Shown here: positions 1 through 55,788 of the stretch, piece after piece
Position numbering within the stretch: the stretch's first letter is position 1
How the letters are laid out: each line of letters opens with the position of its first letter
Assembly: GCA_041666685.1 (NCBI GenBank)
Contig: JBAYGJ010000002.1
Coordinates: 1 to 55,788, forward strand
Length of the DNA: 55,788 nt
Reading direction: 5' to 3'
From: Patescibacteria group bacterium
GTDB lineage: Bacteria > Patescibacteriota > Patescibacteriia > UBA10025 > JAHIVO01
Position numbers and translations under genes: made by a program
The notes under the pieces: generated by a model
Told to the model about the DNA's origin: nothing
Databases searched by the model: none
The model's input: the letters and a program-made list of their open reading frames with translations, nothing else

Positions 1-1
1 C

Positions 2-658
2 ATGAAGCTGGAGAAACGGAAGAAATACCTCCATGTCGCCCTTAACAGCACACTCGAAGAAGCGAGAGAAATCATTTCTCAATTACCGACTTCGAACAGG
101 ATATTAATTGAGGCGGGCACTCCTATGATAAAAATATACGGGGCAGAAGCCGTTTCCCAGATTAAGTCCATTGCTCCTCCCGGAGCCTACATAGTGGCGG
201 ATAACAAATGTACAGATTTAGCGCCGCGTGAAGTAGAAATGATGGCCAATGCCGGCGCCAATGCCGCCACCTGTCTAGGAGTCGCGCCAATCGAAACGAT
301 TGATAGTTTTATAGAGGAATGCCAAAAATACAATATTGATTCGATGATTGACATGATGAATGTCGACAACGCACTGTCGGTCTTGAAGAAACTGAAAAAA
401 TGCCCCACCGTTGTGATGTTGCATCGGGGGGTTGACGAAACCGAATTTTCAAAAGAAAAGCAGATCCCTTACTACCAGATAAAACAGATCAAAGGAAATT
501 ATGATGTTCTTGTGGCGGTAGCGGGTGGTGATACGACGCGGGAGGTCCAGAGGGCAATTTTTAACGACGCGGACATTGTCGTCGTCTGGAAAAATTTTTA
601 TCAACCAAGCGCAGAGACAGCCCAGTTGGCCGACTCATTTTTGAGGGAGATAAAATAA
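2..658 (+). CDS. 3-hexulose-6-phosphate synthase / KGPDC-like (OMP-decarboxylase fold) protein
   Basis: 218-aa ORF. LHVALN..IEAGTP near the N-terminus and VAVAGG..T near the C-terminus resemble the HPS/KGPDC ribulose-phosphate-binding barrel family. The ATG is at the window edge, so the true start could lie upstream. Confidence 0.55.
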   Translation: MKLEKRKKYLHVALNSTLEEAREIISQLPTSNRILIEAGTPMIKIYGAEAVSQIKSIAPPGAYIVADNKCTDLAPREVEMMANAGANAATCLGVAPIETIDSFIEECQKYNIDSMIDMMNVDNALSVLKKLKKCPTVVMLHRGVDETEFSKEKQIPYYQIKQIKGNYDVLVAVAGGDTTREVQRAIFNDADIVVVWKNFYQPSAETAQLADSFLREIK

Positions 659-664
659 TTTTGT

Positions 665-1432
665 TTATTTTTGCTTGACCGTTTGGGATATTGCTTTAAT
701 CCCCTCGAGCACTTCAACCGGCAGGGCAAAAATCACGGTCTTTGACGGGTCCGGGTTTATTTTTTCTATTGTTTGTAATGTTCTCATGGAGAGGCCACCG
801 GGGACTGAACTGAGCACGTGGGCCGCCTGAGCCAGCCGTTCTGATGCCTGGTATTCCCCTTCTGCCCTGATAATGACGGCGCGACGCTCACGTTCTGATT
901 CGGCCTGTTTGGCCATGACGCGTTTCATGTCGGCGGGGAGTTCGATGTCTTGGATTTTTATATCCGTAACCAAAATCCCCCAGGATTGGGTAGCTGCGCT
1001 GACAATTTTTTGTACTTCTTCGGCAATCTTTTCGCGTTCGGAAAGGAGAGGATCAAGTTCGATGGCGCCGATGACGTCACGAAGAGCAGCCTGCGCATAT
1101 TGCGAAACTGCCGTCGTATAGTCCTTGATGTTCAGAATTGCGTTTTCGGCATTTTCTACCTGGAAATAGACAACTGCATTTATGCCCACCGGGACATTGT
1201 CTTTGGTAATGACTTCCTGCTGCGGAATGTCAGTGGTGGTTATGCGCAGATCAACTTTCATCATTCGTTGGAAACCGACAAAGATCCAGGTCAAGCCCGG
1301 CATCCGGGTGCCTGTAAATTTCCCAAGCGTCAAAACGACGCCGCGTTCATATTGGTCAATAATCCTCAGGCCAAGAAGGATAAAGAAACCGACAATGATG
1401 ATTGGCCAGATTAAAATGAGAAGTATTTCCAT
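665..1432 (-). CDS. SPFH/band-7 (stomatin/HflC-like) membrane protein
   Basis: The tracked ORF 665..1474 begins with TTG; the first ATG is at 1432. It has an N-terminal TM helix (ILLILIWPIIIVGFFILLGL), then a band-7 core (RGVVLTLGKF..VDLRI..AVVYFQV) and a coiled AEGE-rich C-terminal part. Confidence 0.8.
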   Translation of the reverse strand: MEILLILIWPIIIVGFFILLGLRIIDQYERGVVLTLGKFTGTRMPGLTWIFVGFQRMMKVDLRITTTDIPQQEVITKDNVPVGINAVVYFQVENAENAILNIKDYTTAVSQYAQAALRDVIGAIELDPLLSEREKIAEEVQKIVSAATQSWGILVTDIKIQDIELPADMKRVMAKQAESERERRAVIIRAEGEYQASERLAQAAHVLSSVPGGLSMRTLQTIEKINPDPSKTVIFALPVEVLEGIKAISQTVKQK

Positions 1433-1477
1433 ATGTTCAATTATAGCACAAGCTATAAAAATGGAATAGTTCAACTG

Positions 1478-1639
1478 TGGTGCGCCTAGCAGGACTCGGG
1501 TGCTGGGCAGCGCCCCCGCAGTGCGGGGTCGACGCTCAACAACCCCTCATTATTTTCGGGGTTTGTTTCGCTCCTGCCCTTCGAGTCCAGTGCCATTTTA
1601 ATTGGTGGTACTAAACTGAAGTCTATATACTTTTCGAAG
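1478..1639 (-). repeat. tRNA-Lys 3'-end copy (with encoded CCA) preceded by a ~140-nt structured insert
   Basis: 1480-1498 matches 1639-1657 of the intact tRNA-Lys at 18/19 positions (T-loop 3' part, T-stem and acceptor 3' strand). It continues into CCA (tgg 1478-1480), which the intact gene lacks. The segment between holds GC hairpins CCCCGCA/TGCGGGG (1513-1528) and CCCC..GGGG (1543-1561), inside a longer imperfect stem (1491-1513 with 1569-1590). Confidence 0.7.
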
Positions 1640-1711
1640 TGCGCCCAGCAGGACTCGAACCTGCAACCTTAGGCTTAAGAGGCCTCTGCTCTACCATTGA
1701 GCTATAGGCGC
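1640..1711 (-). tRNA. tRNA-Lys (anticodon CTT), no encoded CCA
   Basis: The reverse complement folds as a cloverleaf: GCGCCTA / D arm GCTC-AATGGTA-GAGC / anticodon arm GAGGC-CTCTTAA-GCCTA / T arm GCAGG-TTCGAGT-CCTGC / TGGGCGC-A. Confidence 0.9.
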
Positions 1712-1946
1712 GTAAGATGGGGATAGTGTAGCAAGTAAGTGAAATTATTTCCAGGCCGGCACCATTTACCCCTAGGATTATTAATACTCAGTAAAAATTG
1801 CGCTGAGGAATACTATCAACATCAGGATACACATACTGATGACTGCCCAAAACTGCCAGGATTGATATGCTTTTTTCTTTGGTTTTTCTTGTTGTTGGTT
1901 GGGTTGCGGTTGGATTTGTTGATCCATATGATTTGTAAGTTAATTT

Positions 1947-2021
1947 TGGTATCCCCGCTTGGAATCGAACCAAGATGTCTAGCTTAGAAGGCTAGCGCTC
2001 TATCCATTGAGCTACGGGGAC
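1947..2021 (-). tRNA. tRNA-Arg (anticodon TCT), CCA encoded
   Basis: The reverse complement GTCCCCG-TA-GCTC-AATGGATA-GAGC-G-CTAGC-CTTCTAA-GCTAG-ACAT-CTTGG-TTCGATT-CCAAG-CGGGGAT-A-CCA is a canonical cloverleaf. Confidence 0.9.
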
Positions 2022-2118
2022 TTGTTAAAGTTGCCGCTCTATCCGCTCCGACGCTCCGACTAAAACGTCGGAGGTCCGGAGCCCCGACTATTACGTCGGG
2101 GTTGAGCTACGGGGACTT
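2022..2118 (-). repeat. tRNA-Arg 5' fragment (acceptor 5' strand plus D arm) with a 57-nt twin-hairpin insert in the D-loop
   Basis: 2102-2118 is 17/17 identical to 2007-2023, and 2035-2044 is 10/10 identical to 1996-2005. Between them (2045-2101) are two related hairpins, CCCCGACGTAATAGTCGGGG and CTCCGACGTTTTAGTCGGAG. No anticodon or T arm follows. Confidence 0.7.
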
Positions 2119-2620
2119 ATTTTTTTAGCGACAATGCCCGCTTGATAATCGTGGCACTATCTTTTTTCAGTGAGTTGTAGAATTTTATTCTGCTGATGCG
2201 CCGGACATCTATCCATTCTGGCTTTTGTACGTAGCCGAGCTCTTCACCGACCAGATTTTTGTCTGTTATCGCGCCGCTGACTCGTTTGCAGAGGAAGTAG
2301 ATGCAAATAGCATGGACTGATTTTTTATGATTTCTAAAGGTGAAGAATGACGATGAGCACCAGACCGGCAAACCGACGTTAACTTTCAAGCCAGTTTCTT
2401 CCCAGAATTCACGCTTTAGTGTCTGTCCCACCGTTTCGTGCTTATGTCCGCCCCCGCCGGGGAAATCATAGCCATCCCATTGTCTAGATAGTAATACTTT
2501 GTTTTTTTCAATCAACACACCATAAACAGAAGGCCGATATGTTAGTTTTTTTACCGGTACCCGTTGCAGGTTCCAGAACACATCATGACAAACGACAGTT
2601 TTTGGCGAAGTTTTGGGCAT
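2117..2620 (-). CDS. NUDIX hydrolase
   Basis: Nudix box GGGGHKHETVGQTLKREFWEETGL (GX5EX7REUXEEXGU). Confidence 0.85.
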   Translation of the reverse strand: MPKTSPKTVVCHDVFWNLQRVPVKKLTYRPSVYGVLIEKNKVLLSRQWDGYDFPGGGGHKHETVGQTLKREFWEETGLKVNVGLPVWCSSSFFTFRNHKKSVHAICIYFLCKRVSGAITDKNLVGEELGYVQKPEWIDVRRISRIKFYNSLKKDSATIIKRALSLKK

Positions 2621-2712
2621 AATGATCCTGCTGAATGTATCAGTAATATTTGATCAAGTCAACTCGTATATATTGTACTTCGTGCCAGCCGACAAAGCAA
2701 AGGATCGGCTAC

Positions 2713-2740
2713 TTGACAATGTGCCAATAATCCCTATAAT
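2713..2740 (+). promoter_or_regulatory. sigma-70-type promoter upstream of rpsO
   Basis: TTGACA (2713-2718), a 16-nt spacer, then TATAAT (2735-2740). The 85-nt leader contains the hairpin GGGGC-cggttaac-GCCCC, so an S15-autoregulated leader is possible but not shown. Confidence 0.6.
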
Positions 2741-2825
2741 AACGGTTACTAATTAACTGTACGGGTTTCTCGGTTTGGGGCCGGTTAACGCCCCTGTACT
2801 GGGTTCCCGCGAAAGGACAAACAGC

Positions 2826-3113
2826 ATGTTAACCAAACCGGAAAAGGATAAGATTATTGACAAGTATAAGACGCACGCACAGGACACCGGATCGCCGGAG
2901 GTCCAGATTGCCATCCTCTCTGAGGAGATCAGCCGTTTGACCGGGCACCTCCAGGACCACAAGAAAGATTTTTCCTCGCGCCGCGGATTGCTCCGCAAGG
3001 TCGGATTGCGCCGCCGGCTGTTGAAATATCTGGAAAAGGACAACCCGAAAAGTTACGAGAACTTGACCAAGAAACTTAAACTGAAAACTAAGCAGGCTCA
3101 TGATCAAGCATAA
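2826..3113 (+). CDS. rpsO: 30S ribosomal protein S15
   Basis: MLTKPEKDKIIDKYKTHAQDTGSPEVQIAILSEEISRLTGHLQDHKKDFSSRRGLL is the typical S15 sequence. The internal ATG at 2826 is preferred over the ORF-track start at 2775. Confidence 0.93.
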   Translation: MLTKPEKDKIIDKYKTHAQDTGSPEVQIAILSEEISRLTGHLQDHKKDFSSRRGLLRKVGLRRRLLKYLEKDNPKSYENLTKKLKLKTKQAHDQA

Positions 3114-3624
3114 GGATCAGCGAGTCGGCGTTTTCGTCGACGTGCAGAACATGTATTATTCAGCCAAGAACCTTTACGGTCAAAAGGTCAATTTTGGCGA
3201 AATCCTGAAAACGGCCGTTGCAGACCGGAAGCTGATCCGGGCCATGGCCTATGTGATCAAGGCCCAGAACGCAGACGAGCAGAAATTTTTTGATGCACTG
3301 TCAAACCAGGGTTTCGAAGTGAAGATGAAGGACTTACAGGTTTTCTGGGGCGGCCACAAAAAAGGTGACTGGGACATCGGGCTGGCTATGGACGTCATCC
3401 GCCTGTCCACCAAGCTGGACGTGGTCGTATTGGTGACTGGCGATGGGGATTTTGTTCCGTTGATCGAATACATGAAGAACCATGGCCAGTTTGTCGAAGT
3501 GGTGGCATTCGACGAGTCAGCTTCGAGCCAGCTGACTGCCGCTGCTGACGCTTTTACTAATCTGAGTGAAAATAAGAAAAAATACCTTTTACCTGCGTCG
3601 GATATTCGTGGCCGGCGTCGTTAA
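3100..3624 (+). CDS. NYN/LabA-like domain protein (putative RNase)
   Basis: VGVFVDVQNMYYSAKNLYG and VVLVTGDGDFVPLI motifs of the NYN (PF01936-like) family. The start overlaps the rpsO 3' end by 14 nt. Confidence 0.7.
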   Translation: MIKHKDQRVGVFVDVQNMYYSAKNLYGQKVNFGEILKTAVADRKLIRAMAYVIKAQNADEQKFFDALSNQGFEVKMKDLQVFWGGHKKGDWDIGLAMDVIRLSTKLDVVVLVTGDGDFVPLIEYMKNHGQFVEVVAFDESASSQLTAAADAFTNLSENKKKYLLPASDIRGRRR

Positions 3625-3821
3625 TTTGGGCAATGCTCTTTGGAATTACAAATAATTAATAGGCCGTTCGTCAATCTGCCAGGAACCGTGAATTACGCTT
3701 ACTACTTTTCGTAGACTTTTATCTCCAGTGAACTGTCGGTCCACTCCGGATAAAGGTTTATGAAGTGGTAGCGCTAGAGCCGGATCCGCAACGTGATGGG
3801 CAGGCCAAGAAGGAAAAAAGT

Positions 3822-6095
3822 ATGTCTAAGATCGAAAAGTTTTCTACAGAAATCGCCGGCCGCGAGCTGACTTTTGAAGTCGGCCGATTCGCCGGCCAGG
3901 CCAATGCCGCCTGTGTCGTGCAGTATGGCGATACGGTCGTACTCGCTACGGCTGTCATGAGCAAAAATACGCGCGAAGGCATCGATTACTTCCCGCTCCT
4001 CGTTGATTACGAAGAGAGGCTGTATGCCGCCGGGAAAATTAAAGGCTCGCGTTTCATCAAACGCGAAGGACGGCCTACTGACGAAGCAATCCTGACTTCC
4101 CGTCTGGTAGACCGATCAATCCGCCCGTTGTTCAATCAGTCAAGCCGGCAGGACGTGCAGGTGGTGCTGACCGTATTGTCCGTCGACCAGGAGAATGATC
4201 CTGATATCATTTCACTTCTGGCGGCCTCATGCGCGCTGTCGATTTCCAATATTCCCTGGAGCGGCCCGGTGGCCGGCGTACGTATCGGCCAGATCAACGG
4301 CGAGTGGGTGCTGAATCCGACCTATGCGGCCCGTGAAAAAAGCGTCATGGACCTGGCCGTGATCGGGAAAGCTGATAAAATTACCATGATCGAGGCCGGC
4401 GCGCTCCAGATGTCCGAAGATACCATGTATGCCGGTATGGAGTTTGCGCAGAAGCATATCGCTAAACTCATTTCTTTCATCAATGACATCCAGACGAAGA
4501 TCGGCAGGCCGAAAGAGTCTATTGCCTCTACGGGACCGACGGAAGAGGAGAAAGCTAAGTCGGAAAAACTGAAGGAAAAAGTAAAGAATTTCTGTCAGGC
4601 CAAGATCGGGTCAGTTTTTGAACATAAGGACCGGCATGCCCAGGGCGAGGCGATGGATGCCCTCCGGACCCAACTGGAAGAAGTACTCAAAGCGGATAAT
4701 GAAGTTACGAAAGAAGAGCGGGCCAAAGGGCTTAAAATGGTGGATGGCATATATGAGGTAGAGTCCCGGCGCATGGTACTGGAAGAAGGCCGGCGCGTTG
4801 ATGGCCGGGCAGTAGATGAAATCCGTCCGTTATCGGCTGATGTGGCATTACTCCCCCGCACGCATGGTTCCGGTTTATTCAACCGCGGTGAAACCCAGGT
4901 ATTATCAGTAGTTACGCTCGGATCCCCAGGTGACGAACAGACGATGGACTCAATGGAAGAGTCTGGTAAAAAGCGTTTTATGCATCATTATAATTTTCCG
5001 GGCTTTTCCACCGGTGAGGTGGCTCCTGTCCGATCGCCAGGCCGCCGCGAAATTGGCCATGGCGCGTTGGTAGAAAAAGCCCTGTCCCAAGTGATGCCCG
5101 CCAAGGATAAGTTCCCCTATACGATTCGTGTCGTATCGGAAGTGCTGTCATCAAACGGCTCAAGTTCGCAGGCATCGTGCTGCGGTTCGTCATTGGCGCT
5201 GATGGATGCCGGCGTGCCGATTCTCGATCCGGTAGCCGGTATTGCGATGGGTTTGATTTCCGACGAAAAAGACCCGTCACGATTCAAGGTGCTGACAGAT
5301 ATCCAGGGCATTGAGGATCATAATGGTGATATGGATTTCAAGGTGGCCGGTACTAAGAATGGCATCACGGCCATCCAGATGGACGTGAAACTGGACGGCA
5401 TTTCGCTCGAAGTGGCCAGACAGGCACTTGATGGCGCCAAGAAAGCCCGCTTGCAGATATTGGATGTGATGACAAAAGCCATCCCGGCTCCGCGGGCCGA
5501 GCTGTCAAAATATGCGCCGCGCATCACCATGCTGAAGATCAATCCGGAACTGATCCGCGAAGTGATCGGCAAGGGCGGCGAAACGATCAATAAGATCATT
5601 GATGAATGCGGCGGAGCTGATGTCATCAAGATTGATATTGAGGATGATGGTCTGATATACATCACTTCGGCTCATGCTGACATGGCGAAGAAGGCTGAAG
5701 ATTGGATCCAGAATATCGTTAAAGAAGTATTGCCGGGAGAAATATATGAAGGAACGGTGACGCAGATCCTGAAAGACCGCAACAGCGGCGGTGAAATCGG
5801 CGCGGTCGTGGAAATAGCGCCAGGCAAGGACGGCATGGTGCACATTTCGGAATTTTCTCAGGGACGTATCAGGAATGTTTCTGATGTCGTACATGTGGGG
5901 CAAAAGATAAAAGTCAAAGTGGTTGACGTGGACAAGGAGCGGGGCCGGACGAGTCTGTCGGTCAAGGCTTTGGGGACGGACAGTGATTTGGTCATCCCGC
6001 CGTCAGCTCTTGATACGTCAGGCGGTTTTGACCGAGGCGGATCCCGCGGACGCCCGAGCGGTGGTCGTCCCCCATTCAGACACGGCCCGAGATAA
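3822..6095 (+). CDS. pnp: polynucleotide phosphorylase with an RG-rich C-terminal tail
   Basis: Full-length PNPase architecture: two RNase PH domains, KH (GKGGETINKI) and S1 (GTVTQILK..GMVHISE). The ATG at 3822 is preceded by AAGGAAAAAAG. The rpsO-pnp synteny is classical. Confidence 0.95.
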   Translation: MSKIEKFSTEIAGRELTFEVGRFAGQANAACVVQYGDTVVLATAVMSKNTREGIDYFPLLVDYEERLYAAGKIKGSRFIKREGRPTDEAILTSRLVDRSIRPLFNQSSRQDVQVVLTVLSVDQENDPDIISLLAASCALSISNIPWSGPVAGVRIGQINGEWVLNPTYAAREKSVMDLAVIGKADKITMIEAGALQMSEDTMYAGMEFAQKHIAKLISFINDIQTKIGRPKESIASTGPTEEEKAKSEKLKEKVKNFCQAKIGSVFEHKDRHAQGEAMDALRTQLEEVLKADNEVTKEERAKGLKMVDGIYEVESRRMVLEEGRRVDGRAVDEIRPLSADVALLPRTHGSGLFNRGETQVLSVVTLGSPGDEQTMDSMEESGKKRFMHHYNFPGFSTGEVAPVRSPGRREIGHGALVEKALSQVMPAKDKFPYTIRVVSEVLSSNGSSSQASCCGSSLALMDAGVPILDPVAGIAMGLISDEKDPSRFKVLTDIQGIEDHNGDMDFKVAGTKNGITAIQMDVKLDGISLEVARQALDGAKKARLQILDVMTKAIPAPRAELSKYAPRITMLKINPELIREVIGKGGETINKIIDECGGADVIKIDIEDDGLIYITSAHADMAKKAEDWIQNIVKEVLPGEIYEGTVTQILKDRNSGGEIGAVVEIAPGKDGMVHISEFSQGRIRNVSDVVHVGQKIKVKVVDVDKERGRTSLSVKALGTDSDLVIPPSALDTSGGFDRGGSRGRPSGGRPPFRHGPR

Positions 6096-6111
6096 TTTAT
6101 TTCTACTCATT

Positions 6112-6681
6112 ATGATTGTTACCATCAGCGGCAAGCCTGGTTCCGGTAAAAGTACCGTCGCCGAACGGCTGGCCGCTGATTTGGGGTATAAGCGGTATTA
6201 TGTCGGTGCCATGTGGAGAGAAGCTGCCCGGGCGCGCGGGATGAACATAACTGAGTTTGGGGCTTTGGCAAACCGCGATTCTTCCATCGATATTGGGTTT
6301 GAGAAGTCCATCGAAGAGCTCGGACAGCGTGAAGATAATTTTGTGATCGAAAGTCGGACAGCATGGCATTTCATTCCCCACTCGATAAAAGTTTTTATCG
6401 ATGTCAGCGACGATGAAGGCGCCAAGCGGATATGGGGGGCTCTCCAGAAAAAAAATTCAAGCGACCGGAGCGAAGAAAAACATTTGACCACCCTGGCCGC
6501 CGTACTGGAGTCTGTCCGTGACCGTATTTCCAAGGAAACTATCAGGTACCAGAAATATTATGGCATTGATATTTTTGATCGCGTGAACTACGACCTGTTC
6601 CTGGACGCCACTACACTAGACCAGGCACAGGAGTACCAGGCAGTATATTCGTTTGTTAAGAAACACCTGAAAAAAAACTAA
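6112..6681 (+). CDS. cmk: archaeal-type cytidylate kinase (AAA/NMP kinase family)
   Basis: MIVTISGKPGSGKSTVAERLA P-loop, and ..RYQKYYGIDIFDRVNYDLFLDAT, resembling short archaeal-type Cmk. The start is taken at ATG 6112; the longer tracked ORF overlaps pnp. Confidence 0.7.
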   Translation: MIVTISGKPGSGKSTVAERLAADLGYKRYYVGAMWREAARARGMNITEFGALANRDSSIDIGFEKSIEELGQREDNFVIESRTAWHFIPHSIKVFIDVSDDEGAKRIWGALQKKNSSDRSEEKHLTTLAAVLESVRDRISKETIRYQKYYGIDIFDRVNYDLFLDATTLDQAQEYQAVYSFVKKHLKKN

Positions 6682-6791
6682 TAAAAGCCAAAAAGATTGA
6701 TTATCCGATATTGTGGATAATTATTTTTTATTATTTTAATCTTTTTTTACGAAAATTGAGAAAAAAATGTAATATTAGCCATTAGTTGCTA

Positions 6792-6820
6792 TTGACAAAG
6801 GCGTTTTTATGTGATATACT
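6792..6820 (+). promoter_or_regulatory. near-consensus sigma-70 promoter
   Basis: TTGACA (6792-6797), a 17-nt spacer, then TATACT (6815-6820). Confidence 0.6.
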
Positions 6821-6826
6821 GGCTTT

Positions 6827-7217
6827 GTTAAGTTTTTTAATAAGTTATCAACAGTTTTCGCAGCGGATATCAGAATGCTTTGGACGCATGGTTCCAAATC
6901 AGTCTGTTATCTACTGCACGAGGACTAAAAAGTTGGCAGTCCGATTGTGCTGCGACGCGCGGCACAATGATCAAAAAATCAAACAAAACAAAAAGGTTCG
7001 TCCTTAGTCATAAAAGACTAGAGACATAACCACGAGGTGGTAGATAATATAATTGCTTTTTGAAAGCCAACACAAAAGCTTCAACGACTGTATCCACAAA
7101 ATGTTGGTGTCTGCCAGCAATGGCGGATGTCAGCTAGGAATAACAGTCGTCGGGGTGGTTGACGCTCAAAAAGTAATTATATTAATTTGGGGGCGGTCAT
7201 ACCGCCCCCTTTTTTTT
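6827..7217 (+). ncRNA. candidate ~390-nt structured non-coding RNA of unknown class
   Basis: Bounded by the 6792 promoter and the 7189 intrinsic terminator, with no convincing ORF. It shows nested hairpins, for example ATTGTGC (6944-6950) with GCACAAT (6962-6968). I could not see RNase P, tmRNA or SRP signature motifs. Confidence 0.4.
7189..7217 (+). terminator. rho-independent terminator
   Basis: GGGGGCGGT-cat-ACCGCCCCC (9-bp GC stem) followed by T8. Confidence 0.85.
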
Positions 7218-7338
7218 GTTTCGAAAACCCCTTTGGGAAAGTGGTTTTCGACGCATTCCGCAAAGAGCGGTGTTACTCGGCGCGGGACCTTATAACCCAC
7301 ACCTCGCAACGATCTATTTTGATTGGTATACTTATGGC

Positions 7339-7962
7339 ATGACAAAACCGACTTGGCGGGAGGAAAACAATCTTTGGGAGAGCGGCTACAAATTTGTGGC
7401 TGGTGCCGATGAGGCCGGGCGCGGCGCATGGGCCGGACCGCTGGTTGCCGCTGCTGTCATCTTGCCGAAAAATTTCAAGGCGACGGGATTGAATGACTCG
7501 AAAAAACTTTCTCCGATTCAGCGAGAACGGTTGTTCGGGATTATCAAATCCCAGTCAGTTGCTTGGCAAGTGTCAATTATTTCCGTCCAAGAAATCGACA
7601 GGCGTGGTGTCGGTCGAGCAAATATGAAAGCGTTGCGGCAATGCGTTGAGCATTTAAAAAAGAAACCTAACTTCGTTTTGGTCGACGGCTTCAAAATTGA
7701 TTTCGATTCAACCCTATCAAAAAGAATAATCCATGGCGATGCGCGTGTTATGACAATCGCTGCCGCTTCCATCATCGCAAAGGTTACTCGGGACCACATC
7801 ATGGTCGGTCTCCATAATAAATTCCCGCAGTATCATTTTGACAGGCATAAAGGATACGGTACGGAATTGCATCATCAAGCCATAAAGCGGCACGGCGTAC
7901 TGGCACTACATCGACGTTCATATTTGCCAATTAAGAAGTTAGTAAAAAACATACATACGTAG
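7339..7962 (+). CDS. rnhB: ribonuclease HII
   Basis: VAGADEAGRGAWAGPLVAAAV (DEAGRG motif) and ..DSKKLS..GDA..IAAASIIAK. ATG 7339 lies after the terminator. Confidence 0.9.
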   Translation: MTKPTWREENNLWESGYKFVAGADEAGRGAWAGPLVAAAVILPKNFKATGLNDSKKLSPIQRERLFGIIKSQSVAWQVSIISVQEIDRRGVGRANMKALRQCVEHLKKKPNFVLVDGFKIDFDSTLSKRIIHGDARVMTIAAASIIAKVTRDHIMVGLHNKFPQYHFDRHKGYGTELHHQAIKRHGVLALHRRSYLPIKKLVKNIHT

Positions 7963-7982
7963 TTGTGCTATAATACTGATAT

Positions 7983-8537
7983 ATGGCAGAAGCAAAAGAA
8001 CCGACAATATTCTTGAATGCCAAGGAGATTCTGAAGACACTGGGCGTTTCTCATGGCCAGGTGGTCATGGATTTAGGTTGCGGTTCGGGATATTTCGTCA
8101 TAGAGGCTAGCCGATTGGTCGGCGATAGCGGCAAAGTCTATGCGGTGGACGTCCAGAAGCCCGCCCTCTCTACCGTAGCCAGCAAGGCCGCCACGTACGG
8201 ATTGACGAACATTAAAACTGTCTGGTCGGACGCGGAAGTTTACGGCGCCGCCCGAAAGATTAAAAACGCTTCAATTGACGTTATGCTGCTGATCCAATTA
8301 TTCTCGCAGACGCACAAACACCAGGAAGTATTCCGTGAAGCGGTACGGATGACCAAGCCGGAGGGACAAATTGTCGTGGTTGACTGGCGCCCTGACCGGT
8401 TGACGTACGGTCCGCCAAAGAGTAAGCGTCTAAGCATTGAGCAAATAAAAGCCCTGGCTACCCACGAAGGGTGGAGTCGGGCAAAAGAAATTGCCATCGG
8501 TGCGTATCATTTTGGATTAGTATTCACCAAATCGTAA
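7983..8537 (+). CDS. class I SAM-dependent methyltransferase
   Basis: VMDLGCGSGYF motif I and a ~180-aa Rossmann-type layout. Confidence 0.75.
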   Translation: MAEAKEPTIFLNAKEILKTLGVSHGQVVMDLGCGSGYFVIEASRLVGDSGKVYAVDVQKPALSTVASKAATYGLTNIKTVWSDAEVYGAARKIKNASIDVMLLIQLFSQTHKHQEVFREAVRMTKPEGQIVVVDWRPDRLTYGPPKSKRLSIEQIKALATHEGWSRAKEIAIGAYHFGLVFTKS

Positions 8538-8611
8538 TTGACCGAACGGTAGTTCCCAGGTACAGTGTACGTGCCGAAACCTTCCCACAATATATATAGT
8601 GGGATTTTTTT

Positions 8612-8974
8612 ATGTCGCAGTACAGGCAATATATCGGGGAAAGCGGGGAAAGGATGGCAGAGGAATTTTTAGTATCTCGGAAATACCGGATTATCGACCG
8701 GCATTGGCACGGCCGCTACGGGGAAATCGATCTCGTGGCATGCGATCCGGCAAGCAAATGTTTGGTGTTTATAGAGGTCAAAACGCGCACATCTGAGGTA
8801 TACGGCCGGATACACGAGACTATTGACCGGCGAAAACTCGACCGGCTGGCCCTGGCTATCGACCGGTATGTCAGTGAGCATCGGTATCGCGGTCCCTACC
8901 GGTTGGATGCGGTATTCGTCAGGATCGGCCAGAGCCATGATATACAGCACCTGCCGAATGTTTCGATTGACTGA
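8612..8974 (+). CDS. yraN: YraN-family (UPF0102) endonuclease-like protein
   Basis: GESGERMAEEFL..GEIDLVA..LVFIEVKTR motifs. It lies downstream of rnhB, as in many bacteria. Confidence 0.8.
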   Translation: MSQYRQYIGESGERMAEEFLVSRKYRIIDRHWHGRYGEIDLVACDPASKCLVFIEVKTRTSEVYGRIHETIDRRKLDRLALAIDRYVSEHRYRGPYRLDAVFVRIGQSHDIQHLPNVSID

Positions 8975-9075
8975 ATGGGCTTGCATTAATTTCCTATTTC
9001 CCCTATACTCTGTATAGAGACTAGTTTGAATAAACTGGTCTTTTTTAGTAGGCATTACAATTATAAAAAAATATT

Positions 9076-10470
9076 ATGGGACAGGAAAATGACATTATCC
9101 AGGCGGTGAAGCAGATCTGTGAAGAAAAAAATATTTCAATGGAGTCAGTCGTTGAAACTATCGAGGCAGCGTTGGCGGTGGCCTATCGCAAGGATTTTGG
9201 CGAGAAAAACCAGAATATCAAGGTTGAGTTTGAACTGGCCAAAGCCAAGTCCAGGGTGTTTGACGTCAAGACGGTTACGACTGATGAAAAATTTGAACTG
9301 ACCGAAAAACTGAAGGAAGAGAAAAAAGCCCAGGAAGAGGCTGCGGCAGCTGAGGGTAAGCCGCTAGAACCGGACATGTCCGGGCGGGATACTGCCGGCC
9401 AGAATGAGGCAGGCGAAAATGAAGAGGATAAATTTGAACGGTTTAATCCGAAGACTGAAATAACCTTGACGGAAGCCAAGAAGATCAAAAAGAGTTCAAA
9501 GGTTGATGATGTGATAAAGACTGAATTGTTCCCGCCGGCCGCGTACGGCCGTATGGCGGCACAGACTGCCAAACAGGTGATTATCCAACGGCTGCGCGAA
9601 GCCGAGCGTGAAAATATCTACAAAGAGTACAAGGGCAAGGAAGGTGACGTGATCAATGGAACGATTCAACGGGTGGAAGGCCGGATGGTACTGGTTGACC
9701 TGGGCCAGACGATTGCCTTATTGCCGCCGCCCGAGCAGATACCACGCGAACGGTACGTGCCGAACCAGCGCTTACGGTTTTTTGTGGCCGGCGTGAATAC
9801 CACCTCCAAAGGTCCGGAGATAATTTTATCCCGGGCGCATCCGGATATGGTCAGGAAACTATTCATGCTGGAAGTGCCGGAAATTGCCAGCGGTTCAGTG
9901 GAAATAAAGGCGCTAGCCCGCGAAGCAGGATCCCGCACTAAGGTAGCTGTATCGACGACCCAGCGGAATATTGATCCCGTCGGCTCATGCGTCGGCCAGC
10001 GCGGCTCACGCGTCCAGACCATCATCTCAGAAATCGGCGGGGAGAAGATCGACATCATCGAATGGGACGCTAATCCGGTTCGGTTCATCTCCAATGCGTT
10101 ATCGCCGGCGAAGGTCCTGAGCGTAAAAATCAACGAAGAGGAGAAAACAGCTCTTGCAGAAGTAAAAGAGGATCAGCTGTCTTTAGCGATCGGTAAAGCT
10201 GGCCAGAATGTGCGTTTATCCGCCAAACTGACCGGCTGGAAGATCGACATCATTTCGGATACCGGCGAAAAGGTTACGGAAAAAAATACCGATGCCGTGG
10301 AAGTGAAAAAAAATGAAACGACTGACCCAATGCCTGAAGCTGCGGTTACGCCGGAAGCCAGCGCAGAGCCGGAAGTAAGTCCGGCGACAGTTGCTGAAAC
10401 CCCGTCCGAGGTTTCAGCAGCCACACCGGCATCAGAGGAGCCGGCCAAGCCTGAAGAGACAAAAGAATAA
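9076..10470 (+). CDS. nusA: transcription termination/antitermination factor NusA with an internal charged insert and a PE-rich tail
   Basis: N-terminal NusA domain, S1 ([19 protein letters not shown]) and two KH domains (GSRTKVAV.. and [17 protein letters not shown]). About 90 aa of low complexity sits after the NTD, with an acidic/proline tail. Confidence 0.9.
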
Positions 10471-10495
10471 TTATTTAATAAATAATCATCTGATT

Positions 10496-12490
10496 ATGTC
10501 ATTGCCTCTCATTCTCGCACTTGGGGCAGCTGCCCTGGCCATCGTGTATGGCGCCATATTGATCCGCTGGATTATTCGTCAGCCAAAAGGCGACGATAAA
10601 ATGCAATCCATCGCCAAAGCAATCCAAGAAGGAGCGAGCGCGTATTTGAACCGCCAATATCGCACGGTTGGCCTGATTGCCATCGTAGTATTCATTGTTT
10701 TATGGCTCCTTATTGATTTAAAGACTGCTCTGGGCTTCCTAGTCGGCGCGGTATTATCGGCATTGGCCGGCTACATCGGGATGAATGTTTCCGTACGGGC
10801 GAATGTACGTACTGCAGAAGCGGCCAAACAGGGTTTAGCTCGGGCGTTATCCGTTTCTTCAAAAGGCGGAGCTGTAACCGGTTTGCTGGTTGTGGGCCTC
10901 GGTTTGCTCGGAGTGGCCGGTTACTATGCCATCACGAAAGATGTTAAGGCCCTGATTGGTTTGGGCTTTGGCGGAAGCTTGATTTCGATCTTTGCGCGGC
11001 TGGGCGGCGGCATCTATACGAAAGCGGCTGATGTCGGCGCTGACCTAGTCGGTAAAGTAGAGGCGGGCATCCCTGAGGATGACCCCCGCAATCCGGCGGT
11101 GATTGCCGACAATGTAGGAGATAATGTTGGCGATTGCGCCGGTATGGCAGCGGATCTTTTTGAGACCTACGCCGTGACTGCGGTAGCGTCGATGCTGCTC
11201 GGGTCGCTGTTGTTTGTCGGTTTTGAAAATGCACTCCTCTATCCGCTGGTGATCGGCGGCCTGTCAATTATCACGTCTATTATCGGAATATTTTTTATCC
11301 GCCTGGGCAAGTCTCAAAATATCATGGGGGCGCTCTATAAAGGGATGATTGCCGCTGGCGTCCTGTCGGCCATCGCATTTTATCCGCTGACCCGTTGGCT
11401 CATGCAGGATAATGGCCGGTATACAGTCAATAATATTTATCTTGCCTCATTGGTCGGCCTGATTGTGACAGCCTTACTGGTCGTCATTACTGAATATTAT
11501 ACATCGACAAAATACGGTCCGGTTCGCGGAATTGCGAAAGCGTCCGAGACCGGGCATGCGACGAATATTATTAACGGTCTGGCAGTTTCCATGAAAGCGA
11601 CTGCCCTGCCGGTGCTGGTTATCGGCGGTGGAGTTTTGGCGGCGTATGCGTTAGCGGATATTTATGGAATTGCCATTGCAGTCATGAGCATGCTCTCATT
11701 GACCGGGATTATTGTGGCTATCGATGCGTACGGGCCGATCACCGACAATGCCGGAGGCATAGCCGAAATGGCAGAATTGCCAAAATCCGTACGTGATATT
11801 ACCGATCCGCTGGACGCTGTTGGAAATACGACGAAGGCTGTGACCAAGGGATACGCAATAGGTTCAGCGGGGTTGGCGGCTTTAGTGCTTTTCGCTTCAT
11901 ATACTCAGGAATTAGCCGATCGAGGCATGAATTTACTTTTTAATCTGGAAGACCCGAAAGTTATTGTCGGGTTATTTATCGGCGGACTTATGCCGTACCT
12001 ATTCGGGGCGCAAGCCATGCAGGCAGTAGGCAAAGTAGCCGGATATGTTGTTGAAGAGGTGCGGCGTCAGTTTCGCGAGAACAAGGGTATTATGGCAGGC
12101 ACTTCAAAACCGGATTATGCCAAGACAGTGGATATCGTTACGAAAGGTGCCATCAAACAAATGATCGTCCCAGCGCTGATGCCAGTGGTCGTTCCGATTG
12201 CGGTCGGATGGCTGATGGGCCCGGTTGCCCTTGGCGGCTTGCTGGTGGGCAGTATCGTTACCGGTATTTTTGTGGCGATTTCCATGACTACGGGCGGTGC
12301 GGCCTGGGATAATGCAAAAAAATATATTGAAAGCGGAGCATTTGGCGGCAAGGGATCGACGGCGCACCAGGCTGCGGTCACCGGCGATACGGTAGGAGAT
12401 CCATACAAGGACACGGCCGGGCCGGCAATTAATCCGATGATTAAAATCCTGAACATTGTCGCGCTGTTGATTATCGGTTTCATTATCTAA
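10496..12490 (+). CDS. hppA: membrane-bound K+/H+-translocating pyrophosphatase
   Basis: Multi-pass membrane protein with [37 protein letters not shown] and [15 protein letters not shown] signatures. Start taken at ATG 10496, after the nusA stop. Confidence 0.93.
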
Positions 12491-12500
12491 TTTTCAGCTT

Positions 12501-13139
12501 ATGTACGAAGGTGTACGTCAGGTATTCGTGCCTTTAGTACAAAAGAAGATACGTGAGGTGGTTGGCGAGGAACATTTACCAAGCAAGCCACCTTTTATCT
12601 TATCGCCAAACCATATCGGGTTTTTTGACGCTCCCTTTTTGACGGTTTTTGTCCTGAAAAAATATAACCTTCCTTTATATGCGCCTACCGTGATGCATAT
12701 AGTGAGAGCGTGGGGCGGCCAAAGCATCGCCCGTCGCTGGATGGGCATGCTGCCGGTGAGGCCGGAAAATCCTGCTTCAGTCCTCGATGAGGCCAATGAC
12801 TTGTTACGGCAGAACAATATTGTCGCAATTTTTCCCGAAGGTTCCCGCAATGACGACCCAAACCAATTGGACAAGGGTAAGACCGGGGCGGTGAGGCTGG
12901 CGCTCATGTCCGGCGCGCCACTGATCCCCGTAGGGTTGATCAGCAATACGGGGTATAAGATATGGACTGGGCTGTACAGTTTGTTCAGGCATGACCGGTA
13001 CGTGAAAATGGTTTTCGGCCAGCCTTTGGATTTGTCAGAATATCGCGGCCAGCCTATTGATAAGCCCTTATTGGAGTCGGCACACCGGAAGCTCATGCTG
13101 GCGATTAGCGCCCTGTGCGGTAAAGTGTATAATTACTGA
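12501..13139 (+). CDS. PlsC-family lysophospholipid acyltransferase
   Basis: NHIGFFD (HX4D) and FPEGSRN motifs. Confidence 0.75.
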   Translation: MYEGVRQVFVPLVQKKIREVVGEEHLPSKPPFILSPNHIGFFDAPFLTVFVLKKYNLPLYAPTVMHIVRAWGGQSIARRWMGMLPVRPENPASVLDEANDLLRQNNIVAIFPEGSRNDDPNQLDKGKTGAVRLALMSGAPLIPVGLISNTGYKIWTGLYSLFRHDRYVKMVFGQPLDLSEYRGQPIDKPLLESAHRKLMLAISALCGKVYNY

Positions 13140-13141
13140 AC

Positions 13142-13813
13142 ATGACAAAAAAAGTATATCCCATCACTCGTTATACGCTTTTCCCGCTCATCCGGTTTTT
13201 TATAAAAAAAACCTTAGGGCTTGAAAACTTGCCCAAAAAGGGCCCATACCTCATAGCCTGCAAACATATGGGGCCGCTTGACGGCGTCTTTATCGGCGCG
13301 GTAATTGTGCCCTATATCAATCAGAAATTATATTATTTTACCAACGTGGCCCAGTGGGGCTGGGTGTGGGAAAAATTAGTGGCCGAGCGTTGGGCCGGTT
13401 CCATCCCGTACTACCGCGACAATCCGGGAGCCAGCCTGGAAATCGCCAACGAGCTCATACGGCAGGGGAAAGTCATCGGGATTTTCCCTGAAGGCATTAT
13501 CCAGGATTATGGCCAGCGTGGCCGTGCCAAAACCGGCGCCGCCCGGCTGGCTATTTGGCATCATATTCCGATCGTGCCGGTCGGTCTCGTCCATGATATC
13601 AGTGTCAGGACGGACTTGCCGCGGATGTTCCGTAAGCGGCAGGTGTTAAAGAATATTCTGCTCAATCCCCATTCCCTCGAAATCCATATTGGGCAGCCGT
13701 TTGAAATCAGTCAATATTACGGACGCGACATGACGCACGAAATGCTGATCGAAGCTACGAACGCCATTATGATGAATATCGAGAAGCTGACGAAAATAAA
13801 CGTCATTTCTTAA
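13142..13813 (+). CDS. PlsC-family acyltransferase (second copy)
   Basis: CKHMGPLD (HX4D) and FPEGI motifs. It starts 2 nt after the previous gene. Confidence 0.7.
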   Translation: MTKKVYPITRYTLFPLIRFFIKKTLGLENLPKKGPYLIACKHMGPLDGVFIGAVIVPYINQKLYYFTNVAQWGWVWEKLVAERWAGSIPYYRDNPGASLEIANELIRQGKVIGIFPEGIIQDYGQRGRAKTGAARLAIWHHIPIVPVGLVHDISVRTDLPRMFRKRQVLKNILLNPHSLEIHIGQPFEISQYYGRDMTHEMLIEATNAIMMNIEKLTKINVIS

Positions 13814-13858
13814 TTTTTTTATAAATGTAGGCCAATTAATAATTTTCATAATAAATAT

Positions 13859-15310
13859 ATGGAATGGAAAACACTTTCCCATTTACCGGCCAGCGACATC
13901 CGTGAGATGCAAAATGACATCTTGCGTAAATTTGTGCGGCACCAGTTACCGTATTCCCCTTTTTATCGCGCCATGTTTGAAAAAAACAAGATTAGTTTTG
14001 ACGACATCAGAACTGTAGATGATCTGCAGAAATTGCCCTTTTCCGACAAGTCGGATGTCGCACCGACTGCGGACGATCCCGGAAAGTCACGGAAATTTAT
14101 CCTCCAGCCCGATGAGCATTTGATAAAGAAATATGCGTCAAAGAAGTTTCTGGTGAATGTTCTCTGGGGCAAGATGACTAAGCAGGACGTGAAACGGAAA
14201 CTGGAATTTTTATATAAGCCGATCCATATCCATTTCACCACAGGCCGGACCGCCTTGCCGACTTCGTTTGTTTATTCTGGCAGTGATGTCGAGGTGTTGA
14301 AAGAGGCCGGCGAACGCATGCTTGACACGGCTGGCATCACCAGGGATTTGGTAGCCATTAATGCCTTTCCTTATGCCCCCCATTTGGCGTTCTGGCAGGC
14401 GTACAACGCCCTGACCAAGCTGGGCATGACCTCTGTGCATACCGGCGGCGGCAAAATCATGGGGACGCAAAAAATTCTCGATGCGACCGAGAAGTTAAAG
14501 GCCGGTGTACTGACAGTTATCCCCGGATATGGGTACCATCTGTTGCGAGAGGCGGTCAAACAAGGAAGGAATTTTTCCGGACTGAAATTTATCATCAGCG
14601 GCGGCGAGCGAGCCAGCGCCGGGCAGAAGGTAAAAGTGCACGAGCTTTTGGAGCAGCTGCAGGCCAAAGATGCGCAATATCTGTCCACCTATGCCATGAC
14701 CGAAGGCAAGACTGCCTGGATCCAATGCCACGAGCGTTCCGGTTACCATACGTATCCTGACTTGGAGATCTGGGAAGTTATAGACAAGAACGGTAAGGTA
14801 GTCAAGCCGGGCGAGCCAGGGGAATTAGTTATCACCACGATCGGCTGGCACGGGTCAGTCGTCGTCCGTTACCGCACCGGCGATATGACGGAAGGGATGG
14901 ACTATGAACCTTGTCCGCATTGCGGCAAGACCGTCCCGCGCATCCGCATGGATATCCAACGCAATTCAGAAATAAAAGAATTCCACCTGACAAAAGTGAA
15001 AGGTGAATTAATCAATTTAAATGATTTTTATCCGGTCATGTCCGGTATTGCCGAGATTGATGAATGGCAGGTGGAGATCCGCAAGAAAAATAATGATCCG
15101 TATGATACTGATGAGTTGGTGGCGTATGTAGCCGTGAAACCCGGCGCATCATTCAGCCAGGTCAAAGCAGAAGTCGACAAGAAAGTCCGCAGTGAAATGT
15201 TTGTCACAGTTCTGATTGAAGAAAAGAAATTGGCCGAGCTGGAGCAGATGCTTGGCACAGAGACAGAGCTGAAGGAAAAGCGGATTATCGACAAGCGGCC
15301 AAAGGTATAA
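13859..15310 (+). CDS. PaaK/F390-synthetase-like adenylate-forming enzyme (acyl-CoA/AMP ligase)
   Basis: The N-terminal pattern (..YSPFYR..F....I.F.DI..V.DL.KLPF..K.DV) and YRTGD motif are typical of the phenylacetate-CoA ligase family. Confidence 0.7.
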   Translation: MEWKTLSHLPASDIREMQNDILRKFVRHQLPYSPFYRAMFEKNKISFDDIRTVDDLQKLPFSDKSDVAPTADDPGKSRKFILQPDEHLIKKYASKKFLVNVLWGKMTKQDVKRKLEFLYKPIHIHFTTGRTALPTSFVYSGSDVEVLKEAGERMLDTAGITRDLVAINAFPYAPHLAFWQAYNALTKLGMTSVHTGGGKIMGTQKILDATEKLKAGVLTVIPGYGYHLLREAVKQGRNFSGLKFIISGGERASAGQKVKVHELLEQLQAKDAQYLSTYAMTEGKTAWIQCHERSGYHTYPDLEIWEVIDKNGKVVKPGEPGELVITTIGWHGSVVVRYRTGDMTEGMDYEPCPHCGKTVPRIRMDIQRNSEIKEFHLTKVKGELINLNDFYPVMSGIAEIDEWQVEIRKKNNDPYDTDELVAYVAVKPGASFSQVKAEVDKKVRSEMFVTVLIEEKKLAELEQMLGTETELKEKRIIDKRPKV

Positions 15311-15313
15311 AAG

Positions 15314-16213
15314 ATGGCACGCGATATTATCATCATGATCGAAGGCGGGGCCATGCTTGGCGTGTTCGGCGCCGGCGTAGTGACGGCCTTCCAGGAGGCG
15401 GACATCTACCCCCGGATACATAGTGTTTATGGAGCTTCAGCCGGCGCCCATGATTTGGCGTATTTTTTGGCAGCCCAGGCGGACAGCCGGCAGGCGCGGG
15501 TCGGCTCAAGCATTTATTATGAGGATTTAATCGGCAGGCGATTTATCAACCCAAGTCGTTTTTTTGTTTACATCTGGGACCTTATCGTACGCAGGTTCAG
15601 GCCCCGCCACGCTGTACGCCATATTCTTGATCTTGATTATATCATCCACGTCGAGCAGACTGTTAAAAAACTTGATGTTCGTGCCCTCGTGGGCCAACTG
15701 ATCCCATTTTATATCGCGGCCTACGATGTTGCCAGGGGGCAGGTTGTCTTTTTGGACGGCAAGCAGGACACGTTCCAAACGTTGAAAGCTTCCTCCACAG
15801 CTTCGCCGTTTTATGCCAATACCGTCGAGGTTCGGGGGCGCCAATATCTCGACGGCGGGTTGATCCAAGATTGGGATGTCGAAAAGATTGTTCGTGAACA
15901 TCCGGAAAAGAAGATTGTGTATGTCATCAATAATAAAAAGAACCCTTGGTTTACGGGTTTCGTGTTGCCCTATTATTTGTTAGAAGCTGTACTTAACCTG
16001 ATGTGTTTCGGATGGAAAATTTCTTGGTCACGACTAAAAAATTCTTTTGCCTATGAGACCAAGAAAAAATTATTCAAATTTCCGAACGTGACCGTGGTGA
16101 GTAATGTTCTGGAGTTCACGAACAGTATTACCGATAAGGCAGTGTTGCTCAGCATTTACGAGCACGGCCTCGTAAAAGGCAGGGAGGCTTTGGTTAGGTT
16201 AGGTTTAGCTTGA
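15314..16213 (+). CDS. patatin-like phospholipase
   Basis: Oxyanion GGAMLGVFGAGV, nucleophile elbow YGASAGA (GXSXG) and catalytic DGG. Confidence 0.8.
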   Translation: MARDIIIMIEGGAMLGVFGAGVVTAFQEADIYPRIHSVYGASAGAHDLAYFLAAQADSRQARVGSSIYYEDLIGRRFINPSRFFVYIWDLIVRRFRPRHAVRHILDLDYIIHVEQTVKKLDVRALVGQLIPFYIAAYDVARGQVVFLDGKQDTFQTLKASSTASPFYANTVEVRGRQYLDGGLIQDWDVEKIVREHPEKKIVYVINNKKNPWFTGFVLPYYLLEAVLNLMCFGWKISWSRLKNSFAYETKKKLFKFPNVTVVSNVLEFTNSITDKAVLLSIYEHGLVKGREALVRLGLA

Positions 16214-16275
16214 AAAAACCTCGGAACTAGTCTATTATTAAGTATCCAAGGCTGATTTTTTATCCCCAAAAAACC

Positions 16276-17559
16276 ATGAAAATAAGCATCAAGAATCTTC
16301 CCAAAAGCCAAGCCGAACTTACCATTGAGCTGAGTCCGGATGAGATGAAGCCGTTTCAGGAGCAGGCTGCAAAAACATTGTCCTATGGCACCAAGATTGC
16401 CGGGTTCAGGCCGGGCAAGGCACCCTATGAAATGGTTGAGCGTGAGGTGGGCGCCATGAAGATCCTGCAGGAAGCGGCGGAGAAGGCTGTCGAAAAATCA
16501 TTTACAGACGCAATCATTGACCGCAAGCTGGTGACTATCGGACCGCCCCAAGTCAATGTGGAGAAGCTGGCGCCTGGAAATCCGTTCACGTACAAGGCTA
16601 CTGTCTCGCTGTTGCCAAAGATTGAACTGACTGATTACCATAAAGTCAAAGTGGCCAAGCGTGAGGTGAAAGTAGAAGCCAAAGAAATCGACGAGACGAT
16701 CACGAATTTGCGGAAAATGTACGGCAAGGAAAAACTGGTCACCCGCCCCGCCCGGCATGGGGACAAGGTGGAGATTGACCTGGATACTTATATGGATAAA
16801 GTGCCGATTGACGGCGGGACTAGCAAGAACCATCCGGTCATAATCGGCGAAGGGCATTTCATCCCCGGATTTGAGGAAAGTGTCATTGATGTGGTATCCG
16901 GGGAGACAAAGGAATTCCAGTTGAAGTTTCCTAAAACATACCATCGCAAGGATCTAGCCGGGAAGCCGGTCGATTTCAAGGTAAAGGTGAATGCCGTATA
17001 TGAAATTGAGCTGCCGGCTGTGGACGATTCTTTTGCAAAGATGCTCGGCCAATTCGAGAAGCTGGATGACATGCGCAAGGAAATCGAGCGGAGCCTGCAC
17101 CGGGACAAAACCACTAAGGAGCAGCAGCGCTGGGAATTGGAGATCATTAGTGTGCTGATTTCCAGGTCGACTTTCGGCGAGTTGCCGGAAATCCTCATCG
17201 AGACGGAGCTGCATAAGATGATGCATGAATTGGAACACGAGGTGACTGGCGAAGGAATGAAATTCGATGATTATTTACAGAGTATCAAAAAATCCAGGGA
17301 AGAGCTGGAGAAGGAATTCAGGCCTCAGGCGGAAAAGAGGATCAAAACTGCGCTGGTACTTCGGACCATCGCCCAGGAGGAGCACATCAAAGTCAGTGAC
17401 GAGGAATTGGATAAAGAAATCTCCCTGCATCAGCAGCAGTATACCAAAAAGCCTGAAATCGCCGAACAACTCAAAACCCCGGAGTACCGGGATTACCTGC
17501 GCAATATCCTGCGCAGCCGAAAGGTTTTCGCGTGGTTCGAAAATAATCAGCCGAAATAA
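16276..17559 (+). CDS. tig: trigger factor
   Basis: The N-terminal ribosome-binding segment (GFRPGKAP), central FKBP-like domain and C-terminal arms are collinear with Tig. Confidence 0.9.
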   Translation: MKISIKNLPKSQAELTIELSPDEMKPFQEQAAKTLSYGTKIAGFRPGKAPYEMVEREVGAMKILQEAAEKAVEKSFTDAIIDRKLVTIGPPQVNVEKLAPGNPFTYKATVSLLPKIELTDYHKVKVAKREVKVEAKEIDETITNLRKMYGKEKLVTRPARHGDKVEIDLDTYMDKVPIDGGTSKNHPVIIGEGHFIPGFEESVIDVVSGETKEFQLKFPKTYHRKDLAGKPVDFKVKVNAVYEIELPAVDDSFAKMLGQFEKLDDMRKEIERSLHRDKTTKEQQRWELEIISVLISRSTFGELPEILIETELHKMMHELEHEVTGEGMKFDDYLQSIKKSREELEKEFRPQAEKRIKTALVLRTIAQEEHIKVSDEELDKEISLHQQQYTKKPEIAEQLKTPEYRDYLRNILRSRKVFAWFENNQPK

Positions 17560-17570
17560 CCAACTGTCGT

Positions 17571-18404
17571 ATGAACATCGGCGCCCACGTTTCCATTGCT
17601 GGTGGCGTGTATAACGCGCCAATCAACGCACACCGCGCCGGTTGCGAATGTTTTCAGATGTTCACGCGCTCGCCGCAGGGCGGTTCGGCGCCCATTTTGG
17701 ATCCCGGCACGGTCAGTTCCTTTCATGCCAATATGAAGCAATACAAGCAGGCTGCCGTGTATATCCACACCCCATACTATATCAACCTGGCGTCTGCTAC
17801 TGACCGGATCCGTTTGAATTCTATCCGTATAATTCGGGAAGAATTGGAGCGCGGGACATTGCTCGGAGCGAAAGCACTGATGACCCATTTGGGCTCATCA
17901 GCAGGCGTAGGCCAGGATTTGGCCGTAGAAAAAGTTATTGAGGGAATTAAAAAGATTGTTGAGGGGTATAAAGGCACGACGCGATTTCTACTGGAGATCG
18001 CCGCCGGTTCCGGTAATATCATCGGCGATACGTTTGAGGAAATCGGTCAGATAATAAAAGCGGTGCCGGAATATGATTTGGGCGTCTGTTTCGATACCTG
18101 CCATGCGTTCGCCTCGGGGTATGACTTGAGGACGAAAAAAGCCATTGGCGTGACTTTGAAGGCGTTTGAAAAAGCAATCGGTCTGGATAGGCTTGTCCTC
18201 ATCCATGCGAATGACGCTAAATTTGAAATTGGTACGCACAAGGACCGGCACGAGCATATTGGGTATGGCCATATCGGCAGGGAAGGCTTTCGTATTCTTC
18301 TCCATCATCCCCAATTACGGGCGGTTGATTTCATCCTAGAAACACCGCCCAGTGAGAAAAAGGAAATTAATGACATTATGATGTTAAAAAAACTACGTAC
18401 ATGA
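17571..18404 (+). CDS. nfo: deoxyribonuclease IV (endonuclease IV)
   Basis: MNIGAHVSIAGG.., CFDTCHAFASGYD, HANDAK, DRHEHIG signatures. Confidence 0.9.
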   Translation: MNIGAHVSIAGGVYNAPINAHRAGCECFQMFTRSPQGGSAPILDPGTVSSFHANMKQYKQAAVYIHTPYYINLASATDRIRLNSIRIIREELERGTLLGAKALMTHLGSSAGVGQDLAVEKVIEGIKKIVEGYKGTTRFLLEIAAGSGNIIGDTFEEIGQIIKAVPEYDLGVCFDTCHAFASGYDLRTKKAIGVTLKAFEKAIGLDRLVLIHANDAKFEIGTHKDRHEHIGYGHIGREGFRILLHHPQLRAVDFILETPPSEKKEINDIMMLKKLRT

Positions 18405-19039
18405 TGAGATTTTTGCGGAAACTGCCGACATATATCCTGTGGACAATGTTTGCCGTGGCCATCGTGCTCATAATTGCTACTTTCACCGACGCGAATTTAT
18501 TACTCACCAAACCATTGGTCCATAATGATCCACCGCTAAAATCTGACGTCGTGATAATATTGGGGGGCGGCATTTTGGCGGATACCCATTCTTTGCCTTG
18601 GGGCGTCGAGGAACGGGTAGCGAAAGGCGTCGAATTGTATACAGGCGGGTATGCGCCGAAAATAATCGTTTCCGGCGGTATCGTCCATTATGGGGGCGAG
18701 GCGGAGAGTGAAGTCATGGCTCCATATGCAGAAATGTTGGGTGTCCCGGCCAATGATATTATTCAAGAAGACCGGTCTAAGGATACCCATACGAATGCCC
18801 TTTACAGCACACAGATTATGCAGGAACACGGCTGGCAGCGGGCTATCGTGGTGACGTCTGATTTCCATACGAGCCGGGCATGCCGGATATTTAAAAAAGT
18901 CACTCAGAATATCCTCTGTGTTGCCGCACCGCGTAATCCCGCATTCGAGGGAAATTATTTCCGCAATCTCATGGATTTCCGTGCCACGGTCCGCGAATAC
19001 GGCGCTTGGGTGTATAATTGGATGAAGGGTAATCTTTAA
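18401..19039 (+). CDS. YdcF/DUF218 family protein
   Basis: N-terminal TM helix, then VIILGGG.. and VVTSDFHTSRA motifs. A 4-nt overlap with nfo. Confidence 0.7.
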   Translation: MMRFLRKLPTYILWTMFAVAIVLIIATFTDANLLLTKPLVHNDPPLKSDVVIILGGGILADTHSLPWGVEERVAKGVELYTGGYAPKIIVSGGIVHYGGEAESEVMAPYAEMLGVPANDIIQEDRSKDTHTNALYSTQIMQEHGWQRAIVVTSDFHTSRACRIFKKVTQNILCVAAPRNPAFEGNYFRNLMDFRATVREYGAWVYNWMKGNL

Positions 19040-19049
19040 CCGAAACCAT

Positions 19050-19553
19050 ATGAAAATTGGCATCATGTCCGATTCCCATGATAACCAGCCGAACATCGAA
19101 AAAGCGCTGGCGTACCTGACAGAGCAAAAGATCGCTACGATCATCCATTGCGGGGACGTGTGTGCACCAGCGACCTTGGCATTCATGGCTGAACATTATC
19201 ACGGGCAGATCCATATGTGTTTCGGTAATGTGGATGGCGACCGGTATAACATGACGAGAATGTCATTTGAGGACTTTAAGAATGTAAAAATACATGGCGA
19301 AATTGGGGAGCTGGTAGTAGGCGGGAAAAAAATCGCTTTTGTCCATTATCCCTACATGGCCAAAGGCCTGGCCGCCGAGGGTAAGTATGACATGGTATTC
19401 TATGGGCATGACCACAAGCCCTGGGAGGAGATGATCGGAGAAACGCGGATAGTGAATCCGGGAAATTTGGCGAATATTTTTTACGCACCGACTTTTGCGA
19501 TATTCGATACGGAGACGGGCAAGTTGGAATTAAAGATATTGTCTAAAATATGA
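19050..19553 (+). CDS. YfcE/MJ0936-family metallophosphoesterase
   Basis: MKIGIMSDSHDN, HCGD, GNVDGD, YGHDHKP metal-ligand motifs. Confidence 0.8.
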   Translation: MKIGIMSDSHDNQPNIEKALAYLTEQKIATIIHCGDVCAPATLAFMAEHYHGQIHMCFGNVDGDRYNMTRMSFEDFKNVKIHGEIGELVVGGKKIAFVHYPYMAKGLAAEGKYDMVFYGHDHKPWEEMIGETRIVNPGNLANIFYAPTFAIFDTETGKLELKILSKI

Positions 19554-20320
19554 CTTTTAAAAATACACTCATGGCCGCAGCCCAAGCGGCAGGGAATATT
19601 CAGCTCCGCCGTTTCGGTAAGCTGACCAGACGGGACGTCCACCGCAAAGCCCATGATGAATTTGTGACGGATATCGATAAGCAGTCGGAACGGGTCATTA
19701 TTCGCATTATCCGGCGGCGTTTCCCTCAGCATGGGATTCTCTCAGAAGAGTCACCGGCACAGATGAAGACCGGGGATGAATATACCTGGATCATTGATCC
19801 CGTAGACGGTACGACGAATTATTCGATCGGTAATCCGCTTTTTGGCGTTTCCATCGGAGTTGTTGACCGGGACGGCCCTTTGGAGGGAATCGCGTATTTC
19901 CCGGCTTTACAGCGCTGGTACTACGCCAGGCGCGGCACTGGCGCGTATTTGAACGGTCGGAGAATCACGGTGGCACGCAATTGGTATGACCGGGCGATCC
20001 TGACACTCAGCTACCCACATTCCATCAGTGCATCCCATGGGGCCATGAATATTATCAACCGTTTGCGGCCGCAAGTAGCCAATATTCGCGTGTTCGGTTC
20101 GGCGTCATTTTCGTTCTGCTCCGTCGCGTCCGGGTCGGTTGATGCGATCATATTGGTCGGTCGGCAGCATCTCTGGGATGTGTACCCGAATATCCTTTTT
20201 GTCACCGAGGCTGGGGGCCGGGTAAGCGATTTTGCCGGACATCCCTGGACGCCGCGGGCATCAGGGCTGATCGCATCCACGCCAAAAATACACCATCAGT
20301 TGGTCAGGAGATTGCCATAA
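19550..20320 (+). CDS. inositol monophosphatase-family phosphatase
   Basis: LSEES.., WIIDPVDGTTNY and WD.. motifs of the IMPase/SuhB family. Confidence 0.85.
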   Translation: MTFKNTLMAAAQAAGNIQLRRFGKLTRRDVHRKAHDEFVTDIDKQSERVIIRIIRRRFPQHGILSEESPAQMKTGDEYTWIIDPVDGTTNYSIGNPLFGVSIGVVDRDGPLEGIAYFPALQRWYYARRGTGAYLNGRRITVARNWYDRAILTLSYPHSISASHGAMNIINRLRPQVANIRVFGSASFSFCSVASGSVDAIILVGRQHLWDVYPNILFVTEAGGRVSDFAGHPWTPRASGLIASTPKIHHQLVRRLP

Positions 20321-20408
20321 TATAATTATGCATACCCGAAAACCTGTGGTCTGTTTTTTGTGCCGTCCCTCAATCAGTTCGGGACCGCACGTATTTGATT
20401 TCATGTAT

Positions 20409-20492
20409 TGCCGCCGGTCGGAATCGAACCGACACGGCCTTGCGGCCAACGGATTTTAAGTCCGTCGCGTATACCAGTTCCGCCACGGCGGC
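20409..20492 (-). tRNA. tRNA-Leu (anticodon TAA), long variable arm, no encoded CCA
   Basis: Reverse complement: GCCGCCG..ACGGA-CTTAAAA-TCCGT-GGCCGCAAGGCCGT-GTCGG-TTCGATT-CCGAC-CGGCGGC-A. Confidence 0.9.
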
Positions 20493-20951
20493 CTACGGTT
20501 GTATTATATCAAATAAAACGATTCCTAGCGCTATGGCCACGTTCAGCGATTCCTTCTGGCCATGCATGGGGATATCGATCACTACATCGCATTTTTTTAA
20601 TAACGTGTCTGGCAGTCCCCTGACTTCGGCCCCGACAATGAGGGCAAGTGGAAATTTTTTCTTCCGCGTGAAATATGGGGTACTTTTTTTTGATTGTTCC
20701 AGGGCAACTAGCTCGTACTTTTTGGCGTTCAATTCTTTCAGAACATCGGCTGTCCTCGGACGTTTTTCAAACGGTACGAAGGCCGTCGCACCGAGGGCCA
20801 CTTTGTCGATTTTTGGGTGCGGCGGGGCAGGGGTTATGCCGCACAAATAGATCTTTTTCACGCCAGCGGCGTCTGCGGTACGGAATATGGCGCCAACGTT
20901 AAATCGGCTCCTGACGTTATGGAGTATAAGGACAACGTCTTGGGTATGCAT
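20493..20951 (-). CDS. SpoU/TrmH-family RNA 2'-O-methyltransferase
   Basis: HNVRSRFNVGAIFRTADAAG and LIVGAEVRGL..IPMHG..ESLNVA motifs. Start set at ATG 20951, because the longer ORF reads through the GC-rich repeat element. Confidence 0.8.
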   Translation of the reverse strand: MHTQDVVLILHNVRSRFNVGAIFRTADAAGVKKIYLCGITPAPPHPKIDKVALGATAFVPFEKRPRTADVLKELNAKKYELVALEQSKKSTPYFTRKKKFPLALIVGAEVRGLPDTLLKKCDVVIDIPMHGQKESLNVAIALGIVLFDIIQP

Positions 20952-20963
20952 ATTGTTTGATAA

Positions 20964-21116
20964 AGCGGGGAACGGCCCGCCTCGACTCGCATTGTTCGTC
21001 GACGCGAGGCGGGGACTTCTTCTCCCCCAATCTCGTCGCAAGCCTCCTCGATTTCCTCCGAAGCCTGTGGCCCTCGCTTCAACTCCTTCGGAGCGCTCGG
21101 GTCCGCTTCGAATCCG
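20964..21116 (-). repeat. GC-rich hairpin element carrying a 12-nt copy of the tRNA-Gly(GCC) 3' end
   Basis: 20964-20975 (agcggggaacgg) is identical to 21176-21187. It is followed by the stems CCCGCCTCG/CGAGGCGGG (20976-21013) and CTCCGAAG/CTTCGGAG (21056-21093), and a T-loop-like TTCGAA at about 21107. Confidence 0.5.
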
Positions 21117-21172
21117 TTAATTATTAAGGCTACCGTACTGATTGCGAGTATTTGATATTAATTAATGTTCGC

Positions 21173-21247
21173 TGGAGCGGGGAACGGGACTCGAACCCGC
21201 GACCTCTTCCTTGGCAAGGAAGCGTTCTACCACTGAACTACCCCCGC
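21173..21247 (-). tRNA. tRNA-Gly (anticodon GCC), CCA encoded
   Basis: Reverse complement: GCGGGGG-TA-GTTC-AGTGGTA-GAAC-G-CTTCC-TTGCCAA-GGAAG-AGGTC-GCGGG-TTCGAGT-CCCGT-TCCCCGC-T-CCA. Confidence 0.9.
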
Positions 21248-21391
21248 ATTTATTATGAAGGGACACCTTCGGTTTACCTTCATCTCATCCTTTCCCTCAA
21301 AGGGATGCCTTGCCCGGCGTGAAGCCGAGGCTTGGCATGATGATTTCAAGTACTGTCAGAATGTCAAAATAATCATTTGTTGTCAATACAC

Positions 21392-21483
21392 TGGAGGCGT
21401 GAGCGGGAATTCTTCTCGTTCCTCGAAGCCGGCCGCCCTTCGCTTTATCACCTTCGGTGCGCTCTGGTCGGCTGCAATTCCCG
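21392..21483 (-). repeat. tRNA-Cys 3'-end copy (with CCA) whose T-loop holds a ~62-nt insert
   Basis: 21395-21411 is 17/17 identical to 21503-21519 and is preceded by tgg (CCA), which the intact gene lacks. CGGGAATT (21404-21411) and AATTCCCG (21476-21483) close a hairpin around a GC-rich insert containing cccttcgc. Confidence 0.65.
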
Positions 21484-21502
21484 TATATTTATTAAGGTGA
21501 CT

Positions 21503-21574
21503 AGGCGTGAGCGGGAATTGCACCCGCGTATAGAGGTTTTGCAGACCTCTGCCTTACTACTTGGCTATCACGCC
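21503..21574 (-). tRNA. tRNA-Cys (anticodon GCA), no encoded CCA
   Basis: Reverse complement: GGCGTGA-TA-GCCA..GGC-A-GAGGT-CTGCAAA-ACCTC-TATAC-GCGGG-TGCAATT-CCCGC-TCACGCC-T. The U73 discriminator and A13/A22 mismatch are typical of tRNA-Cys. Confidence 0.85.
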
Positions 21575-21578
21575 TTAA

Positions 21579-21643
21579 AGAGGTGGTTTTGTCCCGCATT
21601 CGTGGCGGGGCAGACCTCTGCCTTACCACTTGGCAACGTAGCC
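21579..21643 (-). pseudogene. tRNA-Cys-like 5' two-thirds with a different acceptor strand and a hairpin inserted in the anticodon loop
   Basis: 21610-21643 matches the D arm and anticodon-stem region of the intact gene (21541-21574), but the acceptor is GGCTACG instead of GGCGTGA. After CTGC a 19-nt hairpin (CCCGC-cacgaat-GCGGG, 21593-21609) interrupts the anticodon. There is no T arm or 3' strand. Confidence 0.6.
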
Positions 21644-21741
21644 ATTAGGGCGTATAGATATGGTATCAATCTGGAGGTGTTTTTTCAAGGGTTGGCCAAA
21701 AACAAACCCCGCTCATAACTGGGCGGGGCTTGCTGGTTGTT

Positions 21742-22239
21742 TTATAGAATTTCCATTTTGACGTGCCTCACGCCCCATTGTTTCGCCAATTCGCGGGTCG
21801 GCATCCAAATGTCAGCCCTTGTACTGAATCTGGCAGCCATCCGGTCTTCGACGATGAAGATTTTATCTCCAAATTGGTCAGGAAACCGTACTTTTGTCCC
21901 AATTGGCAGGAAATTTGCGGCAATAATCCCGTCACGTACCTGGGTGCCCGAGGCAGTGGTAAACGGCGTACTGCCGCACTGGTCAACCGTCGATGAATAG
22001 GCGGTTACGGTTAACGTGAGTACCTTTTTTGCGGCCGGTTTCGGACGATCAGGGATTTCCGGAAGATGCATGACGGCGGCCGGGGCGATTTGGACGGCGT
22101 TAGTTTGTTCGATAGCCGTTATCGGCTCGGCGGTTGATTGCGCCAGGGCTAAATGCGGGAAAGAAAATTCAAAACTAAAAATTGAGAGGACGATTATTGT
22201 TATGTATTTGATTTTTCTGAGGATAATTCGCTTGATCAT
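21742..22239 (-). CDS. secreted 3D-domain (RlpA/MltA-like double-psi barrel) protein
   Basis: Signal peptide, then LTVTAYSS..DQCGSTP..TASG..GIIAAN..PIGTKV.. ..VEDRMAARF..DIWM, typical of the 3D domain. Confidence 0.75.
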   Translation of the reverse strand: MIKRIILRKIKYITIIVLSIFSFEFSFPHLALAQSTAEPITAIEQTNAVQIAPAAVMHLPEIPDRPKPAAKKVLTLTVTAYSSTVDQCGSTPFTTASGTQVRDGIIAANFLPIGTKVRFPDQFGDKIFIVEDRMAARFSTRADIWMPTRELAKQWGVRHVKMEIL

Positions 22240-22337
22240 ACGGTTCGGTTAATAGTCTTTTGCTAGATTGCCCAATATTAGCAATTAATTGTTAAATATT
22301 CCATAAATTTAGCTAACATTGGCTACAATGTAGGTAT

Positions 22338-22363
22338 CAAAAAACACCCTATCACAAGGGTGC
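22338..22363 (-). terminator. rho-independent terminator downstream of ddl
   Basis: On the minus strand: CACCCT-tgtgat-AGGGTG followed by T6. Confidence 0.7.
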
Positions 22364-22425
22364 TTTTGATGGCCTATCTTAGCAGACCTGGGGATTATGT
22401 CAAGTGTGAAGGGTCGGGCTGATCG

Positions 22426-23442
22426 TTATCGTGTATGCGCCAATTCAATCAGCCTGGATAGTAATTTTTGATATGGGATACCACTGGCTTGCCACATTTT
22501 GGGGTACATGGAGATGTCGGCGAAGCCGGGCAGCGTGTTTATCTCGTTTAAGTATATTTTGCCGGTCTTTTTCACCAGGAAGTCCACCCGCGCTAACCCT
22601 TCGCAATTTGCCAAACGGTAAGCATCACGGGCTAATATTTTAATCTCGTCCAGGATTTTTTTAGGCAGTTGTGCCGGAATTTGCGGGTGGCTTCGCGAGT
22701 CGAAATATTTATCGTCATAATCGTAAAATTCGTGTGAGGTGACAATACGGCCGGGTATAGCAACTTTGAAGTTTTTTATTGAATTACCTGATACCGCAAC
22801 TTCTATTTCATAGCAGTTTTCAACTGATTCTTCGATAATTACCTTTACGTCATATGCGCGGGCGAATTTGATTGCCTGGGCCAGCTTTTTCTTATCCTTC
22901 ACTTTGGTGATGCCGACCGATGATCCAGTGCAGGCCGGTTTTACAAAAACAGGAAATTTTAGCTGTAACGCCTGGCTAAGACTTTTCTTGATTTCTTTTG
23001 TGGCGTGACGTTTGTAATCAATAATAACAAACTTCGGTTTTGGTAGGCCGTGGTATTTCATCAGTTCGTTGAATATCCCTTTATCCAAGCACAATGACGA
23101 TGAAAGGACGTCCGCACCGACAAATGGGATATTGAGCATACGGAACATGCCTTGGATGGTGCCGTCTTCGCCGCCAATGCCGTGCATAACCGGAAAAGCC
23201 ACGTCGATCTGACGGCTGAGGGTATTCAGGTCGGCTGGCTTCAGTCGGCCAGTCCGCTTGTTTTCAATATGGGCGATGATGCCTGTACCAGTCCAAAACT
23301 TTCCTTTCTTATCAATAAAAAATTCACGCACGCGGAAATGCTTGCGGTCAACGGCGGCAATAACGTTTTTGGCTGACATGAGCGATACCTCATGTTCCGG
23401 AGACTGTCCGCCGAAGAATATGCCGACCGTAGTTTTTTTCAT
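22426..23442 (-). CDS. ddl: D-alanine--D-alanine ligase
   Basis: VGIFFGGQSPEHEVS.., HGIGGEDGTIQG, ATP-grasp core, EINTLPGF. Confidence 0.93.
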   Translation of the reverse strand: MKKTTVGIFFGGQSPEHEVSLMSAKNVIAAVDRKHFRVREFFIDKKGKFWTGTGIIAHIENKRTGRLKPADLNTLSRQIDVAFPVMHGIGGEDGTIQGMFRMLNIPFVGADVLSSSLCLDKGIFNELMKYHGLPKPKFVIIDYKRHATKEIKKSLSQALQLKFPVFVKPACTGSSVGITKVKDKKKLAQAIKFARAYDVKVIIEESVENCYEIEVAVSGNSIKNFKVAIPGRIVTSHEFYDYDDKYFDSRSHPQIPAQLPKKILDEIKILARDAYRLANCEGLARVDFLVKKTGKIYLNEINTLPGFADISMYPKMWQASGIPYQKLLSRLIELAHTR

Positions 23443-23451
23443 TGTGAGTAA

Positions 23452-23580
23452 TTAAAGCTCTTCTTCAGAAATTACTTTAACGTCATTTTTTTCAGCAGTT
23501 CGATTACTTTTTTCATTTGGCTTGCTCATGCCGTCGTATCTGCAATAAACCCCTAACAAGCATGCGCTGCACAGTTTCAT
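23452..23580 (-). pseudogene. 42-aa remnant of a DUF523 (YbbK-like) gene
   Basis: MKLCSACLLGVYCRYDG matches the conserved N-terminus of ~150-aa DUF523 proteins. The ORF stops after 42 codons with unrelated sequence. Confidence 0.4.
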
Positions 23581-23589
23581 ATTTTGAAA

Positions 23590-23601
23590 AGCGGGTAGGG
23601 A
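23590..23601 (-). repeat. 12-nt copy of the tRNA-Gly(TCC) 3' end (outer 3' piece)
   Basis: agcgggtaggga is identical to 23620-23631. Confidence 0.6.
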
Positions 23602-23606
23602 CTTAT

Positions 23607-23704
23607 TTAAGTCACATTGAGCGGGTAGGGAGAATCGAACTCCCGGCAACAGGTTGGAAACCTGTGGTATTACCACTATACGATACCCGCTCAATGTGAC
23701 TTAA
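23607..23704. repeat. perfect 21-nt inverted repeat framing the intact tRNA-Gly(TCC)
   Basis: ttaagtcacattgagcgggta (23607-23627) is the exact reverse complement of tacccgctcaatgtgacttaa (23684-23704). This extends the 7-bp acceptor stem by 14 bp. Confidence 0.9.
23620..23690 (-). tRNA. tRNA-Gly (anticodon TCC), no encoded CCA
   Basis: Reverse complement: GCGGGTA-TC-GTAT-AGTGGTA-ATAC-C-ACAGG-TTTCCAA-CCTGT-TGCC-GGGAG-TTCGATT-CTCCC-TACCCGC-T. Confidence 0.9.
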
Positions 23705-23782
23705 TTGTTGTAAATATGTTTGTGAATCGCCCGTGAACCACTGAATGGTTCAGGGCGTCATGTACCCTTGAGTGGTACATAA

Positions 23783-23837
23783 CGAACTCCCGGCAACAGG
23801 TTGGAAACCTGTGGTATTGCCACTATACGATACCCGC
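23783..23837 (-). pseudogene. 55-nt 5' copy of tRNA-Gly(TCC), positions 1-55, truncated in the T-loop (outer 5' piece)
   Basis: 54/55 identical to 23636-23690 (single g/a difference at 23819 vs 23672). The copy ends at ..GGGAGTTCG. Confidence 0.85.
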
Positions 23838-23987
23838 ATTAATGCTAAGGATGCCAAAGAAAATTATTAAGGTCAATATAGTAATTTCCTTGCCTCATTG
23901 TAACCTCAACTCCTTCTTTTTTCAAGTGCAGGGTTCGGTGTCGTCGGGTTCTTTTGTATTTATCATAAACAGGATACAATAGAACAT

Positions 23988-24608
23988 ATGGCACAACCAA
24001 CCGTGTCAATCATCCTCCCGACATATAACCGGGCCGAATACCTTGATCGATGCATTTCCTCGGTTGAGCGACAAACGTTTCCTGATTGGGAACTGATTAT
24101 TGTAGATGACGGCAGCACCGACGGCAGCAAGAAAATAATCGATGCACATATCCGGCAAAGCTCCCGGATACGGTATACGTTCCAAAACAATCAGGGAGCG
24201 GCGTACGCGGTTAATGCGGGGATCGGGATGGCTCGGGGCACATACCTGGCTTTCATCGACAGTGATGATGAATATTCGCCTGCCCACCTCAAGCGCCATG
24301 TCGAGTATTTACGCGCTCATCCGGCAGTAGACATGGTGCATGGCAGTTTCTCGGTCATCGGCAGCCCGTATGTGAAAGACAAAAATGATATGACGAAAAT
24401 GATCCACCTATCGAAATGCGCGGTATGCGGGACGTTTTTCGGCAAACGCCATGTGTTTACCCAACTGCACGGATTCAAGCCCCTGTACTATAGTAAGGAT
24501 TCGGAATTTTTTGAGCGTGCAGAAAAGGAATTCTCCCTGGTCAGGCTGGACTACGGGACATATATTTACCACCGGGATACGCCCGGCAGCAAGACAAACA
24601 TCGTATAA
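23988..24608 (+). CDS. family-2 glycosyltransferase
   Basis: VSIILPTYNRAEYL.., IIVDDGSTDGS, FIDSDDEY (DXD) motifs. Confidence 0.85.
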   Translation: MAQPTVSIILPTYNRAEYLDRCISSVERQTFPDWELIIVDDGSTDGSKKIIDAHIRQSSRIRYTFQNNQGAAYAVNAGIGMARGTYLAFIDSDDEYSPAHLKRHVEYLRAHPAVDMVHGSFSVIGSPYVKDKNDMTKMIHLSKCAVCGTFFGKRHVFTQLHGFKPLYYSKDSEFFERAEKEFSLVRLDYGTYIYHRDTPGSKTNIV

Positions 24609-24627
24609 GCAGCACCAATATATTGCG

Positions 24628-24969
24628 TTAGGGATGCCAGAGGAATTCGGCCAGGTCAATATAAAAATTGCCCTGTCTTTTTGAAACGCTGACCCCTTCT
24701 TTTCTCAGGAGTTCGGCTTGGAGGTTTTTTGAATGTATTTGGCAGGTGGTACTGATGCGGCCGGCCCGGTTGATGACGCGCTGCCAGGGCACCAGATGCA
24801 GCTGGCTGTCCGGCAGGACGTGTAAGGCCCAGCCGACCATCCTGGCGGCCCGTGGCGAGCCCAGGAGTGCGGCAATCTGGCCATAGGTGGCGACTTTGCC
24901 ACGGGGAATTTGTTTCACCAACGTATAGACGTCAGCAAAGAAGTTGGTTTTATTTTTTAAGGACGGCAT
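24628..24969 (-). CDS. MGMT-family DNA-binding protein, probably alkyltransferase-like (ATL, no active-site Cys)
   Basis: IPRGKVATYGQIAALLGSPRAARMVGWAL helix-turn-helix. The PCHRV motif is replaced by PWQRV, as in ATL proteins. Confidence 0.7.
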   Translation of the reverse strand: MPSLKNKTNFFADVYTLVKQIPRGKVATYGQIAALLGSPRAARMVGWALHVLPDSQLHLVPWQRVINRAGRISTTCQIHSKNLQAELLRKEGVSVSKRQGNFYIDLAEFLWHP

Positions 24970-25741
24970 GGATGAATTTTTTTGTAAAATCGTCAGACCA
25001 TGGCTTGAGAGTAGAAAGTAGCGCTTCGCGCCCGTTGCTTGATGACTTTATCATTTCCCGTCCTACCGACACGAATGCGTCAAACATTTTTTTATTTCGA
25101 GGCGCTTTGGTAGCCAAGTGCTTGAGGAATTGAACTTTGTCCAAGTTAATCATAGGCTTACCGTGCCGGACCGGGTAGCCGACATACGCTCGGATGGTTT
25201 TACGTCCAGCGATAGCGGCCAGTGTCGTGCGCCGCATGCCGTCGAAAAGGCGTAGCGTATGTTCGTGTTTGTCGAAAAAGACGAAAACCGGATGGTGGTC
25301 GCGTTCCGGTCGTGATTGCAGGTTGGGCATGAATTTTTTGAAAAACGTCGGATGATGGTGATAGTATTCGGCGAAATCATAGAACTTACGGTGACAGGAG
25401 TGAATAATTTTATCCACTTGGATAGGATTAAATCCAGTCATGGTTAGATTGTTGATATTCCTGACTTCCAAACGCCACTTATATGACGGGTCGGTTAATA
25501 GGCGGTAAACCGATTTGACCCGCCAACCTTCCGCGATGGCTGATACCAATAGCCAGTAATGATGCAAACCATCGCGTTTGATGAAATTATTGATTGATTT
25601 TTTCAGAAGCCGTCTGAAGTCGTGGCGCTTTATATCGCGAAAAATTTTCAGGAATTCGTGGTACAAAAATTGGTTGGCTAGTATAGTCGGCGCCACGTTC
25701 TTTCGCAGCGTACGTTTGGGCGGAGGGATGTATTGTTTCAT
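24950..25741 (-). CDS. hypothetical protein with a possible ParB/sulfiredoxin-like motif
   Basis: 263-aa ORF. LFDGMRRTTLAAIAGRKTIRAYVG resembles the DGxHR..A....G...I.A core of ParB-like nuclease domains. Its 3' end overlaps the ATL gene by 20 nt. Confidence 0.35.
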   Translation of the reverse strand: MKQYIPPPKRTLRKNVAPTILANQFLYHEFLKIFRDIKRHDFRRLLKKSINNFIKRDGLHHYWLLVSAIAEGWRVKSVYRLLTDPSYKWRLEVRNINNLTMTGFNPIQVDKIIHSCHRKFYDFAEYYHHHPTFFKKFMPNLQSRPERDHHPVFVFFDKHEHTLRLFDGMRRTTLAAIAGRKTIRAYVGYPVRHGKPMINLDKVQFLKHLATKAPRNKKMFDAFVSVGREMIKSSSNGREALLSTLKPWSDDFTKKFIHAVLKK

Positions 25742-25745
25742 ATAG

Positions 25746-26213
25746 TTATTGTAACATGTTTTTACTGGGGAGAGGCGAAATCACAACCAGCCAGCGTGTT
25801 GATCTTCCGCCAGCAGCGGACCAGCGTCGGAAAAAGTCTGGTTTTGATAATTTACAATGAGAGCCATTCCAAGGGTCCGCCAGGATAATCGACTTCTTAT
25901 TCAGGTGGCGCACGACACTGTAATGCAGTTCGTTGTCGGATGGTTCACGAAAAAGCACGATAATTTTCATTTTGAGAAACAAGGCCTTTTGGATATCTGA
26001 TAAAAGGGCACGGCTTTTAACGCTAGTGTGTAAGCCAAACCGTTCAAGGATTTTTTGTATGTTTTTTCTTGTAGTGCCTGTCCGAAATTTTGTGCGCGCC
26101 AGTCGTGCGATCGTGCGCTGGGGAACTCGGATGCCGAAACACCCTAAAACCATTTGGACGGATGCCGGGCCGCACCAATAGTCTTTCTGTTGTTTATGGT
26201 AGTTGAGGATCAT
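25746..26213 (-). CDS. papain-fold cysteine peptidase, C39-like (Peptidase_C39_2-type)
   Basis: DYWCGPASVQMVL (catalytic Cys context) and a later HYSVV..ADPWNG (His/Asp). No signal peptide. It ends 4 nt before the next gene. Confidence 0.5.
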   Translation of the reverse strand: MILNYHKQQKDYWCGPASVQMVLGCFGIRVPQRTIARLARTKFRTGTTRKNIQKILERFGLHTSVKSRALLSDIQKALFLKMKIIVLFREPSDNELHYSVVRHLNKKSIILADPWNGSHCKLSKPDFFRRWSAAGGRSTRWLVVISPLPSKNMLQ

Positions 26214-26325
26214 CGTCAGGTTGAAAAAACTCCCAGTAATATTGCTGGGTATAGTATAGCATTTTGATTTTTAAAATGTGAGCGTCCGATGCTAAAAACG
26301 CGACGGTAGTCAGGTGCGATGGCGC

Positions 26326-27165
26326 TTATACAGCGAATGAAGGTTCTGGCTGGGCGTTGGCAAGATCGTGGGCACGCTCATCTATGAATACCGGTATTGG
26401 TTGAACTGCAGATAATTCGCGTACAACACCGGACAGGGAAACCATATGTCCGTGCGCGATTGATTTGTGTAATTGGACCTGGTAGTGCGCGCCACTCGGC
26501 TGGATAATGCGGTAACCGTCGGTCTGATGGTGCTGCCGCTCAATCGCGAGAGCTGCAGCAATACTGCCGGAGGCACAGCCGGTTTCCCTGATAAGCGTGT
26601 TTGTAGCCTTGACCCAAATGTAGGGGTTGATGTGATATGTATTGCCTATAGCGCTGACACCGATAATCCCCATCGCGGCTAGATGACGATCTTGCTGTTG
26701 GTGGCGGTTTAAGAGGTCGCGTGCCATCACCAAGTCATGGGCATATGAAATGATGAGGTGCTGGATGCCCTGTAATTTTACTAAATATCCATGGCTGGTA
26801 TTTTCCTGACTGACAATAAAATCATTGCCAATTAACAGAGTGACATCATTCTTGTTTATCTCTACATGCACCATACCCGAAAAACCGGATACTTCCAGTG
26901 CGACCTTGGATCGGCCGTTTTGTCTAGCCCAGACATACGCGGCGCACCGCGCTGCATTGCCACAAAATTCTCCCCCCATCATTTCGAGTCCCGCGTCAGC
27001 GGAATGATGGCGCGGGGGCACCAGGAAGCCCACTTGTTCGATGGACGGGTTTTGGCTCATGATCATGTTGCCGACCGCTGCATAAGCGGTAGGTTTGACT
27101 GGGCGGGTGACAATCGCGGTTTCATTGCCTCCTGGCCATAGTTTTTCAAATGGGATTGGTATCAT
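26326..27165 (-). CDS. DapF-fold (diaminopimelate epimerase-like) PLP-independent racemase/epimerase
   Basis: GGNETAIV near the N-terminus, first catalytic-Cys motif GGEFCGNAARCAA (compare DapF CGNGARC) and second-half TGCASGSIAAA. The two-domain length fits. Confidence 0.6.
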   Translation of the reverse strand: MIPIPFEKLWPGGNETAIVTRPVKPTAYAAVGNMIMSQNPSIEQVGFLVPPRHHSADAGLEMMGGEFCGNAARCAAYVWARQNGRSKVALEVSGFSGMVHVEINKNDVTLLIGNDFIVSQENTSHGYLVKLQGIQHLIISYAHDLVMARDLLNRHQQQDRHLAAMGIIGVSAIGNTYHINPYIWVKATNTLIRETGCASGSIAAALAIERQHHQTDGYRIIQPSGAHYQVQLHKSIAHGHMVSLSGVVRELSAVQPIPVFIDERAHDLANAQPEPSFAV

Positions 27166-28718
27166 GTGATTTCAACGCAGGCATTAATTTTTTTATCCAA
27201 TCCAATGGACGTGGTAATGTCTTCTTTGGTCAGTTTAGTGAGTAGCAGATCTTGTTCGTTTTCCGGATATATGATCCGATACATCTCGGGCATCATAGGT
27301 GACAGTGCTTCCTCGAGTGTAATGGTATGCGATGTTTCTACTAATATCCTCCAAGTATCTGGGGTTCCACGAAGGATCAAATCAAGCCCTGTAGCTGGGG
27401 CCAGCGTACCGTCGTGTGTTTTGATAAAGGCAGTAATAAAATCCCCGCATAATTTATCGGTTATGGTGTCAGCGCTTATGGCCGCGCTTTCCTGGTCTCC
27501 AACCTCATTCAGCATTGATAGGTATGCTTTTTTAATTTGCGTCAGGTAATTCACCTGGTTGAACCCGCCCAACAGCTTCAGCCCGTAATAACAGGACAAA
27601 ACTAAGAAAACGAGAAGCGTGCTGGGGATGAGCTCGCGTTTGTTTATTGCGGTAGTGATCCCCCGAGGAGTCAGTTCGACGCGGAAGTGACCGTCTGACG
27701 TGATCAGATCGTCTCCCTCTTTCCATAATTGTTGTTTGTATTTCCTGTCAGGAGGCAGTGCCCAAAATAAGTATGTGCCGAGTTTTTGGGCTAGAGAGAA
27801 CCCGCCCATGATGGTGTCGAATTTTTCAATGAGGAGTTTTTGGTACATCGGGTCAAACAATATCCGGTGGATAACGGTATCAGAACTGATGTGATGTTGT
27901 ACGAGCAATTGCGTGACGAGCATTTCGGACTCCAGGTATATTACGGAGGGATACTGCATTGGTTGGGGGGAGAAAAATTTTTTCCATAAAGCATCGTTGG
28001 TTTTTGTAATCTGGTCGGAATACGTCGAACAGTTCATTACGTCAGGTGACTGATACACTTCTGATATCAATGATTTTAGTTGCCGGCCTTGGTGGGTGGT
28101 CAGGTGTTTTTCTGAAACCAGCCTGTCGATTTTATTGGGTATTAGCCGCATTTCTTTTTCGGAGAACCCGGGATAGTGGATGACAGAATGGGCGCGTATG
28201 CTGTCCGGGAAAAATGGCAATGGAATGGGGGTTTTTGGGGAAGTGCCAGCGCTCGTTATCAGCAGTCCTCTGGGGTAGGAGGAATTGTTGAAGGATATAT
28301 TGGCGCAGGCCAGTACAATGACATGTCGAAGTGATGGGTTGTTGCTGCCTGCCAGGGTAGCGGCAGTAATGAGGTTTGAACTTAAGAAAAATGGGTGGCA
28401 CAGAGGACCGTGGTGGTCAGCGGTGGAAATTGTATAATGTATTGATAATTGTTTCGCGGCGCTTTTGGCGATTTCTGGGCCGAGTCGTTTTTCTGTTTCC
28501 TGATGAAACGTTTCGATGAATTCGGCTTTTCTATTTGATCCTTTTGAATTTTCCGAAACAGCCTGGTATTGTGCGGCATATTCATATAGGCTTATCTTGC
28601 CGTAGCGAGATAGGATTTCGCCCAGGATTGGTCTATATGCGAAAATTTTTTCCTTCAGAGCCGCGAACTGCAGCGTGGTTTGGCTTTTGGCTGCTTGAGT
28701 ACTCATGGTTTTTTCCAT
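27162..28718 (-). CDS. conserved-looking hypothetical protein, 518 aa, function unknown
   Basis: Long uninterrupted ORF with no family motif I recognise (notable strings: TISTADHHGPLCHPFF, ACANISFNNSSYPRGLL). Its stop overlaps the start of the DapF-like gene (ATGA). Confidence 0.6.
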   Translation of the reverse strand: MEKTMSTQAAKSQTTLQFAALKEKIFAYRPILGEILSRYGKISLYEYAAQYQAVSENSKGSNRKAEFIETFHQETEKRLGPEIAKSAAKQLSIHYTISTADHHGPLCHPFFLSSNLITAATLAGSNNPSLRHVIVLACANISFNNSSYPRGLLITSAGTSPKTPIPLPFFPDSIRAHSVIHYPGFSEKEMRLIPNKIDRLVSEKHLTTHQGRQLKSLISEVYQSPDVMNCSTYSDQITKTNDALWKKFFSPQPMQYPSVIYLESEMLVTQLLVQHHISSDTVIHRILFDPMYQKLLIEKFDTIMGGFSLAQKLGTYLFWALPPDRKYKQQLWKEGDDLITSDGHFRVELTPRGITTAINKRELIPSTLLVFLVLSCYYGLKLLGGFNQVNYLTQIKKAYLSMLNEVGDQESAAISADTITDKLCGDFITAFIKTHDGTLAPATGLDLILRGTPDTWRILVETSHTITLEEALSPMMPEMYRIIYPENEQDLLLTKLTKEDITTSIGLDKKINACVEIT

Positions 28719-28742
28719 ATCAACTTATGTGTTCTGCGTTAG

Positions 28743-28768
28743 CAAAAAAACACAGTCTAATCTGTGTT
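28743..28768 (-). terminator. putative rho-independent terminator
   Basis: On the minus strand: AACACAG-attaga-CTGTGTT followed by a T-run. It lies between the Cache/HAMP gene and the 518-aa gene. Confidence 0.5.
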
Positions 28769-29075
28769 GGACTGCAATTTCAAAATAAAAATTGTGCTTG
28801 GGATGCAGTAGTCTTTTTCCGCATGACCTTACCGAGAATCATGTTTTGATTTCGGGGGGCTTTTCTGAGGGTATTGATTGTCTGGCTTACCGACGGACGT
28901 GAAGGGTCATCGGTTGCAGAATTGGTCATACATCAAAAATATAGGTTGACACCCATGGTACACCCATATCGGCGAATAGTCAATGCTGCTGTTTTTTAAA
29001 TTGGCGTTTTTCTCCAATAATAGCAAAAAAATCCCCCTAACGCCGGATACGTATACGGATTAGCAGTAGCGTATG

Positions 29076-30260
29076 CTAATCAGACCAGGGCGTGGCCGTT
29101 GGGGTATCGTCATGTTTTTTTGGCGCCTTTGCCGCTTTGAGTTTTTTGTCAATTTGTTCGAGGACTGAGGCCATTTGCCCGACTTCATTGTTAGGTAATG
29201 TATCTGAGGAAGATTCGTAATTACCGGATTCGATATGCTGGGCCATACGCAGCAACTCCTTCATGGTTCTGCTGATGCGGCCACTTAGAAAAAAAGCGAA
29301 TCCTGTTACGGCTCCCATGACCCCTAGCCCGGTGAGGGCGTATACCCAGCCCAGATTATCTACTGGTTCCGTTACTTCATTTTCCATCATTTCAACTAAA
29401 AAACACCATTGTTGGGATTTTACATAGCCATGACCGCCAATTATGACGTCTCCGCTTGGGCTCTTGTATCTGGCCTGCTCTTCGTTATGTGATTCGACGG
29501 CGTCTGAGTCCCCACCGTATTTTTTTATATCAGCCAAGCATGTCAGGGTATTCGGGTTACTTATTCGCTCAAGTAACGCCTGATTAGAGAATCGACCCGC
29601 AGTCAGGCGCTGGCCGTCTTTATTGATCAAGTATGATTCGCCGGTATTACCAAGGGCGGTAGGGTCAGTTACTATATCGGAAATTTTATTGAAACGGAAA
29701 CGACTGACTGCAACGCCAACAATTTTTGTATTATTTATGACAGGGACGGCGACATTAATATCCGCCTCGTTGGCGTTTGAGGAGTTGAGATATGCCGCTG
29801 AAATGTACGGGATGGATCGACCGTTGAGAAATTCTTGGGATTTTGACAGATCCCCGCCCAATGCAGTATTGAGAAATGATGAAGCTATGAGCGTGCCCTT
29901 CGAGTCCAAAAGATAAATTTCTATCAAGTTGTCGATTAGTGGAAATTTATTTTTTAGCAGATACATGGACAATTCATTTTTAACGCAGGGGCTGGTCGCG
30001 TGTCCATTTTCGGAAAGGCAGCCTGAAATAAATTCGTCGCTGGCGGTTAATTTTGTGAAGCTTTTTATTTCATCAAGGTAAGTTTCAATGTGTTCGGAGC
30101 GTTCGTTGATGATGGTGCCTAAATGTTCAGATTGGGAAATTTTTATATCAGCTCGCAGCGCGCCCATACTTATATATATAGCTGTACTAGTTACTATAGC
30201 TGCAAAAATACAAATTGGCAGAACAATGCGATATGTTAGATGTCCTGTGCGAATTTTCAT
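29076..30260 (-). CDS. membrane sensor with an extracytoplasmic Cache-like domain and HAMP, no output domain
   Basis: N-terminal TM helix, ~270-aa periplasmic region with a Cache-like pattern (..ESYLINKDGQRLT..), a second TM helix (VYALTGLGVMGAVTGFAFFL), a HAMP-like segment, then the ORF ends. Confidence 0.55.
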   Translation of the reverse strand: MKIRTGHLTYRIVLPICIFAAIVTSTAIYISMGALRADIKISQSEHLGTIINERSEHIETYLDEIKSFTKLTASDEFISGCLSENGHATSPCVKNELSMYLLKNKFPLIDNLIEIYLLDSKGTLIASSFLNTALGGDLSKSQEFLNGRSIPYISAAYLNSSNANEADINVAVPVINNTKIVGVAVSRFRFNKISDIVTDPTALGNTGESYLINKDGQRLTAGRFSNQALLERISNPNTLTCLADIKKYGGDSDAVESHNEEQARYKSPSGDVIIGGHGYVKSQQWCFLVEMMENEVTEPVDNLGWVYALTGLGVMGAVTGFAFFLSGRISRTMKELLRMAQHIESGNYESSSDTLPNNEVGQMASVLEQIDKKLKAAKAPKKHDDTPTATPWSD

Positions 30261-30275
30261 AATTACAGAAATTAT

Positions 30276-30420
30276 TGGTCGGGGTGCCCGGGACCCTTCG
30301 ACTTCGCTCAGGGCAGGCTTGTCACCGCCATCCTGTCATCTGACAGGATAGGTCCCGGCGGACCCCCCCGACGATACCGTCGGAAATGATTCCAGCCCTC
30401 CCCAGAGACTGGTCCGCTGA
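30276..30420 (-). repeat. tRNA-Pro 3'-end copy (with CCA) joined to a ~130-nt hairpin-rich insert
   Basis: 30276-30291 is 16/16 identical to 30449-30464, with a similar 3' flank. CCGGGACC (30288-30295) pairs with GGTCCCGG (30351-30358) around the motif cccttcgacttcgctcaggg (30294-30313) and the hairpin ATCCTGTCA/TGACAGGAT. Confidence 0.7.
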
Positions 30421-30448
30421 ATACAGTAATTAAACTATTAAATTTATT

Positions 30449-30525
30449 TGGTCGGGGTGCCCGGACTTGAACCGGGGACCTCTCGCTCCCAAAGCGAGCG
30501 TTCTAGCCAACTGAACTACACCCCG
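30449..30525 (-). tRNA. tRNA-Pro (anticodon TGG), CCA encoded
   Basis: Reverse complement: CGGGGTG-TA-GTTC-AGTTGGCTA-GAAC-G-CTCGC-TTTGGGA-GCGAG-AGGTC-CCCGG-TTCAAGT-CCGGG-CACCCCG-A-CCA. Confidence 0.9.
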
Positions 30526-30641
30526 TAGAAAATTGTGTATATTACAAAACCAGCGATTACTGCGTCACTGTAGCATGGGTTTTGTATTTTTTCAAGCAAT
30601 CCCTCGACCCCCAAGAAGTTGTTTATTTGGGGGAAGGGCGA

Positions 30642-31961
30642 TTATTGGAATATTTTATTATCCAATAATGTTGTTGCCAGCCGGTTGAACAAGGGCTCGG
30701 GGGAGCTTTGTACCTGATGCAAAAAAGTACGTTCCTCCTGCTTGTTCAAATTACGTCGGCCAATGACATATTCAATTGTCTGGTGAATATCGGCCTGATG
30801 GTGGGCAGGTGCGCTAGCAAAAAGGCGCATAACTTTATCCCTGTCATTGTCAGTGATATCTGGCGCCTGTTGTGCAAGCATGATGTTGATCAGCTCATCT
30901 GTGCTCAATCCGTCTAATGTATCAATTTCCGTTTTTTCTTCCTCAGTAACTCCTGCCCGGATTTCGTTCCAGACGTTTTCTGGGAGCCTTTTTTTGGGGA
31001 AGGCGAATTCCGTCCCGGGATGCAATTCTGGGGAGAAAACCTGTCGGTATAAAGGCGAATCCTGCCCACCGGTCAATCTGGTCAGTATTATGCCTGATTC
31101 CCGTTTCATTTTTTCGGCTCGTTGCTCGGCTTCCTGAGTAGATAGTGGGAAAATATTCCGCATCGGCATTTCGAGGTAATGGACGATATTTGTCCAGCTT
31201 TGTTTAGGATCCGTCCCGGCATTGAATTTGTCTTGCGGTAAGTTGTTAAATAGGGGAAATGACTTATCAAACGAGAGGCGTTCATCAGGGTACAGCGCCG
31301 CTCCCCGCTGTACGCCGTCTGTTACGACGTTCCTGACAAATTCCCGGCTCCCTAAAATTCCAGCCAGCCGATCAATTGATTGGACATGATGTGTAATCGG
31401 GTCACGTTCGTCATTGGCGCCTCCGTGGAACAGCGCTGCGCCAATCACCCGTCGGTTGAAAGCTTTTGACGCCTCAATCATTTCGGGATCCTGTTCAGAT
31501 CCGACTTTATATTTTCTGGCCATCAGTGCGCCAAGATATCCGCTCAATGCGGCATGCAGCTGGATCTGTCTTCCTTTTTTGAAATCCATGGCTCCGGATC
31601 GCTCTTGGCTCAATAATTCAGGGTATCTCCCTAAATCATGAAGCAGCGAAGCATAGAGAGTCAGGTATTGTTCGCTTTTTGAAATTTTTCCTGTTTGGGC
31701 CAAATATAAAAATTCCAGCATATCATATGATATGTGTGTCGTGTCATGTCCCAATGTTTCCCGGTGCTCTTTCGTGTCCCACATATTTAGCATTTCAGTA
31801 AGAGCGCCATCAAATTGCTCGGGATACTTTTCGATCAGTTGGGTCAGTTTCTGATCGCCAAAATGGATATCTTCCGGTTTTGGGAGCTGCCCTCCGAAGC
31901 GCTCCATTGTTTCGGGAGTTTTGTCTCCTAGTTGATCGTACCATTCAGGAGATTTTTCCAT
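30642..31961 (-). CDS. HD-domain protein (metal-dependent phosphohydrolase superfamily), function unknown
   Basis: LYASLLHDLGR (HD motif), with later histidines and aspartates. 439 aa with no other recognisable domain. Confidence 0.5.
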   Translation of the reverse strand: MEKSPEWYDQLGDKTPETMERFGGQLPKPEDIHFGDQKLTQLIEKYPEQFDGALTEMLNMWDTKEHRETLGHDTTHISYDMLEFLYLAQTGKISKSEQYLTLYASLLHDLGRYPELLSQERSGAMDFKKGRQIQLHAALSGYLGALMARKYKVGSEQDPEMIEASKAFNRRVIGAALFHGGANDERDPITHHVQSIDRLAGILGSREFVRNVVTDGVQRGAALYPDERLSFDKSFPLFNNLPQDKFNAGTDPKQSWTNIVHYLEMPMRNIFPLSTQEAEQRAEKMKRESGIILTRLTGGQDSPLYRQVFSPELHPGTEFAFPKKRLPENVWNEIRAGVTEEEKTEIDTLDGLSTDELINIMLAQQAPDITDNDRDKVMRLFASAPAHHQADIHQTIEYVIGRRNLNKQEERTFLHQVQSSPEPLFNRLATTLLDNKIFQ

Positions 31962-31968
31962 ACAGTTC

Positions 31969-32360
31969 TTATGTTATTGTTTTGCCATGGCGGTCACGAC
32001 GTTTTTCATTTGTTTTGTAGCCGTCATCCGATGACCAGAATAAGTACAGTTTTTTCTGAAACCCGCCCTTGTGGAGGAAATTTTTCTTTTGGGCCTGACG
32101 AATGTCTTGGGTTGATATTTTTTTAAGTTTTTTTATCTCGTCGATTACATCCAGTACATCGGCGATCTCATCAGCCAATTTAAAAAACGGTTCTTGGCTT
32201 TTTGCAACCCAGTCGCCTCTTCCTCAACTTTCTTAATAAGTTCTTTCTCGAATTCCTTTAGTTTGAGCTTCTTGAATTTGGCAGTAGCCCCAGCCGTTTT
32301 AATCCGTTCTGGAATTTTGTCGCGGACCAGCTTGTAGTAATATATCTTTTTCATTACCAA
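31969..32360 (-). pseudogene. MazG-like / phosphoribosyl-ATP pyrophosphohydrolase-like NTP pyrophosphatase, split by a frameshift
   Basis: ORF 32145..32360 carries YKLVRDKIPE..EEEA and ORF 31969..32178 carries ADEIADVLDVIDEI..RGGF-like KGGF. Together they make one typical ~120-aa protein. The frames switch near homopolymer runs at about 32180-32200. Confidence 0.6.
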
Positions 32361-32435
32361 TTGTAGTGGTTGTATCCACTCTATAATAACATGGCTAATT
32401 TATTCTTGGAATGGGATGGTGCCGAGGGCCAGGAT

Positions 32436-32930
32436 TTACTTCAATTTGTTTAGTTGAGTTTTATCCTGGCTGAATTTTACCTCTAAATCAGTAAATAATT
32501 CCAAAACTCCATCTTTAAGAAGCCCCCGAACAATTTGAACCGCAAAATTTGAATCCTGCGCAAGATCGTCAATGCGCACTTTTCGGGCCCGCATTAACCA
32601 GGGCAGATCCTCCCTTGTAGCTCCGAAATAAATATTTGGAATTTTGGCCTGAAAAATTGCCGCACCACACATGATGCAGGGTTCATGGGTTGAGTAAATT
32701 GTACAATCGCTTAAATTATGCGTCCGGAGTATTGTGCAGGCTTTCCGAAGTGCCTGCATTTCTGCGTGTGCAGTCGCGTCACCTTTTGCAATATTTTCTG
32801 CGTGGCCTTTTGCAATAACTTTGCCATTGCACGTTATTACTGCACCAAACGGAAAATCGCCAGCTAGCTTCGCTTTCTTAGCTTCCTGGATGGCAAGGCG
32901 CATGAACGTGTGGTGTAGATTTTCCCTCAT
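32436..32930 (-). CDS. CDA-fold nucleoside/tRNA-adenosine deaminase (TadA or guanine-deaminase type)
   Basis: HAEMQAL and HEPCIMCGAAI zinc-binding motifs. 164 aa. Confidence 0.75.
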   Translation of the reverse strand: MRENLHHTFMRLAIQEAKKAKLAGDFPFGAVITCNGKVIAKGHAENIAKGDATAHAEMQALRKACTILRTHNLSDCTIYSTHEPCIMCGAAIFQAKIPNIYFGATREDLPWLMRARKVRIDDLAQDSNFAVQIVRGLLKDGVLELFTDLEVKFSQDKTQLNKLK

Positions 32931-33019
32931 GCAGTAAGAGTTTGTATTAATGAAAAGCTACCAGATATGCTCAATGGGGCGTTGACAGCTCTTTAAGTCC
33001 GGAGTTTTCCGCACATCTT

Positions 33020-33057
33020 CCGAGGGCCACCTACGGTCGGACTGGCGACTCAAGGAT
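33020..33057 (-). repeat. tRNA-Phe 3'-half copy with a substituted T-loop
   Basis: ccgagggcca (33020-29), cggactggcgac (33038-49) and caaggat (33051-57) match 33084-93, 33098-109 and 33111-17. The T-loop gaat is replaced by cctacggt. Confidence 0.65.
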
Positions 33058-33081
33058 GAAAAGGGTAATTCTGCTCCCAAA

Positions 33082-33153
33082 TGCCGAGGGCCAGAATCGG
33101 ACTGGCGACGCAAGGATTTTCAGTCCTTCGCTCTACCACTGAGCTACCTCGGC
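33082..33153 (-). tRNA. tRNA-Phe (anticodon GAA), no encoded CCA
   Basis: Reverse complement: GCCGAGG-TA-GCTC-AGTGGTA-GAGC-G-AAGGA-CTGAAAA-TCCTT-GCGTC-GCCAG-TCCGATT-CTGGC-CCTCGGC-A. Confidence 0.9.
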
Positions 33154-33163
33154 ATGTGACCGT

Positions 33164-33261
33164 CCTCGGCATTTGGGAGTAATTAGCACCATTCGCTCTT
33201 CCGGGGCGCTTCTATGGGCGCGCCCGCTCTGCTTGTGCAGAGCCCACTTCGCTACCTCGGC
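33164..33261 (-). repeat. two upstream copies of the tRNA-Phe 5' acceptor strand separated by GC hairpins
   Basis: cctcggc (33164-70) plus atttgggag (33171-79) is the exact complement of the tRNA 3' strand plus trailer, giving a 16-bp alternative helix. gctacctcggc (33251-61) is 11/11 identical to 33143-53 and is followed on the minus strand by the hairpins GCTCTGCACAAGCAGAGC and GGGCGCGCCC. Confidence 0.65.
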
Positions 33262-33300
33262 GGATTCACCGGCATAAGCGAGTATTATGATACGTGTCCA

Positions 33301-33377
33301 TGGTGGGGACGAGAGGAGTTGAACCTCTGACCTTCACAATGTCAATGTGACGCTCTAACCAACTGAGCTACGTCCCC
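33301..33377 (-). tRNA. tRNA-Val (anticodon GAC), CCA encoded
   Basis: Reverse complement: GGGGACG-TA-GCTC-AGTTGGTTA-GAGC-G-TCACA-TTGACAT-TGTGA-AGGTC-AGAGG-TTCAACT-CCTCT-CGTCCCC-A-CCA. Confidence 0.9.
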
Positions 33378-33383
33378 GTGGTC

Positions 33384-33466
33384 TGGTGGGCGACCCAGGA
33401 GTTGCACCCTTCGACTTCGCCACCTCGATTTCACTCGGTGGCTTCGCTCAGGGTAGGCCTGGGACC
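33384..33466 (-). repeat. tRNA-Ile 3'-third copy (with full CCA) carrying a ~50-nt insert between the T-stem 5' strand and the T-loop
   Basis: 33385-33408 is 24/24 identical to 33518-33541, and cctgggacc (33458-66) equals 33540-48. The insert carries a split cccttcgacttcgc / cttcgctcaggg motif around the hairpin GCCACC..GGTGGC. Confidence 0.8.
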
Positions 33467-33519
33467 GCTCAAGTATCCAATAACAAATTTCTTCAGCATG
33501 AATGCTATTATTCCCTCGG

Positions 33520-33593
33520 TGGGCGACCCAGGAGTTGCACCTGGGACCTCGTCATTATCAGTGACGCGCTCTAACTACCTGAGCTAGTCGCCC
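33520..33593 (-). tRNA. tRNA-Ile (anticodon GAT); only CC of CCA encoded
   Basis: Reverse complement: GGGCGAC-TA-GCTC-AGGTAGTTA-GAGC-G-CGTCA-CTGATAA-TGACG-AGGTC-CCAGG-TGCAACT-CCTGG-GTCGCCC-A. Leader TTCCCTCAGT and trailer ACCGAGGGAA add 10 bp (one A/C mismatch) to the acceptor helix. Confidence 0.9.
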
Positions 33594-33623
33594 ACTGAGG
33601 GAACAAGTATGGCTACCTGCTTG

Positions 33624-33655
33624 CCCCGAGCGAAGTCGAGGGGAGCTAGTCGCCC
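33624..33655 (-). repeat. 13-nt tRNA-Ile 5' copy fused to the shared GC motif
   Basis: gagctagtcgccc (33643-55) is identical to 33581-93. The adjacent ccccgagcgaagtcgagggg (33624-43) is the shared motif in the orientation complementary to the copy inside the 3' fragment. Confidence 0.7.
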
Positions 33656-33756
33656 ATGCCTTTTTTCCAACAAAAAAACTACAACCTGATGGTACTATTG
33701 TAGTTTATCATACATAAAAAATCAAATGACTGGAGGGATGCTTATAAACCCCTTAG

Positions 33757-33787
33757 CAACCAGCAGGTGGTAAAGAATACGAATCAA
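33757..33787 (-). promoter_or_regulatory. 3' strand of the 16S rRNA processing stem
   Basis: caaccagcaggtggtaaagaatacgaatcaa is nearly perfectly complementary to 35389-35418 on the other side of the 16S gene. Confidence 0.7.
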
Positions 33788-33851
33788 CTCAATGATGTAT
33801 ATCTATACGTACGTCAGAGACGCACGAATATCGACAAATTGGTTACTCCTT

Positions 33852-35347
<1,496 letters not shown>

Positions 35348-35388
35348 TAGTTGGAGTTTTTAACTAGAAAAACTCCCAAAAAAAGGAA

Positions 35389-35418
35389 TTGATTCGTTTC
35401 CTTACCACTTGCTGGTTG
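35389..35418 (-). promoter_or_regulatory. 5' strand of the 16S rRNA processing stem
   Basis: ttgattcgtttccttaccacttgctggttg is complementary to 33757-33787. It is a likely RNase III site, by analogy with other bacteria. Confidence 0.7.
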
Positions 35419-35625
35419 TTAAAAAGAAAACATTGTTAAGGTTCTCCTGCGGCAGCCGATAAAAAATCCCGGAACAGCCGGGAAACAAAATTCTTTTAAA
35501 AAATGGTTTTACCCAAATTATTTTGCTCCGTTAGGCTGGTTCCTTTCCTGATTTTATTGTAAACTTAGCGAAAAAATCGACCCTTCGTAGTTGTATACGT
35601 ATTGTATACTACTCAGCCCGCCCTG

Positions 35626-36273
35626 TCAAGCAGTGCCTTTTGCGCGATGAGTGCGCCATTTGGCGATTGCCTGGTGGTCCCCAGACAGCAGGATTTTGGG
35701 TACCGATTGGCCTTTAAATCTTTCCGGCCGGGTGAAATGCGGGTATTCCCGATATTTCAGTCCTTTGGAAAATGTTTCGTCTTTTGGAGAGTCGGCATGA
35801 CCCAACACGCCCGGCAGCAGTCTTGATATGGCATCGACGATGGTCATGGCCGGCAGTTCCCCGCCGGTCAGGACATATTTGCCGGTGCTAATTTCCGCGT
35901 CGATATATTTTTTTATCCGTTCGTCCACCCCTTCGTAATGTCCGCAGATCAGAATCAGTTGGTCAATCGCAGAATATTGTTTGGCTGTCAGTTGAGTAAA
36001 CATCTTCCCTTTCGCCGCCATGAGGAAGGTTTTGGAATGTTTTTTTCGCTTGATAGATTTCAGGCATCGGTAAAGCGGATCGATTTTCATGACCATGCCC
36101 GGGCCGCCGCCGTACGGACGGTCGTCGACAGTCCTGTGTTTGTCTGACGTAAAGTCGCGCAGGTTATGAATTTTTATAGTGATCAGCTTTTTATTCTGCG
36201 CACGTTTAATGATGCTCTCATTAAAGTAAGATTTAAATATTTCCGGGAAGATGGTGATGATGTCAAATTGCAT
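35626..36273 (-). CDS. trmD: tRNA (guanine37-N1)-methyltransferase
   Basis: MQFDIITIFPEIF.., DDRPYGGGPGMVM, ILICGHYEGVDERI, GDYVLTGGELPAM-like signatures. Confidence 0.93.
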   Translation of the reverse strand: MQFDIITIFPEIFKSYFNESIIKRAQNKKLITIKIHNLRDFTSDKHRTVDDRPYGGGPGMVMKIDPLYRCLKSIKRKKHSKTFLMAAKGKMFTQLTAKQYSAIDQLILICGHYEGVDERIKKYIDAEISTGKYVLTGGELPAMTIVDAISRLLPGVLGHADSPKDETFSKGLKYREYPHFTRPERFKGQSVPKILLSGDHQAIAKWRTHRAKGTA

Positions 36274-36282
36274 GAAATAAAT

Positions 36283-38274
36283 TTAGAGTATTTTATTCAA
36301 CCTCTCTAGTTTTGATTTTGTTTCAAGGCTCAGTACTTTGGTAGTAATATATTTTAATTTATTTCTGTCAAATTCATACTTTACCCATTTATTAGTAATA
36401 GCCTGTTCTCTGAATGGGATAAGTATTTCCCTGGTTATATCGATTAGATTGAACATCCATTTAGTTCTGGTTGGCGTTTCGTGGTATTTTGTTAATAACG
36501 TGGTTTTTACGTGTTCAATCAGATTAATGATTAATTCGACAGTTAGATCAATCGCGCCGGATTTCCAAAGCAATTTGTTTATCTCAATTTTATCTTTGGC
36601 GCCTAGTTTTTTGTTCAGAGATTGGTATAGATATTGTCTTTCATCTGGTGTTAAAACCTGAGAATAGAGAGCTACTAAATATGCGATATCGGTTTTTCCT
36701 TCAATAATATCAGAGTGAGACACGCCTTTCATCCCCTTGCTCATTCCGGTAACTTCCTCGACAATTACATAGTCACCCAAATCATTCCTGATCATTTGGA
36801 TAATCCCATAAAACATCCCGATTTTCGGCGCTATGTCATTAATTTCGTTAGCGTTTAAGATTTGCGCTTCTTTATTGCCAGCCCTCGCCGATAAATCTCC
36901 TATGGCTTCAAAGAATCCGCCGCAAATCCCATAGATCCGTTGAATGTAGAGGTCAATCACCTCGTCGAACTTTTTATTTTTTAATAATTTCTTTTTACTT
37001 ACGGAATTAAAAGTAAGTTGTAAATCAATGACTTGGCCGCGATACATCAAGAGATTACACTCATTCATAATTCCAGCCAATTTTTTTCCAATCGTCAAAT
37101 TTTCGGAAGCTATGATAAAAAAGTATTTTAAGGTGAGCAAATGGCCCAAAATTCCGGTGTAAATTGCATCACGGCGTGTAAATTTTTTCCAGACAGTTTC
37201 AAGCTTTTGCCGATAACTTGAATTATCGAAAACATCGTCAAGGGCGTACGTGTTCATCCAATTATATAATTCCACAACCACGCCGAGATCATAAGGAAAC
37301 GATATTGATTTAACAAATTTTTTTTCAAGAACTAAGTGATGGTTGACTAAATCATATAATTCAAAGAATAATTCTGGACGGACTTTTTTTACTCCATGGT
37401 GCCTGCCTTCAACTTTGGTAAAAGGCGGATTTATGGAATGCTCCAGACAATTAAGAATTTTTTCCGGTGATTCATCCCACGATTCAATTACGGCAGCAAT
37501 GCCGGAATCTATTTCTTTTTCTGTCAGTTTGTTCTTGAAGTATTTTGAAATGTTCCTCTCAACCTGACAAACCAAAAGCGAAACTTTGTCTGAATTAAAC
37601 TGAATTTTTTTCAGAATCTGCAATTCTTTGAGTATTTGCTTATCAGAAAGCTTATTAGTAAAGACCATTTTCCCCAGACTCTCTTTGTTAGCAATTTCTC
37701 GGGCCCTTTCGTCAACCTTATAATTGATAATTCCAGAACGTGAATAAATTGATCGATAATAGTCATCCAGGTATTCTGAAATCTTTGACTCAAATTGATT
37801 TTCATTTTGTGCAAATAGTACAGTTGTGTGCACAAATTTTTGATGATTTTTTACTATTTCCGCGACATTTTTATTGGCAGTAAGAATTGCGTTAATGCTA
37901 AAGCTAACCATCCATTGCGAGGCGTAGTAATCAACATGTTCTACGTCTTCGATAAGCATTATAACTGGTTTGCTTTTGGAAATCGCATATCCGCACTCCC
38001 AAGTGCTGTCTGTCCCCGTTGGAGAACCGTCTAGTGTTTTATATTTTTTCATATAAACAACCAGTGCGTCAGCATGATTGATAGCATCCAGGTCAAGACA
38101 AGCAATACCAATTGGTATAAACCGGTGATCATCTGGCGTATCTTGAGTCCCCGGTTCAAACAAGCCAATGCTTCTGTTGAAAAATCGTGAATATTTATTA
38201 CTAAAATATTCCCTCCAGAGTGTTATACCGCTGGCAAGGTAGAGATGATATTTGAATTGTTTTTCTTTCTGCAT
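36283..38274 (-). CDS. fusion protein: nucleoside 2-deoxyribosyltransferase-like N-domain plus polyprenyl-synthase-like (isoprenoid synthase fold) C-domain
   Basis: N-terminus: LYLASG.. and DALVVY..GTDSTWECGYAISKSKPVIML (NDT-family pattern). C-terminus: YALDDVFDNSSYRQ (DDxxD-type first Asp-rich motif), IIQMIRNDLGDY (degenerate second motif) and IIEGKTDIAYLVAL (GK.T lid). The gene is visibly more AT-rich than its neighbours. Confidence 0.5.
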   Translation of the reverse strand: MQKEKQFKYHLYLASGITLWREYFSNKYSRFFNRSIGLFEPGTQDTPDDHRFIPIGIACLDLDAINHADALVVYMKKYKTLDGSPTGTDSTWECGYAISKSKPVIMLIEDVEHVDYYASQWMVSFSINAILTANKNVAEIVKNHQKFVHTTVLFAQNENQFESKISEYLDDYYRSIYSRSGIINYKVDERAREIANKESLGKMVFTNKLSDKQILKELQILKKIQFNSDKVSLLVCQVERNISKYFKNKLTEKEIDSGIAAVIESWDESPEKILNCLEHSINPPFTKVEGRHHGVKKVRPELFFELYDLVNHHLVLEKKFVKSISFPYDLGVVVELYNWMNTYALDDVFDNSSYRQKLETVWKKFTRRDAIYTGILGHLLTLKYFFIIASENLTIGKKLAGIMNECNLLMYRGQVIDLQLTFNSVSKKKLLKNKKFDEVIDLYIQRIYGICGGFFEAIGDLSARAGNKEAQILNANEINDIAPKIGMFYGIIQMIRNDLGDYVIVEEVTGMSKGMKGVSHSDIIEGKTDIAYLVALYSQVLTPDERQYLYQSLNKKLGAKDKIEINKLLWKSGAIDLTVELIINLIEHVKTTLLTKYHETPTRTKWMFNLIDITREILIPFREQAITNKWVKYEFDRNKLKYITTKVLSLETKSKLERLNKIL

Positions 38275-38343
38275 ATCAGTAAATAGTATACCACATTCAA
38301 CAACAAAACCGCACTGATGTGCGGCTTTGCTTATAAAACTATT

Positions 38344-38670
38344 TTATATTTTCAGATCGTCAACCGCTGAGGTGTCTACCGCTTCGCTTGGTGCAGAGGC
38401 GCGAGGGCCTTTGCGGTAGCCTTCCGGTTCGTAGATCTTCAGGTTGACCCGAGCGTGGTTCTTTGCGCCGACTACCCGCAACAGCGTGCGGATGGCCTTG
38501 GCAGTCTGGCCCTGGCGGCCGATAACCTGGCCGAGATCGGCTGGGTTGACCTTGAGGGTAATCAGGACGCCCATTTCATCGACAGTCCGGTCGGACGAAA
38601 CGTCATCCGGCTTGTCGACGAGCGACTTCACCACGTACTCTACGAATTCCTGGTCGTGTTCTTTTGCCAT
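38344..38670 (-). CDS. KH-domain RNA-binding protein (YlqC/UPF0109 family)
   Basis: ..LKVNPADLGQVIGRQGQTAKAIRTLL.. (GXXG KH motif). Its position next to rpsP is typical. Confidence 0.85.
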   Translation of the reverse strand: MAKEHDQEFVEYVVKSLVDKPDDVSSDRTVDEMGVLITLKVNPADLGQVIGRQGQTAKAIRTLLRVVGAKNHARVNLKIYEPEGYRKGPRASAPSEAVDTSAVDDLKI

Positions 38671-38770
38671 ACAATTGTGGTTCTTCAGTTATTCTATTAA
38701 GGTGCCAGTACTGTCGACCTGATCAGAACTGGATTTCCTGCTGTTATGCTAACAATGATAAAGTGGTTTG

Positions 38771-40645
38771 TCAAATTGCGCTGCACTCAGTGACTGCCTG
38801 GACAGGCCAGGCGCAGCTCCATTTACCGAATTTGTTGATGTAGCACGTATCATTGACCCGGACGGCAAAGTTTTGCGTTGAGGTGTAGGTTTCGTGCTGC
38901 ACTGTGGCGGTAAAGGAATAATTTCCAGAGCTGAACTGGTTTGTCGGCCAGGCAAAAGTATTTTGTACTCCCGAACAGGTATTTGTCTGAAAAAACTTTG
39001 GAGAATTGACGCTATATTGAAATGGCAGATTCATCGGATTGGCGGCGATAAGTTTGACCGTGGCCGGGTACAATTCATTGACTACAATTGGGCTGATCGG
39101 CTGGAGGATGGGGACGGCAGAGACGGGCGAATAATCGTAATTAGTTATTTCGCCGGTAGAAAAATTATAGATCGGGCTGGAGGTATCGCAGATACTATTG
39201 CGATCAGTGTCGTCACAGCCATTGGCCGGGTTATTGTGCATGCTCCAGAAATTTCCGACACCATTTTCGTCATACTGATTGTTGGTTCCCATATCGTATG
39301 ACGGCTTGACGTATTCCGGGTCGCCGATGAAATTAATGTAGTTTTTTATAAACACGTTGTCATGTGTACCGGACTGGAAAGCTGTTCCCGTATAGACTGT
39401 CATGTAATTATTTTCTATACGGTTGTTGTGAGGATTATAGAAAATGCCATTGGTTGACCCGCTGCCTGATATGACGCCCCAATCTACGCCAGTATAGGTA
39501 TTATAGGAAACCGTATTATCATGGGAGTCATGCAAAAGGTTTATCCCGGGCCCCCAAAAATCAATGATTGTGTTGTGGTGAATCGTGTTAAATTTTGCCG
39601 CGCCGGTGTTTTTGAAATCGTCCGAATCTTTGTCGCCATCAAAGGTGACGCCAGCTCCAGTCCAGACTTCATGCGGGCCAATAATGGTATTGTTGTAGAT
39701 GTTGTTATAGGCCGACCCATGGTTGATCCAGATGGCATTGGGGGAGGCGGCGCTACTTGGGAATTTACCCAGTGTATTCCTATACACCTGGTTATAATTG
39801 GAATTGAACGCCAAGTTGATTCCGCCATTTGAGAAAAGCGTATTATCATGGATTCGGCTGTTTGATGCAAACTCCAAATCAATAGTCGGGAGCACGCTTT
39901 TATTGCCGGAGTTTTCCAGTCGGACATTATTATAGATCTCGCTATTAATGACAGAGCTGACTACCATGTCGATATAGGAACTTTGAGTGAAGGTGTTATT
40001 GAAGAGGGTTACTCGCATAGGCGGCTTCGGCGCGTGGTTAAATGAATCATACCCGCCTCCGACGTACATGCCGTACCCAAAACCACCGATGGTGCAGTTC
40101 TTGATGGTCAGGTTATCAGCACCTGTAGCAAAAATTCCGATTTTATTGTATGCGGGATTTGGCGCTGGGGCGCTGAAGTCGTAGTTACCAACCATGATGG
40201 AGCCGTTGCAGTCGAGCGTTACGTTCGCCGAGTAGATGCCGACAATAATATACGAAGTCGTTGTTCGGGTGTATGTCTTGTTGCACAACGTTAGAGTAAT
40301 GGGGGCGTCTGCAGGGTCATCGTAGATAAAGTATCCATTGGAAGATATATCAGGATCAATGCAGTCGGCCGGTTGGGCTGCAGCCATTGGTACGTTGATT
40401 CCGGGCTCGCTGTCCAGCAGAGCGGACGCCCGTAATGTATCCGATGGTGCCGCAGTCGGTAAGGCGGGATTTGTTTTTGGCAGTATGACTGGGAAATGGC
40501 GGGTAACTATCGGGGGGGTGATTGCCTCACTATCTGTACTGACTAAGAGGTACGGAACCGCTGCAGCCTGGGCTGATTGAGCAACCAAAATTCCCCCAAG
40601 GAGTAACATGGCGGACAATGAAACCGTGACTATTACGTTTTTCAT
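38771..40645 (-). CDS. secreted right-handed parallel beta-helix repeat protein (NosD/pectate-lyase-like)
   Basis: Signal peptide MKNVIVTVSLSAMLLLGGILVAQSAQAAA (ATG 40645). Repeated ..N.I..N.. turns (HDNTLFSNGGINL, YNNTIIGP, HHNTIIDFWGPGINL, HDNTVSYNTYTG), with a Cys-rich C-terminus. Confidence 0.65.
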   Translation of the reverse strand: MKNVIVTVSLSAMLLLGGILVAQSAQAAAVPYLLVSTDSEAITPPIVTRHFPVILPKTNPALPTAAPSDTLRASALLDSEPGINVPMAAAQPADCIDPDISSNGYFIYDDPADAPITLTLCNKTYTRTTTSYIIVGIYSANVTLDCNGSIMVGNYDFSAPAPNPAYNKIGIFATGADNLTIKNCTIGGFGYGMYVGGGYDSFNHAPKPPMRVTLFNNTFTQSSYIDMVVSSVINSEIYNNVRLENSGNKSVLPTIDLEFASNSRIHDNTLFSNGGINLAFNSNYNQVYRNTLGKFPSSAASPNAIWINHGSAYNNIYNNTIIGPHEVWTGAGVTFDGDKDSDDFKNTGAAKFNTIHHNTIIDFWGPGINLLHDSHDNTVSYNTYTGVDWGVISGSGSTNGIFYNPHNNRIENNYMTVYTGTAFQSGTHDNVFIKNYINFIGDPEYVKPSYDMGTNNQYDENGVGNFWSMHNNPANGCDDTDRNSICDTSSPIYNFSTGEITNYDYSPVSAVPILQPISPIVVNELYPATVKLIAANPMNLPFQYSVNSPKFFQTNTCSGVQNTFAWPTNQFSSGNYSFTATVQHETYTSTQNFAVRVNDTCYINKFGKWSCAWPVQAVTECSAI

Positions 40646-40772
40646 AAATGTATAGGTAATTAAATGCAAAAAATCCACTTAAGCATGAGTGGTGCTAAAG
40701 ATGACTAGGCCCCTTCAGTGAAACCTCTTATAAAGAAACACTGTTGATTAGGGAAATTTTTTTACTTTTTTG

Positions 40773-41177
40773 CTAGGCAGCTGGTTTAGCCTCGCCCGTT
40801 TCAGCTTTTGGCTGAGGCGTTTCTGGAACTGGTACCGGGACAGCCTCTGTTTTAGGCTCTACAGCTTTTGGGGCCGGTGCGGGCTCGGCAGATTTCGGAG
40901 CTTCTTCCTTCTTGCGGATGTTCGCCACCTTGATTTTCTCGCCAGTGATAAGTTTCTGGTCGATCAGCAGATTATGAACCACCCCGGAAGTGGAGGCACC
41001 CTTGGAAATCCAATGTTGGATACGCTCTTTTTTCAGCTCGACTTTATTGGTATGCGGGTCGTAGGTCCCGAGCAGTTCCAAATAGTCACCGACCGTGTCC
41101 TTGGCCTTTTCAGAAACGATGATCCGGAATACCGGATGTTTCTTTTTGCCGAATCTTGATAAACGAATAGTTAGCAT
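40773..41177 (-). CDS. rpsP: 30S ribosomal protein S16 with an Ala/Pro/Lys/Glu-rich C-terminal extension
   Basis: MLTIRLSRFGKKKHPVFRIIVSEKAKDT..GTYDP is the S16 core. About 50 extra residues follow (KKEEAPKSAEPAPAPK..). Confidence 0.93.
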   Translation of the reverse strand: MLTIRLSRFGKKKHPVFRIIVSEKAKDTVGDYLELLGTYDPHTNKVELKKERIQHWISKGASTSGVVHNLLIDQKLITGEKIKVANIRKKEEAPKSAEPAPAPKAVEPKTEAVPVPVPETPQPKAETGEAKPAA

Positions 41178-41277
41178 AGTATACGTATTTTAGGGTAAAA
41201 TCGTTTTTTCGTCAAGCCCCCCTCCCGGCAGACCCACATCCAACGATCATGGGCGCACTTCCATGGGGCAGAATAGG

Positions 41278-43977
41278 CTACCTGTTGACGACTTTTTCTG
41301 CCTCCGCCATGTCGATAGACAGGAGTTTGGATGCTCCGTCGTTGCTCATAGTTACGCCGTAGATAATGGTAGCTTTATTCATCGTGGCTCGGTTATGGGT
41401 GATAACGATGAATTGGGTTTTTTTAGACAGCCTTTCCACGATTGAAGCGAACCTGATGGAGTTGCTTTCGTCCAGTGCCGCATCCACTTCGTCCAAAATG
41501 ACGAACGGCGACGGATTATTATGGATGATGGCGCAGATCAGGGCGATGGATGTCAGGGCACGTTCCCCGCCGGAGAGCATGCTGATGCCACGGAGTTTTT
41601 TCCCGGGCGGAGTGGCGTGGATATCGATGCCAGTGATTATTTTTTCCACTTTTTTGGTATACAGGGGATTTTTTTTCTTTTCCTCTTCTGCGTCCTCGTT
41701 ATCATCTCCCTCTTCGTCCTCCTCTTCTTCTCCCATTTCTTCCAATTCCTCTTCAGGGCTTTTCGGCTCTTCTTTGACCAGCGACAGGCTGGCGTGGCCG
41801 CCATTGAAGAGAATCTTGAAGTATTCGCCGAACTGGGCGTTGATCTGTTCGAAAGCCTTGCCGAACTGTTCCTTGATCGTCTCATTCAGGTTGGCGATGG
41901 CTGATTCAAGGTCGGCCATGGCCTTGTTCAGGTCGGCGGTTTCAGTGGTCAGGAAGTCAAAACGTTCCTTGGTGGTTTTGTATTCCTCGGCAACCTGCGG
42001 GTCGATGCCGCCGATCAGTTCGATCTGTTTTTTCAGGTGCTGGATCTGCTCGAAGAGTTGCGGCTCCGGCGGGACGGCCGGACCGGCCTTCACTCTGGCA
42101 CGTTCATCGTCAGTGAGCTCGTCGGTCATTTCTTTGGCCAGGTCCTCCTGGTGCGTTTCGATTTTAGCAATGGAGATCTGGATGCCGTTCAGTTCCGCGG
42201 TGATGATATTCAGGGCCTGTTGTTTTTGGGAGAAGACGTTCTGTTGTTTGAACACCTCTTCTTTCTTCTTTTGCTCAGTCTGGTTGAAAGACGCAATCTG
42301 TTCGGTAATTTTTGACAGTTGAGCCTCGATCCCGTTGATTTTTTGGCTGATTTCCTTCTCATCATTGGCGATATCCCGTGATAATTCTGAGGCGGTTTTG
42401 GACGATGAGGCCCGGGTCAGGTCACGGGAAATTTTGGCCAATTCGTCCGTCAGGTTTGTTATTTGAGCGCGGTGCAGGGATTCTTTTTCCTGATGGACCT
42501 GGAGCTTGATTTTGATGGCATTGATTTCAGTTGCGATTGTTTCCTTGTGACCGAGCAGTTTGGCGATTTGGTCCTGCAGGCCGATGACTTCATGCGGGTC
42601 GCCGGAACCTGATTCGCGGAGTTTCTGGGCCAGATGGCGGAGTTGGCTGGTGATGGCCCGGGCCGTTGTTTTGATCGCGTGCAGCTCGTCCAGTGTCTGG
42701 GCCTGCTCGATTTTATTCAACAATTCCTGCTGTTCGGTAAAAAGTTGGTCAATGGATTTGGCTACCTCTGGAATGGTGACGGTTTTTCGGTTGGCCATCC
42801 GGCTGCGCGACGCCTGGAGGCTTTGGCTCAATGCCTGGATCTCGGAGGAGACGACCTGGAATGTTTTTTCCTTTTCGGCCAAATGGCTGGAGAATTTTTC
42901 CGCCTGTCCGGAATGTCCCGCGCTGGAGACGTCGAGTTCGCTGATGGACGCCTGCAATTGTTCCTTGCGGCGTTCGAGCCAGACCAGATCGTATTGGCCC
43001 TGCTGTTCGCGGCTGACGGCGATTTTGCCCTTGATGATGGCCTGGTCGCGCAGCAAGGAATTTTTTTCCGTTGACAGTTGGTTGTATTCGCGCTGGAGTT
43101 TGTCGTACTCTTCCTGCCGACTGGTGCCCAGGGCCAGCTCGTGCATATGAGCCTGGATAGTATCCAACTCCTTGGTAACCGTTTCGCGTTTCTTGTCGGT
43201 CTCGTGGAATTTTTTCTCTTCCACTTCATGTTGGGCGGCCAGGTCATGCCATTGGCCGGTGTAATAGGTATGCTGGACGTTTTTCAGTTCCGCCTGCACT
43301 TCCTCGCGTTTTTCCAGGCGGTGTACCTGGCGGGTCAGCGAGCGAAGCCTGGGCTCGATTTCCTGGATGAGCAGTTCGGCCTGGCTGAGGTTTTCTCGGG
43401 TCAGGTCGAGTTTATGCTCAGCCTGTTCTTTTTTGAGCTGGTACTGCCTGACGCCGGCCGCCTCGTCAAAAAATTCCTTCCGTTGGTTCGGCGTGGCGGC
43501 CAGGAACAGGTCGACCATGCCCTGGCTAATGATGCTGTAGGAGCGCTGGCCGAAATTCGATTTAGCCAAAAGCAGGAGGATGTCCTGGAGCCGGACCTTG
43601 TTCTTGTTGATGAAGTATTCGCCCTCCCCGTCCCGGTAGATTTTCCGGGTAATGATGATTTCACCGTAATCGATGGGCGCCTGGCGGTCCTCGTTATTCA
43701 GGTGCATGTCCACCTGGCAGAATCCGAGGCGGGATTTCTTGTCCGAGCCGGCAAAAATGACGTCCTCGGATTTCTTTCCGCGGAGGGTTTTCAGGCTCTG
43801 TTCGCCCAGGACCCAACGGACCGCGTCAGCGGTGTTGGACTTGCCGGAGCCGTTTGGGCCGACGATGGCCGTAATGCCCGGCTTGAATTCTAGGACGGAT
43901 TTGCTGGCAAATGATTTAAAGCCCTGGATGACGAGTTGTTGGAGATACATGGTGTCTTTGTGGGATTTTTTGGACAA
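41278..43977 (-). CDS. smc: chromosome segregation SMC protein (short, 899 aa)
   Basis: Walker A GPNGSGKSN, long coiled coils, signature LSGGERALT, Walker B FVILDEVDAALD. An acidic insert EEELEEMGEEEEDEEGDDNEDAEEE lies before the C-terminal head. Confidence 0.9.
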   Translation of the reverse strand: MSKKSHKDTMYLQQLVIQGFKSFASKSVLEFKPGITAIVGPNGSGKSNTADAVRWVLGEQSLKTLRGKKSEDVIFAGSDKKSRLGFCQVDMHLNNEDRQAPIDYGEIIITRKIYRDGEGEYFINKNKVRLQDILLLLAKSNFGQRSYSIISQGMVDLFLAATPNQRKEFFDEAAGVRQYQLKKEQAEHKLDLTRENLSQAELLIQEIEPRLRSLTRQVHRLEKREEVQAELKNVQHTYYTGQWHDLAAQHEVEEKKFHETDKKRETVTKELDTIQAHMHELALGTSRQEEYDKLQREYNQLSTEKNSLLRDQAIIKGKIAVSREQQGQYDLVWLERRKEQLQASISELDVSSAGHSGQAEKFSSHLAEKEKTFQVVSSEIQALSQSLQASRSRMANRKTVTIPEVAKSIDQLFTEQQELLNKIEQAQTLDELHAIKTTARAITSQLRHLAQKLRESGSGDPHEVIGLQDQIAKLLGHKETIATEINAIKIKLQVHQEKESLHRAQITNLTDELAKISRDLTRASSSKTASELSRDIANDEKEISQKINGIEAQLSKITEQIASFNQTEQKKKEEVFKQQNVFSQKQQALNIITAELNGIQISIAKIETHQEDLAKEMTDELTDDERARVKAGPAVPPEPQLFEQIQHLKKQIELIGGIDPQVAEEYKTTKERFDFLTTETADLNKAMADLESAIANLNETIKEQFGKAFEQINAQFGEYFKILFNGGHASLSLVKEEPKSPEEELEEMGEEEEDEEGDDNEDAEEEKKKNPLYTKKVEKIITGIDIHATPPGKKLRGISMLSGGERALTSIALICAIIHNNPSPFVILDEVDAALDESNSIRFASIVERLSKKTQFIVITHNRATMNKATIIYGVTMSNDGASKLLSIDMAEAEKVVNR

Positions 43978-44101
43978 ATGAAAGAGGCTTGAGGCCCTCT
44001 TGATGGGGATATTTTAACATGTTTTCGGGAAATTCCCAAATAAAAATCGGGCTCACACTAGTAGAATGTGGAGCCCGTAGCATTTCTGGTTTGAGATGTG
44101 T

Positions 44102-44449
44102 CTAAAGTGGCGCGTTCTGGCCAGTTTCTGGAGTGCCACCATTTTTTGTCATCAGGTATTTCTGGCGATATTTTTTACCCCCAATAAACCCGAAGACGAT
44201 GATACCGAAGACATAGGCGATGGCGCTGATTATCAGCATTGCTTTCCAGAACGGATCGTGTTCAGCCAAGTATCCTCCGAAAATGGATCTTAGTATGAGG
44301 ACGATACATGCTATGCCGAACAGCATCAGGATGAAAAGGTCCATCTTTTTGTCATTCCAGTGGTTATTGATCCATTGGAAACAACCAACCGGAAAACAGA
44401 TAGTATATCCCAGGGCTTTAAGGTTCTCTAGAAAACCTTGGATAGACAT
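44102..44449 (-). CDS. small integral membrane protein, function unknown
   Basis: 115-aa ORF with 3 predicted hydrophobic helices. Confidence 0.5.
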   Translation of the reverse strand: MSIQGFLENLKALGYTICFPVGCFQWINNHWNDKKMDLFILMLFGIACIVLILRSIFGGYLAEHDPFWKAMLIISAIAYVFGIIVFGFIGGKKYRQKYLMTKNGGTPETGQNAPL

Positions 44450-44552
44450 CCTATCCTCCTCGCTTTTGAAGGAACCATTATTAAATTACACAATCATATC
44501 GTCTTTTATTAGGTGCGTCAAGGGAAGTTAAAAACTTCCATAAACTTGTTAT

Positions 44553-44581
44553 TTGACGTCAGTTGTCCCTCCGTGTATCAT
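44553..44581 (+). promoter_or_regulatory. sigma-70-type promoter
   Basis: TTGACG (44553-58), a 17-nt spacer, then TATCAT (44576-81). Confidence 0.5.
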
Positions 44582-44587
44582 GGAGAT

Positions 44588-44800
44588 GCCCGCCATGTGA
44601 ACAGCACGGAAGAGGGCGACTACTGAACAGCTCGCATTTTGCGGGAAGAGTCATGCGAGCAACTTCGCAACCCGGGAGAGCGGTCTGTACCTTTTCATTC
44701 AATTCATAATCTACCCTCGTGGTGGATGCGGCAACTGCCGTTGATCATCAATCCGATGTACAGACCCGGTGTGAGCATACGCTCTCCCGGTCTTTTTTTA
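44588..44800 (+). ncRNA. candidate ~210-nt structured non-coding RNA of unknown class
   Basis: No ORF longer than 20 codons. Hairpin CTCGCAT..ATGCGAG (about 44631-44659). A long-range helix CCGGGAGAGCG+GTCTGTAC (44672-44690) pairs with GTACAGAC (44758-65) and CGCTCTCCCGG (44780-90), followed by T7. Confidence 0.4.
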
Positions 44801-44802
44801 AA

Positions 44803-44832
44803 TTAAAAAAAGCCATTGTGTTTCCACAACGG
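44803..44832 (-). terminator. rho-independent terminator of the sigma-factor gene
   Basis: On the minus strand: CCGTTGTG-gaaa-CACAATGG followed by CTTTTTTT. Confidence 0.7.
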
Positions 44833-44837
44833 CTAGG

Positions 44838-45683
44838 TCAATCGGAGAACATGCCTCCGCCTTCAGTTTCTGTTAATTTTCTGGCAGCAATTTTCAATTT
44901 ACGCTTGGCGATGGTGAATCGGGCTTGGACCATCGTGGTGGTCATTTGGAAACGTTCAGCCGCTTCCTTAAGTAAGTGGCGCTGACCATCTTCCATGCCA
45001 CTCATATACCGGAAAATTTCACGTTCCTCATCGGTTAAGACTTGGAGTAGGTCGGCCAGAACTGCGGCATAATGCCGTTGATCAACGATGGCATCAGGTG
45101 AGATGGCGCGCTCATCTACTAGCAGGTCATGTAATGACGAATCACTGTCAGAAAAATGCTCATCCAATGACCGATGCGTTGCGGTGGCAAACGCCTCCCT
45201 CATCTGGGTTTCGCTGATGCCGAGCTCTTTCAGTTGCTCTGGTGATAACGGTGCACCTGACTGGCCGGCGACGGCAGTTTCCAGCGCTTTCCGGATGGCA
45301 TAGAATTCGTTCTGGATGTGCGTCCTTGAGGAAATGATATGCTGGAATCTGGCGACTTCTTCTCTGATATGCTGACGGATCGGCCAGACTGCATAGGAGA
45401 TGAGACGCGCGTTCCTGTCTGGATGGTATAATTTTATTGCGATAGCCAGCCCAGTATTGCCGGCGTTGACCAGGTCTTCGATAGCAACGTCGGACCAGCT
45501 GTACAAATTGGCGACGGAAACGACGAAACGCAGATGAGCTTTTGCCAGTTTTTCCTGCGCTTTTCTATCACCCACCAGACTTTTTGTCGCTAATTGTGCC
45601 TCCTCTTCACGTGTGATGAGAGGAGTCTTACCGATCTCATCCAAGTAATACTTATAACTTGGAGAGTTGGAATAAGTGCCCAT
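44838..45683 (-). CDS. RNA polymerase sigma-70 family factor (compact, RpoD-like regions 2-4)
   Basis: YLDEIGKTPLITREEE (region 1.2), HLRFVVSVANLY (2.x), WPIRQHI.. and a C-terminal HTH (..LLKEAAERFQMTTTMVQARFTIAKRKL). Confidence 0.85.
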   Translation of the reverse strand: MGTYSNSPSYKYYLDEIGKTPLITREEEAQLATKSLVGDRKAQEKLAKAHLRFVVSVANLYSWSDVAIEDLVNAGNTGLAIAIKLYHPDRNARLISYAVWPIRQHIREEVARFQHIISSRTHIQNEFYAIRKALETAVAGQSGAPLSPEQLKELGISETQMREAFATATHRSLDEHFSDSDSSLHDLLVDERAISPDAIVDQRHYAAVLADLLQVLTDEEREIFRYMSGMEDGQRHLLKEAAERFQMTTTMVQARFTIAKRKLKIAARKLTETEGGGMFSD

Positions 45684-45724
45684 ATTTACCTCTCAATGTA
45701 CGTGTGTTTGTTTTAAATTACAAA

Positions 45725-45753
45725 AGTGTACGATATTATCAGCTCCTCGTCAA
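45725..45753 (-). promoter_or_regulatory. sigma-70-type promoter upstream of the sigma-factor gene
   Basis: On the minus strand: TTGACG (45753-45748), a 17-nt spacer, then TACACT (45730-45725). Confidence 0.5.
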
Positions 45754-45861
45754 GGGACGGGTAGGGATCCCTCAACATTGCCACTTCGACTTCGCTCGTG
45801 GGCTACGTTCGGGATATTTTTTCTGCCGAAATTTTTTCGCTCAGGAGGAACTTGAAAATTC

Positions 45862-45900
45862 GAGAAAAAATAAATACCGCCAAGTCGGATGACTCGGCGG
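45862..45900 (-). terminator. rho-independent terminator downstream of pyrBI
   Basis: On the minus strand: CCGCCGAGTC-atcc-GACTTGGCGG (10 bp including one G-U pair) followed by a T-rich tract. Confidence 0.7.
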
Positions 45901-45927
45901 GGTATGGGTAGCGAAAAAGGTTCGATG

Positions 45928-47409
45928 TTAATCCCAGAGAGGAGTGCCACAGTATTCGCAAGTCAGAATCTTGGAATCTGCGCCCGGCTGGCCGGTAAAG
46001 AGAAAGTTCGGTTTCGCTTCACGATCATTGTTCGTGATGCAGGCATTGTTTGTGCAGTGCACATTTTGCGAAATACCGATAGGGGCACGGTACCGCCTTT
46101 TGAGAATTGTACTGTTGCCCGGCAGGTAATTGATCGTTACGCCGGGGTAGAGGGTTTGGATTGTGGCGCCGGCGAATTCGGGCAGCTCGTAGTCGTTGAG
46201 GAGCAGAACGTCTTTCTTGCCGCTCGGATGCCGGCTTGATTTGACGTAACGGACGGACTGTCCGGAGATGCCTCCCGGTAAACACTGGAGTAGTTTGAGC
46301 AGACGCTCGATATTATCGGCCTGTCCCGGCGGGATATGGTCGATAACTGTCCCGCATTTGATCGGCTGGAAATGTTTGAGTGGCTTGCCGGTCACGACGG
46401 TTTTTTCCGTCTGGTCAATGAAGAACGGCTGTTGGACAGGGTGCAGGTCGATCGGCACATACTGTGTTTCGCACAGCATCGCGATGATAGCCATCCGAGC
46501 AGGTATGCCGTATTCGGCCTGCTGGAAGGCGATGATCCGCTTATCGAGGGAAACCTCGGAGTCGATTTCATCCACTCGCGGGAGCGGATGCATGACGCGC
46601 ACATCGGGCTTCCAACTATCCAGCACATCCTGATTGATAATGAAACGGTGGCGGACCGATTCGATGTAGCGTTTTTCTTCTGTCGACATGCGTTCTAATT
46701 GGAACCTGGTGACATAGACGATGTCGCAGTCTGCCAGGATATCCAATGAATCCCCTTCGGTTACGTTTGCGAGGCTGAGTTTGTACCGATCCGGAAGTTC
46801 GAACCCTTTGGGCGCGGCGAATTTGAATTTCATGCCTTCGCGTCGGCAAAATGCCTGGAGTAAGGTATGAGCTGTCCGGCCTTTGCTGGGGTCGCCCATA
46901 ATACCGAGGGTGAAATTGTCCAGGCGGCCAAGTGTGCGTTTGATGGTCAGCATATCCAAGACAGTCTGGGTGGGATGCCATTGCCGCCCATCGCCGCAGT
47001 TGATGATATTGACCGGTCCGGGGTTGATGACTGAGAAATCGGTCACGTATTCCTGACATCTTTTGGCGATATAGAGCGGCTCACCTTCGATGCTGGTGCG
47101 GATAGCGACTATTCGTGTATTGCGCCCGACATGCATGCGCAGGTCGTCAGTGAAACTCTCCCCTTTACCCATAGATGATTGATTGGGATCGGCGAACCGA
47201 GTCACCTTCATTCCCATATTATCACCTGCGGTTTCGGTAGCTAGCATTGTCCGAGTGCTCCGCTCCCGAAAGAGTGTGAGTAGTCGGTAATGCGGATACT
47301 GCCGGTTGCAGGTATTCCTCTGCGCCCATGGGATCATAGATTCCGCCTGACCTACGACGTAATCTATGGAGTTGTTGCCCATGAAGCTGTCCATGTTGAT
47401 GACGTGCAT
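45928..47409 (-). CDS. pyrB: aspartate carbamoyltransferase, catalytic chain fused to the regulatory chain (PyrB-PyrI)
   Basis: N-terminal ~310 aa carry the STRTR-type (ERSTRT), HPTQ and HPLPRV motifs. The C-terminal ~150 aa carry PyrI features (GTVIDHIPPG.., zinc cluster C..NNAC..CEYC). Confidence 0.85.
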   Translation of the reverse strand: MHVINMDSFMGNNSIDYVVGQAESMIPWAQRNTCNRQYPHYRLLTLFRERSTRTMLATETAGDNMGMKVTRFADPNQSSMGKGESFTDDLRMHVGRNTRIVAIRTSIEGEPLYIAKRCQEYVTDFSVINPGPVNIINCGDGRQWHPTQTVLDMLTIKRTLGRLDNFTLGIMGDPSKGRTAHTLLQAFCRREGMKFKFAAPKGFELPDRYKLSLANVTEGDSLDILADCDIVYVTRFQLERMSTEEKRYIESVRHRFIINQDVLDSWKPDVRVMHPLPRVDEIDSEVSLDKRIIAFQQAEYGIPARMAIIAMLCETQYVPIDLHPVQQPFFIDQTEKTVVTGKPLKHFQPIKCGTVIDHIPPGQADNIERLLKLLQCLPGGISGQSVRYVKSSRHPSGKKDVLLLNDYELPEFAGATIQTLYPGVTINYLPGNSTILKRRYRAPIGISQNVHCTNNACITNNDREAKPNFLFTGQPGADSKILTCEYCGTPLWD

Positions 47410-47552
47410 GACAAATCCTCCTGTCCCTCAAATTGGGACGGTTTGTATGTTAAATTACTCTATTTTTTTCTATTGTTTCAAATACCTTACCATAGCGGTT
47501 TAGGAGCGTCAAGGAAATAAAAAGGGCCGGGCTTATGCTCGACCTGACTTGG

Positions 47553-47798
47553 TCAATCTGGATGGAATTGGGAACGATGGTTCTGCCTGATAGCCCGATC
47601 TTGGCGCCGTAGTCTCATTACAATAATAATGAGATAGACTTGGAGCCCGGTGATGCAGACCATGCAGAAAAGCAGGTCCAGGCAGATGATAAGGTTGCTG
47701 ATGCCTTTATTGAAAGGCAGGAAACTTAGGGCCATCATCAGTAAGCCTATGGCCATGATTTCCATAAGGCGGATGGCACGTTTGGTAGAAAGTTTCAT
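47553..47798 (-). CDS. small membrane protein, function unknown
   Basis: 81-aa ORF with two hydrophobic helices. The promoter at 47901-47929 lies upstream. Confidence 0.45.
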   Translation of the reverse strand: MKLSTKRAIRLMEIMAIGLLMMALSFLPFNKGISNLIICLDLLFCMVCITGLQVYLIIIVMRLRRQDRAIRQNHRSQFHPD

Positions 47799-47900
47799 TC
47801 GGCCGCTTCCTCAATACGACAACTGTCGTAGTTTGCCGTCCAATGGGCATGTTTATGAGGAGCAATCCTATTACTCTGAATGTACGAGTAGGTTCATGGC

Positions 47901-47929
47901 AATGTATCATGGAGATGTGCGGACGTCAA
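47901..47929 (-). promoter_or_regulatory. sigma-70-type promoter
   Basis: On the minus strand: TTGACG (47929-24), a 17-nt spacer, then TACATT (47906-01). Confidence 0.5.
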
Positions 47930-47931
47930 GC

Positions 47932-47963
47932 ATAAAAAAAGGAGCCGGTGGGTGGGGCTCCTT
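47932..47963 (-). terminator. rho-independent terminator (hairpin flanked by A- and T-runs, possibly bidirectional)
   Basis: GGAGCC-ggtgggtgg-GGCTCC. On the minus strand it is followed by T7, directly after the zinc-ribbon ORF stop. Confidence 0.7.
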
Positions 47964-48110
47964 TTAGGAATTAGGAAGCGGTGAAAATGTTCCGTCGGGG
48001 GAGTATCCAGGCTTGATAGTGCCGCAACGTGAGCACTTCATCGGATCGGTAACGTGTAATCCACAATTTGGGCAGACCCAGATCGGGATAGGCGGACGAT
48101 TTATTTCCAT
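47964..48110 (-). CDS. 48-aa zinc-ribbon protein (absent from the ORF track)
   Basis: MEINRPPIPIWVCPNCGLHVTDPMKCSRCGTIKPGYSPDGTFSPLPNS has two CxxC pairs. AAGGAGGG lies 4 nt upstream of the ATG, and a terminator follows immediately. Confidence 0.55.
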   Translation of the reverse strand: MEINRPPIPIWVCPNCGLHVTDPMKCSRCGTIKPGYSPDGTFSPLPNS

Positions 48111-48171
48111 CAACCCTCCTTGGCTAAAGGAACGTATACTGATGTTAGTATACTCTTGAAATTTTTTTCGG

Positions 48172-48207
48172 GAAAATAAAAAGGAGCCGACAGTTACGTG
48201 CGGCTCC
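48172..48207 (-). terminator. rho-independent terminator downstream of pyrE
   Basis: On the minus strand: GGAGCCG-cacgtaactgt-CGGCTCC followed by TTTTTATTTT. Confidence 0.7.
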
Positions 48208-48248
48208 AGAATAGGAAAAGGGAATCGAATGAGCGGTGAGAAAATCGG

Positions 48249-48935
48249 TCAGCTTTGCTGATGTTCAGCAATGAAGCGCTGAACGTCAGCGTGCTGTTCC
48301 TCGGTAATCAGATGCTCCTCGGCAAAGGTCTGGGCGACGTCCAGGATCCTGAAGAGCGAACCGGTACGGAAACCGTCGCGCCGCAGGGATTCCATGCCAC
48401 CCTGCTGGCGGTCGAATGCGACGAGGACGGTAATCTCATCCTGAGGATAGCCGCCCGTGATGAGCTTTTTGCTGGCTTCGCGCTTGCTTTTTGACGTAGT
48501 CACTACGTCATCAATGAGGTAGAGGTGTCCCCCTTCCTCATAGTTGCCTATGACCAGCGATCCGCTGCCGATGCCGTAGTTTTTTGGCTCAGGGCGGAGT
48601 GCCCGCAGGCGCAGATCCATGCCCATTCCCTGGCCGGCATATACTGCCGCCGTAGCCAATGGGTTAGCCGCCTCCGGAATGCCGCAGACGTAATTCGGAG
48701 TCCTCCGGCGTTCGCTGATGAGTTCCGAAATAAGCGTGGCGAAAAGCACGCCGAACATCGGAATGAGGCCGTGGGAATCCCACATTTTATCACGCAGGTT
48801 GACGTAGATCGGCGACATGCTGCCGTCTTTGAGTTTGGTCAATGGGCCGACGACGATGATTTTCTCGTCGAGCAGCCTCTTTAGGAATTCCAGATGATCT
48901 CTGGGGTTCAGGTTTTCCATAAGCACTCCATGCAA
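48249..48935 (-). CDS. pyrE: orotate phosphoribosyltransferase
   Basis: PRPP-binding motif LYLIDDVVTTSKS and the overall OPRTase layout. The start may instead be the ATG at 48920 (GGAG upstream). Confidence 0.8.
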   Translation of the reverse strand: MHGVLMENLNPRDHLEFLKRLLDEKIIVVGPLTKLKDGSMSPIYVNLRDKMWDSHGLIPMFGVLFATLISELISERRRTPNYVCGIPEAANPLATAAVYAGQGMGMDLRLRALRPEPKNYGIGSGSLVIGNYEEGGHLYLIDDVVTTSKSKREASKKLITGGYPQDEITVLVAFDRQQGGMESLRRDGFRTGSLFRILDVAQTFAEEHLITEEQHADVQRFIAEHQQS

Positions 48936-48962
48936 AAGGGTGGAAGAAAATAGAGGTTGCTG

Positions 48963-49874
48963 TCAAATACTGGACGTGGCGAGCTGAGCGCGCAGATCGT
49001 TGATCTGCGTATTCAGCGTTTCCGCAGCCAGGCCGGCGGCTTCGTCGAAATTGTCCTCGGATGAGGCATGGCACACGCTCGAAGAAGCGTTGATCAGGGC
49101 CGGTCCGCTAGCATTGTTGCGGAGGGTACCGGCTAGATCGCCCTGCTGTTTTCCGATGCCGGGTATCAGCAGCGGTACGTCCGATCCGACGCGCTGACGG
49201 ATATTCCCGAGTTCTTCGGGATGAGTGGCGCCGGTGACCAGGCCGAGCTGACCATCCCAGATGCTGGACCGTTCGAATGTGCAACCATGGATTGTTTTTC
49301 CTCTGGTCAGCACTTCGGCCACCCACTCGTAAACGGGTATATGGCGGTCGTCGCAATCGCCGATGGCGTCAGGGACGGTAACCTTCATGTTCTGGAGGAT
49401 GGCTGCATCTTTGTTGGACGTGACGCAGAGGGCGAAAATACCCAGTCCGGCTTCCAGGAACGGTTCGAGCGTTTTCGGGCCGAGATAGGGGCTGACCGTC
49501 ACGGCATCCGGATCGAACAGCTTGTAGAACTGAGCGTACATCTTGGCGGTGTCGCCGATATCGCCCCGTTTGCCGTCCACGACCAATAGATGGTCGGGGA
49601 ATTCTTTCCTGATGAACCTGCAGATGGTTTCCAGGGCGTGGATGCCGGCGGGACCATGCGCCTCATAAAAAGCCACATTGGGCTTGAAGGCGCACGCATG
49701 CGGCGCCGTCTTCCTGATGACTCGCGTGAGGTATTCATAGAACATGGGCTGCAGGCGATCACCGAATCCGGACACCAAGCTCGGTGGGAACTTGGCAATG
49801 ACGGGATCGAGACCGACGCACAATATGCTGCCGGTTTTCTCTTGCGCGTTGCGCAGTTTTTCTAGAAGTGTCAT
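48963..49874 (-). CDS. pyrF: orotidine 5'-phosphate decarboxylase, type 2
   Basis: LCVGLDP.., VVDGKRGDIG, ..TVSPYLG.. motifs of the long-form PyrF. Confidence 0.85.
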   Translation of the reverse strand: MTLLEKLRNAQEKTGSILCVGLDPVIAKFPPSLVSGFGDRLQPMFYEYLTRVIRKTAPHACAFKPNVAFYEAHGPAGIHALETICRFIRKEFPDHLLVVDGKRGDIGDTAKMYAQFYKLFDPDAVTVSPYLGPKTLEPFLEAGLGIFALCVTSNKDAAILQNMKVTVPDAIGDCDDRHIPVYEWVAEVLTRGKTIHGCTFERSSIWDGQLGLVTGATHPEELGNIRQRVGSDVPLLIPGIGKQQGDLAGTLRNNASGPALINASSSVCHASSEDNFDEAAGLAAETLNTQINDLRAQLATSSI

Positions 49875-50068
49875 GATTGGCCTCCAATAGGTTTGAATAG
49901 GTTTTCAAGCGTCTGTTTCTGTTTTGTATTTGCGTTACCTTAGCAAATGTAAGCCTGATGTGTCAATCCGAAGTGTGCGGGTGTTATTGACAGCCAAATC
50001 CGATCGGGAGTAGAGTTGGGTGAATTGACCTTTGACTAGAACACCCTATTATTCCAGGAGGTTTACTG

Positions 50069-50440
50069 ATGTTTGTAAAAAAGTTCGTAGCGGTTGCGGT
50101 CATCTGTATCTTGGCCGGACTCATGGTCGGATGTGCCGCAAAACAGCAGGCAATGATCGGCGGAGAAGGAAAGTCTCCCGTCCTGCAGGGCCAGGGTATC
50201 GGCAAGATTACCGGCGTGGTTCTCGATCAGAACAACGAACCTTTGGTCGGCGTATCAGTTGCGCTGGTCGGTACTAGGTCAGGCGCGATGACCAACGAGG
50301 AGGGCCGGTATACTATTCTCAACGTGAGGACCGGCAGATATTCGCTTCAGTTTTCTTTGCCGGGCTACAAAACCTTAACTGTAGATGAAGTGGAGGTGCG
50401 GGCCGACCTGGCGACATATTTGGACCAGAAACTTTATTAG
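50069..50440 (+). CDS. lipoprotein with a carboxypeptidase-regulatory-like (CarboxypepD_reg) domain
   Basis: Lipobox LMVGC after the signal sequence. GKITGVVLDQNNEPLVGVSVALVGT..GAMTNEEGRYTI..V..G.Y.L.FS.PGY pattern. Confidence 0.7.
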   Translation: MFVKKFVAVAVICILAGLMVGCAAKQQAMIGGEGKSPVLQGQGIGKITGVVLDQNNEPLVGVSVALVGTRSGAMTNEEGRYTILNVRTGRYSLQFSLPGYKTLTVDEVEVRADLATYLDQKLY

Positions 50441-50468
50441 CTGGTCGAGTATCGTTTATGTTGAATGA

Positions 50469-50494
50469 GCCGGGACTCAGTCCTGGCTTTTTTA
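50469..50494 (+). terminator. rho-independent terminator
   Basis: GCCGGGACT-c-AGTCCTGGC followed by T6. Confidence 0.7.
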
Positions 50495-50529
50495 ATAAAA
50501 AATACGCACGCGGAAGTCCGACGTGCGCA
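50495..50529 (-). terminator. rho-independent terminator (convergent partner)
   Basis: On the minus strand: CGCACG-tcggacttccg-CGTGCG followed by a T-rich run. Confidence 0.55.
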
Positions 50530-50561
50530 TGAGTTTGGTTGTGATGTGATTGTCGTTGTCT

Positions 50562-50957
50562 CTATTTGACGAATGTGCGGGCCGTCTCCCTGTGGCGCTG
50601 TTCGAGCTCCTGCAATTTGGGAGGGCGGTCGGTGAGCTCCTGCTGGGCGGCAATCGCCCTTTTCGCGATCGTTTCGCAGACAAGCACTTCGGTGCCGGCA
50701 GCCACCTCGAACCCGTCGGGAAGGGGGTGTGCTGTTTTGATGGCACACTGGTTGCCGGGTTTGCTGACATTTGCCCGGCGGCGTTTGATCTCGATACTTG
50801 ATACTTTGACCGTCGTCTCAGCCGATCCGTTCCTGATCACCAGTTCCTCGTGGGCAACGAAACCGTTCTGATCGACGGCGATGCCGATATACGGACCGAA
50901 CTTTCCCGGAAAAACTTCGAACACTTGGCCAACGGGCACGAGAATGCCTTGAGCCAT
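50562..50957 (-). CDS. hypothetical protein, possibly an EF-Tu-domain-2-like beta-barrel
   Basis: 131-aa ORF. The GQVFEVF..G.IGIAVD..G.V..E.V.. pattern is loosely reminiscent of translation-factor domain II. Weak call. Confidence 0.3.
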   Translation of the reverse strand: MAQGILVPVGQVFEVFPGKFGPYIGIAVDQNGFVAHEELVIRNGSAETTVKVSSIEIKRRRANVSKPGNQCAIKTAHPLPDGFEVAAGTEVLVCETIAKRAIAAQQELTDRPPKLQELEQRHRETARTFVK

Positions 50958-51090
50958 ACAACACCTCCATGTTTTGAACGTTATTGGTTTTTGTTTACGG
51001 GGATATGTATCAATCTATAACTGGAAATATTTTTTGTCAAATGCAAAAAGCGTCCCGCAATCGGGACGCTTTGCTAGATGCCGCGAATGA

Positions 51091-52227
51091 TTATTTATTG
51101 TCCCAGATGACGCGCGATGCGGCTAGTGTTTTTGTCGCGGAAGTATAGTCTCCGACAACTTTTACTATTTCGCCGACAGTCAGATCGTCGAATGTCTTAT
51201 TGGTGACGGTGTTGCAGGCGGCTTTAACGAAGCCGGTACTTTTCACAGGCTTTTCCAGATACAGGTATTTTGTCGAACTTGTCGTGGTGACCGTAACCTC
51301 GACCATCTTTTTCGAGTTGCCCATTTGGAGGACGAAGGAATGCGCAGCGGCATTGATGGATTTGACCGTACCTTTCATGTCCCGGTATTTGGCGACAATG
51401 GTATTGTCCCGGACCACTTTCGCGTTGAGTACTTTACCGGTACCGAGCGTGCCGCGGGCTTCGATCTTATCCCCGACAGAAAATTCATCAATGGTGGCAG
51501 TCAGCATGTGTTTGCGGAAGAGCTTGGTCGTGGAGGTGACATTGACGGTCCATTGCTGTTTTTTGCCCAGATCCACGGTAAGTGTTGCCGGTAATCCGCC
51601 ATTGGTGAGCTCAATAGCCGAGATGGTTCCAGCTAGTGTTTTCATGTAGACAATGACCCGGTCGGCATCGATTCGATTTGAAGCTTGGCGCCAGAGCCCG
51701 ATAACTTTTGCCAATTCGCCATTTTTCAGGTCAGTACAGGCGACTTTTTCTCCGCCGCGGATGATTGTGGCGGTGGTGGCGAGATAAACGGTTTGTTGCT
51801 CCCGATCCTTCGGTTTGTAGGTAAATGAGTTACTGGCACAATTTGTCGTGACGATAGTGCCGATGAACGTCCCGCCGGCGCGTTGGACAGACAGGTCTTT
51901 GATCGTTTTCGGGGTAATGGTATTCACTGCATCGCTCGAGAGCGTCCCTTTTACCTGGATGGTGTCTCCGACCATGAATTCGGATAAGTCGGCCGGACCG
52001 TTATATTTCCTGACGATGACTGTCGTGGCGTCGACATTGACGGTGTATACCGTCGCGCCTGATGTCAGTGTGATAGTGGCTGGTACGCTGGTGCCGCTCA
52101 TGGCGGTCAGGGTGCCGGTAACCGCGATGGCGCTGGTTGATACGCTTTCTTCCGCTTGGACGGGCAGTGCCATCAGTAACGCAAAAAGAATGGCTGAACT
52201 GCCTAGAAGAGTAGTCATTTTCCTCAT
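51091..52227 (-). CDS. secreted repeat protein (four DUF5666-like beta modules)
   Basis: Signal peptide ..ALPVQAEE. Four repeats of the form T..T.I.R....A...DL..G...KV.G. Confidence 0.5.
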   Translation of the reverse strand: MRKMTTLLGSSAILFALLMALPVQAEESVSTSAIAVTGTLTAMSGTSVPATITLTSGATVYTVNVDATTVIVRKYNGPADLSEFMVGDTIQVKGTLSSDAVNTITPKTIKDLSVQRAGGTFIGTIVTTNCASNSFTYKPKDREQQTVYLATTATIIRGGEKVACTDLKNGELAKVIGLWRQASNRIDADRVIVYMKTLAGTISAIELTNGGLPATLTVDLGKKQQWTVNVTSTTKLFRKHMLTATIDEFSVGDKIEARGTLGTGKVLNAKVVRDNTIVAKYRDMKGTVKSINAAAHSFVLQMGNSKKMVEVTVTTTSSTKYLYLEKPVKSTGFVKAACNTVTNKTFDDLTVGEIVKVVGDYTSATKTLAASRVIWDNK

Positions 52228-52306
52228 ACTATTCGTTATATTAATAATTAACCCGTCGTTACCTTGCTACGCGGGGTAGTATAGAATACTTTTAATTGTC
52301 TGTACA

Positions 52307-52996
52307 CTACCAGCCTTTTGCTTTCAGTCCGGCTTCGGCTGCGGCGACTTGTGCCTCTTGTTTTGACAATCCCTCACCGGTCGCAATCTGCTCTTTGCCC
52401 AGGAATAATCCGATGACGAAATTTTTTGCGTGGTCTGGGCCGTTTTCGGACAGAACCTGGTAGGACGGGGTGATCCCGTAATTTTCCTGGCTCAATTCCT
52501 GGAACCGGCTTTTCGGGTCTTGGTAGGCTTTGTTGGCGATGATCCCTTCCAAATGGATAAGGATCCGTTCGTGGATGAATTTTTTTGCCGGCTCCCATCC
52601 CTGATCCAGGTAGATGGCGCCGATCAGCGCTTCAAAAGCGTTGGCCATGATGAACTGCCTGGCCTTGGAGTTGGCGTCTTTTGATTCCCCCTTTGACAGA
52701 TATAAGTAGCCGTTCAGATCGCAGGTCAGGGCGATTTGGGCAAGCATTTTTGAATTGACCAGGCTGGCGCGCCAGTTGGTTAGGTCGCCCTCGGGATTCG
52801 GGTACCTCGCGTAGAGGTATTCCGTCACGATCAGCTCCAGTACCGCATCGCCCAAAAATTCCAGCCGTTCATTATGCGGCAGGGGGAAATCCGGATGCTC
52901 ATTGAGATACGAACGATGGACCATGGACTGGCGGAGCAGGTCCTGGTTCTTGAACGTGATGTTGATGGTTTTTTCTAGCTCGTTTATTTCTTTCAT
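52307..52996 (-). CDS. rnc: ribonuclease III
   Basis: NERLEFLGDAVLEL signature and a C-terminal dsRBD (..GPDHAKNF...GEGLSKQEAQVAAA). Confidence 0.93.
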   Translation of the reverse strand: MKEINELEKTINITFKNQDLLRQSMVHRSYLNEHPDFPLPHNERLEFLGDAVLELIVTEYLYARYPNPEGDLTNWRASLVNSKMLAQIALTCDLNGYLYLSKGESKDANSKARQFIMANAFEALIGAIYLDQGWEPAKKFIHERILIHLEGIIANKAYQDPKSRFQELSQENYGITPSYQVLSENGPDHAKNFVIGLFLGKEQIATGEGLSKQEAQVAAAEAGLKAKGW

Positions 52997-53049
52997 GGGG
53001 TAGTGTCCACGAGCTGAAACGAATGTTCGACTCTCCGGCGAACGCTCGT

Positions 53050-53535
53050 TTAAGCTGACGGTTGTTTATCCGGCGCAGACTGTTTGGGAGCTTCTTCCGA
53101 AATGGCCACCTCGCCTTTTTTGACCATTTCTTTGTATATGGATCCCAGGACGCCGTTGATGAATTTGCCTGACGATTCCCCGCCGAAACTCTTGGCCAGT
53201 TCGATCGCCTCGTTGATCGCCACTTTCGGGGGGATTTCGCCTTTGGAGAATTTCAGTTCGTAGATGCCGATGCGCAGGACGTTGCGGTCCACGACTGTGA
53301 TCTGTTCCAGCGGCCATTCCGGGGCGAATGACGTGATCAGCTGGTTGATGTCCGCGACGTTATGGATGACGCCTTTGACGAGGCGCATGCTGAACCCATT
53401 GTCCTCAAAAGCCGGCGCAAACTCTTTGAGATTGCGTTCTACCAGAGACGGGAGAGTGCGCTCGTCCAGTTTGTTGAAATCCCATTCGTATAGGGATTGC
53501 ATGGCGATAGTTCTGGAAAGGTGGCGATTGGACAT
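53050..53535 (-). CDS. nusB: transcription antitermination factor NusB
   Basis: [11 protein letters not shown].., [22 protein letters not shown]... FINGVL motifs. Confidence 0.9.
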
Positions 53536-53609
53536 GATGCGTTGGTAATGTGTAATTGGTAACAGGTAATTTTTATGCCGACTGTTACAGATTACGAGTT
53601 ACTTATTAC

Positions 53610-53843
53610 TTACTTTTTAGCCTTATCTTCTTTTTTCTTGGCTTTCTTTTTCTTGCGGTCCGCTTTGACATCAAGCATCAGGACGTCCTGGCCTTTGTAA
53701 AAGCCACAATAGGCGCACACGTGGTGCGGTCGGATTGGTTTTTTGCATTTCGGGCATTTCGCCAGTGACTGTACCTCGAGGGCGAAATGGGAAGCGCGTT
53801 CACGTTTAGACTGTCTAGTTCTTCGTTTGGCTGGTAAGCCCAT
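53610..53843 (-). CDS. rpmF: 50S ribosomal protein L32 with a Lys-rich tail
   Basis: GLPAKRRTRQSKRERASH.. ..CPKCKKPIRPHHVCAYCGFYKG is the L32 zinc-ribbon form, with the tail DRKKKKAKKKEDKAKK. Confidence 0.9.
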   Translation of the reverse strand: MGLPAKRRTRQSKRERASHFALEVQSLAKCPKCKKPIRPHHVCAYCGFYKGQDVLMLDVKADRKKKKAKKKEDKAKK

Positions 53844-53981
53844 ATGATTTTTACGTTAGCATTGAATAAATTATACCTAGTATCCGCTTCATTGACAAGC
53901 GACATCCATTACACTAAGATGTGGGGACATTGTAAATGGTTCTTTTGATCATGTCAATTCAGAAAGGCAGGAGTACGGGAT

Positions 53982-54251
53982 ATGAGTAACACAATAGGCG
54001 ACAATCCCGAGCTTCGTCGGGAAATCTTAGCAGCCGGTCAGGCAGCCCTGGATGCGCAAACCGCACCCACAAATTGCCAGCACCTCGGGGTATTGAGAGG
54101 TGAAGGCCGGATGGAGCTCCCTCCAACCATGGCCGCAAAGTATCCGCTGGGTATTTATCTGGGTACATGCGTGAATGGTTGCGGGACCACCAAAAGTGCC
54201 CGAGTCTTTGATGAAGCGAAGGAATGGCCGCAGTTTGGCCAGGTAGAGTAG
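53982..54251 (+). CDS. hypothetical protein, 89 aa
   Basis: ORF with AGGAG 9 nt upstream of the ATG. No recognisable motif. Confidence 0.4.
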   Translation: MSNTIGDNPELRREILAAGQAALDAQTAPTNCQHLGVLRGEGRMELPPTMAAKYPLGIYLGTCVNGCGTTKSARVFDEAKEWPQFGQVE

Positions 54252-54267
54252 TACATTGGAGGACTTC

Positions 54268-54336
54268 ATGGATGATTTTTTTGGGGATCCTTATGAGGAT
54301 GACGATGATTTCCCGGATTGGATCTTGGATATTTGA
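54268..54336 (+). CDS. 22-aa highly acidic micro-ORF (absent from the ORF track)
   Basis: MDDFFGDPYEDDDDFPDWILDI. GGAGGA lies 4 nt upstream of the ATG, 16 nt after the previous stop, and a terminator follows. Confidence 0.3.
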   Translation: MDDFFGDPYEDDDDFPDWILDI

Positions 54337-54358
54337 TCCTTGGGCAGAAGAATTTTTT

Positions 54359-54391
54359 AGGCAGTTGCATCGGTGACTGCCTTTTTATTTT
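54359..54391 (+). terminator. rho-independent terminator
   Basis: AGGCAGT-tgcatcggtg-ACTGCCT followed by TTTTTATTTT. Confidence 0.7.
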
Positions 54392-54479
54392 GGCAAGAGT
54401 TGAATTTTGCATTATACTATTAAATAATGAGGTGAACTCGTGACATATTTTTTAGGGCAGATGGTCTAAGAAAACAATC

Positions 54480-55721
54480 ATGGAACAAACTAATTTAAAA
54501 GTTTATGGCCATAGGTGGCTGATACTACTGGCATTCATGTTTATCGCCGGTATGAACCAGATGACGTGGATTACATTTGCCCCGATCACCAGTAAGGCGG
54601 TGGAGTTTTTTGGTCTTAAATCCGATTTAATGGTCAGTTTGCTATCAATGAGTTTCATGGCAGTCGGTATATTATTGGTCATCCCCGCGGCCTGGGTGAT
54701 CGACACCTGGGGTTTTCGTGTTGCTGTCGGCATTGGCGCTGCCCTGACCGGCTTTTTTGCTATGACTCGTGGTATATTTGCGCATAACTTCTCCTTGGTT
54801 TTTGCCTCACAGATCGGGCTAGCTGTTGCCCAACCATTTATACTTGGCGCGATTACTAAACTCGCGGCGCGCTGGTTCCCGGTCAAGGAACGGGCGACAG
54901 CAGCTGGACTGGGGACACTATCAACGTACCTCGGAATTATGGCGGCGATGATTATTACGCCCCCACTCACTCTGGAACTTGGGATTCCCGGGATGCTGCT
55001 TGCTTACGGTGTGGCTAGTCTGGTAGCGGCGTTTTTTTTCCTCTTTGTCGCCCGCGAACGTCCGCCTACATCACCCGCGTTCGCTGGCGTTGATGATCGG
55101 GTGCTGATGTTTGAAGGTTTGAAGCGCGTGTTGCGCCAGCGGGATTTTATATTCTTGCTCATTATATTCTTTTTTGGGCTGGGCGCATTCAATGCCATCT
55201 CTACTTGGATTGAAGTGATCGTCCATCCTCGCGGGTTCTCAATTGCCCAGGCCGGAATGGCTGGCGGTTTGATGCTGATCGGCGGTATTTGTGGTGCAAT
55301 CGCTATGCCAATATTGTCAGATACTTTTCATCGACGCAAGCCATTTATGATCACCGCTTTGGCCGGTGTAATCCCTGGTTTGATTGGTATGACCTTTGCT
55401 ACAAATTACTGGTTGTTGCTGGCGTCCGGTTTTATTTTCGGATTTTTTCTGCTCGGTTCTGGTCCGATCGGATTTCAGTATGCGGCCGAGATTACCCGGC
55501 CCGCACCCGAAGGCACGTCCAATAGCCTATTGCTGGCGATGGGCCAGATTTCAGGAATTATCTTTATCTTCGGCATGGACGCCCTTAAGGCGCCCGGCAC
55601 CGGCGTGATGACCAACTCGCTATTGGGCCAGGCCGGGTTGATCGTGCTGAGCTTGATACTGGTTATGTTCCTCCGGGAATCACCAATTTTGGCGTCTTCA
55701 CGCAAGATTGAACAATTATAG
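54480..55721 (+). CDS. major facilitator superfamily transporter
   Basis: 413 aa with about 12 hydrophobic helices and a central loop, the typical MFS layout. Confidence 0.8.
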   Translation: MEQTNLKVYGHRWLILLAFMFIAGMNQMTWITFAPITSKAVEFFGLKSDLMVSLLSMSFMAVGILLVIPAAWVIDTWGFRVAVGIGAALTGFFAMTRGIFAHNFSLVFASQIGLAVAQPFILGAITKLAARWFPVKERATAAGLGTLSTYLGIMAAMIITPPLTLELGIPGMLLAYGVASLVAAFFFLFVARERPPTSPAFAGVDDRVLMFEGLKRVLRQRDFIFLLIIFFFGLGAFNAISTWIEVIVHPRGFSIAQAGMAGGLMLIGGICGAIAMPILSDTFHRRKPFMITALAGVIPGLIGMTFATNYWLLLASGFIFGFFLLGSGPIGFQYAAEITRPAPEGTSNSLLLAMGQISGIIFIFGMDALKAPGTGVMTNSLLGQAGLIVLSLILVMFLRESPILASSRKIEQL

Positions 55722-55739
55722 CATTTGTTGTATACAAAA

Positions 55740-55772
55740 CCGCCGTCCAATTTTGGAGCGGCGGAATTTTTA
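55740..55772 (+). terminator. rho-independent terminator
   Basis: CCGCCG-tccaattttggag-CGGCGG followed by AATTTTTA. Confidence 0.6.
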
Positions 55773-55788
55773 TATCTGTTGGAGAATG

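Follow-up and report, generated by a model that had tools for sequence, protein, structure and literature searches.

Layered tRNA-Phe copies and a candidate leader-trailer processing stem at a tRNA-Phe locus of an uncultivated Patescibacteria bacterium

The tRNA-Phe gene of an uncultivated Patescibacteria bacterium lies among pieces of older copies of itself, closely flanked by two long complementary arms. The origin of the pieces as scars of serial insertion or duplication is well supported. The reading favored here, to which we give a probability of about one half, has two parts: the nested tRNA-Phe copies would have been left by repeated local events, and the arms would make up a candidate leader-trailer processing stem. 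The stretch of DNA analysed, called the window, is 55,788 nt of contig JBAYGJ010000002.1 (assembly GCA_041666685.1). Features are given by coordinates and strand, the tRNA-Phe gene being on the minus strand, and L-numbers (L081 to L209) are labels of compared sequences and loci.

The independent ENA assembly ERZ27249449 (L209), reached via the 439-aa protein encoded beside tadA, aligns to 7,982 nt of the window, from which it departs by 3 mismatches and a single gap of 2 nt, and its identity to the window across 33000-33700 (zero differences) excludes an assembly artefact. The sample behind SRR6484324 and ERZ27249449 contains the organism. The host is bacterial: a 16S gene found with the bacterial model, TrmD, Ddl and sigma-70 family genes are on the same contig. 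An exact look-up of the window's TadA sequence returned no record, and a genome-collection scan with TadA gave matches of at most 49% identity, in unrelated phyla only, with no useful loci among them; contigs of TrmD-anchored relatives stop at the 16S gene, short of the tRNA-Phe locus. Viral contigs examined carry jumbo-phage tRNA arrays only, with neither arms nor fragments. A permissive Rfam search of 32900-33860 finds three tRNAs and nothing further at significance, whether a tmRNA, a group I or group II intron or any other family.

The features of the tRNA-Phe locus, in the order in which the minus strand reads, are as follows.

33244-33261, minus strand: older tRNA-Phe copy, positions 1-18, GCCGAGGTAGCGAAGTGG, 16/18 identical (repeat search)
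33201-33243, minus strand: two GC-rich hairpins in the D-loop of the older copy, GCTCTGC-ACAA-GCAGAGC and GGGCGCGCCC...GCGCCCCGG
33189-33200, minus strand: older copy, 3' side of the D-stem and 5' side of the anticodon stem, AAGAGCGAATGG versus TAGAGCGAAGGA
33164-33186, minus strand: left arm (leader), CTAATTA-CTCCCAAA-T-GCCGAGG (inverted repeat, covariation in six loci)
33154-33163, minus strand: spacer ACGGTCACAT, 10 nt, unpaired, from the left arm to G1
33082-33153, minus strand: live tRNA-Phe(GAA), positions 1-73 (ARAGORN; Rfam RF00005, 69.3 bits)
33065-33089, minus strand: right arm, made of the acceptor 3' strand and A73 (33082-33089, common to the tRNA), trailer TTTGGGAG (33074-33081) and extension CAGAATTAC
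33020-33057, minus strand: older copy, positions 38-72, ATCCTTGAGTCGCCAGTCCGA-ccgtagg-TGGCCCTCGG, with a T-loop insertion (7-8 nt) and without C72
32416-32434, minus strand: outermost tRNA-Phe 3' fragment with CCA, ATCCTGGCCCTCGGCACCA, directly past the tadA stop codon

The fragments are pieces of older tRNA-Phe copies around the live copy. They are colinear, and describe an older gene split at the D-loop by the two GC hairpins, at the anticodon loop by a unit of about 122 nt (33065-33186: left arm, 10-nt spacer, live tRNA-Phe, right arm), and at the T-loop by the small insertion. The live gene does not encode CCA, has the T-loop UCCGAUU (C55), is identical in L109, L123, L145 and L154, and is the one tRNA-Phe gene seen in the window. 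The hairpins are GCTCTGCACAAGCAGAGC at 33226-33243 and GGGCGCGCCC...GCGCCCC at 33201-33225, and the piece at 33189-33200 aligns to a cleaner junction, GCGAAGGGACTGAAAA, in L123. Similar hairpin inserts are present within older copies of L109, L123, L124, L153 and L183. The arms contain a perfect 16-nt inverted repeat (16/16; 33074-33089 and 33164-33179), on the minus strand leader CTCCCAAATGCCGAGG and tRNA 3' strand plus trailer CCTCGGCATTTGGGAG, and the helix goes beyond 16 bp in the minimum-free-energy (MFE) fold (16-21 bp in the window). The final 8 nt of the left arm are a "decoy" copy of the 5' acceptor strand with the discriminator complement before it; this extra GCCGAGG begins 17 nt upstream of G1. 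In the MFE fold an outer acceptor helix encloses the ~122-nt unit, and the region is more stable than 200 of 200 shuffles (z = -3.2). By estimate, chance would provide about 0.0015 exact 12-mers common to a tRNA and its own 400-nt flank, per tRNA.

Much of this anatomy was already in a preliminary description made from the sequence. Its intact minus-strand tRNA-Phe agrees with ARAGORN and Rfam; its 3' near-copy is present and corresponds to tRNA positions 38-71 with the T-loop insertion; and the upstream 16-nt complement of the 3' strand and trailer is the perfect repeat just given. Its third copy of GCCGAGGTAGC (33251-33261), followed by GC hairpins, is also there, and is really 18 nt long. 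The pieces at 33189-33200 (AAGAGCGAATGG) and 32416-32434 (ATCCTGGCCCTCGGCACCA, a fourth fragment) had not been noticed.

That fourth fragment brings a protein-coding gene into the picture. In the window, tadA is the only ORF in the 650 nt between the live tRNA-Phe and the tRNA-Phe 3' fragment, and L081 has tadA with tRNA-Asn on one side and an Asn 3' fragment on the other. This placement shows insertion with target duplication in this lineage, and tadA behaves like a cassette.

Partial self-copies accompany eight of the ten tRNA genes in the window, with 5' pieces upstream and 3' pieces downstream; the 3' fragments measure 12-38 nt and follow the genes for Phe, Ile, Pro, Lys and Cys and the two for Gly. 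The architecture of the tRNA-Phe locus recurs at Ile and Gly-UCC, both of which fold as a tRNA within a tRNA.

33384-33655, minus strand: tRNA-Ile locus, fold z = -5.1
33643-33655, minus strand: outer 5' piece of tRNA-Ile, followed by a GC arm
33594-33603, minus strand: stalk TTCCCTCAGT
33518-33593, minus strand: live tRNA-Ile gene
33511-33520, minus strand: stalk ACCGAGGGAA, followed by a GC arm
33384-33407, minus strand: outer 3' piece of tRNA-Ile with CCA
23590-23837, minus strand: tRNA-Gly(UCC) locus, fold z = -11.6
23783-23837, minus strand: 55-nt outer 5' copy of tRNA-Gly(UCC)
23619-23690, minus strand: live tRNA-Gly(UCC) gene
23607-23627 with 23684-23704, minus strand: perfect 21-bp stalk
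23590-23601, minus strand: outer 3' piece of tRNA-Gly(UCC)

Simple tandem duplication is excluded, because the sequences flanking fragment and intact gene differ: the neighbouring sequence of a fragment does not repeat that of the intact gene.

Across 120 sequences, 23 are affected (the window and 22 other metagenomic loci), and those affected genomes that have 16S on the contig show 79-92% 16S identity to the window. Flank matches over the whole data set (685 tests) number 65 on the same strand versus 3 on the opposite strand, and fragment polarity is correct in 61 cases versus wrong in 4, with 21 upstream 5'-part fragments versus 40 downstream 3'-part fragments. Every interrupted copy examined has an uninterrupted copy of the same anticodon inside or beside it, and clean insertions of the form 5' half, whole tRNA, 3' half, without a repeat, are found in L118, L125 and L124. 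The interrupted outer tRNA-Leu of L124 would be perfect without its three inserts. In L109, which is syntenic with the window (TrmD-16S-tRNA-Ile order kept), an additional copy sits between the live gene and the older layers; the old hairpin inserts are common to L109, L123 and L145. The preliminary suggestion that the locus is the scar of repeated insertion is thus strongly supported, and extended, by the colinear pieces, by the same layering at most window tRNAs and in related genomes, and by older layers that are common to relatives while newer ones are not. Two further possibilities were examined and rejected. Horizontal transfer of the tRNA-Phe unit into L154 is excluded, since the same gene order and ~60% protein identity make L154 simply a relative, and bulge-helix-bulge introns are ruled out by inspection of junctions in L118, L124 and the window, where a continuous helix just opens the loop (helix-internal loop-helix).

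The textbook origin of tRNA gene fragments (PMC9897764) is a decayed integrated element, whose attL/attR duplications of the 3' part of the tRNA remain. Some of the material resembles this: the 12-19 nt 3' fragments downstream of intact Pro, Lys, Cys and Gly genes look like att cores, tadA is flanked by a tRNA gene and a 3' fragment, and seven GC-rich loci of the scan, with lone tRNA-Phe 3' halves, may be ordinary integration remnants. As an explanation of the fragments in general it is very unlikely. Only 17-200 nt, not kilobases, separate the intact copy from the fragment, and the DNA between them lacks coding capacity and an integrase; upstream 5' fragments are about half as common as downstream 3' fragments; the clean cases of L118, L125 and L124 have no repeat; and 8 of 10 tRNAs in 56 kb of core genome are affected.

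A different kind of insertion, by a selfish or mobile tRNA cassette, has more in its favor. Here an arm-flanked miniature element, sometimes with an additional GC-rich outer arm pair, would enter single-stranded loops of the resident cognate tRNA and replace its function, and would therefore be impossible to lose; it would spread by an unlinked recombinase, or by transformation and recombination in the conserved tRNA halves. Insertions are indeed found in the D-loop, the anticodon loop and the T-loop. In L123 the unit ends in inverted repeats of 21-22 nt and has an 8-nt direct repeat, ACTGAAAA, on either side, but this is the only clean candidate for a target duplication, none being seen in the window, L109, L145, L170 or L183. 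A TAAT(T)A-like motif recurs at outer arm ends in several loci, yet the arm sequences themselves vary between loci, unlike transposase-bound repeats. Inner and outer copies can differ by fully compensated stem changes, as in the Leu copies of L124 (GGGTAGA/TCTACCC versus GCCCAGA/TCTGGGC, with hardly any other difference) and also in L118 Ile and L123 Ile. GC hairpin motifs of 25-38 nt are shared by the left and right junctions of different tRNAs, where they point in opposite directions (window Ile and Pro; L133), a TCCCGCC..GGCGGGA hairpin is repeated at junctions of L081, L093 and L133, and tadA is cassette-like. Against this, the unit is always at the orthologous tRNA locus and nowhere else; Pfam scans of 38 window ORFs show no transposase, integrase or reverse transcriptase; and a search for the inserts in the window and the other loci found no dispersed copies, only tRNA-derived parts and one short GC motif recurring. 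It is doubtful, on this balance, that Patescibacteria carry an unrecognised selfish or self-renewing tRNA cassette, a palindrome-armed minigene that takes over its cognate tRNA, leaves debris at most tRNA loci, and shares its machinery with tadA-like housekeeping cassettes moved between tRNA genes.

The second part of the favored reading concerns the arms. Offset arms are found at ten tRNA-Phe loci, whose tRNA-Phe genes represent four or more distinct sequences, and at 0 of ~230 other tRNAs examined. Arm sequences differ between loci; in the nine loci besides the window the helix is 16-24 bp and the spacer from left arm to G1 is 4-13 nt. In an alignment of six loci, 86.5% of cells pair and 10 of 21 pairs have changed on both sides, for a covariation score of 0.432 versus 0.193 +/- 0.039 in shuffles (0 of 500 reach the observed value); slid registers leave 34-49% paired. 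The part of the arms outside the tRNA is perfectly kept (48 cells, one U-G, no mismatch), while the GCCGAGG decoy part has A.C mismatches in L109 and L145. In L170 and L183 the homologous helix (24 bp) ends at C72, with no competition with the acceptor stem, and in L154 arms and decoy are kept where the outer debris is absent. In the stretch from tRNA-Val to the left arm no site resembling a promoter was detected, an indirect hint that both arms may share one transcript. What is conserved is the leader-trailer duplex, not the decoy; the arms are under active maintenance, and their most likely role is that of a leader-trailer processing stem.

The preliminary description had proposed that alternative pairing could gate maturation of the tRNA, and had named non-conservation of the decoy-trailer complementarity as a ground against its proposal. 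That ground falls away, because the helix is conserved in relatives with compensatory changes in six aligned loci and is predicted to out-compete the acceptor stem. The decoy fold is better than the acceptor-stem fold by 3.7-10.9 kcal/mol in 6 of 6 loci, by nearest-neighbour energies that ignore tRNA tertiary contacts, and the same model puts pair probability at 0.71-1.0 for the decoy versus at most 0.006 for the true acceptor stem. The proposal is supported in part, in that the helix is real, covaries and is predicted to compete; a switch that sets tRNA-Phe maturation by some signal is far less likely. Sequestration of the leader is reported to block RNase P in engineered systems (PMC7897497), and the decoy fold is both dominant by prediction and conserved as a helix. 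Three points nevertheless make a regulated gate extremely improbable: no element that might bind a ligand or act as a sensor is apparent; the stretch of helix that competes with the acceptor stem has decayed in L109 and L145, while L170 and L183 lack it; and tRNA-Phe is essential, with a single gene seen in the window.

Perfect stalks at other tRNAs raise the question of a purely DNA-level origin. Stalks continue the acceptor stem without a break and pair perfectly for 9-18 bp, ACCA complement included; those of at least 9 bp number 7 versus ~0.5 expected, and four (L109 Ile, L123 Ile, L133 Pro and window Gly) are 14-18 bp and begin exactly at the discriminator. Arms and stalks alike might then come from quasi-palindrome template switching at the inverted repeat of the acceptor stem, with re-templating keeping them perfect and the palindromes simply tolerated, no RNA-processing role being involved. 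Several observations are of the kind this would produce. Arms are perfect with intermediates nearly absent, which fits DNA-level re-templating at least as well as selection; stalks start at the discriminator and copy the CCA complement; short perfect palindromes occur among many inserts; and the decoy part decays by G-to-A changes, which RNA pairing disfavours, the A.C mismatches of L109 and L145 not being predicted by selection on RNA pairing. We nevertheless consider a wholly neutral palindrome unlikely. Offset arms persist where tRNA-Phe stems have diverged (L125 has only ~45% protein identity to the window), the 24-bp helix of L170 and L183 has no acceptor copy for fold-back priming, arms are kept in L154 where debris is lost, and a 17-nt deletion would erase the decoy, yet it is retained in six lineages. 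Nor does template switching obviously explain the compensated inner and outer copies (L118, L124, L123 Ile), the ACTGAAAA repeat at L123 or the tadA cassette; true insertion or horizontal replacement fits these better.

The reading of nested copies plus processing stem can be put as a sequence of events. The layers would come from repeated local insertion or partial duplication at the tRNA gene, each event moving 5' debris upstream and 3' debris downstream and leaving one intact copy, because the gene is essential. The ~122-nt unit sits in the anticodon-loop region of an older tRNA-Phe copy, and an even older 3' end, CCA included, is past tadA. In sequence the left arm is the tRNA 3' end and trailer in reverse complement, the product expected if fold-back (template-switch) copying took place, for which a leftover 5' acceptor fragment was probably the primer; the perfect stalks at other tRNAs bear the same signature. 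In the transcript, the leader would pair with the 3' acceptor strand and trailer in a duplex of 16-21 bp; this duplex being more stable, by prediction, than the acceptor stem, the tRNA would mature only after it is cut or unwound. It is most likely a double-stranded processing stem, comparable to the RNase III stems flanking rRNA, and the unpaired spacer would offer RNase P a single-stranded leader.

Genes for tRNA are usually viewed as the most stable landmarks of bacterial genomes. Here, in a phylum with tiny genomes, most carry layered remains of their earlier selves, which implies that essential genes are disrupted and renewed quickly and repeatedly in the absence of recognisable genes of mobile elements. 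Neither remnants of tRNA genes nested in this way nor tRNA units with such arms are described for Patescibacteria in the literature searched. There is a practical side for metagenome-assembled genomes, where tRNA gene calling is affected because fragments and interrupted copies can be mis-called. The covarying tRNA-Phe leader-trailer duplex is a concrete candidate processing element in hosts whose RNA-maturation machinery is reduced and largely unstudied.

Among known systems, the arms invite comparison with the processing stems of rRNA, leader-trailer helices that are cut by RNase III; leader-trailer pairing is also found in pre-tRNAs. Both involve long covarying complementarity flanking a stable RNA, here in a 16S-tRNA cluster. 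The candidate stem described here, known from sequence, flanks a single tRNA, and in the window's family the helix invades the acceptor 3' strand and therefore competes with the mature fold, unlike rRNA processing stems. Quasi-palindrome template switching, worked out by Ripley and by the Lovett laboratory, makes an imperfect inverted repeat perfect by copying one arm from the other, and acts as a hotspot of point and short-patch mutation. Its products share with the present arms a new arm that is the exact reverse complement beside the other, contiguous with a pre-existing inverted repeat, and the stalks here likewise begin at the discriminator and include the CCA complement. It is not known to generate arms of 14-24 bp together with nested copies of genes at the majority of tRNA loci. 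MITEs and REPINs are similarly short, non-coding and hairpin-forming, with inverted repeats at their ends (arms of 16-24 bp here) and, in L123, what may be a target duplication. Unlike them, the present unit carries a working tRNA, its arm sequences vary between loci, no copies are dispersed, and it is always at the locus of the cognate tRNA.

Partial tRNA genes arise by integration of mobile elements, with attL and attR at the ends (Reiter 1989; Williams 2002; review PMC9897764). As there, part of a tRNA gene is directly repeated beside an intact copy with DNA between them, the 3' end is most often duplicated, and the tadA case is similar. Here, however, 17-200 nt (650 nt in the tadA case) take the place of 9-120 kb, there is no integrase, and the present loci have 5' fragments upstream, whole tRNAs within split older copies, and several layers, at most tRNA genes. 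Disrupted tRNA genes of archaea, with multiple or non-canonical introns or as split tRNAs (Sugahara 2012, PMC3293823; Fujishima 2010), show the same short structured inserts in D-, anticodon- and T-loops, and fragments beside a complete gene that are linked to mobile DNA. The present host is bacterial, its junctions are helix-internal loop-helix instead of bulge-helix-bulge, and an uninterrupted copy is always present, so that interrupted copies need no splicing, unlike those of archaea. The loci described here offer a bacterial parallel to the long-debated origin of archaeal split and intron-containing tRNA genes, and the recurrence of their pattern at most other tRNA genes, in this genome as in its relatives, points to an undescribed way of repeated tRNA gene disruption and renewal.

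The intact tRNA-Phe gene of the window (33082-33153, minus strand) is surrounded by fragments that, read along the minus strand, are colinear pieces of a single older tRNA-Phe gene:

33261-33244, minus: older tRNA-Phe copy, positions 1-18
33243-33201, minus: two GC hairpins within the D-loop of the older copy
33200-33189, minus: older copy, 3' side of the D-stem and 5' side of the anticodon stem
33186-33065, minus: unit of about 122 nt in the anticodon-loop region of the older copy
33057-33020, minus: older copy, positions 38-72, with a 7-nt insertion in the T-loop

Within the ~122-nt unit the live tRNA-Phe is flanked by two arms, with a 10-nt spacer between it and the left one. Every element listed in the preliminary description was found where it had been placed, and the 16-nt inverted repeat (33074-33089 and 33164-33179) matches perfectly. 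In the minimum-free-energy fold, which is better than 200 of 200 shuffles (z = -3.2), an outer acceptor helix closes the whole region and the unit is nested within it. An additional tRNA-Phe 3' fragment (ATCCTGGCCCTCGGCACCA, 32434-32416), CCA included, lies directly 3' of the tadA stop codon. An independent assembly of the region (L209, ERZ27249449) aligns over 7,982 nt with three mismatches and one 2-nt gap and shows zero differences across 33000-33700, so the structure is real and an assembly artefact is ruled out as its source.

Partial self-copies occur no more than 200 nt away from 8 of the 10 tRNA genes in the window. Those at genes other than tRNA-Phe are:

tRNA-Ile: 13-nt 5' piece and 24-nt 3' piece
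tRNA-Gly-UCC: 55-nt 5' copy and 12-nt 3' piece
tRNA-Cys: pieces of 25 nt and 17 nt
tRNA-Arg: 15-nt 5' piece, then a two-hairpin insert, then positions 17-26
tRNA-Lys: 19-nt 3' piece
tRNA-Pro: 16-nt 3' piece
tRNA-Gly-GCC: 12-nt 3' piece

Further tRNA-within-tRNA folds are seen in the Ile (z = -5.1) and Gly-UCC (z = -11.6) regions. CCA is missing from the live inner genes but present in the distal Phe piece and in the outer 3' piece at each of Lys, Ile and Cys. A GC-rich motif (GCCTRCCCTGAGCGAAG..TCGAAGG; window 30294-30328, 33409-33468, 33619-33643 and 45783-45797) adjoins the outer 3' fragment of tRNA-Pro and that of tRNA-Ile, with an inverted copy beside the outer 5' fragment of tRNA-Ile; similar sequence stands before an outer tRNA-Phe 3' fragment of L123, one of the metagenomic loci (L numbers) compared with the window. 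Loops of GCGAAGC or CGAAG type are frequent in inserts. T-loops are non-canonical in tRNA-Phe (UCCGAUU, C55), tRNA-Ile (33518-33593; UGCAACU, G55) and tRNA-Cys (21502-21575; UGCAAUU, G55); tRNA-Ile also has an unusual D-loop (AGGUAGUUA), and the older outer tRNA-Ile copy of L123 has a canonical UUCGACU T-loop.

The 55.8-kb contig (48.7% GC) comes from a bacterium of the Patescibacteria (CPR). A MAG labelled "Patescibacteria group bacterium" has a protein that shares 78% identity with the contig's TadA, and the best-named TrmD matches bear that label as well. On the minus strand, TrmD is followed by 16S rRNA (33854-35350), tRNA-Ile, tRNA-Val, tRNA-Phe and tadA, in that order. Neither tRNA-Ala nor a 23S gene follows the 16S gene, so the rRNA genes are unlinked. 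A hairpin and T-run (CTACAA..TTGTAG TTTTTTT, ~33700-33665) separates 16S from tRNA-Ile, and its ...GCTGTAGTTTTTTT part is kept in L109 and L123. The L123 16S aligns to that of the window in two blocks ~350 nt apart (L123 ~3724-4075), which suggests an insertion, possibly an intron, not present in the window. A 79-nt direct repeat, 71% identical (23846-23924 and 24629-24707), brackets a glycosyltransferase gene (23988-24608); the former copy adjoins the outer tRNA-Gly fragment and on its minus strand has a potential 17-aa peptide after an AAGGAG site.

Scanning metagenomes for tRNA-Phe bearing the UCCGAUU T-loop returned at least 119 stretches; C55 tRNA-Phe is widespread. Each tRNA in the window and the matches listed (120 sequences) was compared with its own 400-nt flanks. 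Across this set, 685 tests gave 65 same-strand self-matches (40 downstream 3' parts, 21 upstream 5' parts, 4 of opposite polarity) and 3 opposite-strand ones, affecting 23 of the 120 sequences, the window and 22 loci; 11 tRNAs of unrelated control genomes gave none. Affected loci with a 16S gene on the contig range in 16S identity to the window from 91-92% (L109, L123) down to ~79-82% (L107, L115, L118). The layout "5' half / whole tRNA / 3' half" is clean at L118 Ile and L125 Val, and the outer tRNA-Leu of L124 becomes a perfect tRNA once its three inserts are taken out. Two or three older tRNA-Phe layers are found in L123, L145 and L109. Three observations point to these layers being a historical record: TrmD, 16S and tRNA-Ile of L109 are syntenic with those of the window and align at 78.6% over 2.8 kb; L109, L123 and L145 share some old hairpin inserts; and L109 has an additional interrupted copy, between the live gene and the older layers, whose trailer matches that of the L123 live unit. 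Separately, L133 (~239-900, minus) has a 38-nt double hairpin (TCCCGCCCGTGGCGGGACCCCGCCAAAGGCGGTGGGAG) that follows the outer tRNA-Ile 5' piece and recurs as its reverse complement ahead of the outer tRNA-Pro 3' piece at the adjacent gene, so that both live genes are bracketed by two copies. Some GC-rich contigs (L094, L100, L114, L121, L139, L159, L161) have only the 3' half of a tRNA-Phe, with GGTCCGATTCC, and lack an intact gene; these halves look like ordinary island att remnants from other phyla, unrelated to the finding.

We read the debris as the trace of an essential gene that has been hit again and again by insertion or partial duplication, with one intact tRNA copy surviving each event. 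The "scar of repeated insertion events" proposed earlier is strongly supported by layered colinear fragments, in the same pattern at 8 of 10 window tRNAs and 22 loci. True insertions with tRNA 3'-end duplication do occur in this lineage: tadA lies between the live tRNA-Phe and the CCA-bearing 3' fragment (tadA together with the fragment, 32416-32930, minus), and in L081 (9887-10531), the closest relative with a TadA match, it has tRNA-Asn on one side and a 3' fragment of that tRNA on the other. The L081 arrangement adjoins a TCCCGCC..GGCGGGA hairpin, near variants of which occur at junctions in L093 and L133; in L083, tadA comes after tRNA-Trp and a 3' fragment of that tRNA. It seems that tadA moves among tRNA loci as a small cassette. 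Decayed integrative elements, the textbook origin of tRNA fragments (PMC9897764), are at odds with the spacing seen here and with the presence of 5' fragments and nested whole copies. Housekeeping genes (PNPase, NusA, trigger factor, Ddl and RNase HII among them) predominate in a Pfam scan of 38 window ORFs, 5 of which were unmatched and none of which is an integrase, transposase or reverse transcriptase. A mobile, self-replacing tRNA cassette would account for the inverted repeats and 8-nt direct repeat at L123, for fully compensated stem changes between inner and outer copies (L124, L118, L123) and for common junction motifs in opposite orientation, but is weakened by the finding of no recombinase, no conserved ends and no dispersed copies.

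The arms have their own architecture: complement of the trailer, complement of the discriminator with a copy of the 5' acceptor strand (the "decoy"), a 4-13 nt spacer, tRNA-Phe and trailer. It is present in the window, L109, L123, L145 and L154, where tRNA-Phe is identical, and in L125, L158, L170 (same layout, with no separate entry in the spacer range check) and L183, the whole set including at least four different tRNA-Phe sequences. L154 retains arms and decoy without outer debris. Offset arms were found at none of ~230 tRNAs of other isotypes, where stalks directly extend the acceptor stem instead; seven such stalks reach at least 9 bp (~0.5 expected), six of them in nested loci. In a six-locus alignment 86.5% of arm cells pair, against 34-49% in slid registers, and the covariation score was reached by 0 of 500 shuffles. 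The eight non-tRNA pairs hold in 48/48 cells (one U-G), and the acceptor-strand copy has A.C mismatches in L109 and L145. Across these six loci decoy-trailer complementarity is kept with compensatory changes (10 of 21 pairs changed on both sides). As to the suggestion that alternative pairing gates tRNA maturation, in ViennaRNA predictions the decoy fold beats every fold with the true acceptor stem by 3.7-10.9 kcal/mol at 6/6 loci; nothing specific supports a regulated gate. The homologous 24-bp helix of L170 and L183 stops at C72, and therefore cloverleaf and helix can coexist.

Starting from the discriminator, the perfect stalks contain the complement of ACCA, as would be expected of copying by fold-back (quasi-palindrome template switching); a leftover 5' acceptor fragment may have primed such copying to give the Phe left arm. 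The arms have stayed complementary between lineages with only 45-60% protein identity, whereas the debris around them turns over, which argues for active maintenance of the arms. We favor their being a leader-trailer processing duplex, whose unpaired spacer would offer RNase P a single-stranded leader; that purely mutational maintenance keeps the arms complementary is a serious rival.

For Patescibacteria, literature searches turned up no account of armed tRNA units or of nested remnants of tRNA genes, and we think it unlikely that these loci represent an element of a genuinely new type. Among published cases, the disrupted tRNA genes of archaea (PMC3293823) and the tRNA fragments left by mobile-element integration (PMC9897764) come closest.

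Follow-up and report, generated by a model that had tools for sequence, protein, structure and literature searches.

The segment at positions 33384-33655 of the window, the 55.8-kb stretch of DNA analysed here (all locus coordinates below are given on the minus strand), is probably an old tRNA-Ile(GAU) gene split by a complete replacement tRNA-Ile gene inserted inside it. It is best read as an example of tRNA gene turnover that runs through the whole lineage and has apparently not been described; literature searches returned no description of nested tRNA relics in Patescibacteria, nor of the motif sequence present at this locus. Genes for tRNAs are usually among the most stable. In this clade, whose ultra-small bacteria have only one copy of each tRNA gene, most of them show layered wrecks around a replacement gene, some of the replacements having been imported from other lineages. 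The host is bacterial by its 16S rRNA, TrmD and TadA. The G+C content of the genome is 48.7%, and a G+C-content scan was uninformative for picking out inserts. The locus and its upstream surroundings comprise the following features.

33854..35350, minus strand: 16S rRNA gene, upstream of the tRNA-Ile locus (Rfam, 1433.8 bits)
33656-33853, minus strand: 16S-tRNA-Ile spacer, with a conserved AT-rich hairpin and T-run at 33676-33706
33643..33655, minus strand: 5' relic, tRNA-Ile positions 1-13 (acceptor 5' strand, nucleotides 8-9, D-stem 5' strand), GGGCGACTAGCTC, 13/13 identity
33620..33642, minus strand: hairpin repeat in the relic D-loop, antisense (GAGCGAAGTCGA on the plus strand at 33628-33639), with stem CCCC/GGGG, then a CAAG tail
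33613..33618, minus strand: AGGTAG, relic D-loop remnant, positions 14-19, as read from the sequence
33594..33603, minus strand: leader arm TTCCCTCAGT, an inverted repeat prolonging the acceptor stem of the inner tRNA
33518..33593, minus strand: inner functional tRNA-Ile(GAU), gene 33593..33520, extended to 33518 by ARAGORN (Rfam RF00005, 62.5 bits)
33511..33520, minus strand: trailer arm ACCGAGGGAA, pairing with the leader
33458..33476, minus strand: 3' relic, first part, a degenerate anticodon-loop/stem remnant ATACTTGAGC (33476..33467), then an exact GGTCCCAGG (33466..33458)
33409..33457, minus strand: insert in the relic T-loop between positions 53 and 54, ~49-51 nt, a hairpin repeat broken by a second hairpin
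33384..33408, minus strand: 3' relic, second part, T-loop, T-stem 3' strand, acceptor 3' strand, discriminator and CCA, 24/24 identity

The outer pieces are the remains of a whole tRNA-Ile gene, since remnants of the D-loop and of the anticodon loop and stem are present in addition to the two ends. The outer copy covers positions 1-19 and ~34-76 (degenerate before 44), and where it can be compared with the inner copy it is identical (52/52). A search for copies of the tRNA-Ile 5' end with at most one mismatch gave three matches, two of them exact, versus 0.07 expected by chance. The 5' relic is followed directly by CCCTCGACTTCGCTCGGGG (33642..33624). In the 3' relic, GGTCCCAGG represents the variable loop and the 5' strand of the T-stem, while GGTGCAACTCCTGGGTCGCCCACC (33408..33385) is 24/24 identical to the intact gene, including the lineage-specific G55 (0.00 occurrences of its 23-nt core expected by chance), and the A at 33384 completes a CCA where the intact gene reads CCG. 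The sequence-only reading was accurate in describing the 13/13 5' copy and the 24/24 3' copy with CCA beside an intact gene with CC; its statement that the outer pieces lack the D-loop-to-anticodon region is right for positions ~20-33, which are missing, and wrong for AGGTAG and the anticodon-loop/stem remnant, which are there. Because positions ~20-33 are missing, the outer pieces cannot make up a complete tRNA. They were not recognised as a tRNA by ARAGORN or Rfam, even at E≤5, the inner gene alone being reported, and Rfam searches of the 20-34 kb region at the gathering threshold and at E≤5 returned no family for any insert or relic. A tmRNA, also in its two-piece form, was considered and rejected (no ARAGORN hit, no G3:U70, no tag reading frame).

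The 5' relic lies at the ancestral position of the 5' end of the tRNA-Ile gene. The spacer upstream of it aligns with that of the relative L009, whose 16S rRNA gene is 97.1% identical to the window's, as far as the 5' relic, and in the un-nested L004 and L092 the single tRNA-Ile gene starts at the same spot, after a conserved CTGTAGTTTTTTT block. Both Ile fragments are absent from L004 and from L092/L093, which have one clean gene there; in the three nearest relatives by TrmD (L001-L003) the contigs end at the 16S gene. L009 has an inner tRNA-Ile identical to the window's in 76/76 positions, a different leader and trailer, an unrelated 57-nt 5' (D) insert and no Ile 3' relic. A deletion in L009 extends into tRNA-Val, since replaced by a new cassette: of the orthologous tRNA-Val gene a relic is left, inside which lies a new tRNA-Val whose acceptor stem is different. 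Relics carry the D-loop variant of their own lineage in L005, L088 and L094, and AGGTAG likewise matches that of the window's lineage.

The complementarity between the motif that follows the 5' relic and the insert of the 3' relic, already pointed out in the sequence-only reading, is genuine: inverted matches of 22 nt (I1) and 17 nt (I4) are each 82% identical, and the duplex of -38.6 kcal/mol compares with -21.9 ± 3.8 kcal/mol for shuffles (0/300 as good). It needs no function, because the two motifs are, judged by their sequences, oppositely oriented copies of one dispersed palindromic repeat family, which would be the whole reason for the complementarity of the flanks. The repeat is a palindromic hairpin with a variable stem and a GAGCGAAGTCGA loop. 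The reverse complement of the D-loop copy agrees with the 3' copy in 17/19 positions, the two differences forming a compensatory stem pair (CCCC/GGGG vs CCCT/AGGG). The T-loop insert is a sense copy, CCCTGAGCGAAG...TCGAAGGG (33453..33442 and 33414..33407), interrupted by a second hairpin, CCACC-GAGTGAAATCGA-GGTGG (33441..33420), with CGAAG duplicated. The motif is not specific to the locus, as two further copies in the window show.

30313..30295, minus strand: sense copy of the hairpin repeat, CCCTGAGCGAAGTCGAAGG, directly preceding the tRNA-Pro 3' relic
45783..45801, minus strand: intergenic copy of the hairpin repeat, CCAC-GAGCGAAGTCGAA-GTGG

Copies in the window are thus found at 30298, 33425, 33628 and 45786, one of the four being antisense; a 19-mer search allowing at most three mismatches gave three matches versus 0.01 expected, and the 12-nt loop occurs three times exactly and once as a variant. 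The stems (CCCT/AGGG, CCCC/GGGG, CCAC/GTGG and CCACC/GGTGG) differ by compensatory changes, with the loop kept. Other genomes have the repeat too: five copies in both orientations lie within 300 nt in L026, further ones occur in L005, L009 and L048, and IMG/VR yielded at least 120 matches, with stems mostly of 4-7 bp. The GGG(G/A)CAAG ending is ~9-fold enriched near the tRNAs of the clade. BLAST of the hairpin motif against plasmids gave marginal matches inside coding genes and nothing more. The family resembles REP/BIME palindromes in being a short imperfect palindrome present in many copies, in both orientations and in clusters (L026), in non-coding DNA. It differs from classical REPs in that its conserved part is the loop, GAGCGAAG(Y)CGA, and its variable part the stem, which is the reverse of the usual arrangement, and in the strong association of the repeat with tRNA relics in the Patescibacteria clade; no RAYT-type transposase was found within the window. 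A hammerhead-like or other ribozyme reading of the GAGCGAAGTCGA hairpin was rejected, as the core misfits by eye and Rfam gave no hit.

The structure predicted for the locus invites a functional explanation, in which the outer pieces pair into an acceptor/T-arm minihelix enclosing the tRNA and either guide processing (entry of RNase P/Z or RNase III) or form a two-piece tRNA-like RNA ending in CCA. The minimum free energy fold of 33384-33655 is exactly this nested structure (-125 kcal/mol, z = -6.75), so the earlier proposal that the outer pieces belong together, enclose the real tRNA and pair through both their acceptor strands and their motifs holds in silico; the stable motif duplex, the perfect identity of the outer copy to the inner one, including G55 and the encoded CCA, and the way relics track the functional copy across lineages also favour a function. 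Nevertheless, such an RNA is unlikely. The arrangement is absent from L004 and L092, its 3' piece is absent from L009 (97% 16S identity), the inserts of L009 and L005 are unrelated to the window's, the outer copy lacks positions ~20-33 and has its T-loop broken between positions 53 and 54, and the motifs themselves are copies of a dispersed repeat. Among the nested loci tested, significant complementarity of the 5' and 3' inserts was found at the window Ile locus only: none was detected at L033 Ile, L005 Gly, window Phe or window Cys, nor at L005 Ile, where both pieces are present (54/300 shuffles as good). The functional minihelix following the logic of split-tRNA leaders that the sequence-only reading implied is therefore unsupported, and it fails conditions set by that reading itself, as the pairing is not kept in L009 and L005 and neither fragment occurs in L004 or L092/L093.

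Archaeal split, permuted and multi-intron tRNAs (Nanoarchaeum, Thermoproteales; PMC4090602) are similar in having interruptions in the D-, anticodon and T-loops and complementary flanks that join the pieces. Here, the host is a bacterium, the pieces fall short of a complete tRNA, a complete uninterrupted gene lies inside them and the arrangement is not conserved between close relatives; in L009, L005 and L033 the inserts are unrelated to the window's and give no significant duplex, and the complementary flanks are thus not kept. At the junction a continuous helix with small internal loops is predicted and not a bulge-helix-bulge (it has no two 3-nt bulges 4 bp apart), and EndA and ligase domains were not found among the 38 window proteins scanned.

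The inner tRNA-Ile, with G55 in its T-loop and CC but not CCA encoded, continues its 7-bp acceptor stem by 10 bp between leader and trailer, as had been noted from the sequence; the extension consists of nine Watson-Crick pairs and one A/C mismatch (leader -3 / C75). Helices of at least eight Watson-Crick pairs continuing the acceptor stem accompany 16/51 tRNAs of the clade versus 0/63 elsewhere, and were obtained with 0.7% of shuffled leaders. Compensatory changes, including block changes and paired indels, are seen in the Phe helix (L092 vs L094; the window vs L005 and L009) and in the Gly helix, where the window and L009 differ by a 6-nt block change on both arms. The leader-trailer helix, clade-wide and covarying, most likely has a processing or insulating role in the transcript. 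As a target of RNase III, for example, it would free the tRNA from the look-alike strands of the relics; an RNase III gene is encoded in the window at 52307-52996. The kept pairing may also reflect a DNA-level cause, and the eight G-U pairs versus ~3-6 A-C pairs on the sense strand lean weakly towards a helix at the RNA level. Since the helices bury the discriminator and CC(A), an unusual pathway of pre-tRNA maturation is implied. The functional product of the locus would be the inner tRNA alone, and the relic pieces its co-transcribed by-products.

Partial self-copies lie within a few hundred nucleotides of eight of the ten tRNA genes of the window. The loci other than Ile are the following.

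33301..33377, minus strand: tRNA-Val(GAC), intact in the window, 6 nt after the Ile 3' relic (ARAGORN)
33018..33262, minus strand: tRNA-Phe locus, of the same anatomy as Ile by repeat and self-copy matches
32419..32435, minus strand: further tRNA-Phe 3'-end copy, after a TadA-like gene (32436-32930)
30292..30276, minus strand: tRNA-Pro 3' relic, with intact tRNA-Pro at 30449-30525
23589..23837, minus strand: tRNA-Gly(UCC) nest, relic 1-57 (23837..23781), insert, intact gene (23690..23619), relic 59-72 (23602..23589)
21394..21634, minus strand: tRNA-Cys nest, 5' relic with an anticodon-loop hairpin (21634..21609), intact gene (21575..21502), 3' relic with a T-loop insert (..21394)
20963..20976, minus strand: tRNA-Gly(GCC) 3' relic, after a ~190-nt structured insert
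2034..2116, minus strand: tRNA-Arg 5' relic, positions 1-16, a two-hairpin D-loop insert and positions 16-27, upstream of the intact gene (1947-2021)
1480..1499, minus strand: tRNA-Lys 3' relic, after a ~140-nt structured insert

The tRNA-Phe locus consists of a 5' relic with a D-loop insert (33262..33250), the intact gene (33154..33081) and a 3' relic (33057..33018); an upstream pseudo-5' strand with the inverted repeat (33179..33164) pairs with the 3' strand and trailer (33089..33074). The intact tRNA-Gly(UCC) gene is enclosed by a 14-bp inverted repeat.

The same kind of anatomy recurs in relatives. Over all loci, a same-strand exact 12-mer self-copy within ±400 nt was found for 33/113 tRNAs versus 0/113 in the opposite-strand control, and the positives belong to the clade with TrmD-16S-Ile-(Val)-Phe-Pro synteny, save single cases in L017, L044 and L071. 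A metagenome scan with the spacer pattern re-found the L009 contig alone. Collapse or chimeric joining of repeats by a metagenome assembler would be conceivable in a repeat-rich region beside 16S, where assemblies often break, as in L001-L003. It is nonetheless a very improbable source of the nests, as like anatomy is present in independent JGI, ENA and NCBI assemblies made with different assemblers, L005, L006 and L011 are identical across three records, and orthologous nests are common to several genomes. Several relic layers are present in L094 and L033. In L094 an older, degraded tRNA-Ile copy (layer-2 relic) is preceded by the window's leader TTCCCTCAGT, and therefore a window-like cassette has itself turned into a relic there.

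Relics stay near-identical to the functional copy of their own genome (52/52 positions for the window Ile and 67/71 for Gly, the latter versus 52-54/72 across lineages), and certain inner copies carry foreign alleles. In L009 the inner tRNA-Val and its near-intact relic have different acceptor stems and T-loops, and the acceptor type of the inner copy is that of L050 and L030; the Pro allele of L009 resembles that of L092; and the L033 relic agrees with the tRNA-Ile of L005 in 67/68 positions versus 56/68 for the functional copy of its own genome. These alleles bear on a purely local origin, by which template switching, slippage and error-prone break repair on quasi-palindromic tRNA genes would produce partial copies and extend the acceptor-stem palindrome with neither a cassette nor an RNA function. 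Template switching perfects quasi-palindromes, both arms of an inverted repeat change together, in blocks or through paired indels, as though one had been the template for the other (Gly, Phe), L033 contains a tandem 45-nt triplication and no mobility genes were found in the window. Such an origin is still quite unlikely: some inner copies have alleles of other lineages and depart from their relic at several paired positions, which requires import of DNA and not local copying, and the same ordered anatomy is repeated in different isoacceptors.

Import of DNA into tRNA genes is familiar from islands and prophages integrated in tRNA or tmRNA genes, for which the Islander database paper (PMC4383910) gives a regenerated gene and a displaced fragment as the signature. 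The nests could accordingly be scars of site-specific integration, left when phage or island integrases acted at the anticodon loop or T-loop, the gene was regenerated, a fragment was displaced and the elements were later deleted, leaving att-like fragments. The loci are like such islands in that the insert splits a tRNA gene and brings a restoring sequence, the displaced piece is a direct repeat next to an intact gene (24/24 for the 3' and 13/13 for the 5' fragment), and breaks fall at the D-, anticodon- and T-loops; the TadA-like gene between two tRNA-Phe 3'-end copies resembles a mini-island, and L005 Phe has a downstream array of 3' fragments. This origin is improbable all the same, because no integrase lies in or near the inserts of the window, the inserted DNA amounts to merely ~100-250 nt, the inverted repeats around the inner tRNA are left unexplained, and a single attP × attB exchange carrying a 3' part does not produce upstream 5' fragments and whole tRNAs inside relics. 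Unlike in those islands, the unit here is non-coding, with a whole tRNA bracketed by an inverted repeat and no one-sided supply of tRNA sequence, both 5' and 3' fragments are displaced, the events are layered and most tRNA genes are hit. A scan of viral contigs for a tRNA-Ile 3' 22-mer gave no matches, hence no evidence for a phage vector.

Replacement of an old tRNA-Ile gene by a new one inside it would account for these features as follows. The replacement gene with its 10-nt inverted repeat would have landed midway along the old gene, near its anticodon region, leaving the old 5' end upstream (positions 1-13 and the D-loop remnant) and the old 3' part downstream (anticodon-loop remnant, variable loop, T-arm, acceptor strand and CCA). 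Later, the D-loop and T-loop of the relic would have gained small palindromic hairpin repeats. More generally, tRNA cassettes flanked by inverted repeats, some clearly of another lineage, would enter the cognate resident gene, non-cognate insertions being unseen, we propose, because they are lethal. The relics would then be eroded, homogenised by gene conversion or lost by recombination between direct repeats, hence the mix of 5'-only, 3'-only, nested and clean loci. That this process touches most tRNA genes of the Patescibacteria clade is the best explanation of the data. We infer the mobility of the cassettes only indirectly, because the 55.8-kb window contains no integrase, transposase or homing endonuclease and its inserted DNA is non-coding, cassette borders show no consistent target-site duplication, and no filled/empty cassette polymorphism was found between strains.

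Several observations count against taking the outer pieces for relics. They are near-identical to the functional copy and persist in very small genomes, and this near-identity could reflect selection on the relics rather than gene conversion. The hairpin inserts of the relics have perfect stems and occupy loop positions, unlike what simple decay would give, and the nested structure is predicted to be very stable (z = -6.75).

A bolder version of the replacement scenario, offered tentatively and as somewhat doubtful, is that the inverted-repeat-flanked tRNA genes of Patescibacteria are new, small, non-autonomous mobile cassettes that enter the loops of resident tRNA genes, are exchanged between lineages and survive only if they replace the tRNA that they destroy, a 'selfish' tRNA gene replacement in which relics and hairpin repeats are kept homogenised, maybe as recombination arms or processing signals. 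If true, essential RNA genes would have a new way of being exchanged horizontally and turned over, and the cassette would be a new type of tiny mobile unit. Whatever their origin, relics and hairpins of this type can mislead tRNA annotation, island finders and RNA-motif searches.

Two other systems show partial similarity. In plastome trnF pseudogene arrays (PMC3786074) partial tRNA copies also pile up beside the functional gene and evolve fast, but they are tandem and not nested, lack an inverted-repeat-flanked replacement and hairpin inserts, and affect one gene. The insertion sequences in rRNA genes of CPR bacteria (PMC11270868) likewise interrupt stable RNA genes in the same phylum; those, however, lie in functional rRNA genes, while the inserts described here are in tRNA relics with an intact copy alongside. 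As for possible target-site duplications at the borders of the cassettes, nothing comparable to the following was seen at tRNA-Gly(UCC) or L033 Ile: AATTAC flanks the cassette at Phe and ATACTTG that at Ile, where it occurs in the first part of the 3' relic and again at 33604-33610, on the opposite side of the inserted cassette.

The tRNA-Ile(GAU) locus at 33384-33655 comprises an intact gene (the inner copy) enclosed by the 5' and 3' remains, or relics, of an older one, and its layout is that described in the sequence-only reading. The following elements are read along the minus strand:

33655..33643, minus strand: Ile 5' relic GGGCGACTAGCTC, 13/13 identity to tRNA-Ile positions 1-13
directly after the 5' relic, minus strand: the 5' motif CCCTCGACTTCGCTCGGGG
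immediately before the intact gene, minus strand: leader TTCCCTCAGT
33593..33520/18, minus strand: intact tRNA-Ile(GAT) (ARAGORN; Rfam 62.5 bits)
after the intact gene, minus strand: trailer ACCGAGGGAA
33466..33458, minus strand: GGTCCCAGG, then an insert of ~50 nt
33408..33384, minus strand: Ile 3' relic GGTGCAACTCCTGGGTCGCCCACC + A, 24/24 identity to the gene

The number of matches expected is 0.07 for the 5' relic (at most one mismatch) and 0.00 for the 23-nt core of the 3' relic that was searched. The 3' relic encodes the full CCA, the intact gene CCG. Leader and trailer form nine Watson-Crick pairs with one A/C mismatch, confirming the proposed extension of the acceptor stem, and the minimum free energy fold of the 272-nt locus, suggested as a check, is the nested structure (z = -6.75). 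The outer pieces had been thought to lack the D-loop-to-anticodon region, but two remnants of it are present: the 5' motif is succeeded by AGGTAG, which corresponds to positions 14-19 of the D-loop, and just before GGTCCCAGG stands ATACTTGAGC, left over from the anticodon loop in degenerate form. The outer copy must hence be the remains of a whole gene and not only of an acceptor/T-arm pair. Position 55 of tRNA is almost universally U (pseudouridine 55). The T-loop TGCAACT of the window tRNA-Ile(GAU) (33518-33593) and of its counterpart in the related locus L009 (6333-6409) has G55, as does the 3' relic at 33384-33408, while other clade lineages have TTCAACT or TTCGATT.

The arrangement recurs along the window. 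All ten tRNA genes (10/10) lie on the minus strand, and 8/10 have partial self-copies within a few hundred nucleotides:

tRNA-Lys: 3' relic
tRNA-Arg: 5' relic with a two-hairpin D-loop insert
tRNA-Gly-GCC: 3' relic
tRNA-Cys: 5' and 3' relics
tRNA-Gly-UCC: positions 1-57 upstream, 59-72 downstream
tRNA-Pro: 3' relic
tRNA-Phe: 5' relic and two 3' pieces
tRNA-Ile: 5' and 3' relics

The common anatomy is an interrupted older copy, inside or beside which lies an entire gene for the same isoacceptor, GC-rich hairpins being inserted at D-, anticodon- or T-loop positions of the older copy. Exact 12-mer self-copies on the same strand within +/-400 nt were found for 33/113 tRNAs of all fetched loci, versus 0/113 on the opposite strand, used as control. 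With the exception of three single cases (L017, L044, L071), the positives belong to a clade with TrmD-16S-Ile synteny (the window and loci L004, L005/6/11, L009, L033, L039, L050 and later L088, L092/93 and L094 of other genomes); apart from those cases, none occurred among the fetched loci of other Paceibacteria-like genomes or other phyla. By its adjacent TrmD protein, the window belongs to a Patescibacteria (CPR) bacterium, and relatives share the gene order SMC-S16-(beta-helix)-KH-TrmD-16S-tRNA-Ile-(Val)-Phe...Pro...Gly. A TadA-like deaminase gene (32436-32930) lies between two tRNA-Phe 3'-end copies (33030..33018 and 32435..32419 + CA) and looks like a one-gene insertion at a tRNA 3' end; in L009, CCCATTCCAAG..., found after the second Phe copy in the window, directly follows the Phe relics with no TadA between them. 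In L033 (15215-15305), three tandem copies of a 45-nt unit (tRNA-Ile positions 1-27 + TTCACCCCGTACCAAAGG) precede the intact gene, with the old acceptor type in the first copy and the new one in the next two.

The Ile locus varies rapidly among relatives, whose 16S identities to the window are:

L009: 97.1%
L088: 92.8%
L092: 91.6%
L005: 91.5%
L094: 89.4%
L004: 89.3%
L033: 84.8%

L004 and L092/93 have only one tRNA-Ile, free of relics, which directly follows the conserved spacer block CTGTAGTTTTTTT, at the exact spot of the window's 5' relic. The L009 spacer is alignable with that of the window until the relic begins, and its inner tRNA-Ile is 76/76 identical, but leader and trailer are unlike the window's and the relic consists of GGGCGACTAG, a 57-nt two-hairpin insert unrelated to the window's, and CTCAGGTA. 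The 3' relic is absent from L009, where a deletion extends from the Ile locus into the first nucleotides of the old tRNA-Val, a gene intact in the window and in L009 reduced to a relic with its D-loop split by a new tRNA-Val. L005 retains both Ile pieces with unrelated inserts showing no significant pairing (54/300 shuffles as good). Several relic layers occur in L033 and L094; an older, hairpin-riddled tRNA-Ile of L094 has the same leader, TTCCCTCAGT, as the window's cassette (the replacement gene with its inverted repeat), so that a window-like cassette has already been superseded there. Directly upstream of the 5' relic, an AT-rich hairpin with a T-run (AAACTACAA...TTGTAGTTT TTTTT, 33676-33706), kept in L004, L005, L009 and L092, looks like a terminator; a weak promoter-like site (33725..33697) overlaps it. 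Downstream of the 16S rRNA gene (33854-35350; also in L004 and L005) come tRNA-Ile, Val and Phe, then protein genes, with neither 23S nor tRNA-Ala, which means that the rRNA genes are not linked.

The 5' motif is indeed complementary to the 3' insert (duplex -38.6 versus -21.9 +/- 3.8 kcal/mol for shuffled sequences, 0/300 as good), and a dispersed hairpin repeat accounts for this. The 19-mer motif recurs at 30295-30313, directly before the tRNA-Pro 3' relic, and at 45783-45801 (three matches versus 0.01 expected). Each copy of the repeat forms a hairpin whose loop is GAGCGAAG(T)CGA and whose stem varies (CCCT/AGGG, CCCC/GGGG, CCAC/GTGG, CCACC/GGTGG). In the Ile T-loop insert a sense copy is broken by a second hairpin (33441..33420), with CGAAG duplicated, and the D-loop insert is an antisense copy of the same repeat; they differ by one compensatory stem pair, and therefore each is a hairpin of its own and their mutual complementarity a by-product. 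For the nested loci L005 Ile and Gly, L033 Ile, and Phe and Cys of the window, the 5' inserts do not pair significantly with the 3' inserts. The sequence-only reading had proposed a minihelix of the outer pieces, implicitly a functional one, to be refuted by unconserved motif pairing or by fragments absent or degraded in relatives; both were found, so this reading fails on its own terms, and a function of the outer Ile pieces is not supported.

The repeat is also present in L048 and in two relics, L005 Gly and L009 Phe, and five copies, in both orientations, are clustered in L026. IMG/VR has at least 120 matches to CTGAGCGAAGYCGAAGG, which frequently takes the form AGCCTGCC-CTGAGCGAAGCCGAAGG-G found at the Pro relic of the window. 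AGCCTGCC-CTGAGCGAAG(C/T)CGAAGG-G (window 30295-30321), present in many unrelated viral and metagenomic contigs (IMG/VR loci L096-L175; at least 120 matches) with flanks not conserved among them, is a ubiquitous hairpin repeat not found in Rfam. It behaves similarly to REP-type repeats, but here the loop is conserved and the stem variable. A second hairpin type, ending in GGG(G/A)CAAG or, if inverted, starting with CTTGCCCC, is ~9-fold enriched near clade tRNAs; the window's Ile D-loop insert has the GGG(G/A)CAAG tail.

Some inner copies differ from their own relics. The L033 Ile relic matches the L005 tRNA-Ile at 67/68 positions and its own functional gene at only 56/68, and the inner Val of L009 differs from the nearly intact Val relic in the acceptor stem, which is of the L050 and L030 type, and in the T-loop. 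Moreover, the L009 alleles of Ile, Gly and Phe are those of the window, while that of Pro is L092-like. As such inner copies resemble alleles of other lineages, DNA must have been imported. Conversely, the window Ile relic is 52/52 identical to its own functional copy, including the lineage-specific G55, and Gly relics match their own tRNA at 67/71 and 68/72 positions versus only 52-54/72 for tRNAs of other lineages, although L005 and L009 have the nesting of Gly and one relic insert in common; this suggests that gene conversion keeps relics like the functional copy of their own genome. Across lineages, tRNA alleles form a mosaic, as seen on comparing tRNA-Pro of L009 (7526-7599), the window (30449-30525) and L092 (6089-6162), and the L094 tRNA-Gly(UCC) is an apparent chimera of two allele types.

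A leader-trailer helix (at least eight Watson-Crick pairs directly continuing the acceptor stem, with the discriminator and CC(A) buried) is present in 16/51 clade tRNAs, versus 0/63 elsewhere and 0.7% of shuffled leaders, its pairing being kept while the sequences vary by locus. At tRNA-Phe of the window, L005, L009, L088, L092 and L094, an upstream pseudo-5' strand with the leader pairs with the 3' strand and trailer; this strand tracks the GCCGAGG/GCCAAGG acceptor types, and compensatory changes occur, e.g., CACTTATGCC/GGCATAAGTG (L092) versus CACTTTTGCC/GGCAAAAGTG (L094). Between the window and L009 the Phe helix has a paired 4-nt indel, and that of Gly-UCC a 6-nt block exchanged on both arms (GTCACA/TGTGAC versus TCCTTA/TAAGGA). 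Arm-to-arm copying at the DNA level may be the source of such paired arms; G-U pairs are in weak excess over A-C pairs. The window encodes RNase III (52307-52996). At the transcript level the helix probably serves as a stem for processing or insulation. An A/C mismatch of leader position -3 opposite C75 is found in three otherwise unrelated helices (window Ile 33596/33518, L005 Gly 16868/16943, L088 Gly).

A putative course of events is that cassettes flanked by inverted repeats insert into the cognate resident gene, insertions into non-cognate tRNA genes being presumably lethal. The inner tRNA would be the sole functional product, and the relics, as by-products, would gather hairpin repeats until converted or lost; recombination between direct repeats would yield the 5'-only, 3'-only and clean states observed. 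No integrase, transposase or homing endonuclease was found in the 55.8-kb window, no consistent target duplication at cassette borders, and no strain polymorphism for cassettes. The closest known logic is that of islands which integrate into tRNA genes, regenerating the gene and displacing a fragment (PMC4383910); here, in contrast, an integrase is lacking, the inserted DNA is a tiny non-coding unit that carries a whole tRNA, and displacement affects both ends of the old gene. The interruption pattern of the Ile relic is similar to that of archaeal split and multi-intron tRNAs (PMC4090602); an archaeal-type split tRNA was rejected, since the pieces do not make up a complete tRNA, form no bulge-helix-bulge and are not conserved. 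Inserts in rRNA genes are known from CPR bacteria (PMC11270868). No description of nested tRNA relics was found in the literature, and the Ile locus exposes an apparently undescribed, lineage-wide turnover of tRNA genes.

RNA-processing enzymes encoded in the window comprise an NYN-domain nuclease (3100-3624), PNPase (3765-6095) and RNase III. An RNA-ligase-domain gene (5354-5989) is present in L004; in L094 a small GIY-YIG gene (15843-16100) is located between tRNA-Phe and tRNA-Pro. Between tRNA-Arg and tRNA-Lys of the window is a small ORF of ~55 codons (1780-1945, minus strand; start ATGGATCAACAA), hydrophobic in its C-terminal half. A 663-aa ORF (36283-38274) combines weak N-terminal nucleoside 2-deoxyribosyltransferase-like matches with a polyprenyl synthetase domain, and the gene after TrmD in L094 codes for a 323-aa polyprenyl synthetase alone.

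Follow-up and report, generated by a model that had tools for sequence, protein, structure and literature searches.

Prenyl transfer is joined to the cleavage of an N-glycosidic bond in the cytokinin pathways that combine IPT and LOG, and in the fungal IPT-LOG fusion enzymes. Related to the two chemistries are the PF05014 superfamily, which comprises NDT, DNPH1/Rcl and the CMP N-glycosidases MilB and BlsM, and the trans-isoprenyl diphosphate synthases (PF00348; e.g., the GGPP synthase of Pyrococcus horikoshii, 1wy0). The synthase fold is also used by XiaM and Ord1, soluble indole farnesyltransferases that carry a first Asp-rich motif and a degenerate "pseudo" second one and pass the prenyl group to an acceptor other than IPP (PMC12510300). 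Membrane prenyltransferases of the UbiA family are, as is also generally known, Mg2+/Asp-rich-motif enzymes that ionise prenyl diphosphates (PMC7839719). Here we describe a protein that combines an NDT-like and a synthase-like domain, encoded in a stretch of 55,788 nucleotides from a Patescibacteria group bacterium (hereafter the window). Based on sequence, it is best explained as a self-contained two-domain enzyme of a small accessory family of CPR/Patescibacteria.

A two-domain protein of a rare family

The gene and the parts of its product are located as follows:

36283..38274, minus strand: fusion gene (P0001), an ATG-started ORF of 663 aa
37750..38274, minus strand: NDT-superfamily domain with an alpha/beta Rossmann-like fold, aa 1-175 (Pfam, profiles, Foldseek, strand/helix pattern of the model)
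37405..37749, minus strand: helical linker and first helices of the synthase fold, aa 176-290 (family alignment, model)
36286..37404, minus strand: divergent trans-isoprenyl-diphosphate-synthase-fold domain, aa 291-663 (Pfam, Foldseek, profiles)

The ORF is intact in the ORF list of the window, as the initial annotation had reported, and an AF2 model of the whole protein as one chain reaches a pLDDT of 87.4 and a pTM of 0.86. That annotation had also judged the gene to be richer in AT than its flanks and proposed a comparison of GC and codon usage, which agrees: the GC content is 0.36 versus 0.491 elsewhere in the window, and GC3 reaches only 0.36 versus 0.53-0.70 in trmD, the KH gene, rpsP and smc. 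No other 2-kb stretch of the 55.8-kb window is as low in GC.

We found approximately 63-65 full-length homologues (∼660-680 aa, 40-75% identity), all of them from Patescibacteria/CPR apart from one DPANN archaeon. Both halves are highly conserved, with a mean column identity of 58%, and the most variable part of the family corresponds to aa 176-290, which is helical in the model (176-285). A chimera created by sequencing or assembly, in which two genes would have been merged, is ruled out by 63 full-length homologues from independent samples and by the presence of the identical protein on a second contig from another sample; the two-domain architecture is thus real and conserved. The family is nonetheless rare, being found in 18 of 185,579 species genomes (18 loci) and accounting for no more than three fused clusters when 1.84 billion representatives are grouped at 50% identity. 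Unfused relatives of the C-terminal domain did not appear in a profile search of 5.8 billion proteins, which retrieved only members of the family and fragments on contigs of 1-2 kb, and full-text literature searches returned nothing on this fusion or on a pairing of NDT and UbiA. The widespread, already characterised family that the initial annotation had named as a possibility is thus not borne out by these searches.

The N-terminal domain belongs to the NDT superfamily

The N-terminal part had been annotated as NDT-like from its sequence pattern. Taken alone, it scores under the Pfam cut-offs (aa 9-114: 22.9 bits for PF05014, cut-off 28.8, and 20.7 bits for PF15891, cut-off 30), and the assignment draws its support from relatives, from the family profile and from structure comparison. 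Many full-length homologues have a precomputed PF05014 match, and close unfused relatives pass the cut-off of this family (44.4, 31.6, 32.6, and 30.5 bits). The profile of the family matches solved NDTs, and the best 15 PDB matches of the domain model (pLDDT 80.7) in Foldseek are all NDT, DNPH1 or MilB, even if these matches are modest (E 4e-4 to 8e-3, TM(target) 0.46-0.65). The N-terminal domain is a divergent member of the NDT/DNPH1/MilB superfamily that keeps a nucleophile-type Glu (E93) and an invariant D89, both located in the following motif:

37987..38016, minus strand: GTDSTWECGY, with E93 as presumed nucleophile (invariance, NDT alignment)

Residues D89, W92, E93, G95 and Y96 are invariant in 34 sequences, and E93 aligns with the Glu of ..GTAFEVG.. 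/ ..GTAFELG.. in the NDTs 2a0k and 6qai. With NDT, DNPH1/Rcl, MilB and BlsM the domain shares the fold, a Y-L-A-G-type first strand, and the Glu of a ..G-T-x-x-(x-x)-E-x-G-Y motif, which lines up with the region of the catalytic Glu in NDTs of known structure. It differs from them in reading G-T-D-S-x-W-E where the superfamily has D-x-G-T-x-x-E, in its sub-cut-off Pfam score, in an additional invariant W-M-V motif, and in being paired with a prenyl enzyme. We take the general acid of classical NDTs to be the Asp of "IADL" on the preceding strand. In 2a0k this Asp faces Tyr74 of our family, in an alignment that is weak (E about 0.1), and the chemistry of the N-terminal domain may therefore differ from that of NDTs.

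Folds of the NDT/SLOG/TIR type widely serve as ligand sensors, an example being the SLOG of Thoeris (PMC11204291). The N-terminal domain could thus be a non-catalytic module, either binding nucleotides in a sensory or regulatory, SLOG-like role or serving oligomerisation, that controls the fused or UbiA-type prenyl enzyme. Its strong divergence from catalytic NDTs and the Tyr at the aligned general-acid position would fit this explanation. Yet neither the nucleophile-type Glu nor D89 nor the motifs G-x-D-x-x-x-E-x-G and W-M vary within the fused family or its two unfused subfamilies, the distant one included, a pattern suggestive of a catalytic site. We consider the non-catalytic module quite improbable and favor an N-terminal domain that acts as an enzyme.

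The C-terminal domain has lost hallmarks of chain elongation

The C-terminal part had been described as resembling prenyl synthases, and this was borne out by a PF00348 (polyprenyl_synt) score of 50.4 bits on aa 294-563, above the cut-off of 27. The profile of the domain matches GGPPS, FPPS and others, and Foldseek returned 144 PDB matches at E <= 0.001, the best of which include 1wy0, 3mzv, and 4gp1; the best 50 of these 144 are all prenyl diphosphate synthases or elongation domains, with TM(target) of 0.6-0.78. The relevant motifs are:

37375..37395, minus strand: motif I, GVKKVRP (G294, K297, R299, P300 invariant)
37225..37239, minus strand: first Asp-rich motif, DDVFD (D346, D347, D350 invariant in 34 sequences, followed by invariant R355)
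36919..36930, minus strand: GICG (I450-C451 invariant), at the position of the GKTG Lys-Thr of chain-elongating synthases
36772..36786, minus strand: NDLGD, a pseudo-second Asp-rich motif replacing DDxxD (N497, D498 invariant, D501 nearly so)
36457..36480, minus strand: ETPTRxKW, a family-specific C-terminal motif (family alignment)

The coordinates of GTDSTWECGY, DDVFD and NDLGD were checked, and all three motifs are present. The domain shares with trans-isoprenyl diphosphate synthases the all-alpha fold (TM(target) about 0.7 for the best Foldseek matches), motif I, the first DDxxD with its Arg, GQxxD, and the (E)GK motif. Its identity to solved synthases is only 14-19%, and it has lost two hallmarks of chain elongation, with Ile-Cys standing where Lys-Thr would be and NDLGD in the place of the second DDxxD; the position of GICG follows from alignment with "ISGKTGALFEA" of 1wy0 and with "KTKTARY" of canonical synthases. 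The protein further differs from these synthases in the NDT-like domain joined at its N-terminus and in approximately 45 extra C-terminal residues bearing ETPTRxKW, a motif that aligns to no column of canonical synthases and in which P601 and K605 are invariant and E599, T600, T602, R603 and W606 are found in at least 90% of the sequences. Motif I of canonical synthases is a basic motif that binds diphosphate, assigned to that of IPP, and since it is kept here, chain elongation could still take place.

A first Asp-rich motif combined with a degenerate second one recalls XiaM and Ord1, and the domain may by analogy behave as these "all-alpha-helical" prenyltransferases do, although they are single-domain natural-product enzymes of actinomycetes, unlike the fusion protein. 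Ord1 is absent from the best 50 Foldseek matches of the domain.

Peptidoglycan-making CPR need a prenyl primer. The fusion might accordingly unite two independent activities by chance or co-regulation, an ordinary short-chain prenyl diphosphate synthase supplying FPP/GGPP, e.g., for use as undecaprenyl phosphate primer, and a deoxyribosyltransferase or hydrolase of nucleoside salvage. The PF00348 score above the cut-off, the retention of motif I, the first DDxxD, GQxxD and the (E)GK motif, and the GGPP and polyprenyl synthases among the best structural matches are all compatible with this, as is peptidoglycan synthesis in CPR, a D-Ala-D-Ala ligase being encoded in the window. It is difficult to reconcile, however, with the invariant replacement of Lys-Thr and of the first Asp of the second motif, and a family present in so few species genomes cannot be a general solution for CPR. 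The unfused relatives of the N-terminal domain bear on the same question.

Unfused relatives are recurrently paired with prenyl enzymes

Close unfused homologues of the N-terminal domain adjoin UbiA genes in seven of the seven informative loci (L106, L108, L109, L114, L117, L118, L121), which come from CPR bacteria and a Micrarchaeota archaeon and differ in gene orientation. Their NDT-like proteins fall into the same subfamily as the N-terminal domain (E 1e-38 to 1e-55), and in one further locus (L125) the NDT-like protein is itself fused to UbiA. In three others (L122, L124, L127), the NDT-like gene overlaps or abuts a synthase-like gene encoding (I/M)NDLGD, and the synthase-like partner in L156 has INDFDD, so that the change from D to N is found in these unfused partners too. 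More distant relatives thus adjoin UbiA genes, are fused to UbiA, or adjoin synthase-like genes of the NDxxD type. The pairing is not universal in the distant NDT-like subfamily, where 19 of the 35 loci lack a prenyl enzyme in their vicinity. The UbiA partners are closest to the chlorophyll synthase and DGGGP synthase families of NCBIfam, under their cut-offs. They would be analogous to the C-terminal domain as partners that ionise prenyl diphosphates by an Asp-rich motif, but they are integral membrane proteins of a different fold. Further neighbors of the unfused relatives encode a type-2 IPP isomerase, two canonical synthases, Lnt, ICMT/PEMT, PLD, a UppS-type enzyme, Lgt, and a GHMP kinase; L118, for example, reads UbiA-UbiA-NDT-like-Lnt.

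The two synthases of the archaeal locus (L109) were considered as kin of the C-terminal domain and rejected, being canonical and related to it only at the level of the superfamily.

Relatives of the N-terminal domain are thus recurrently adjacent or fused to enzymes that use prenyl diphosphates. This lends independent support to the idea, already present in the initial annotation, that nucleoside and prenyl chemistry belong together here. It also argues for a functional link and against two independent activities, as does the distribution of the N-for-D change, which marks other synthase-like genes partnered with NDT-like ones, while the two synthases of L109, which are canonical, retain D-D and K-T. 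We therefore regard two independent activities as unlikely and prefer two domains that are linked in function. For the purpose of this analysis, we define as an NDT-like/prenyl-enzyme module the combination of G-x-D-x-x-x-E-x-G ... W-M with an adjacent or fused UbiA or NDxxD-type synthase-like protein, a signature that the fusion protein carries.

A recent insertion in front of trmD

On the minus strand, the genes are arranged in the order rpsP, beta-helix protein, KH, fusion gene, trmD. The following features surround the fusion gene:

38344..38670, minus strand: KhpA-type KH-domain gene, the upstream neighbor (PF13083, 78.7 bits)
38305..38330, minus strand: terminator-like hairpin after the KH gene, GCAAAGCCGCAC-ATCA-GTGCGGTTTT, its position kept in relatives lacking the fusion gene
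38275..38290, minus strand: TATACT (-10-like) plus 10 nt, directly 5' of the ATG of the fusion gene, a putative promoter element
36274..36282, minus strand: 9-nt spacer from the stop of the fusion gene to the ATG of trmD, the downstream insertion boundary by sequence comparison
35626..36273, minus strand: trmD, the downstream gene (PF01746, 182.8 bits, and synteny)

In the two closest relatives (L027 and L028), the KH gene and trmD are separated by about 70 nt with nothing in between; this empty site has the same layout of hairpin, TATACT and ATG, the TATACT element sitting directly before trmD. The same slot is occupied by unrelated genes in another genome (L026), and the fusion gene is present in none of the 80 trmD loci examined. 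It is strongly supported that the gene was gained recently by lateral insertion, because KH and trmD lie 70 nt apart in the closest relatives and the gene sits exactly between the promoter-like element of trmD and its ATG. The lateral acquisition suggested by the initial annotation is thus upheld by composition, by the empty site and by the absence from the other trmD loci. As judged from this sequence comparison, the inserted gene now stands between trmD and the promoter-like element that ancestrally preceded it. The locus is thus a clear-cut example of how a foreign gene has landed in front of an essential gene, just behind a promoter-like element.

The initial annotation had placed the gene in the rimM slot of an rpsP-trmD operon. 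No RimM-type domain was found in the proteins of rpsP-trmD, as it had stated, whereas, unlike in the conserved order that it had cited, trmD is followed by a 16S rRNA gene and not by rplS. The slot itself turned out to have no functional meaning, being empty in the nearest relatives; the 22 other loci of the fused family share no conserved neighbors, and none of them lies in the rpsP-trmD operon. That the protein replaces RimM functionally in the maturation of ribosomes, or assists TrmD as a partner in tRNA modification, would be suggested only by the place of the gene between KH and trmD in this genome, and the fusion protein has no Pfam match to RimM/PRC-barrel. Given the empty slot, the unrelated genes that fill it in L026 and the absence of the gene from the operon elsewhere, such a role has next to no probability, and RimM replacement is ruled out by synteny.

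All-vs-all clustering of the ORFs of 23 loci identified no conserved operon partner besides the gene itself. TrmB-type regulators recur in three of these 23 loci, and HEPN/nucleotidyltransferase genes lie near some homologues. The window contains no other UbiA, synthase or TrmB genes.

An accessory, patchy, laterally transferred and AT-rich gene could also encode an effector of defense or conflict, as the initial annotation had contemplated, with an NDT-like domain that depletes or cleaves nucleotides and a prenyl domain that acts in membrane targeting or as a second effector module. NDT-like effectors are known from retron systems (PMC7736814), those of some retrons presumably acting on nucleotides in this way, and the HEPN/nucleotidyltransferase genes would fit such a role. 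The fusion protein, however, matched none of the defense families of PADLOC-DB 2.0 at E <= 1 and only one PHROG, marginally (NDT). No sensor, immunity or partner gene is conserved in the 23 loci, and the neighbors of the unfused relatives are enzymes of lipid and isoprenoid metabolism. Since the gene apparently shares a transcript with the essential trmD, started from a promoter-like element of the housekeeping kind, a toxic effector is unlikely, and overall we hold a defense function to be very improbable.

Proposed function and implications

The reading that best explains these observations, to which we give about an even chance, is a laterally acquired two-domain enzyme that combines N-glycosidic-bond chemistry and prenyl transfer in one pathway. 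The C-terminal domain would bind Mg2+ and a prenyl diphosphate, ionise the latter, and transfer the prenyl group to an acceptor, and may thus represent a soluble "all-alpha-helical" prenyltransferase, the counterpart of the membrane-bound UbiA, rather than an ordinary FPP/GGPP synthase. Acting on a nucleoside or nucleotide, E93 of the N-terminal domain would break the N-glycosidic bond or catalyse an exchange across it. The domain would thereby either provide a base or a (deoxy)ribosyl moiety as the acceptor or process the prenylated product. With both domains acting in one pathway, the end product would likely be a prenylated nucleobase or nucleoside, or a ribosyl-isoprenoid lipid.

The cytokinin IPT-LOG fusions would follow the same logic of a prenyl step and an N-glycosidic cleavage on one polypeptide, but their prenyl-step fold differs and their domain order is opposite. 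A Pfam scan to E = 1 yielded only PF00348, PF05014, PF15891 and one chance match, and neither an IPT/MiaA P-loop nor a LOG (PGGxGTxxE) match. Of the cytokinin-type chemistry evoked by the initial annotation, the pairing of nucleoside and prenyl chemistry is supported, and the likeness to IPT and LOG themselves is reduced to an analogy.

The pairing comes in three forms: the NDT-like domain shares a polypeptide with a soluble synthase-fold domain, shares one with UbiA, or is encoded alongside such a partner. This recurrence suggests that CPR and DPANN have a branch of isoprenoid chemistry that has yet to be described. A single soluble protein of 663 aa offers a direct test object for this chemistry, and the changes from KT to IC and from DDxxD to NDxxD provide a natural example for the evolution of synthases into prenyltransferases. 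Both CPR bacteria and DPANN archaea probably obtain lipids and nucleotides from their hosts, and the majority of their accessory genes still lack an explanation. We suggest tentatively, and with more doubt than confidence, that they carry an unrecognised module of an NDT-like N-glycosyl enzyme and a UbiA or NDxxD-type soluble enzyme that ionises prenyl diphosphates, the two being fused in the gene described here, and that this module makes a new class of metabolites. If this were true, the module would yield a nucleobase or nucleoside bearing a prenyl group (a "terpene nucleoside") or a (deoxy)ribosyl-isoprenoid lipid from scavenged nucleotides, and its product would bear on the membranes or the host interactions of these ultra-small symbionts.

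A gene inserted upstream of trmD

On the minus strand of the window, smc, rpsP, a beta-helix/NosD-like gene, a KH gene, the fusion gene and trmD follow each other in this order:

Genes around the fusion gene, in minus-strand order
smc, (-), first in the order, before rpsP
40773..41177 (-), rpsP, after smc
38771..40678 (-), beta-helix/NosD-like protein, 635 aa, between rpsP and the KH gene
38344..38670 (-), KhpA-type KH protein, directly before the fusion gene
36283..38274 (-), fusion gene, ORF with an ATG start, 663 aa
35626..36273 (-), trmD, directly after the fusion gene
33854..35350 (-), 16S rRNA gene, downstream of trmD

The fusion gene has a GC content of 0.36 versus 0.491 for the remaining window, forms the lowest-GC 2-kb stretch of the entire window, and has a GC3 of 0.36 versus 0.53-0.70 in neighbour genes, in line with its initial description as AT-rich relative to its flanks. 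The deficit between gene and flanks is 0.13 here, and usually just 0.01-0.08 in other carriers. All 80 fetched loci around relatives of the window TrmD lack the gene. The two closest relatives whose slot is simple, loci L027 and L028 (77-78% identity to the window for TrmD, 92-93% for KH, 86-96% for Smc), have KH and trmD spaced by ∼70 nt, and the spacer (L027 6931-7000, L028 3537-3607) holds a terminator-like hairpin, then the element TATACT and, after 7-8 nt, the ATG of trmD. The window has this hairpin and TATACT as well (38275..38330 (-)), followed by 10 nt and the ATG of the fusion gene, whose stop is separated from the trmD ATG by 9 nt. Since these elements precede trmD in L027 and L028 but the fusion gene in the window, the latter appears to have been inserted precisely between the promoter-like element of trmD and its start, and is now presumably co-transcribed with trmD. 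The spacer contains no Shine-Dalgarno sequence and TATACT lies just 7-10 nt from the start codon (window, L027, L028), which suggests that trmD, and in the window the inserted gene, may be expressed in a leaderless or near-leaderless fashion. GC deficit, empty slot and absence from the trmD loci strongly support the lateral acquisition proposed at first, and we consider it very probable that the gene is intact, belongs to a conserved fusion family and arrived by lateral insertion.

A different 2.9-kb segment fills the KH-trmD slot in L026 (TrmD 77% identical; 4135-7000), which carries two ORFs (214 and 172 aa) of unknown identity besides a gene resembling that of signal peptidase I, so that this junction seems to be variable. 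Across 65 loci the gap varies (<150 nt in 25, 400-900 nt in 20, a length that leaves room for rimM). Homologues of the fusion gene at 22 other loci have unrelated surroundings (downstream of recO or of pheST, among PEP-utilising genes, or beside HEPN/nucleotidyltransferase genes), and clustering of all flanking ORFs yielded no conserved neighbour of the fused family. The "rimM slot" of the initial annotation is thus not a functional position, and a RimM- or TrmD-related role, extremely unlikely, is contradicted by synteny. The suggestion that the protein is a defence effector also fared poorly: PADLOC gave no match to a known defence protein, partner genes are lacking, and the expression context is a housekeeping one, which makes this role very unlikely.

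The beta-helix gene is present in relatives between rpsP and KH (27-59% identity) and is therefore not a recent arrival; rpsP and KH themselves are 85-93% identical in the closest relatives, so that it diverges fast. Its product, a right-handed beta-helix, looks secreted. Downstream of trmD, where rplS was expected, lie the 16S rRNA gene, directly after trmD, and then tRNA-Ile(GAT), tRNA-Val(GAC) and tRNA-Phe(GAA) (33081..35350 (-)), with neither a 23S rRNA gene nor rplS. The usual trmD-rplS pair is broken here, and the rRNA genes appear unlinked. An ENA contig with the same fusion gene ends within that 16S rRNA gene. The window also encodes a membrane H+-pyrophosphatase (10391..12490 (+), 898 bits). 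A patatin-like phospholipase gene comes after that of an AMP-binding enzyme (13859..16213 (+)), and a stand-alone C39 peptidase domain (25746..26213 (-)) adjoins three ORFs without Pfam match.

A rare two-domain family

Among 5.8 billion proteins, 63 relatives were found, nearly all 655-685 aa long, 40-75% identical and metagenomic. Fused-type clusters number only three in a set of 1.84 billion 50%-identity representatives, and 185,579 species genomes hold 18 loci. The fusion is thus real and conserved, with a rare and patchy occurrence. Named relatives, from Parcubacteria, Paceibacterota, Kuenen-, Buchanan- and Vogelbacteria, carry generic names ("polyprenyl synthetase family protein" or "hypothetical"). 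The 18 loci include Patescibacteria (CPR) named Magasanikiibacteriota, Kazan, Buchananbacteria, Paceibacterota, Kuenenbacteria, Vogelbacteria, Doudnabacteria and Patescibacteria group, and one non-CPR named record, a "Nanoarchaeota" MAG. Five further records bear automatic labels alone (e.g., "uncultured archaeon", "uncultured Gammaproteobacteria"); MAG taxonomy labels are partly automatic, and several of these are probably CPR bins. One homologue, P0015 (724 aa; L012 5788-7962), has a ∼60-aa in-frame N-terminal extension with an excisionase/MerR-type helix-turn-helix (PF12728), either a genuine fusion to a DNA-binding domain or the product of a wrongly placed start. On contig CAIOLF010000046.1 (109 kb) the family gene occurs twice, in inverted orientation and with the same statistics (L013/L014, 24021-37994 and 71081-85054 reversed); a genuine inverted duplication or a palindrome created in assembly could account for this.

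Pfam, structural models, the family profile and unfused relatives agree on the two-domain description given initially, a nucleoside 2-deoxyribosyltransferase (NDT)-like N-domain and a prenyl-synthase-like C-domain, and all motifs quoted for it were found at verified coordinates. The C-terminal part matches polyprenyl_synt (PF00348; 50.4 bits versus a cut-off of 27, aa 294-563); the N-terminal part reaches 22.9 and 20.7 bits with two NDT families (aa 9-114), both below their cut-offs. The AlphaFold2 model of the whole protein from a 34-sequence alignment is confident (pLDDT 87.4, pTM 0.86), and its PDB matches are trans-prenyl diphosphate synthases (1wy0, 3mzv, 4gp1, 3oyr, others; TM(target) ∼0.7). 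With the N-domain modelled separately (pLDDT 80.7), the first 15 structure matches are all NDT, DNPH1 or MilB, at modest scores. In the family profile, the motif Glu of the N-domain lines up with the ..GTAFE.G.. stretch in two NDTs of known structure, and close unfused relatives of this domain exceed the PF05014 cut-off. The NDT assignment thus holds at superfamily level only, and is less secure than that of the C-domain to the PF00348 superfamily, of which the latter is a member without two defining catalytic features.

In the N-domain, D89, W92, E93, G95, Y96 and the W-M of W121-M122-V123 are invariant, and Y12, L13, A14 and G16 of the first strand nearly so. These catalytic-type residues argue weakly against the N-domain being a non-catalytic sensor, which we find quite unlikely. 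The C-domain retains motif I (G294, K297, R299, P300), the first Asp-rich motif (D346, D347, D350) with R355, as well as G413, Q414, D417, K516, D522, G526 and K527. In every member, Ile450-Cys451 replaces Lys-Thr of the canonical GKTG (aligned to "ISGKTGALFEA" of 1wy0, the GGPP synthase structure of Pyrococcus horikoshii, and "KTKTARY" of canonical archaeal synthases), and N497-D498-L-G-D501 stands as the second Asp-rich motif. A family-specific motif, ETPTRxKW, lies on a C-terminal extension. Judged by these residues, the C-domain keeps the Mg2+/diphosphate-binding apparatus and differs from chain-elongating synthases at two catalytic hallmarks.

Recurrent association with prenyl enzymes

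An exhaustive N-domain profile search gave seven clusters of close unfused relatives (163-193 aa, E 1e-38 to 1e-55), and a genome scan added three more loci. At least one gene of the UbiA membrane prenyltransferase family directly adjoins the unfused gene in every locus with enough flank, kinship ignored (L106, L108, L109, L114, L117, L118, L121), with four in tandem in L114. These loci come from CPR bacteria, where the genes are co-directional with 13-42 nt gaps, and one Micrarchaeota archaeon (L109), where they are convergent and overlapping. In L109, two canonical short-chain synthases are encoded as well, along with a type-2 IPP isomerase that scores 372.8 bits (cut-off 281.3). Elsewhere among these loci occur genes for Lnt, an ICMT/PEMT-type methyltransferase, a PLD-type enzyme and a UppS-type cis-prenyltransferase.

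A more distant NDT-like subfamily has G-x-D-x-x-x-E-x-G and W-M in common with the N-domain; 35 of its loci were taken in (DPANN, CPR, Saprospiraceae, Sericytochromatia, Chlamydiota). Kinship ignored, UbiA is adjacent or one gene away in 12 of the 35, and 19 have neither a UbiA nor a synthase-like neighbour. One of the 12, L125, encodes a second kind of NDT-prenyltransferase fusion (4001-5338, 445-aa ORF; NDT-like aa 4-101, UbiA-type membrane domain aa 233-407). Three loci (L122, L124, L127) have an overlapping or abutting synthase-like gene with GLTG for GKTG and (I/M)NDLGD for DDxxD, and these pairs represent the unfused counterpart of the window fusion; the synthase-like neighbour in L156 has INDFDD. 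In ten archaeal/DPANN-type loci (L122, L124, L127, L129-L131, L133, L135, L136, L142), the region upstream of the NDT-like gene holds a divergent gene for a 323-aa regulator that has two AsnC-type HTH modules, a 58% identical copy occurs near a fused gene (L005 11461-12438), and TrmB-family regulators take that place in L002, L011, L023, L109, L125, L134, L141 and L155. In Sericytochromatia and relatives (L143, L146-L151, L153, L154, L157), a short-chain dehydrogenase and an 822-aa protein without Pfam match precede the NDT-like gene, a different conserved setting without prenyl enzyme.

Putative function

The NDT-like clade is tied to prenyl-diphosphate-ionising enzymes by three independent arrangements: its members are fused to a soluble synthase fold, are fused to UbiA, or are encoded beside one of these two. 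Our main result is thus that Rosetta-stone and gene-neighbourhood evidence points to a shared pathway. Coupling of the two domains in a single prenyl-nucleoside or prenyl-ribosyl pathway has about even chances, and any specific product would be improbable. An independent FPP/GGPP synthase joined to a nucleoside-salvage enzyme is an unlikely option given the rarity of the family, its catalytic motif changes and the recurrent pairing.

In a coupled pathway, the C-domain would act as a soluble prenyltransferase, with D346, D347, D350, N497, D498 and D501 holding Mg2+ and the diphosphate of the prenyl donor, and an acceptor capturing the carbocation. Ordinary condensation with IPP may have been altered, as suggested by the loss of K-T and of the Asp that opens the second motif; the N-for-D change is common to all NDT-partnered synthase-like proteins and not found in the canonical synthases of L109. 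Because motif I is retained, an acceptor with a diphosphate or phosphate (IPP, nucleotide, sugar phosphate) is still plausible. The indole farnesyltransferases XiaM and Ord1 offer a precedent, as synthase-fold enzymes that have a first motif plus a "pseudo" second one and whose prenyl acceptor is not IPP (PMC12510300); the C-domain likewise combines the first Asp-rich motif with a degenerate second one. E93 of the N-domain would serve to cleave an N-glycosidic bond or to exchange groups across it, and the domain might thereby supply the prenyl step with a base or (deoxy)ribosyl unit, or trim the prenylated product. The protein is not an IPT-LOG enzyme, and the cytokinin-type chemistry first evoked is an analogy only. 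The lipid and isoprenoid genes neighbouring the unfused systems favour a membrane-associated end product.

Full-text literature searches returned no published description of an NDT-like/trans-synthase fusion or NDT-like/UbiA pairing. The family brings known folds into a new combination that is conserved and functionally suggestive, and the possibility remains that its product could define a new metabolite class.
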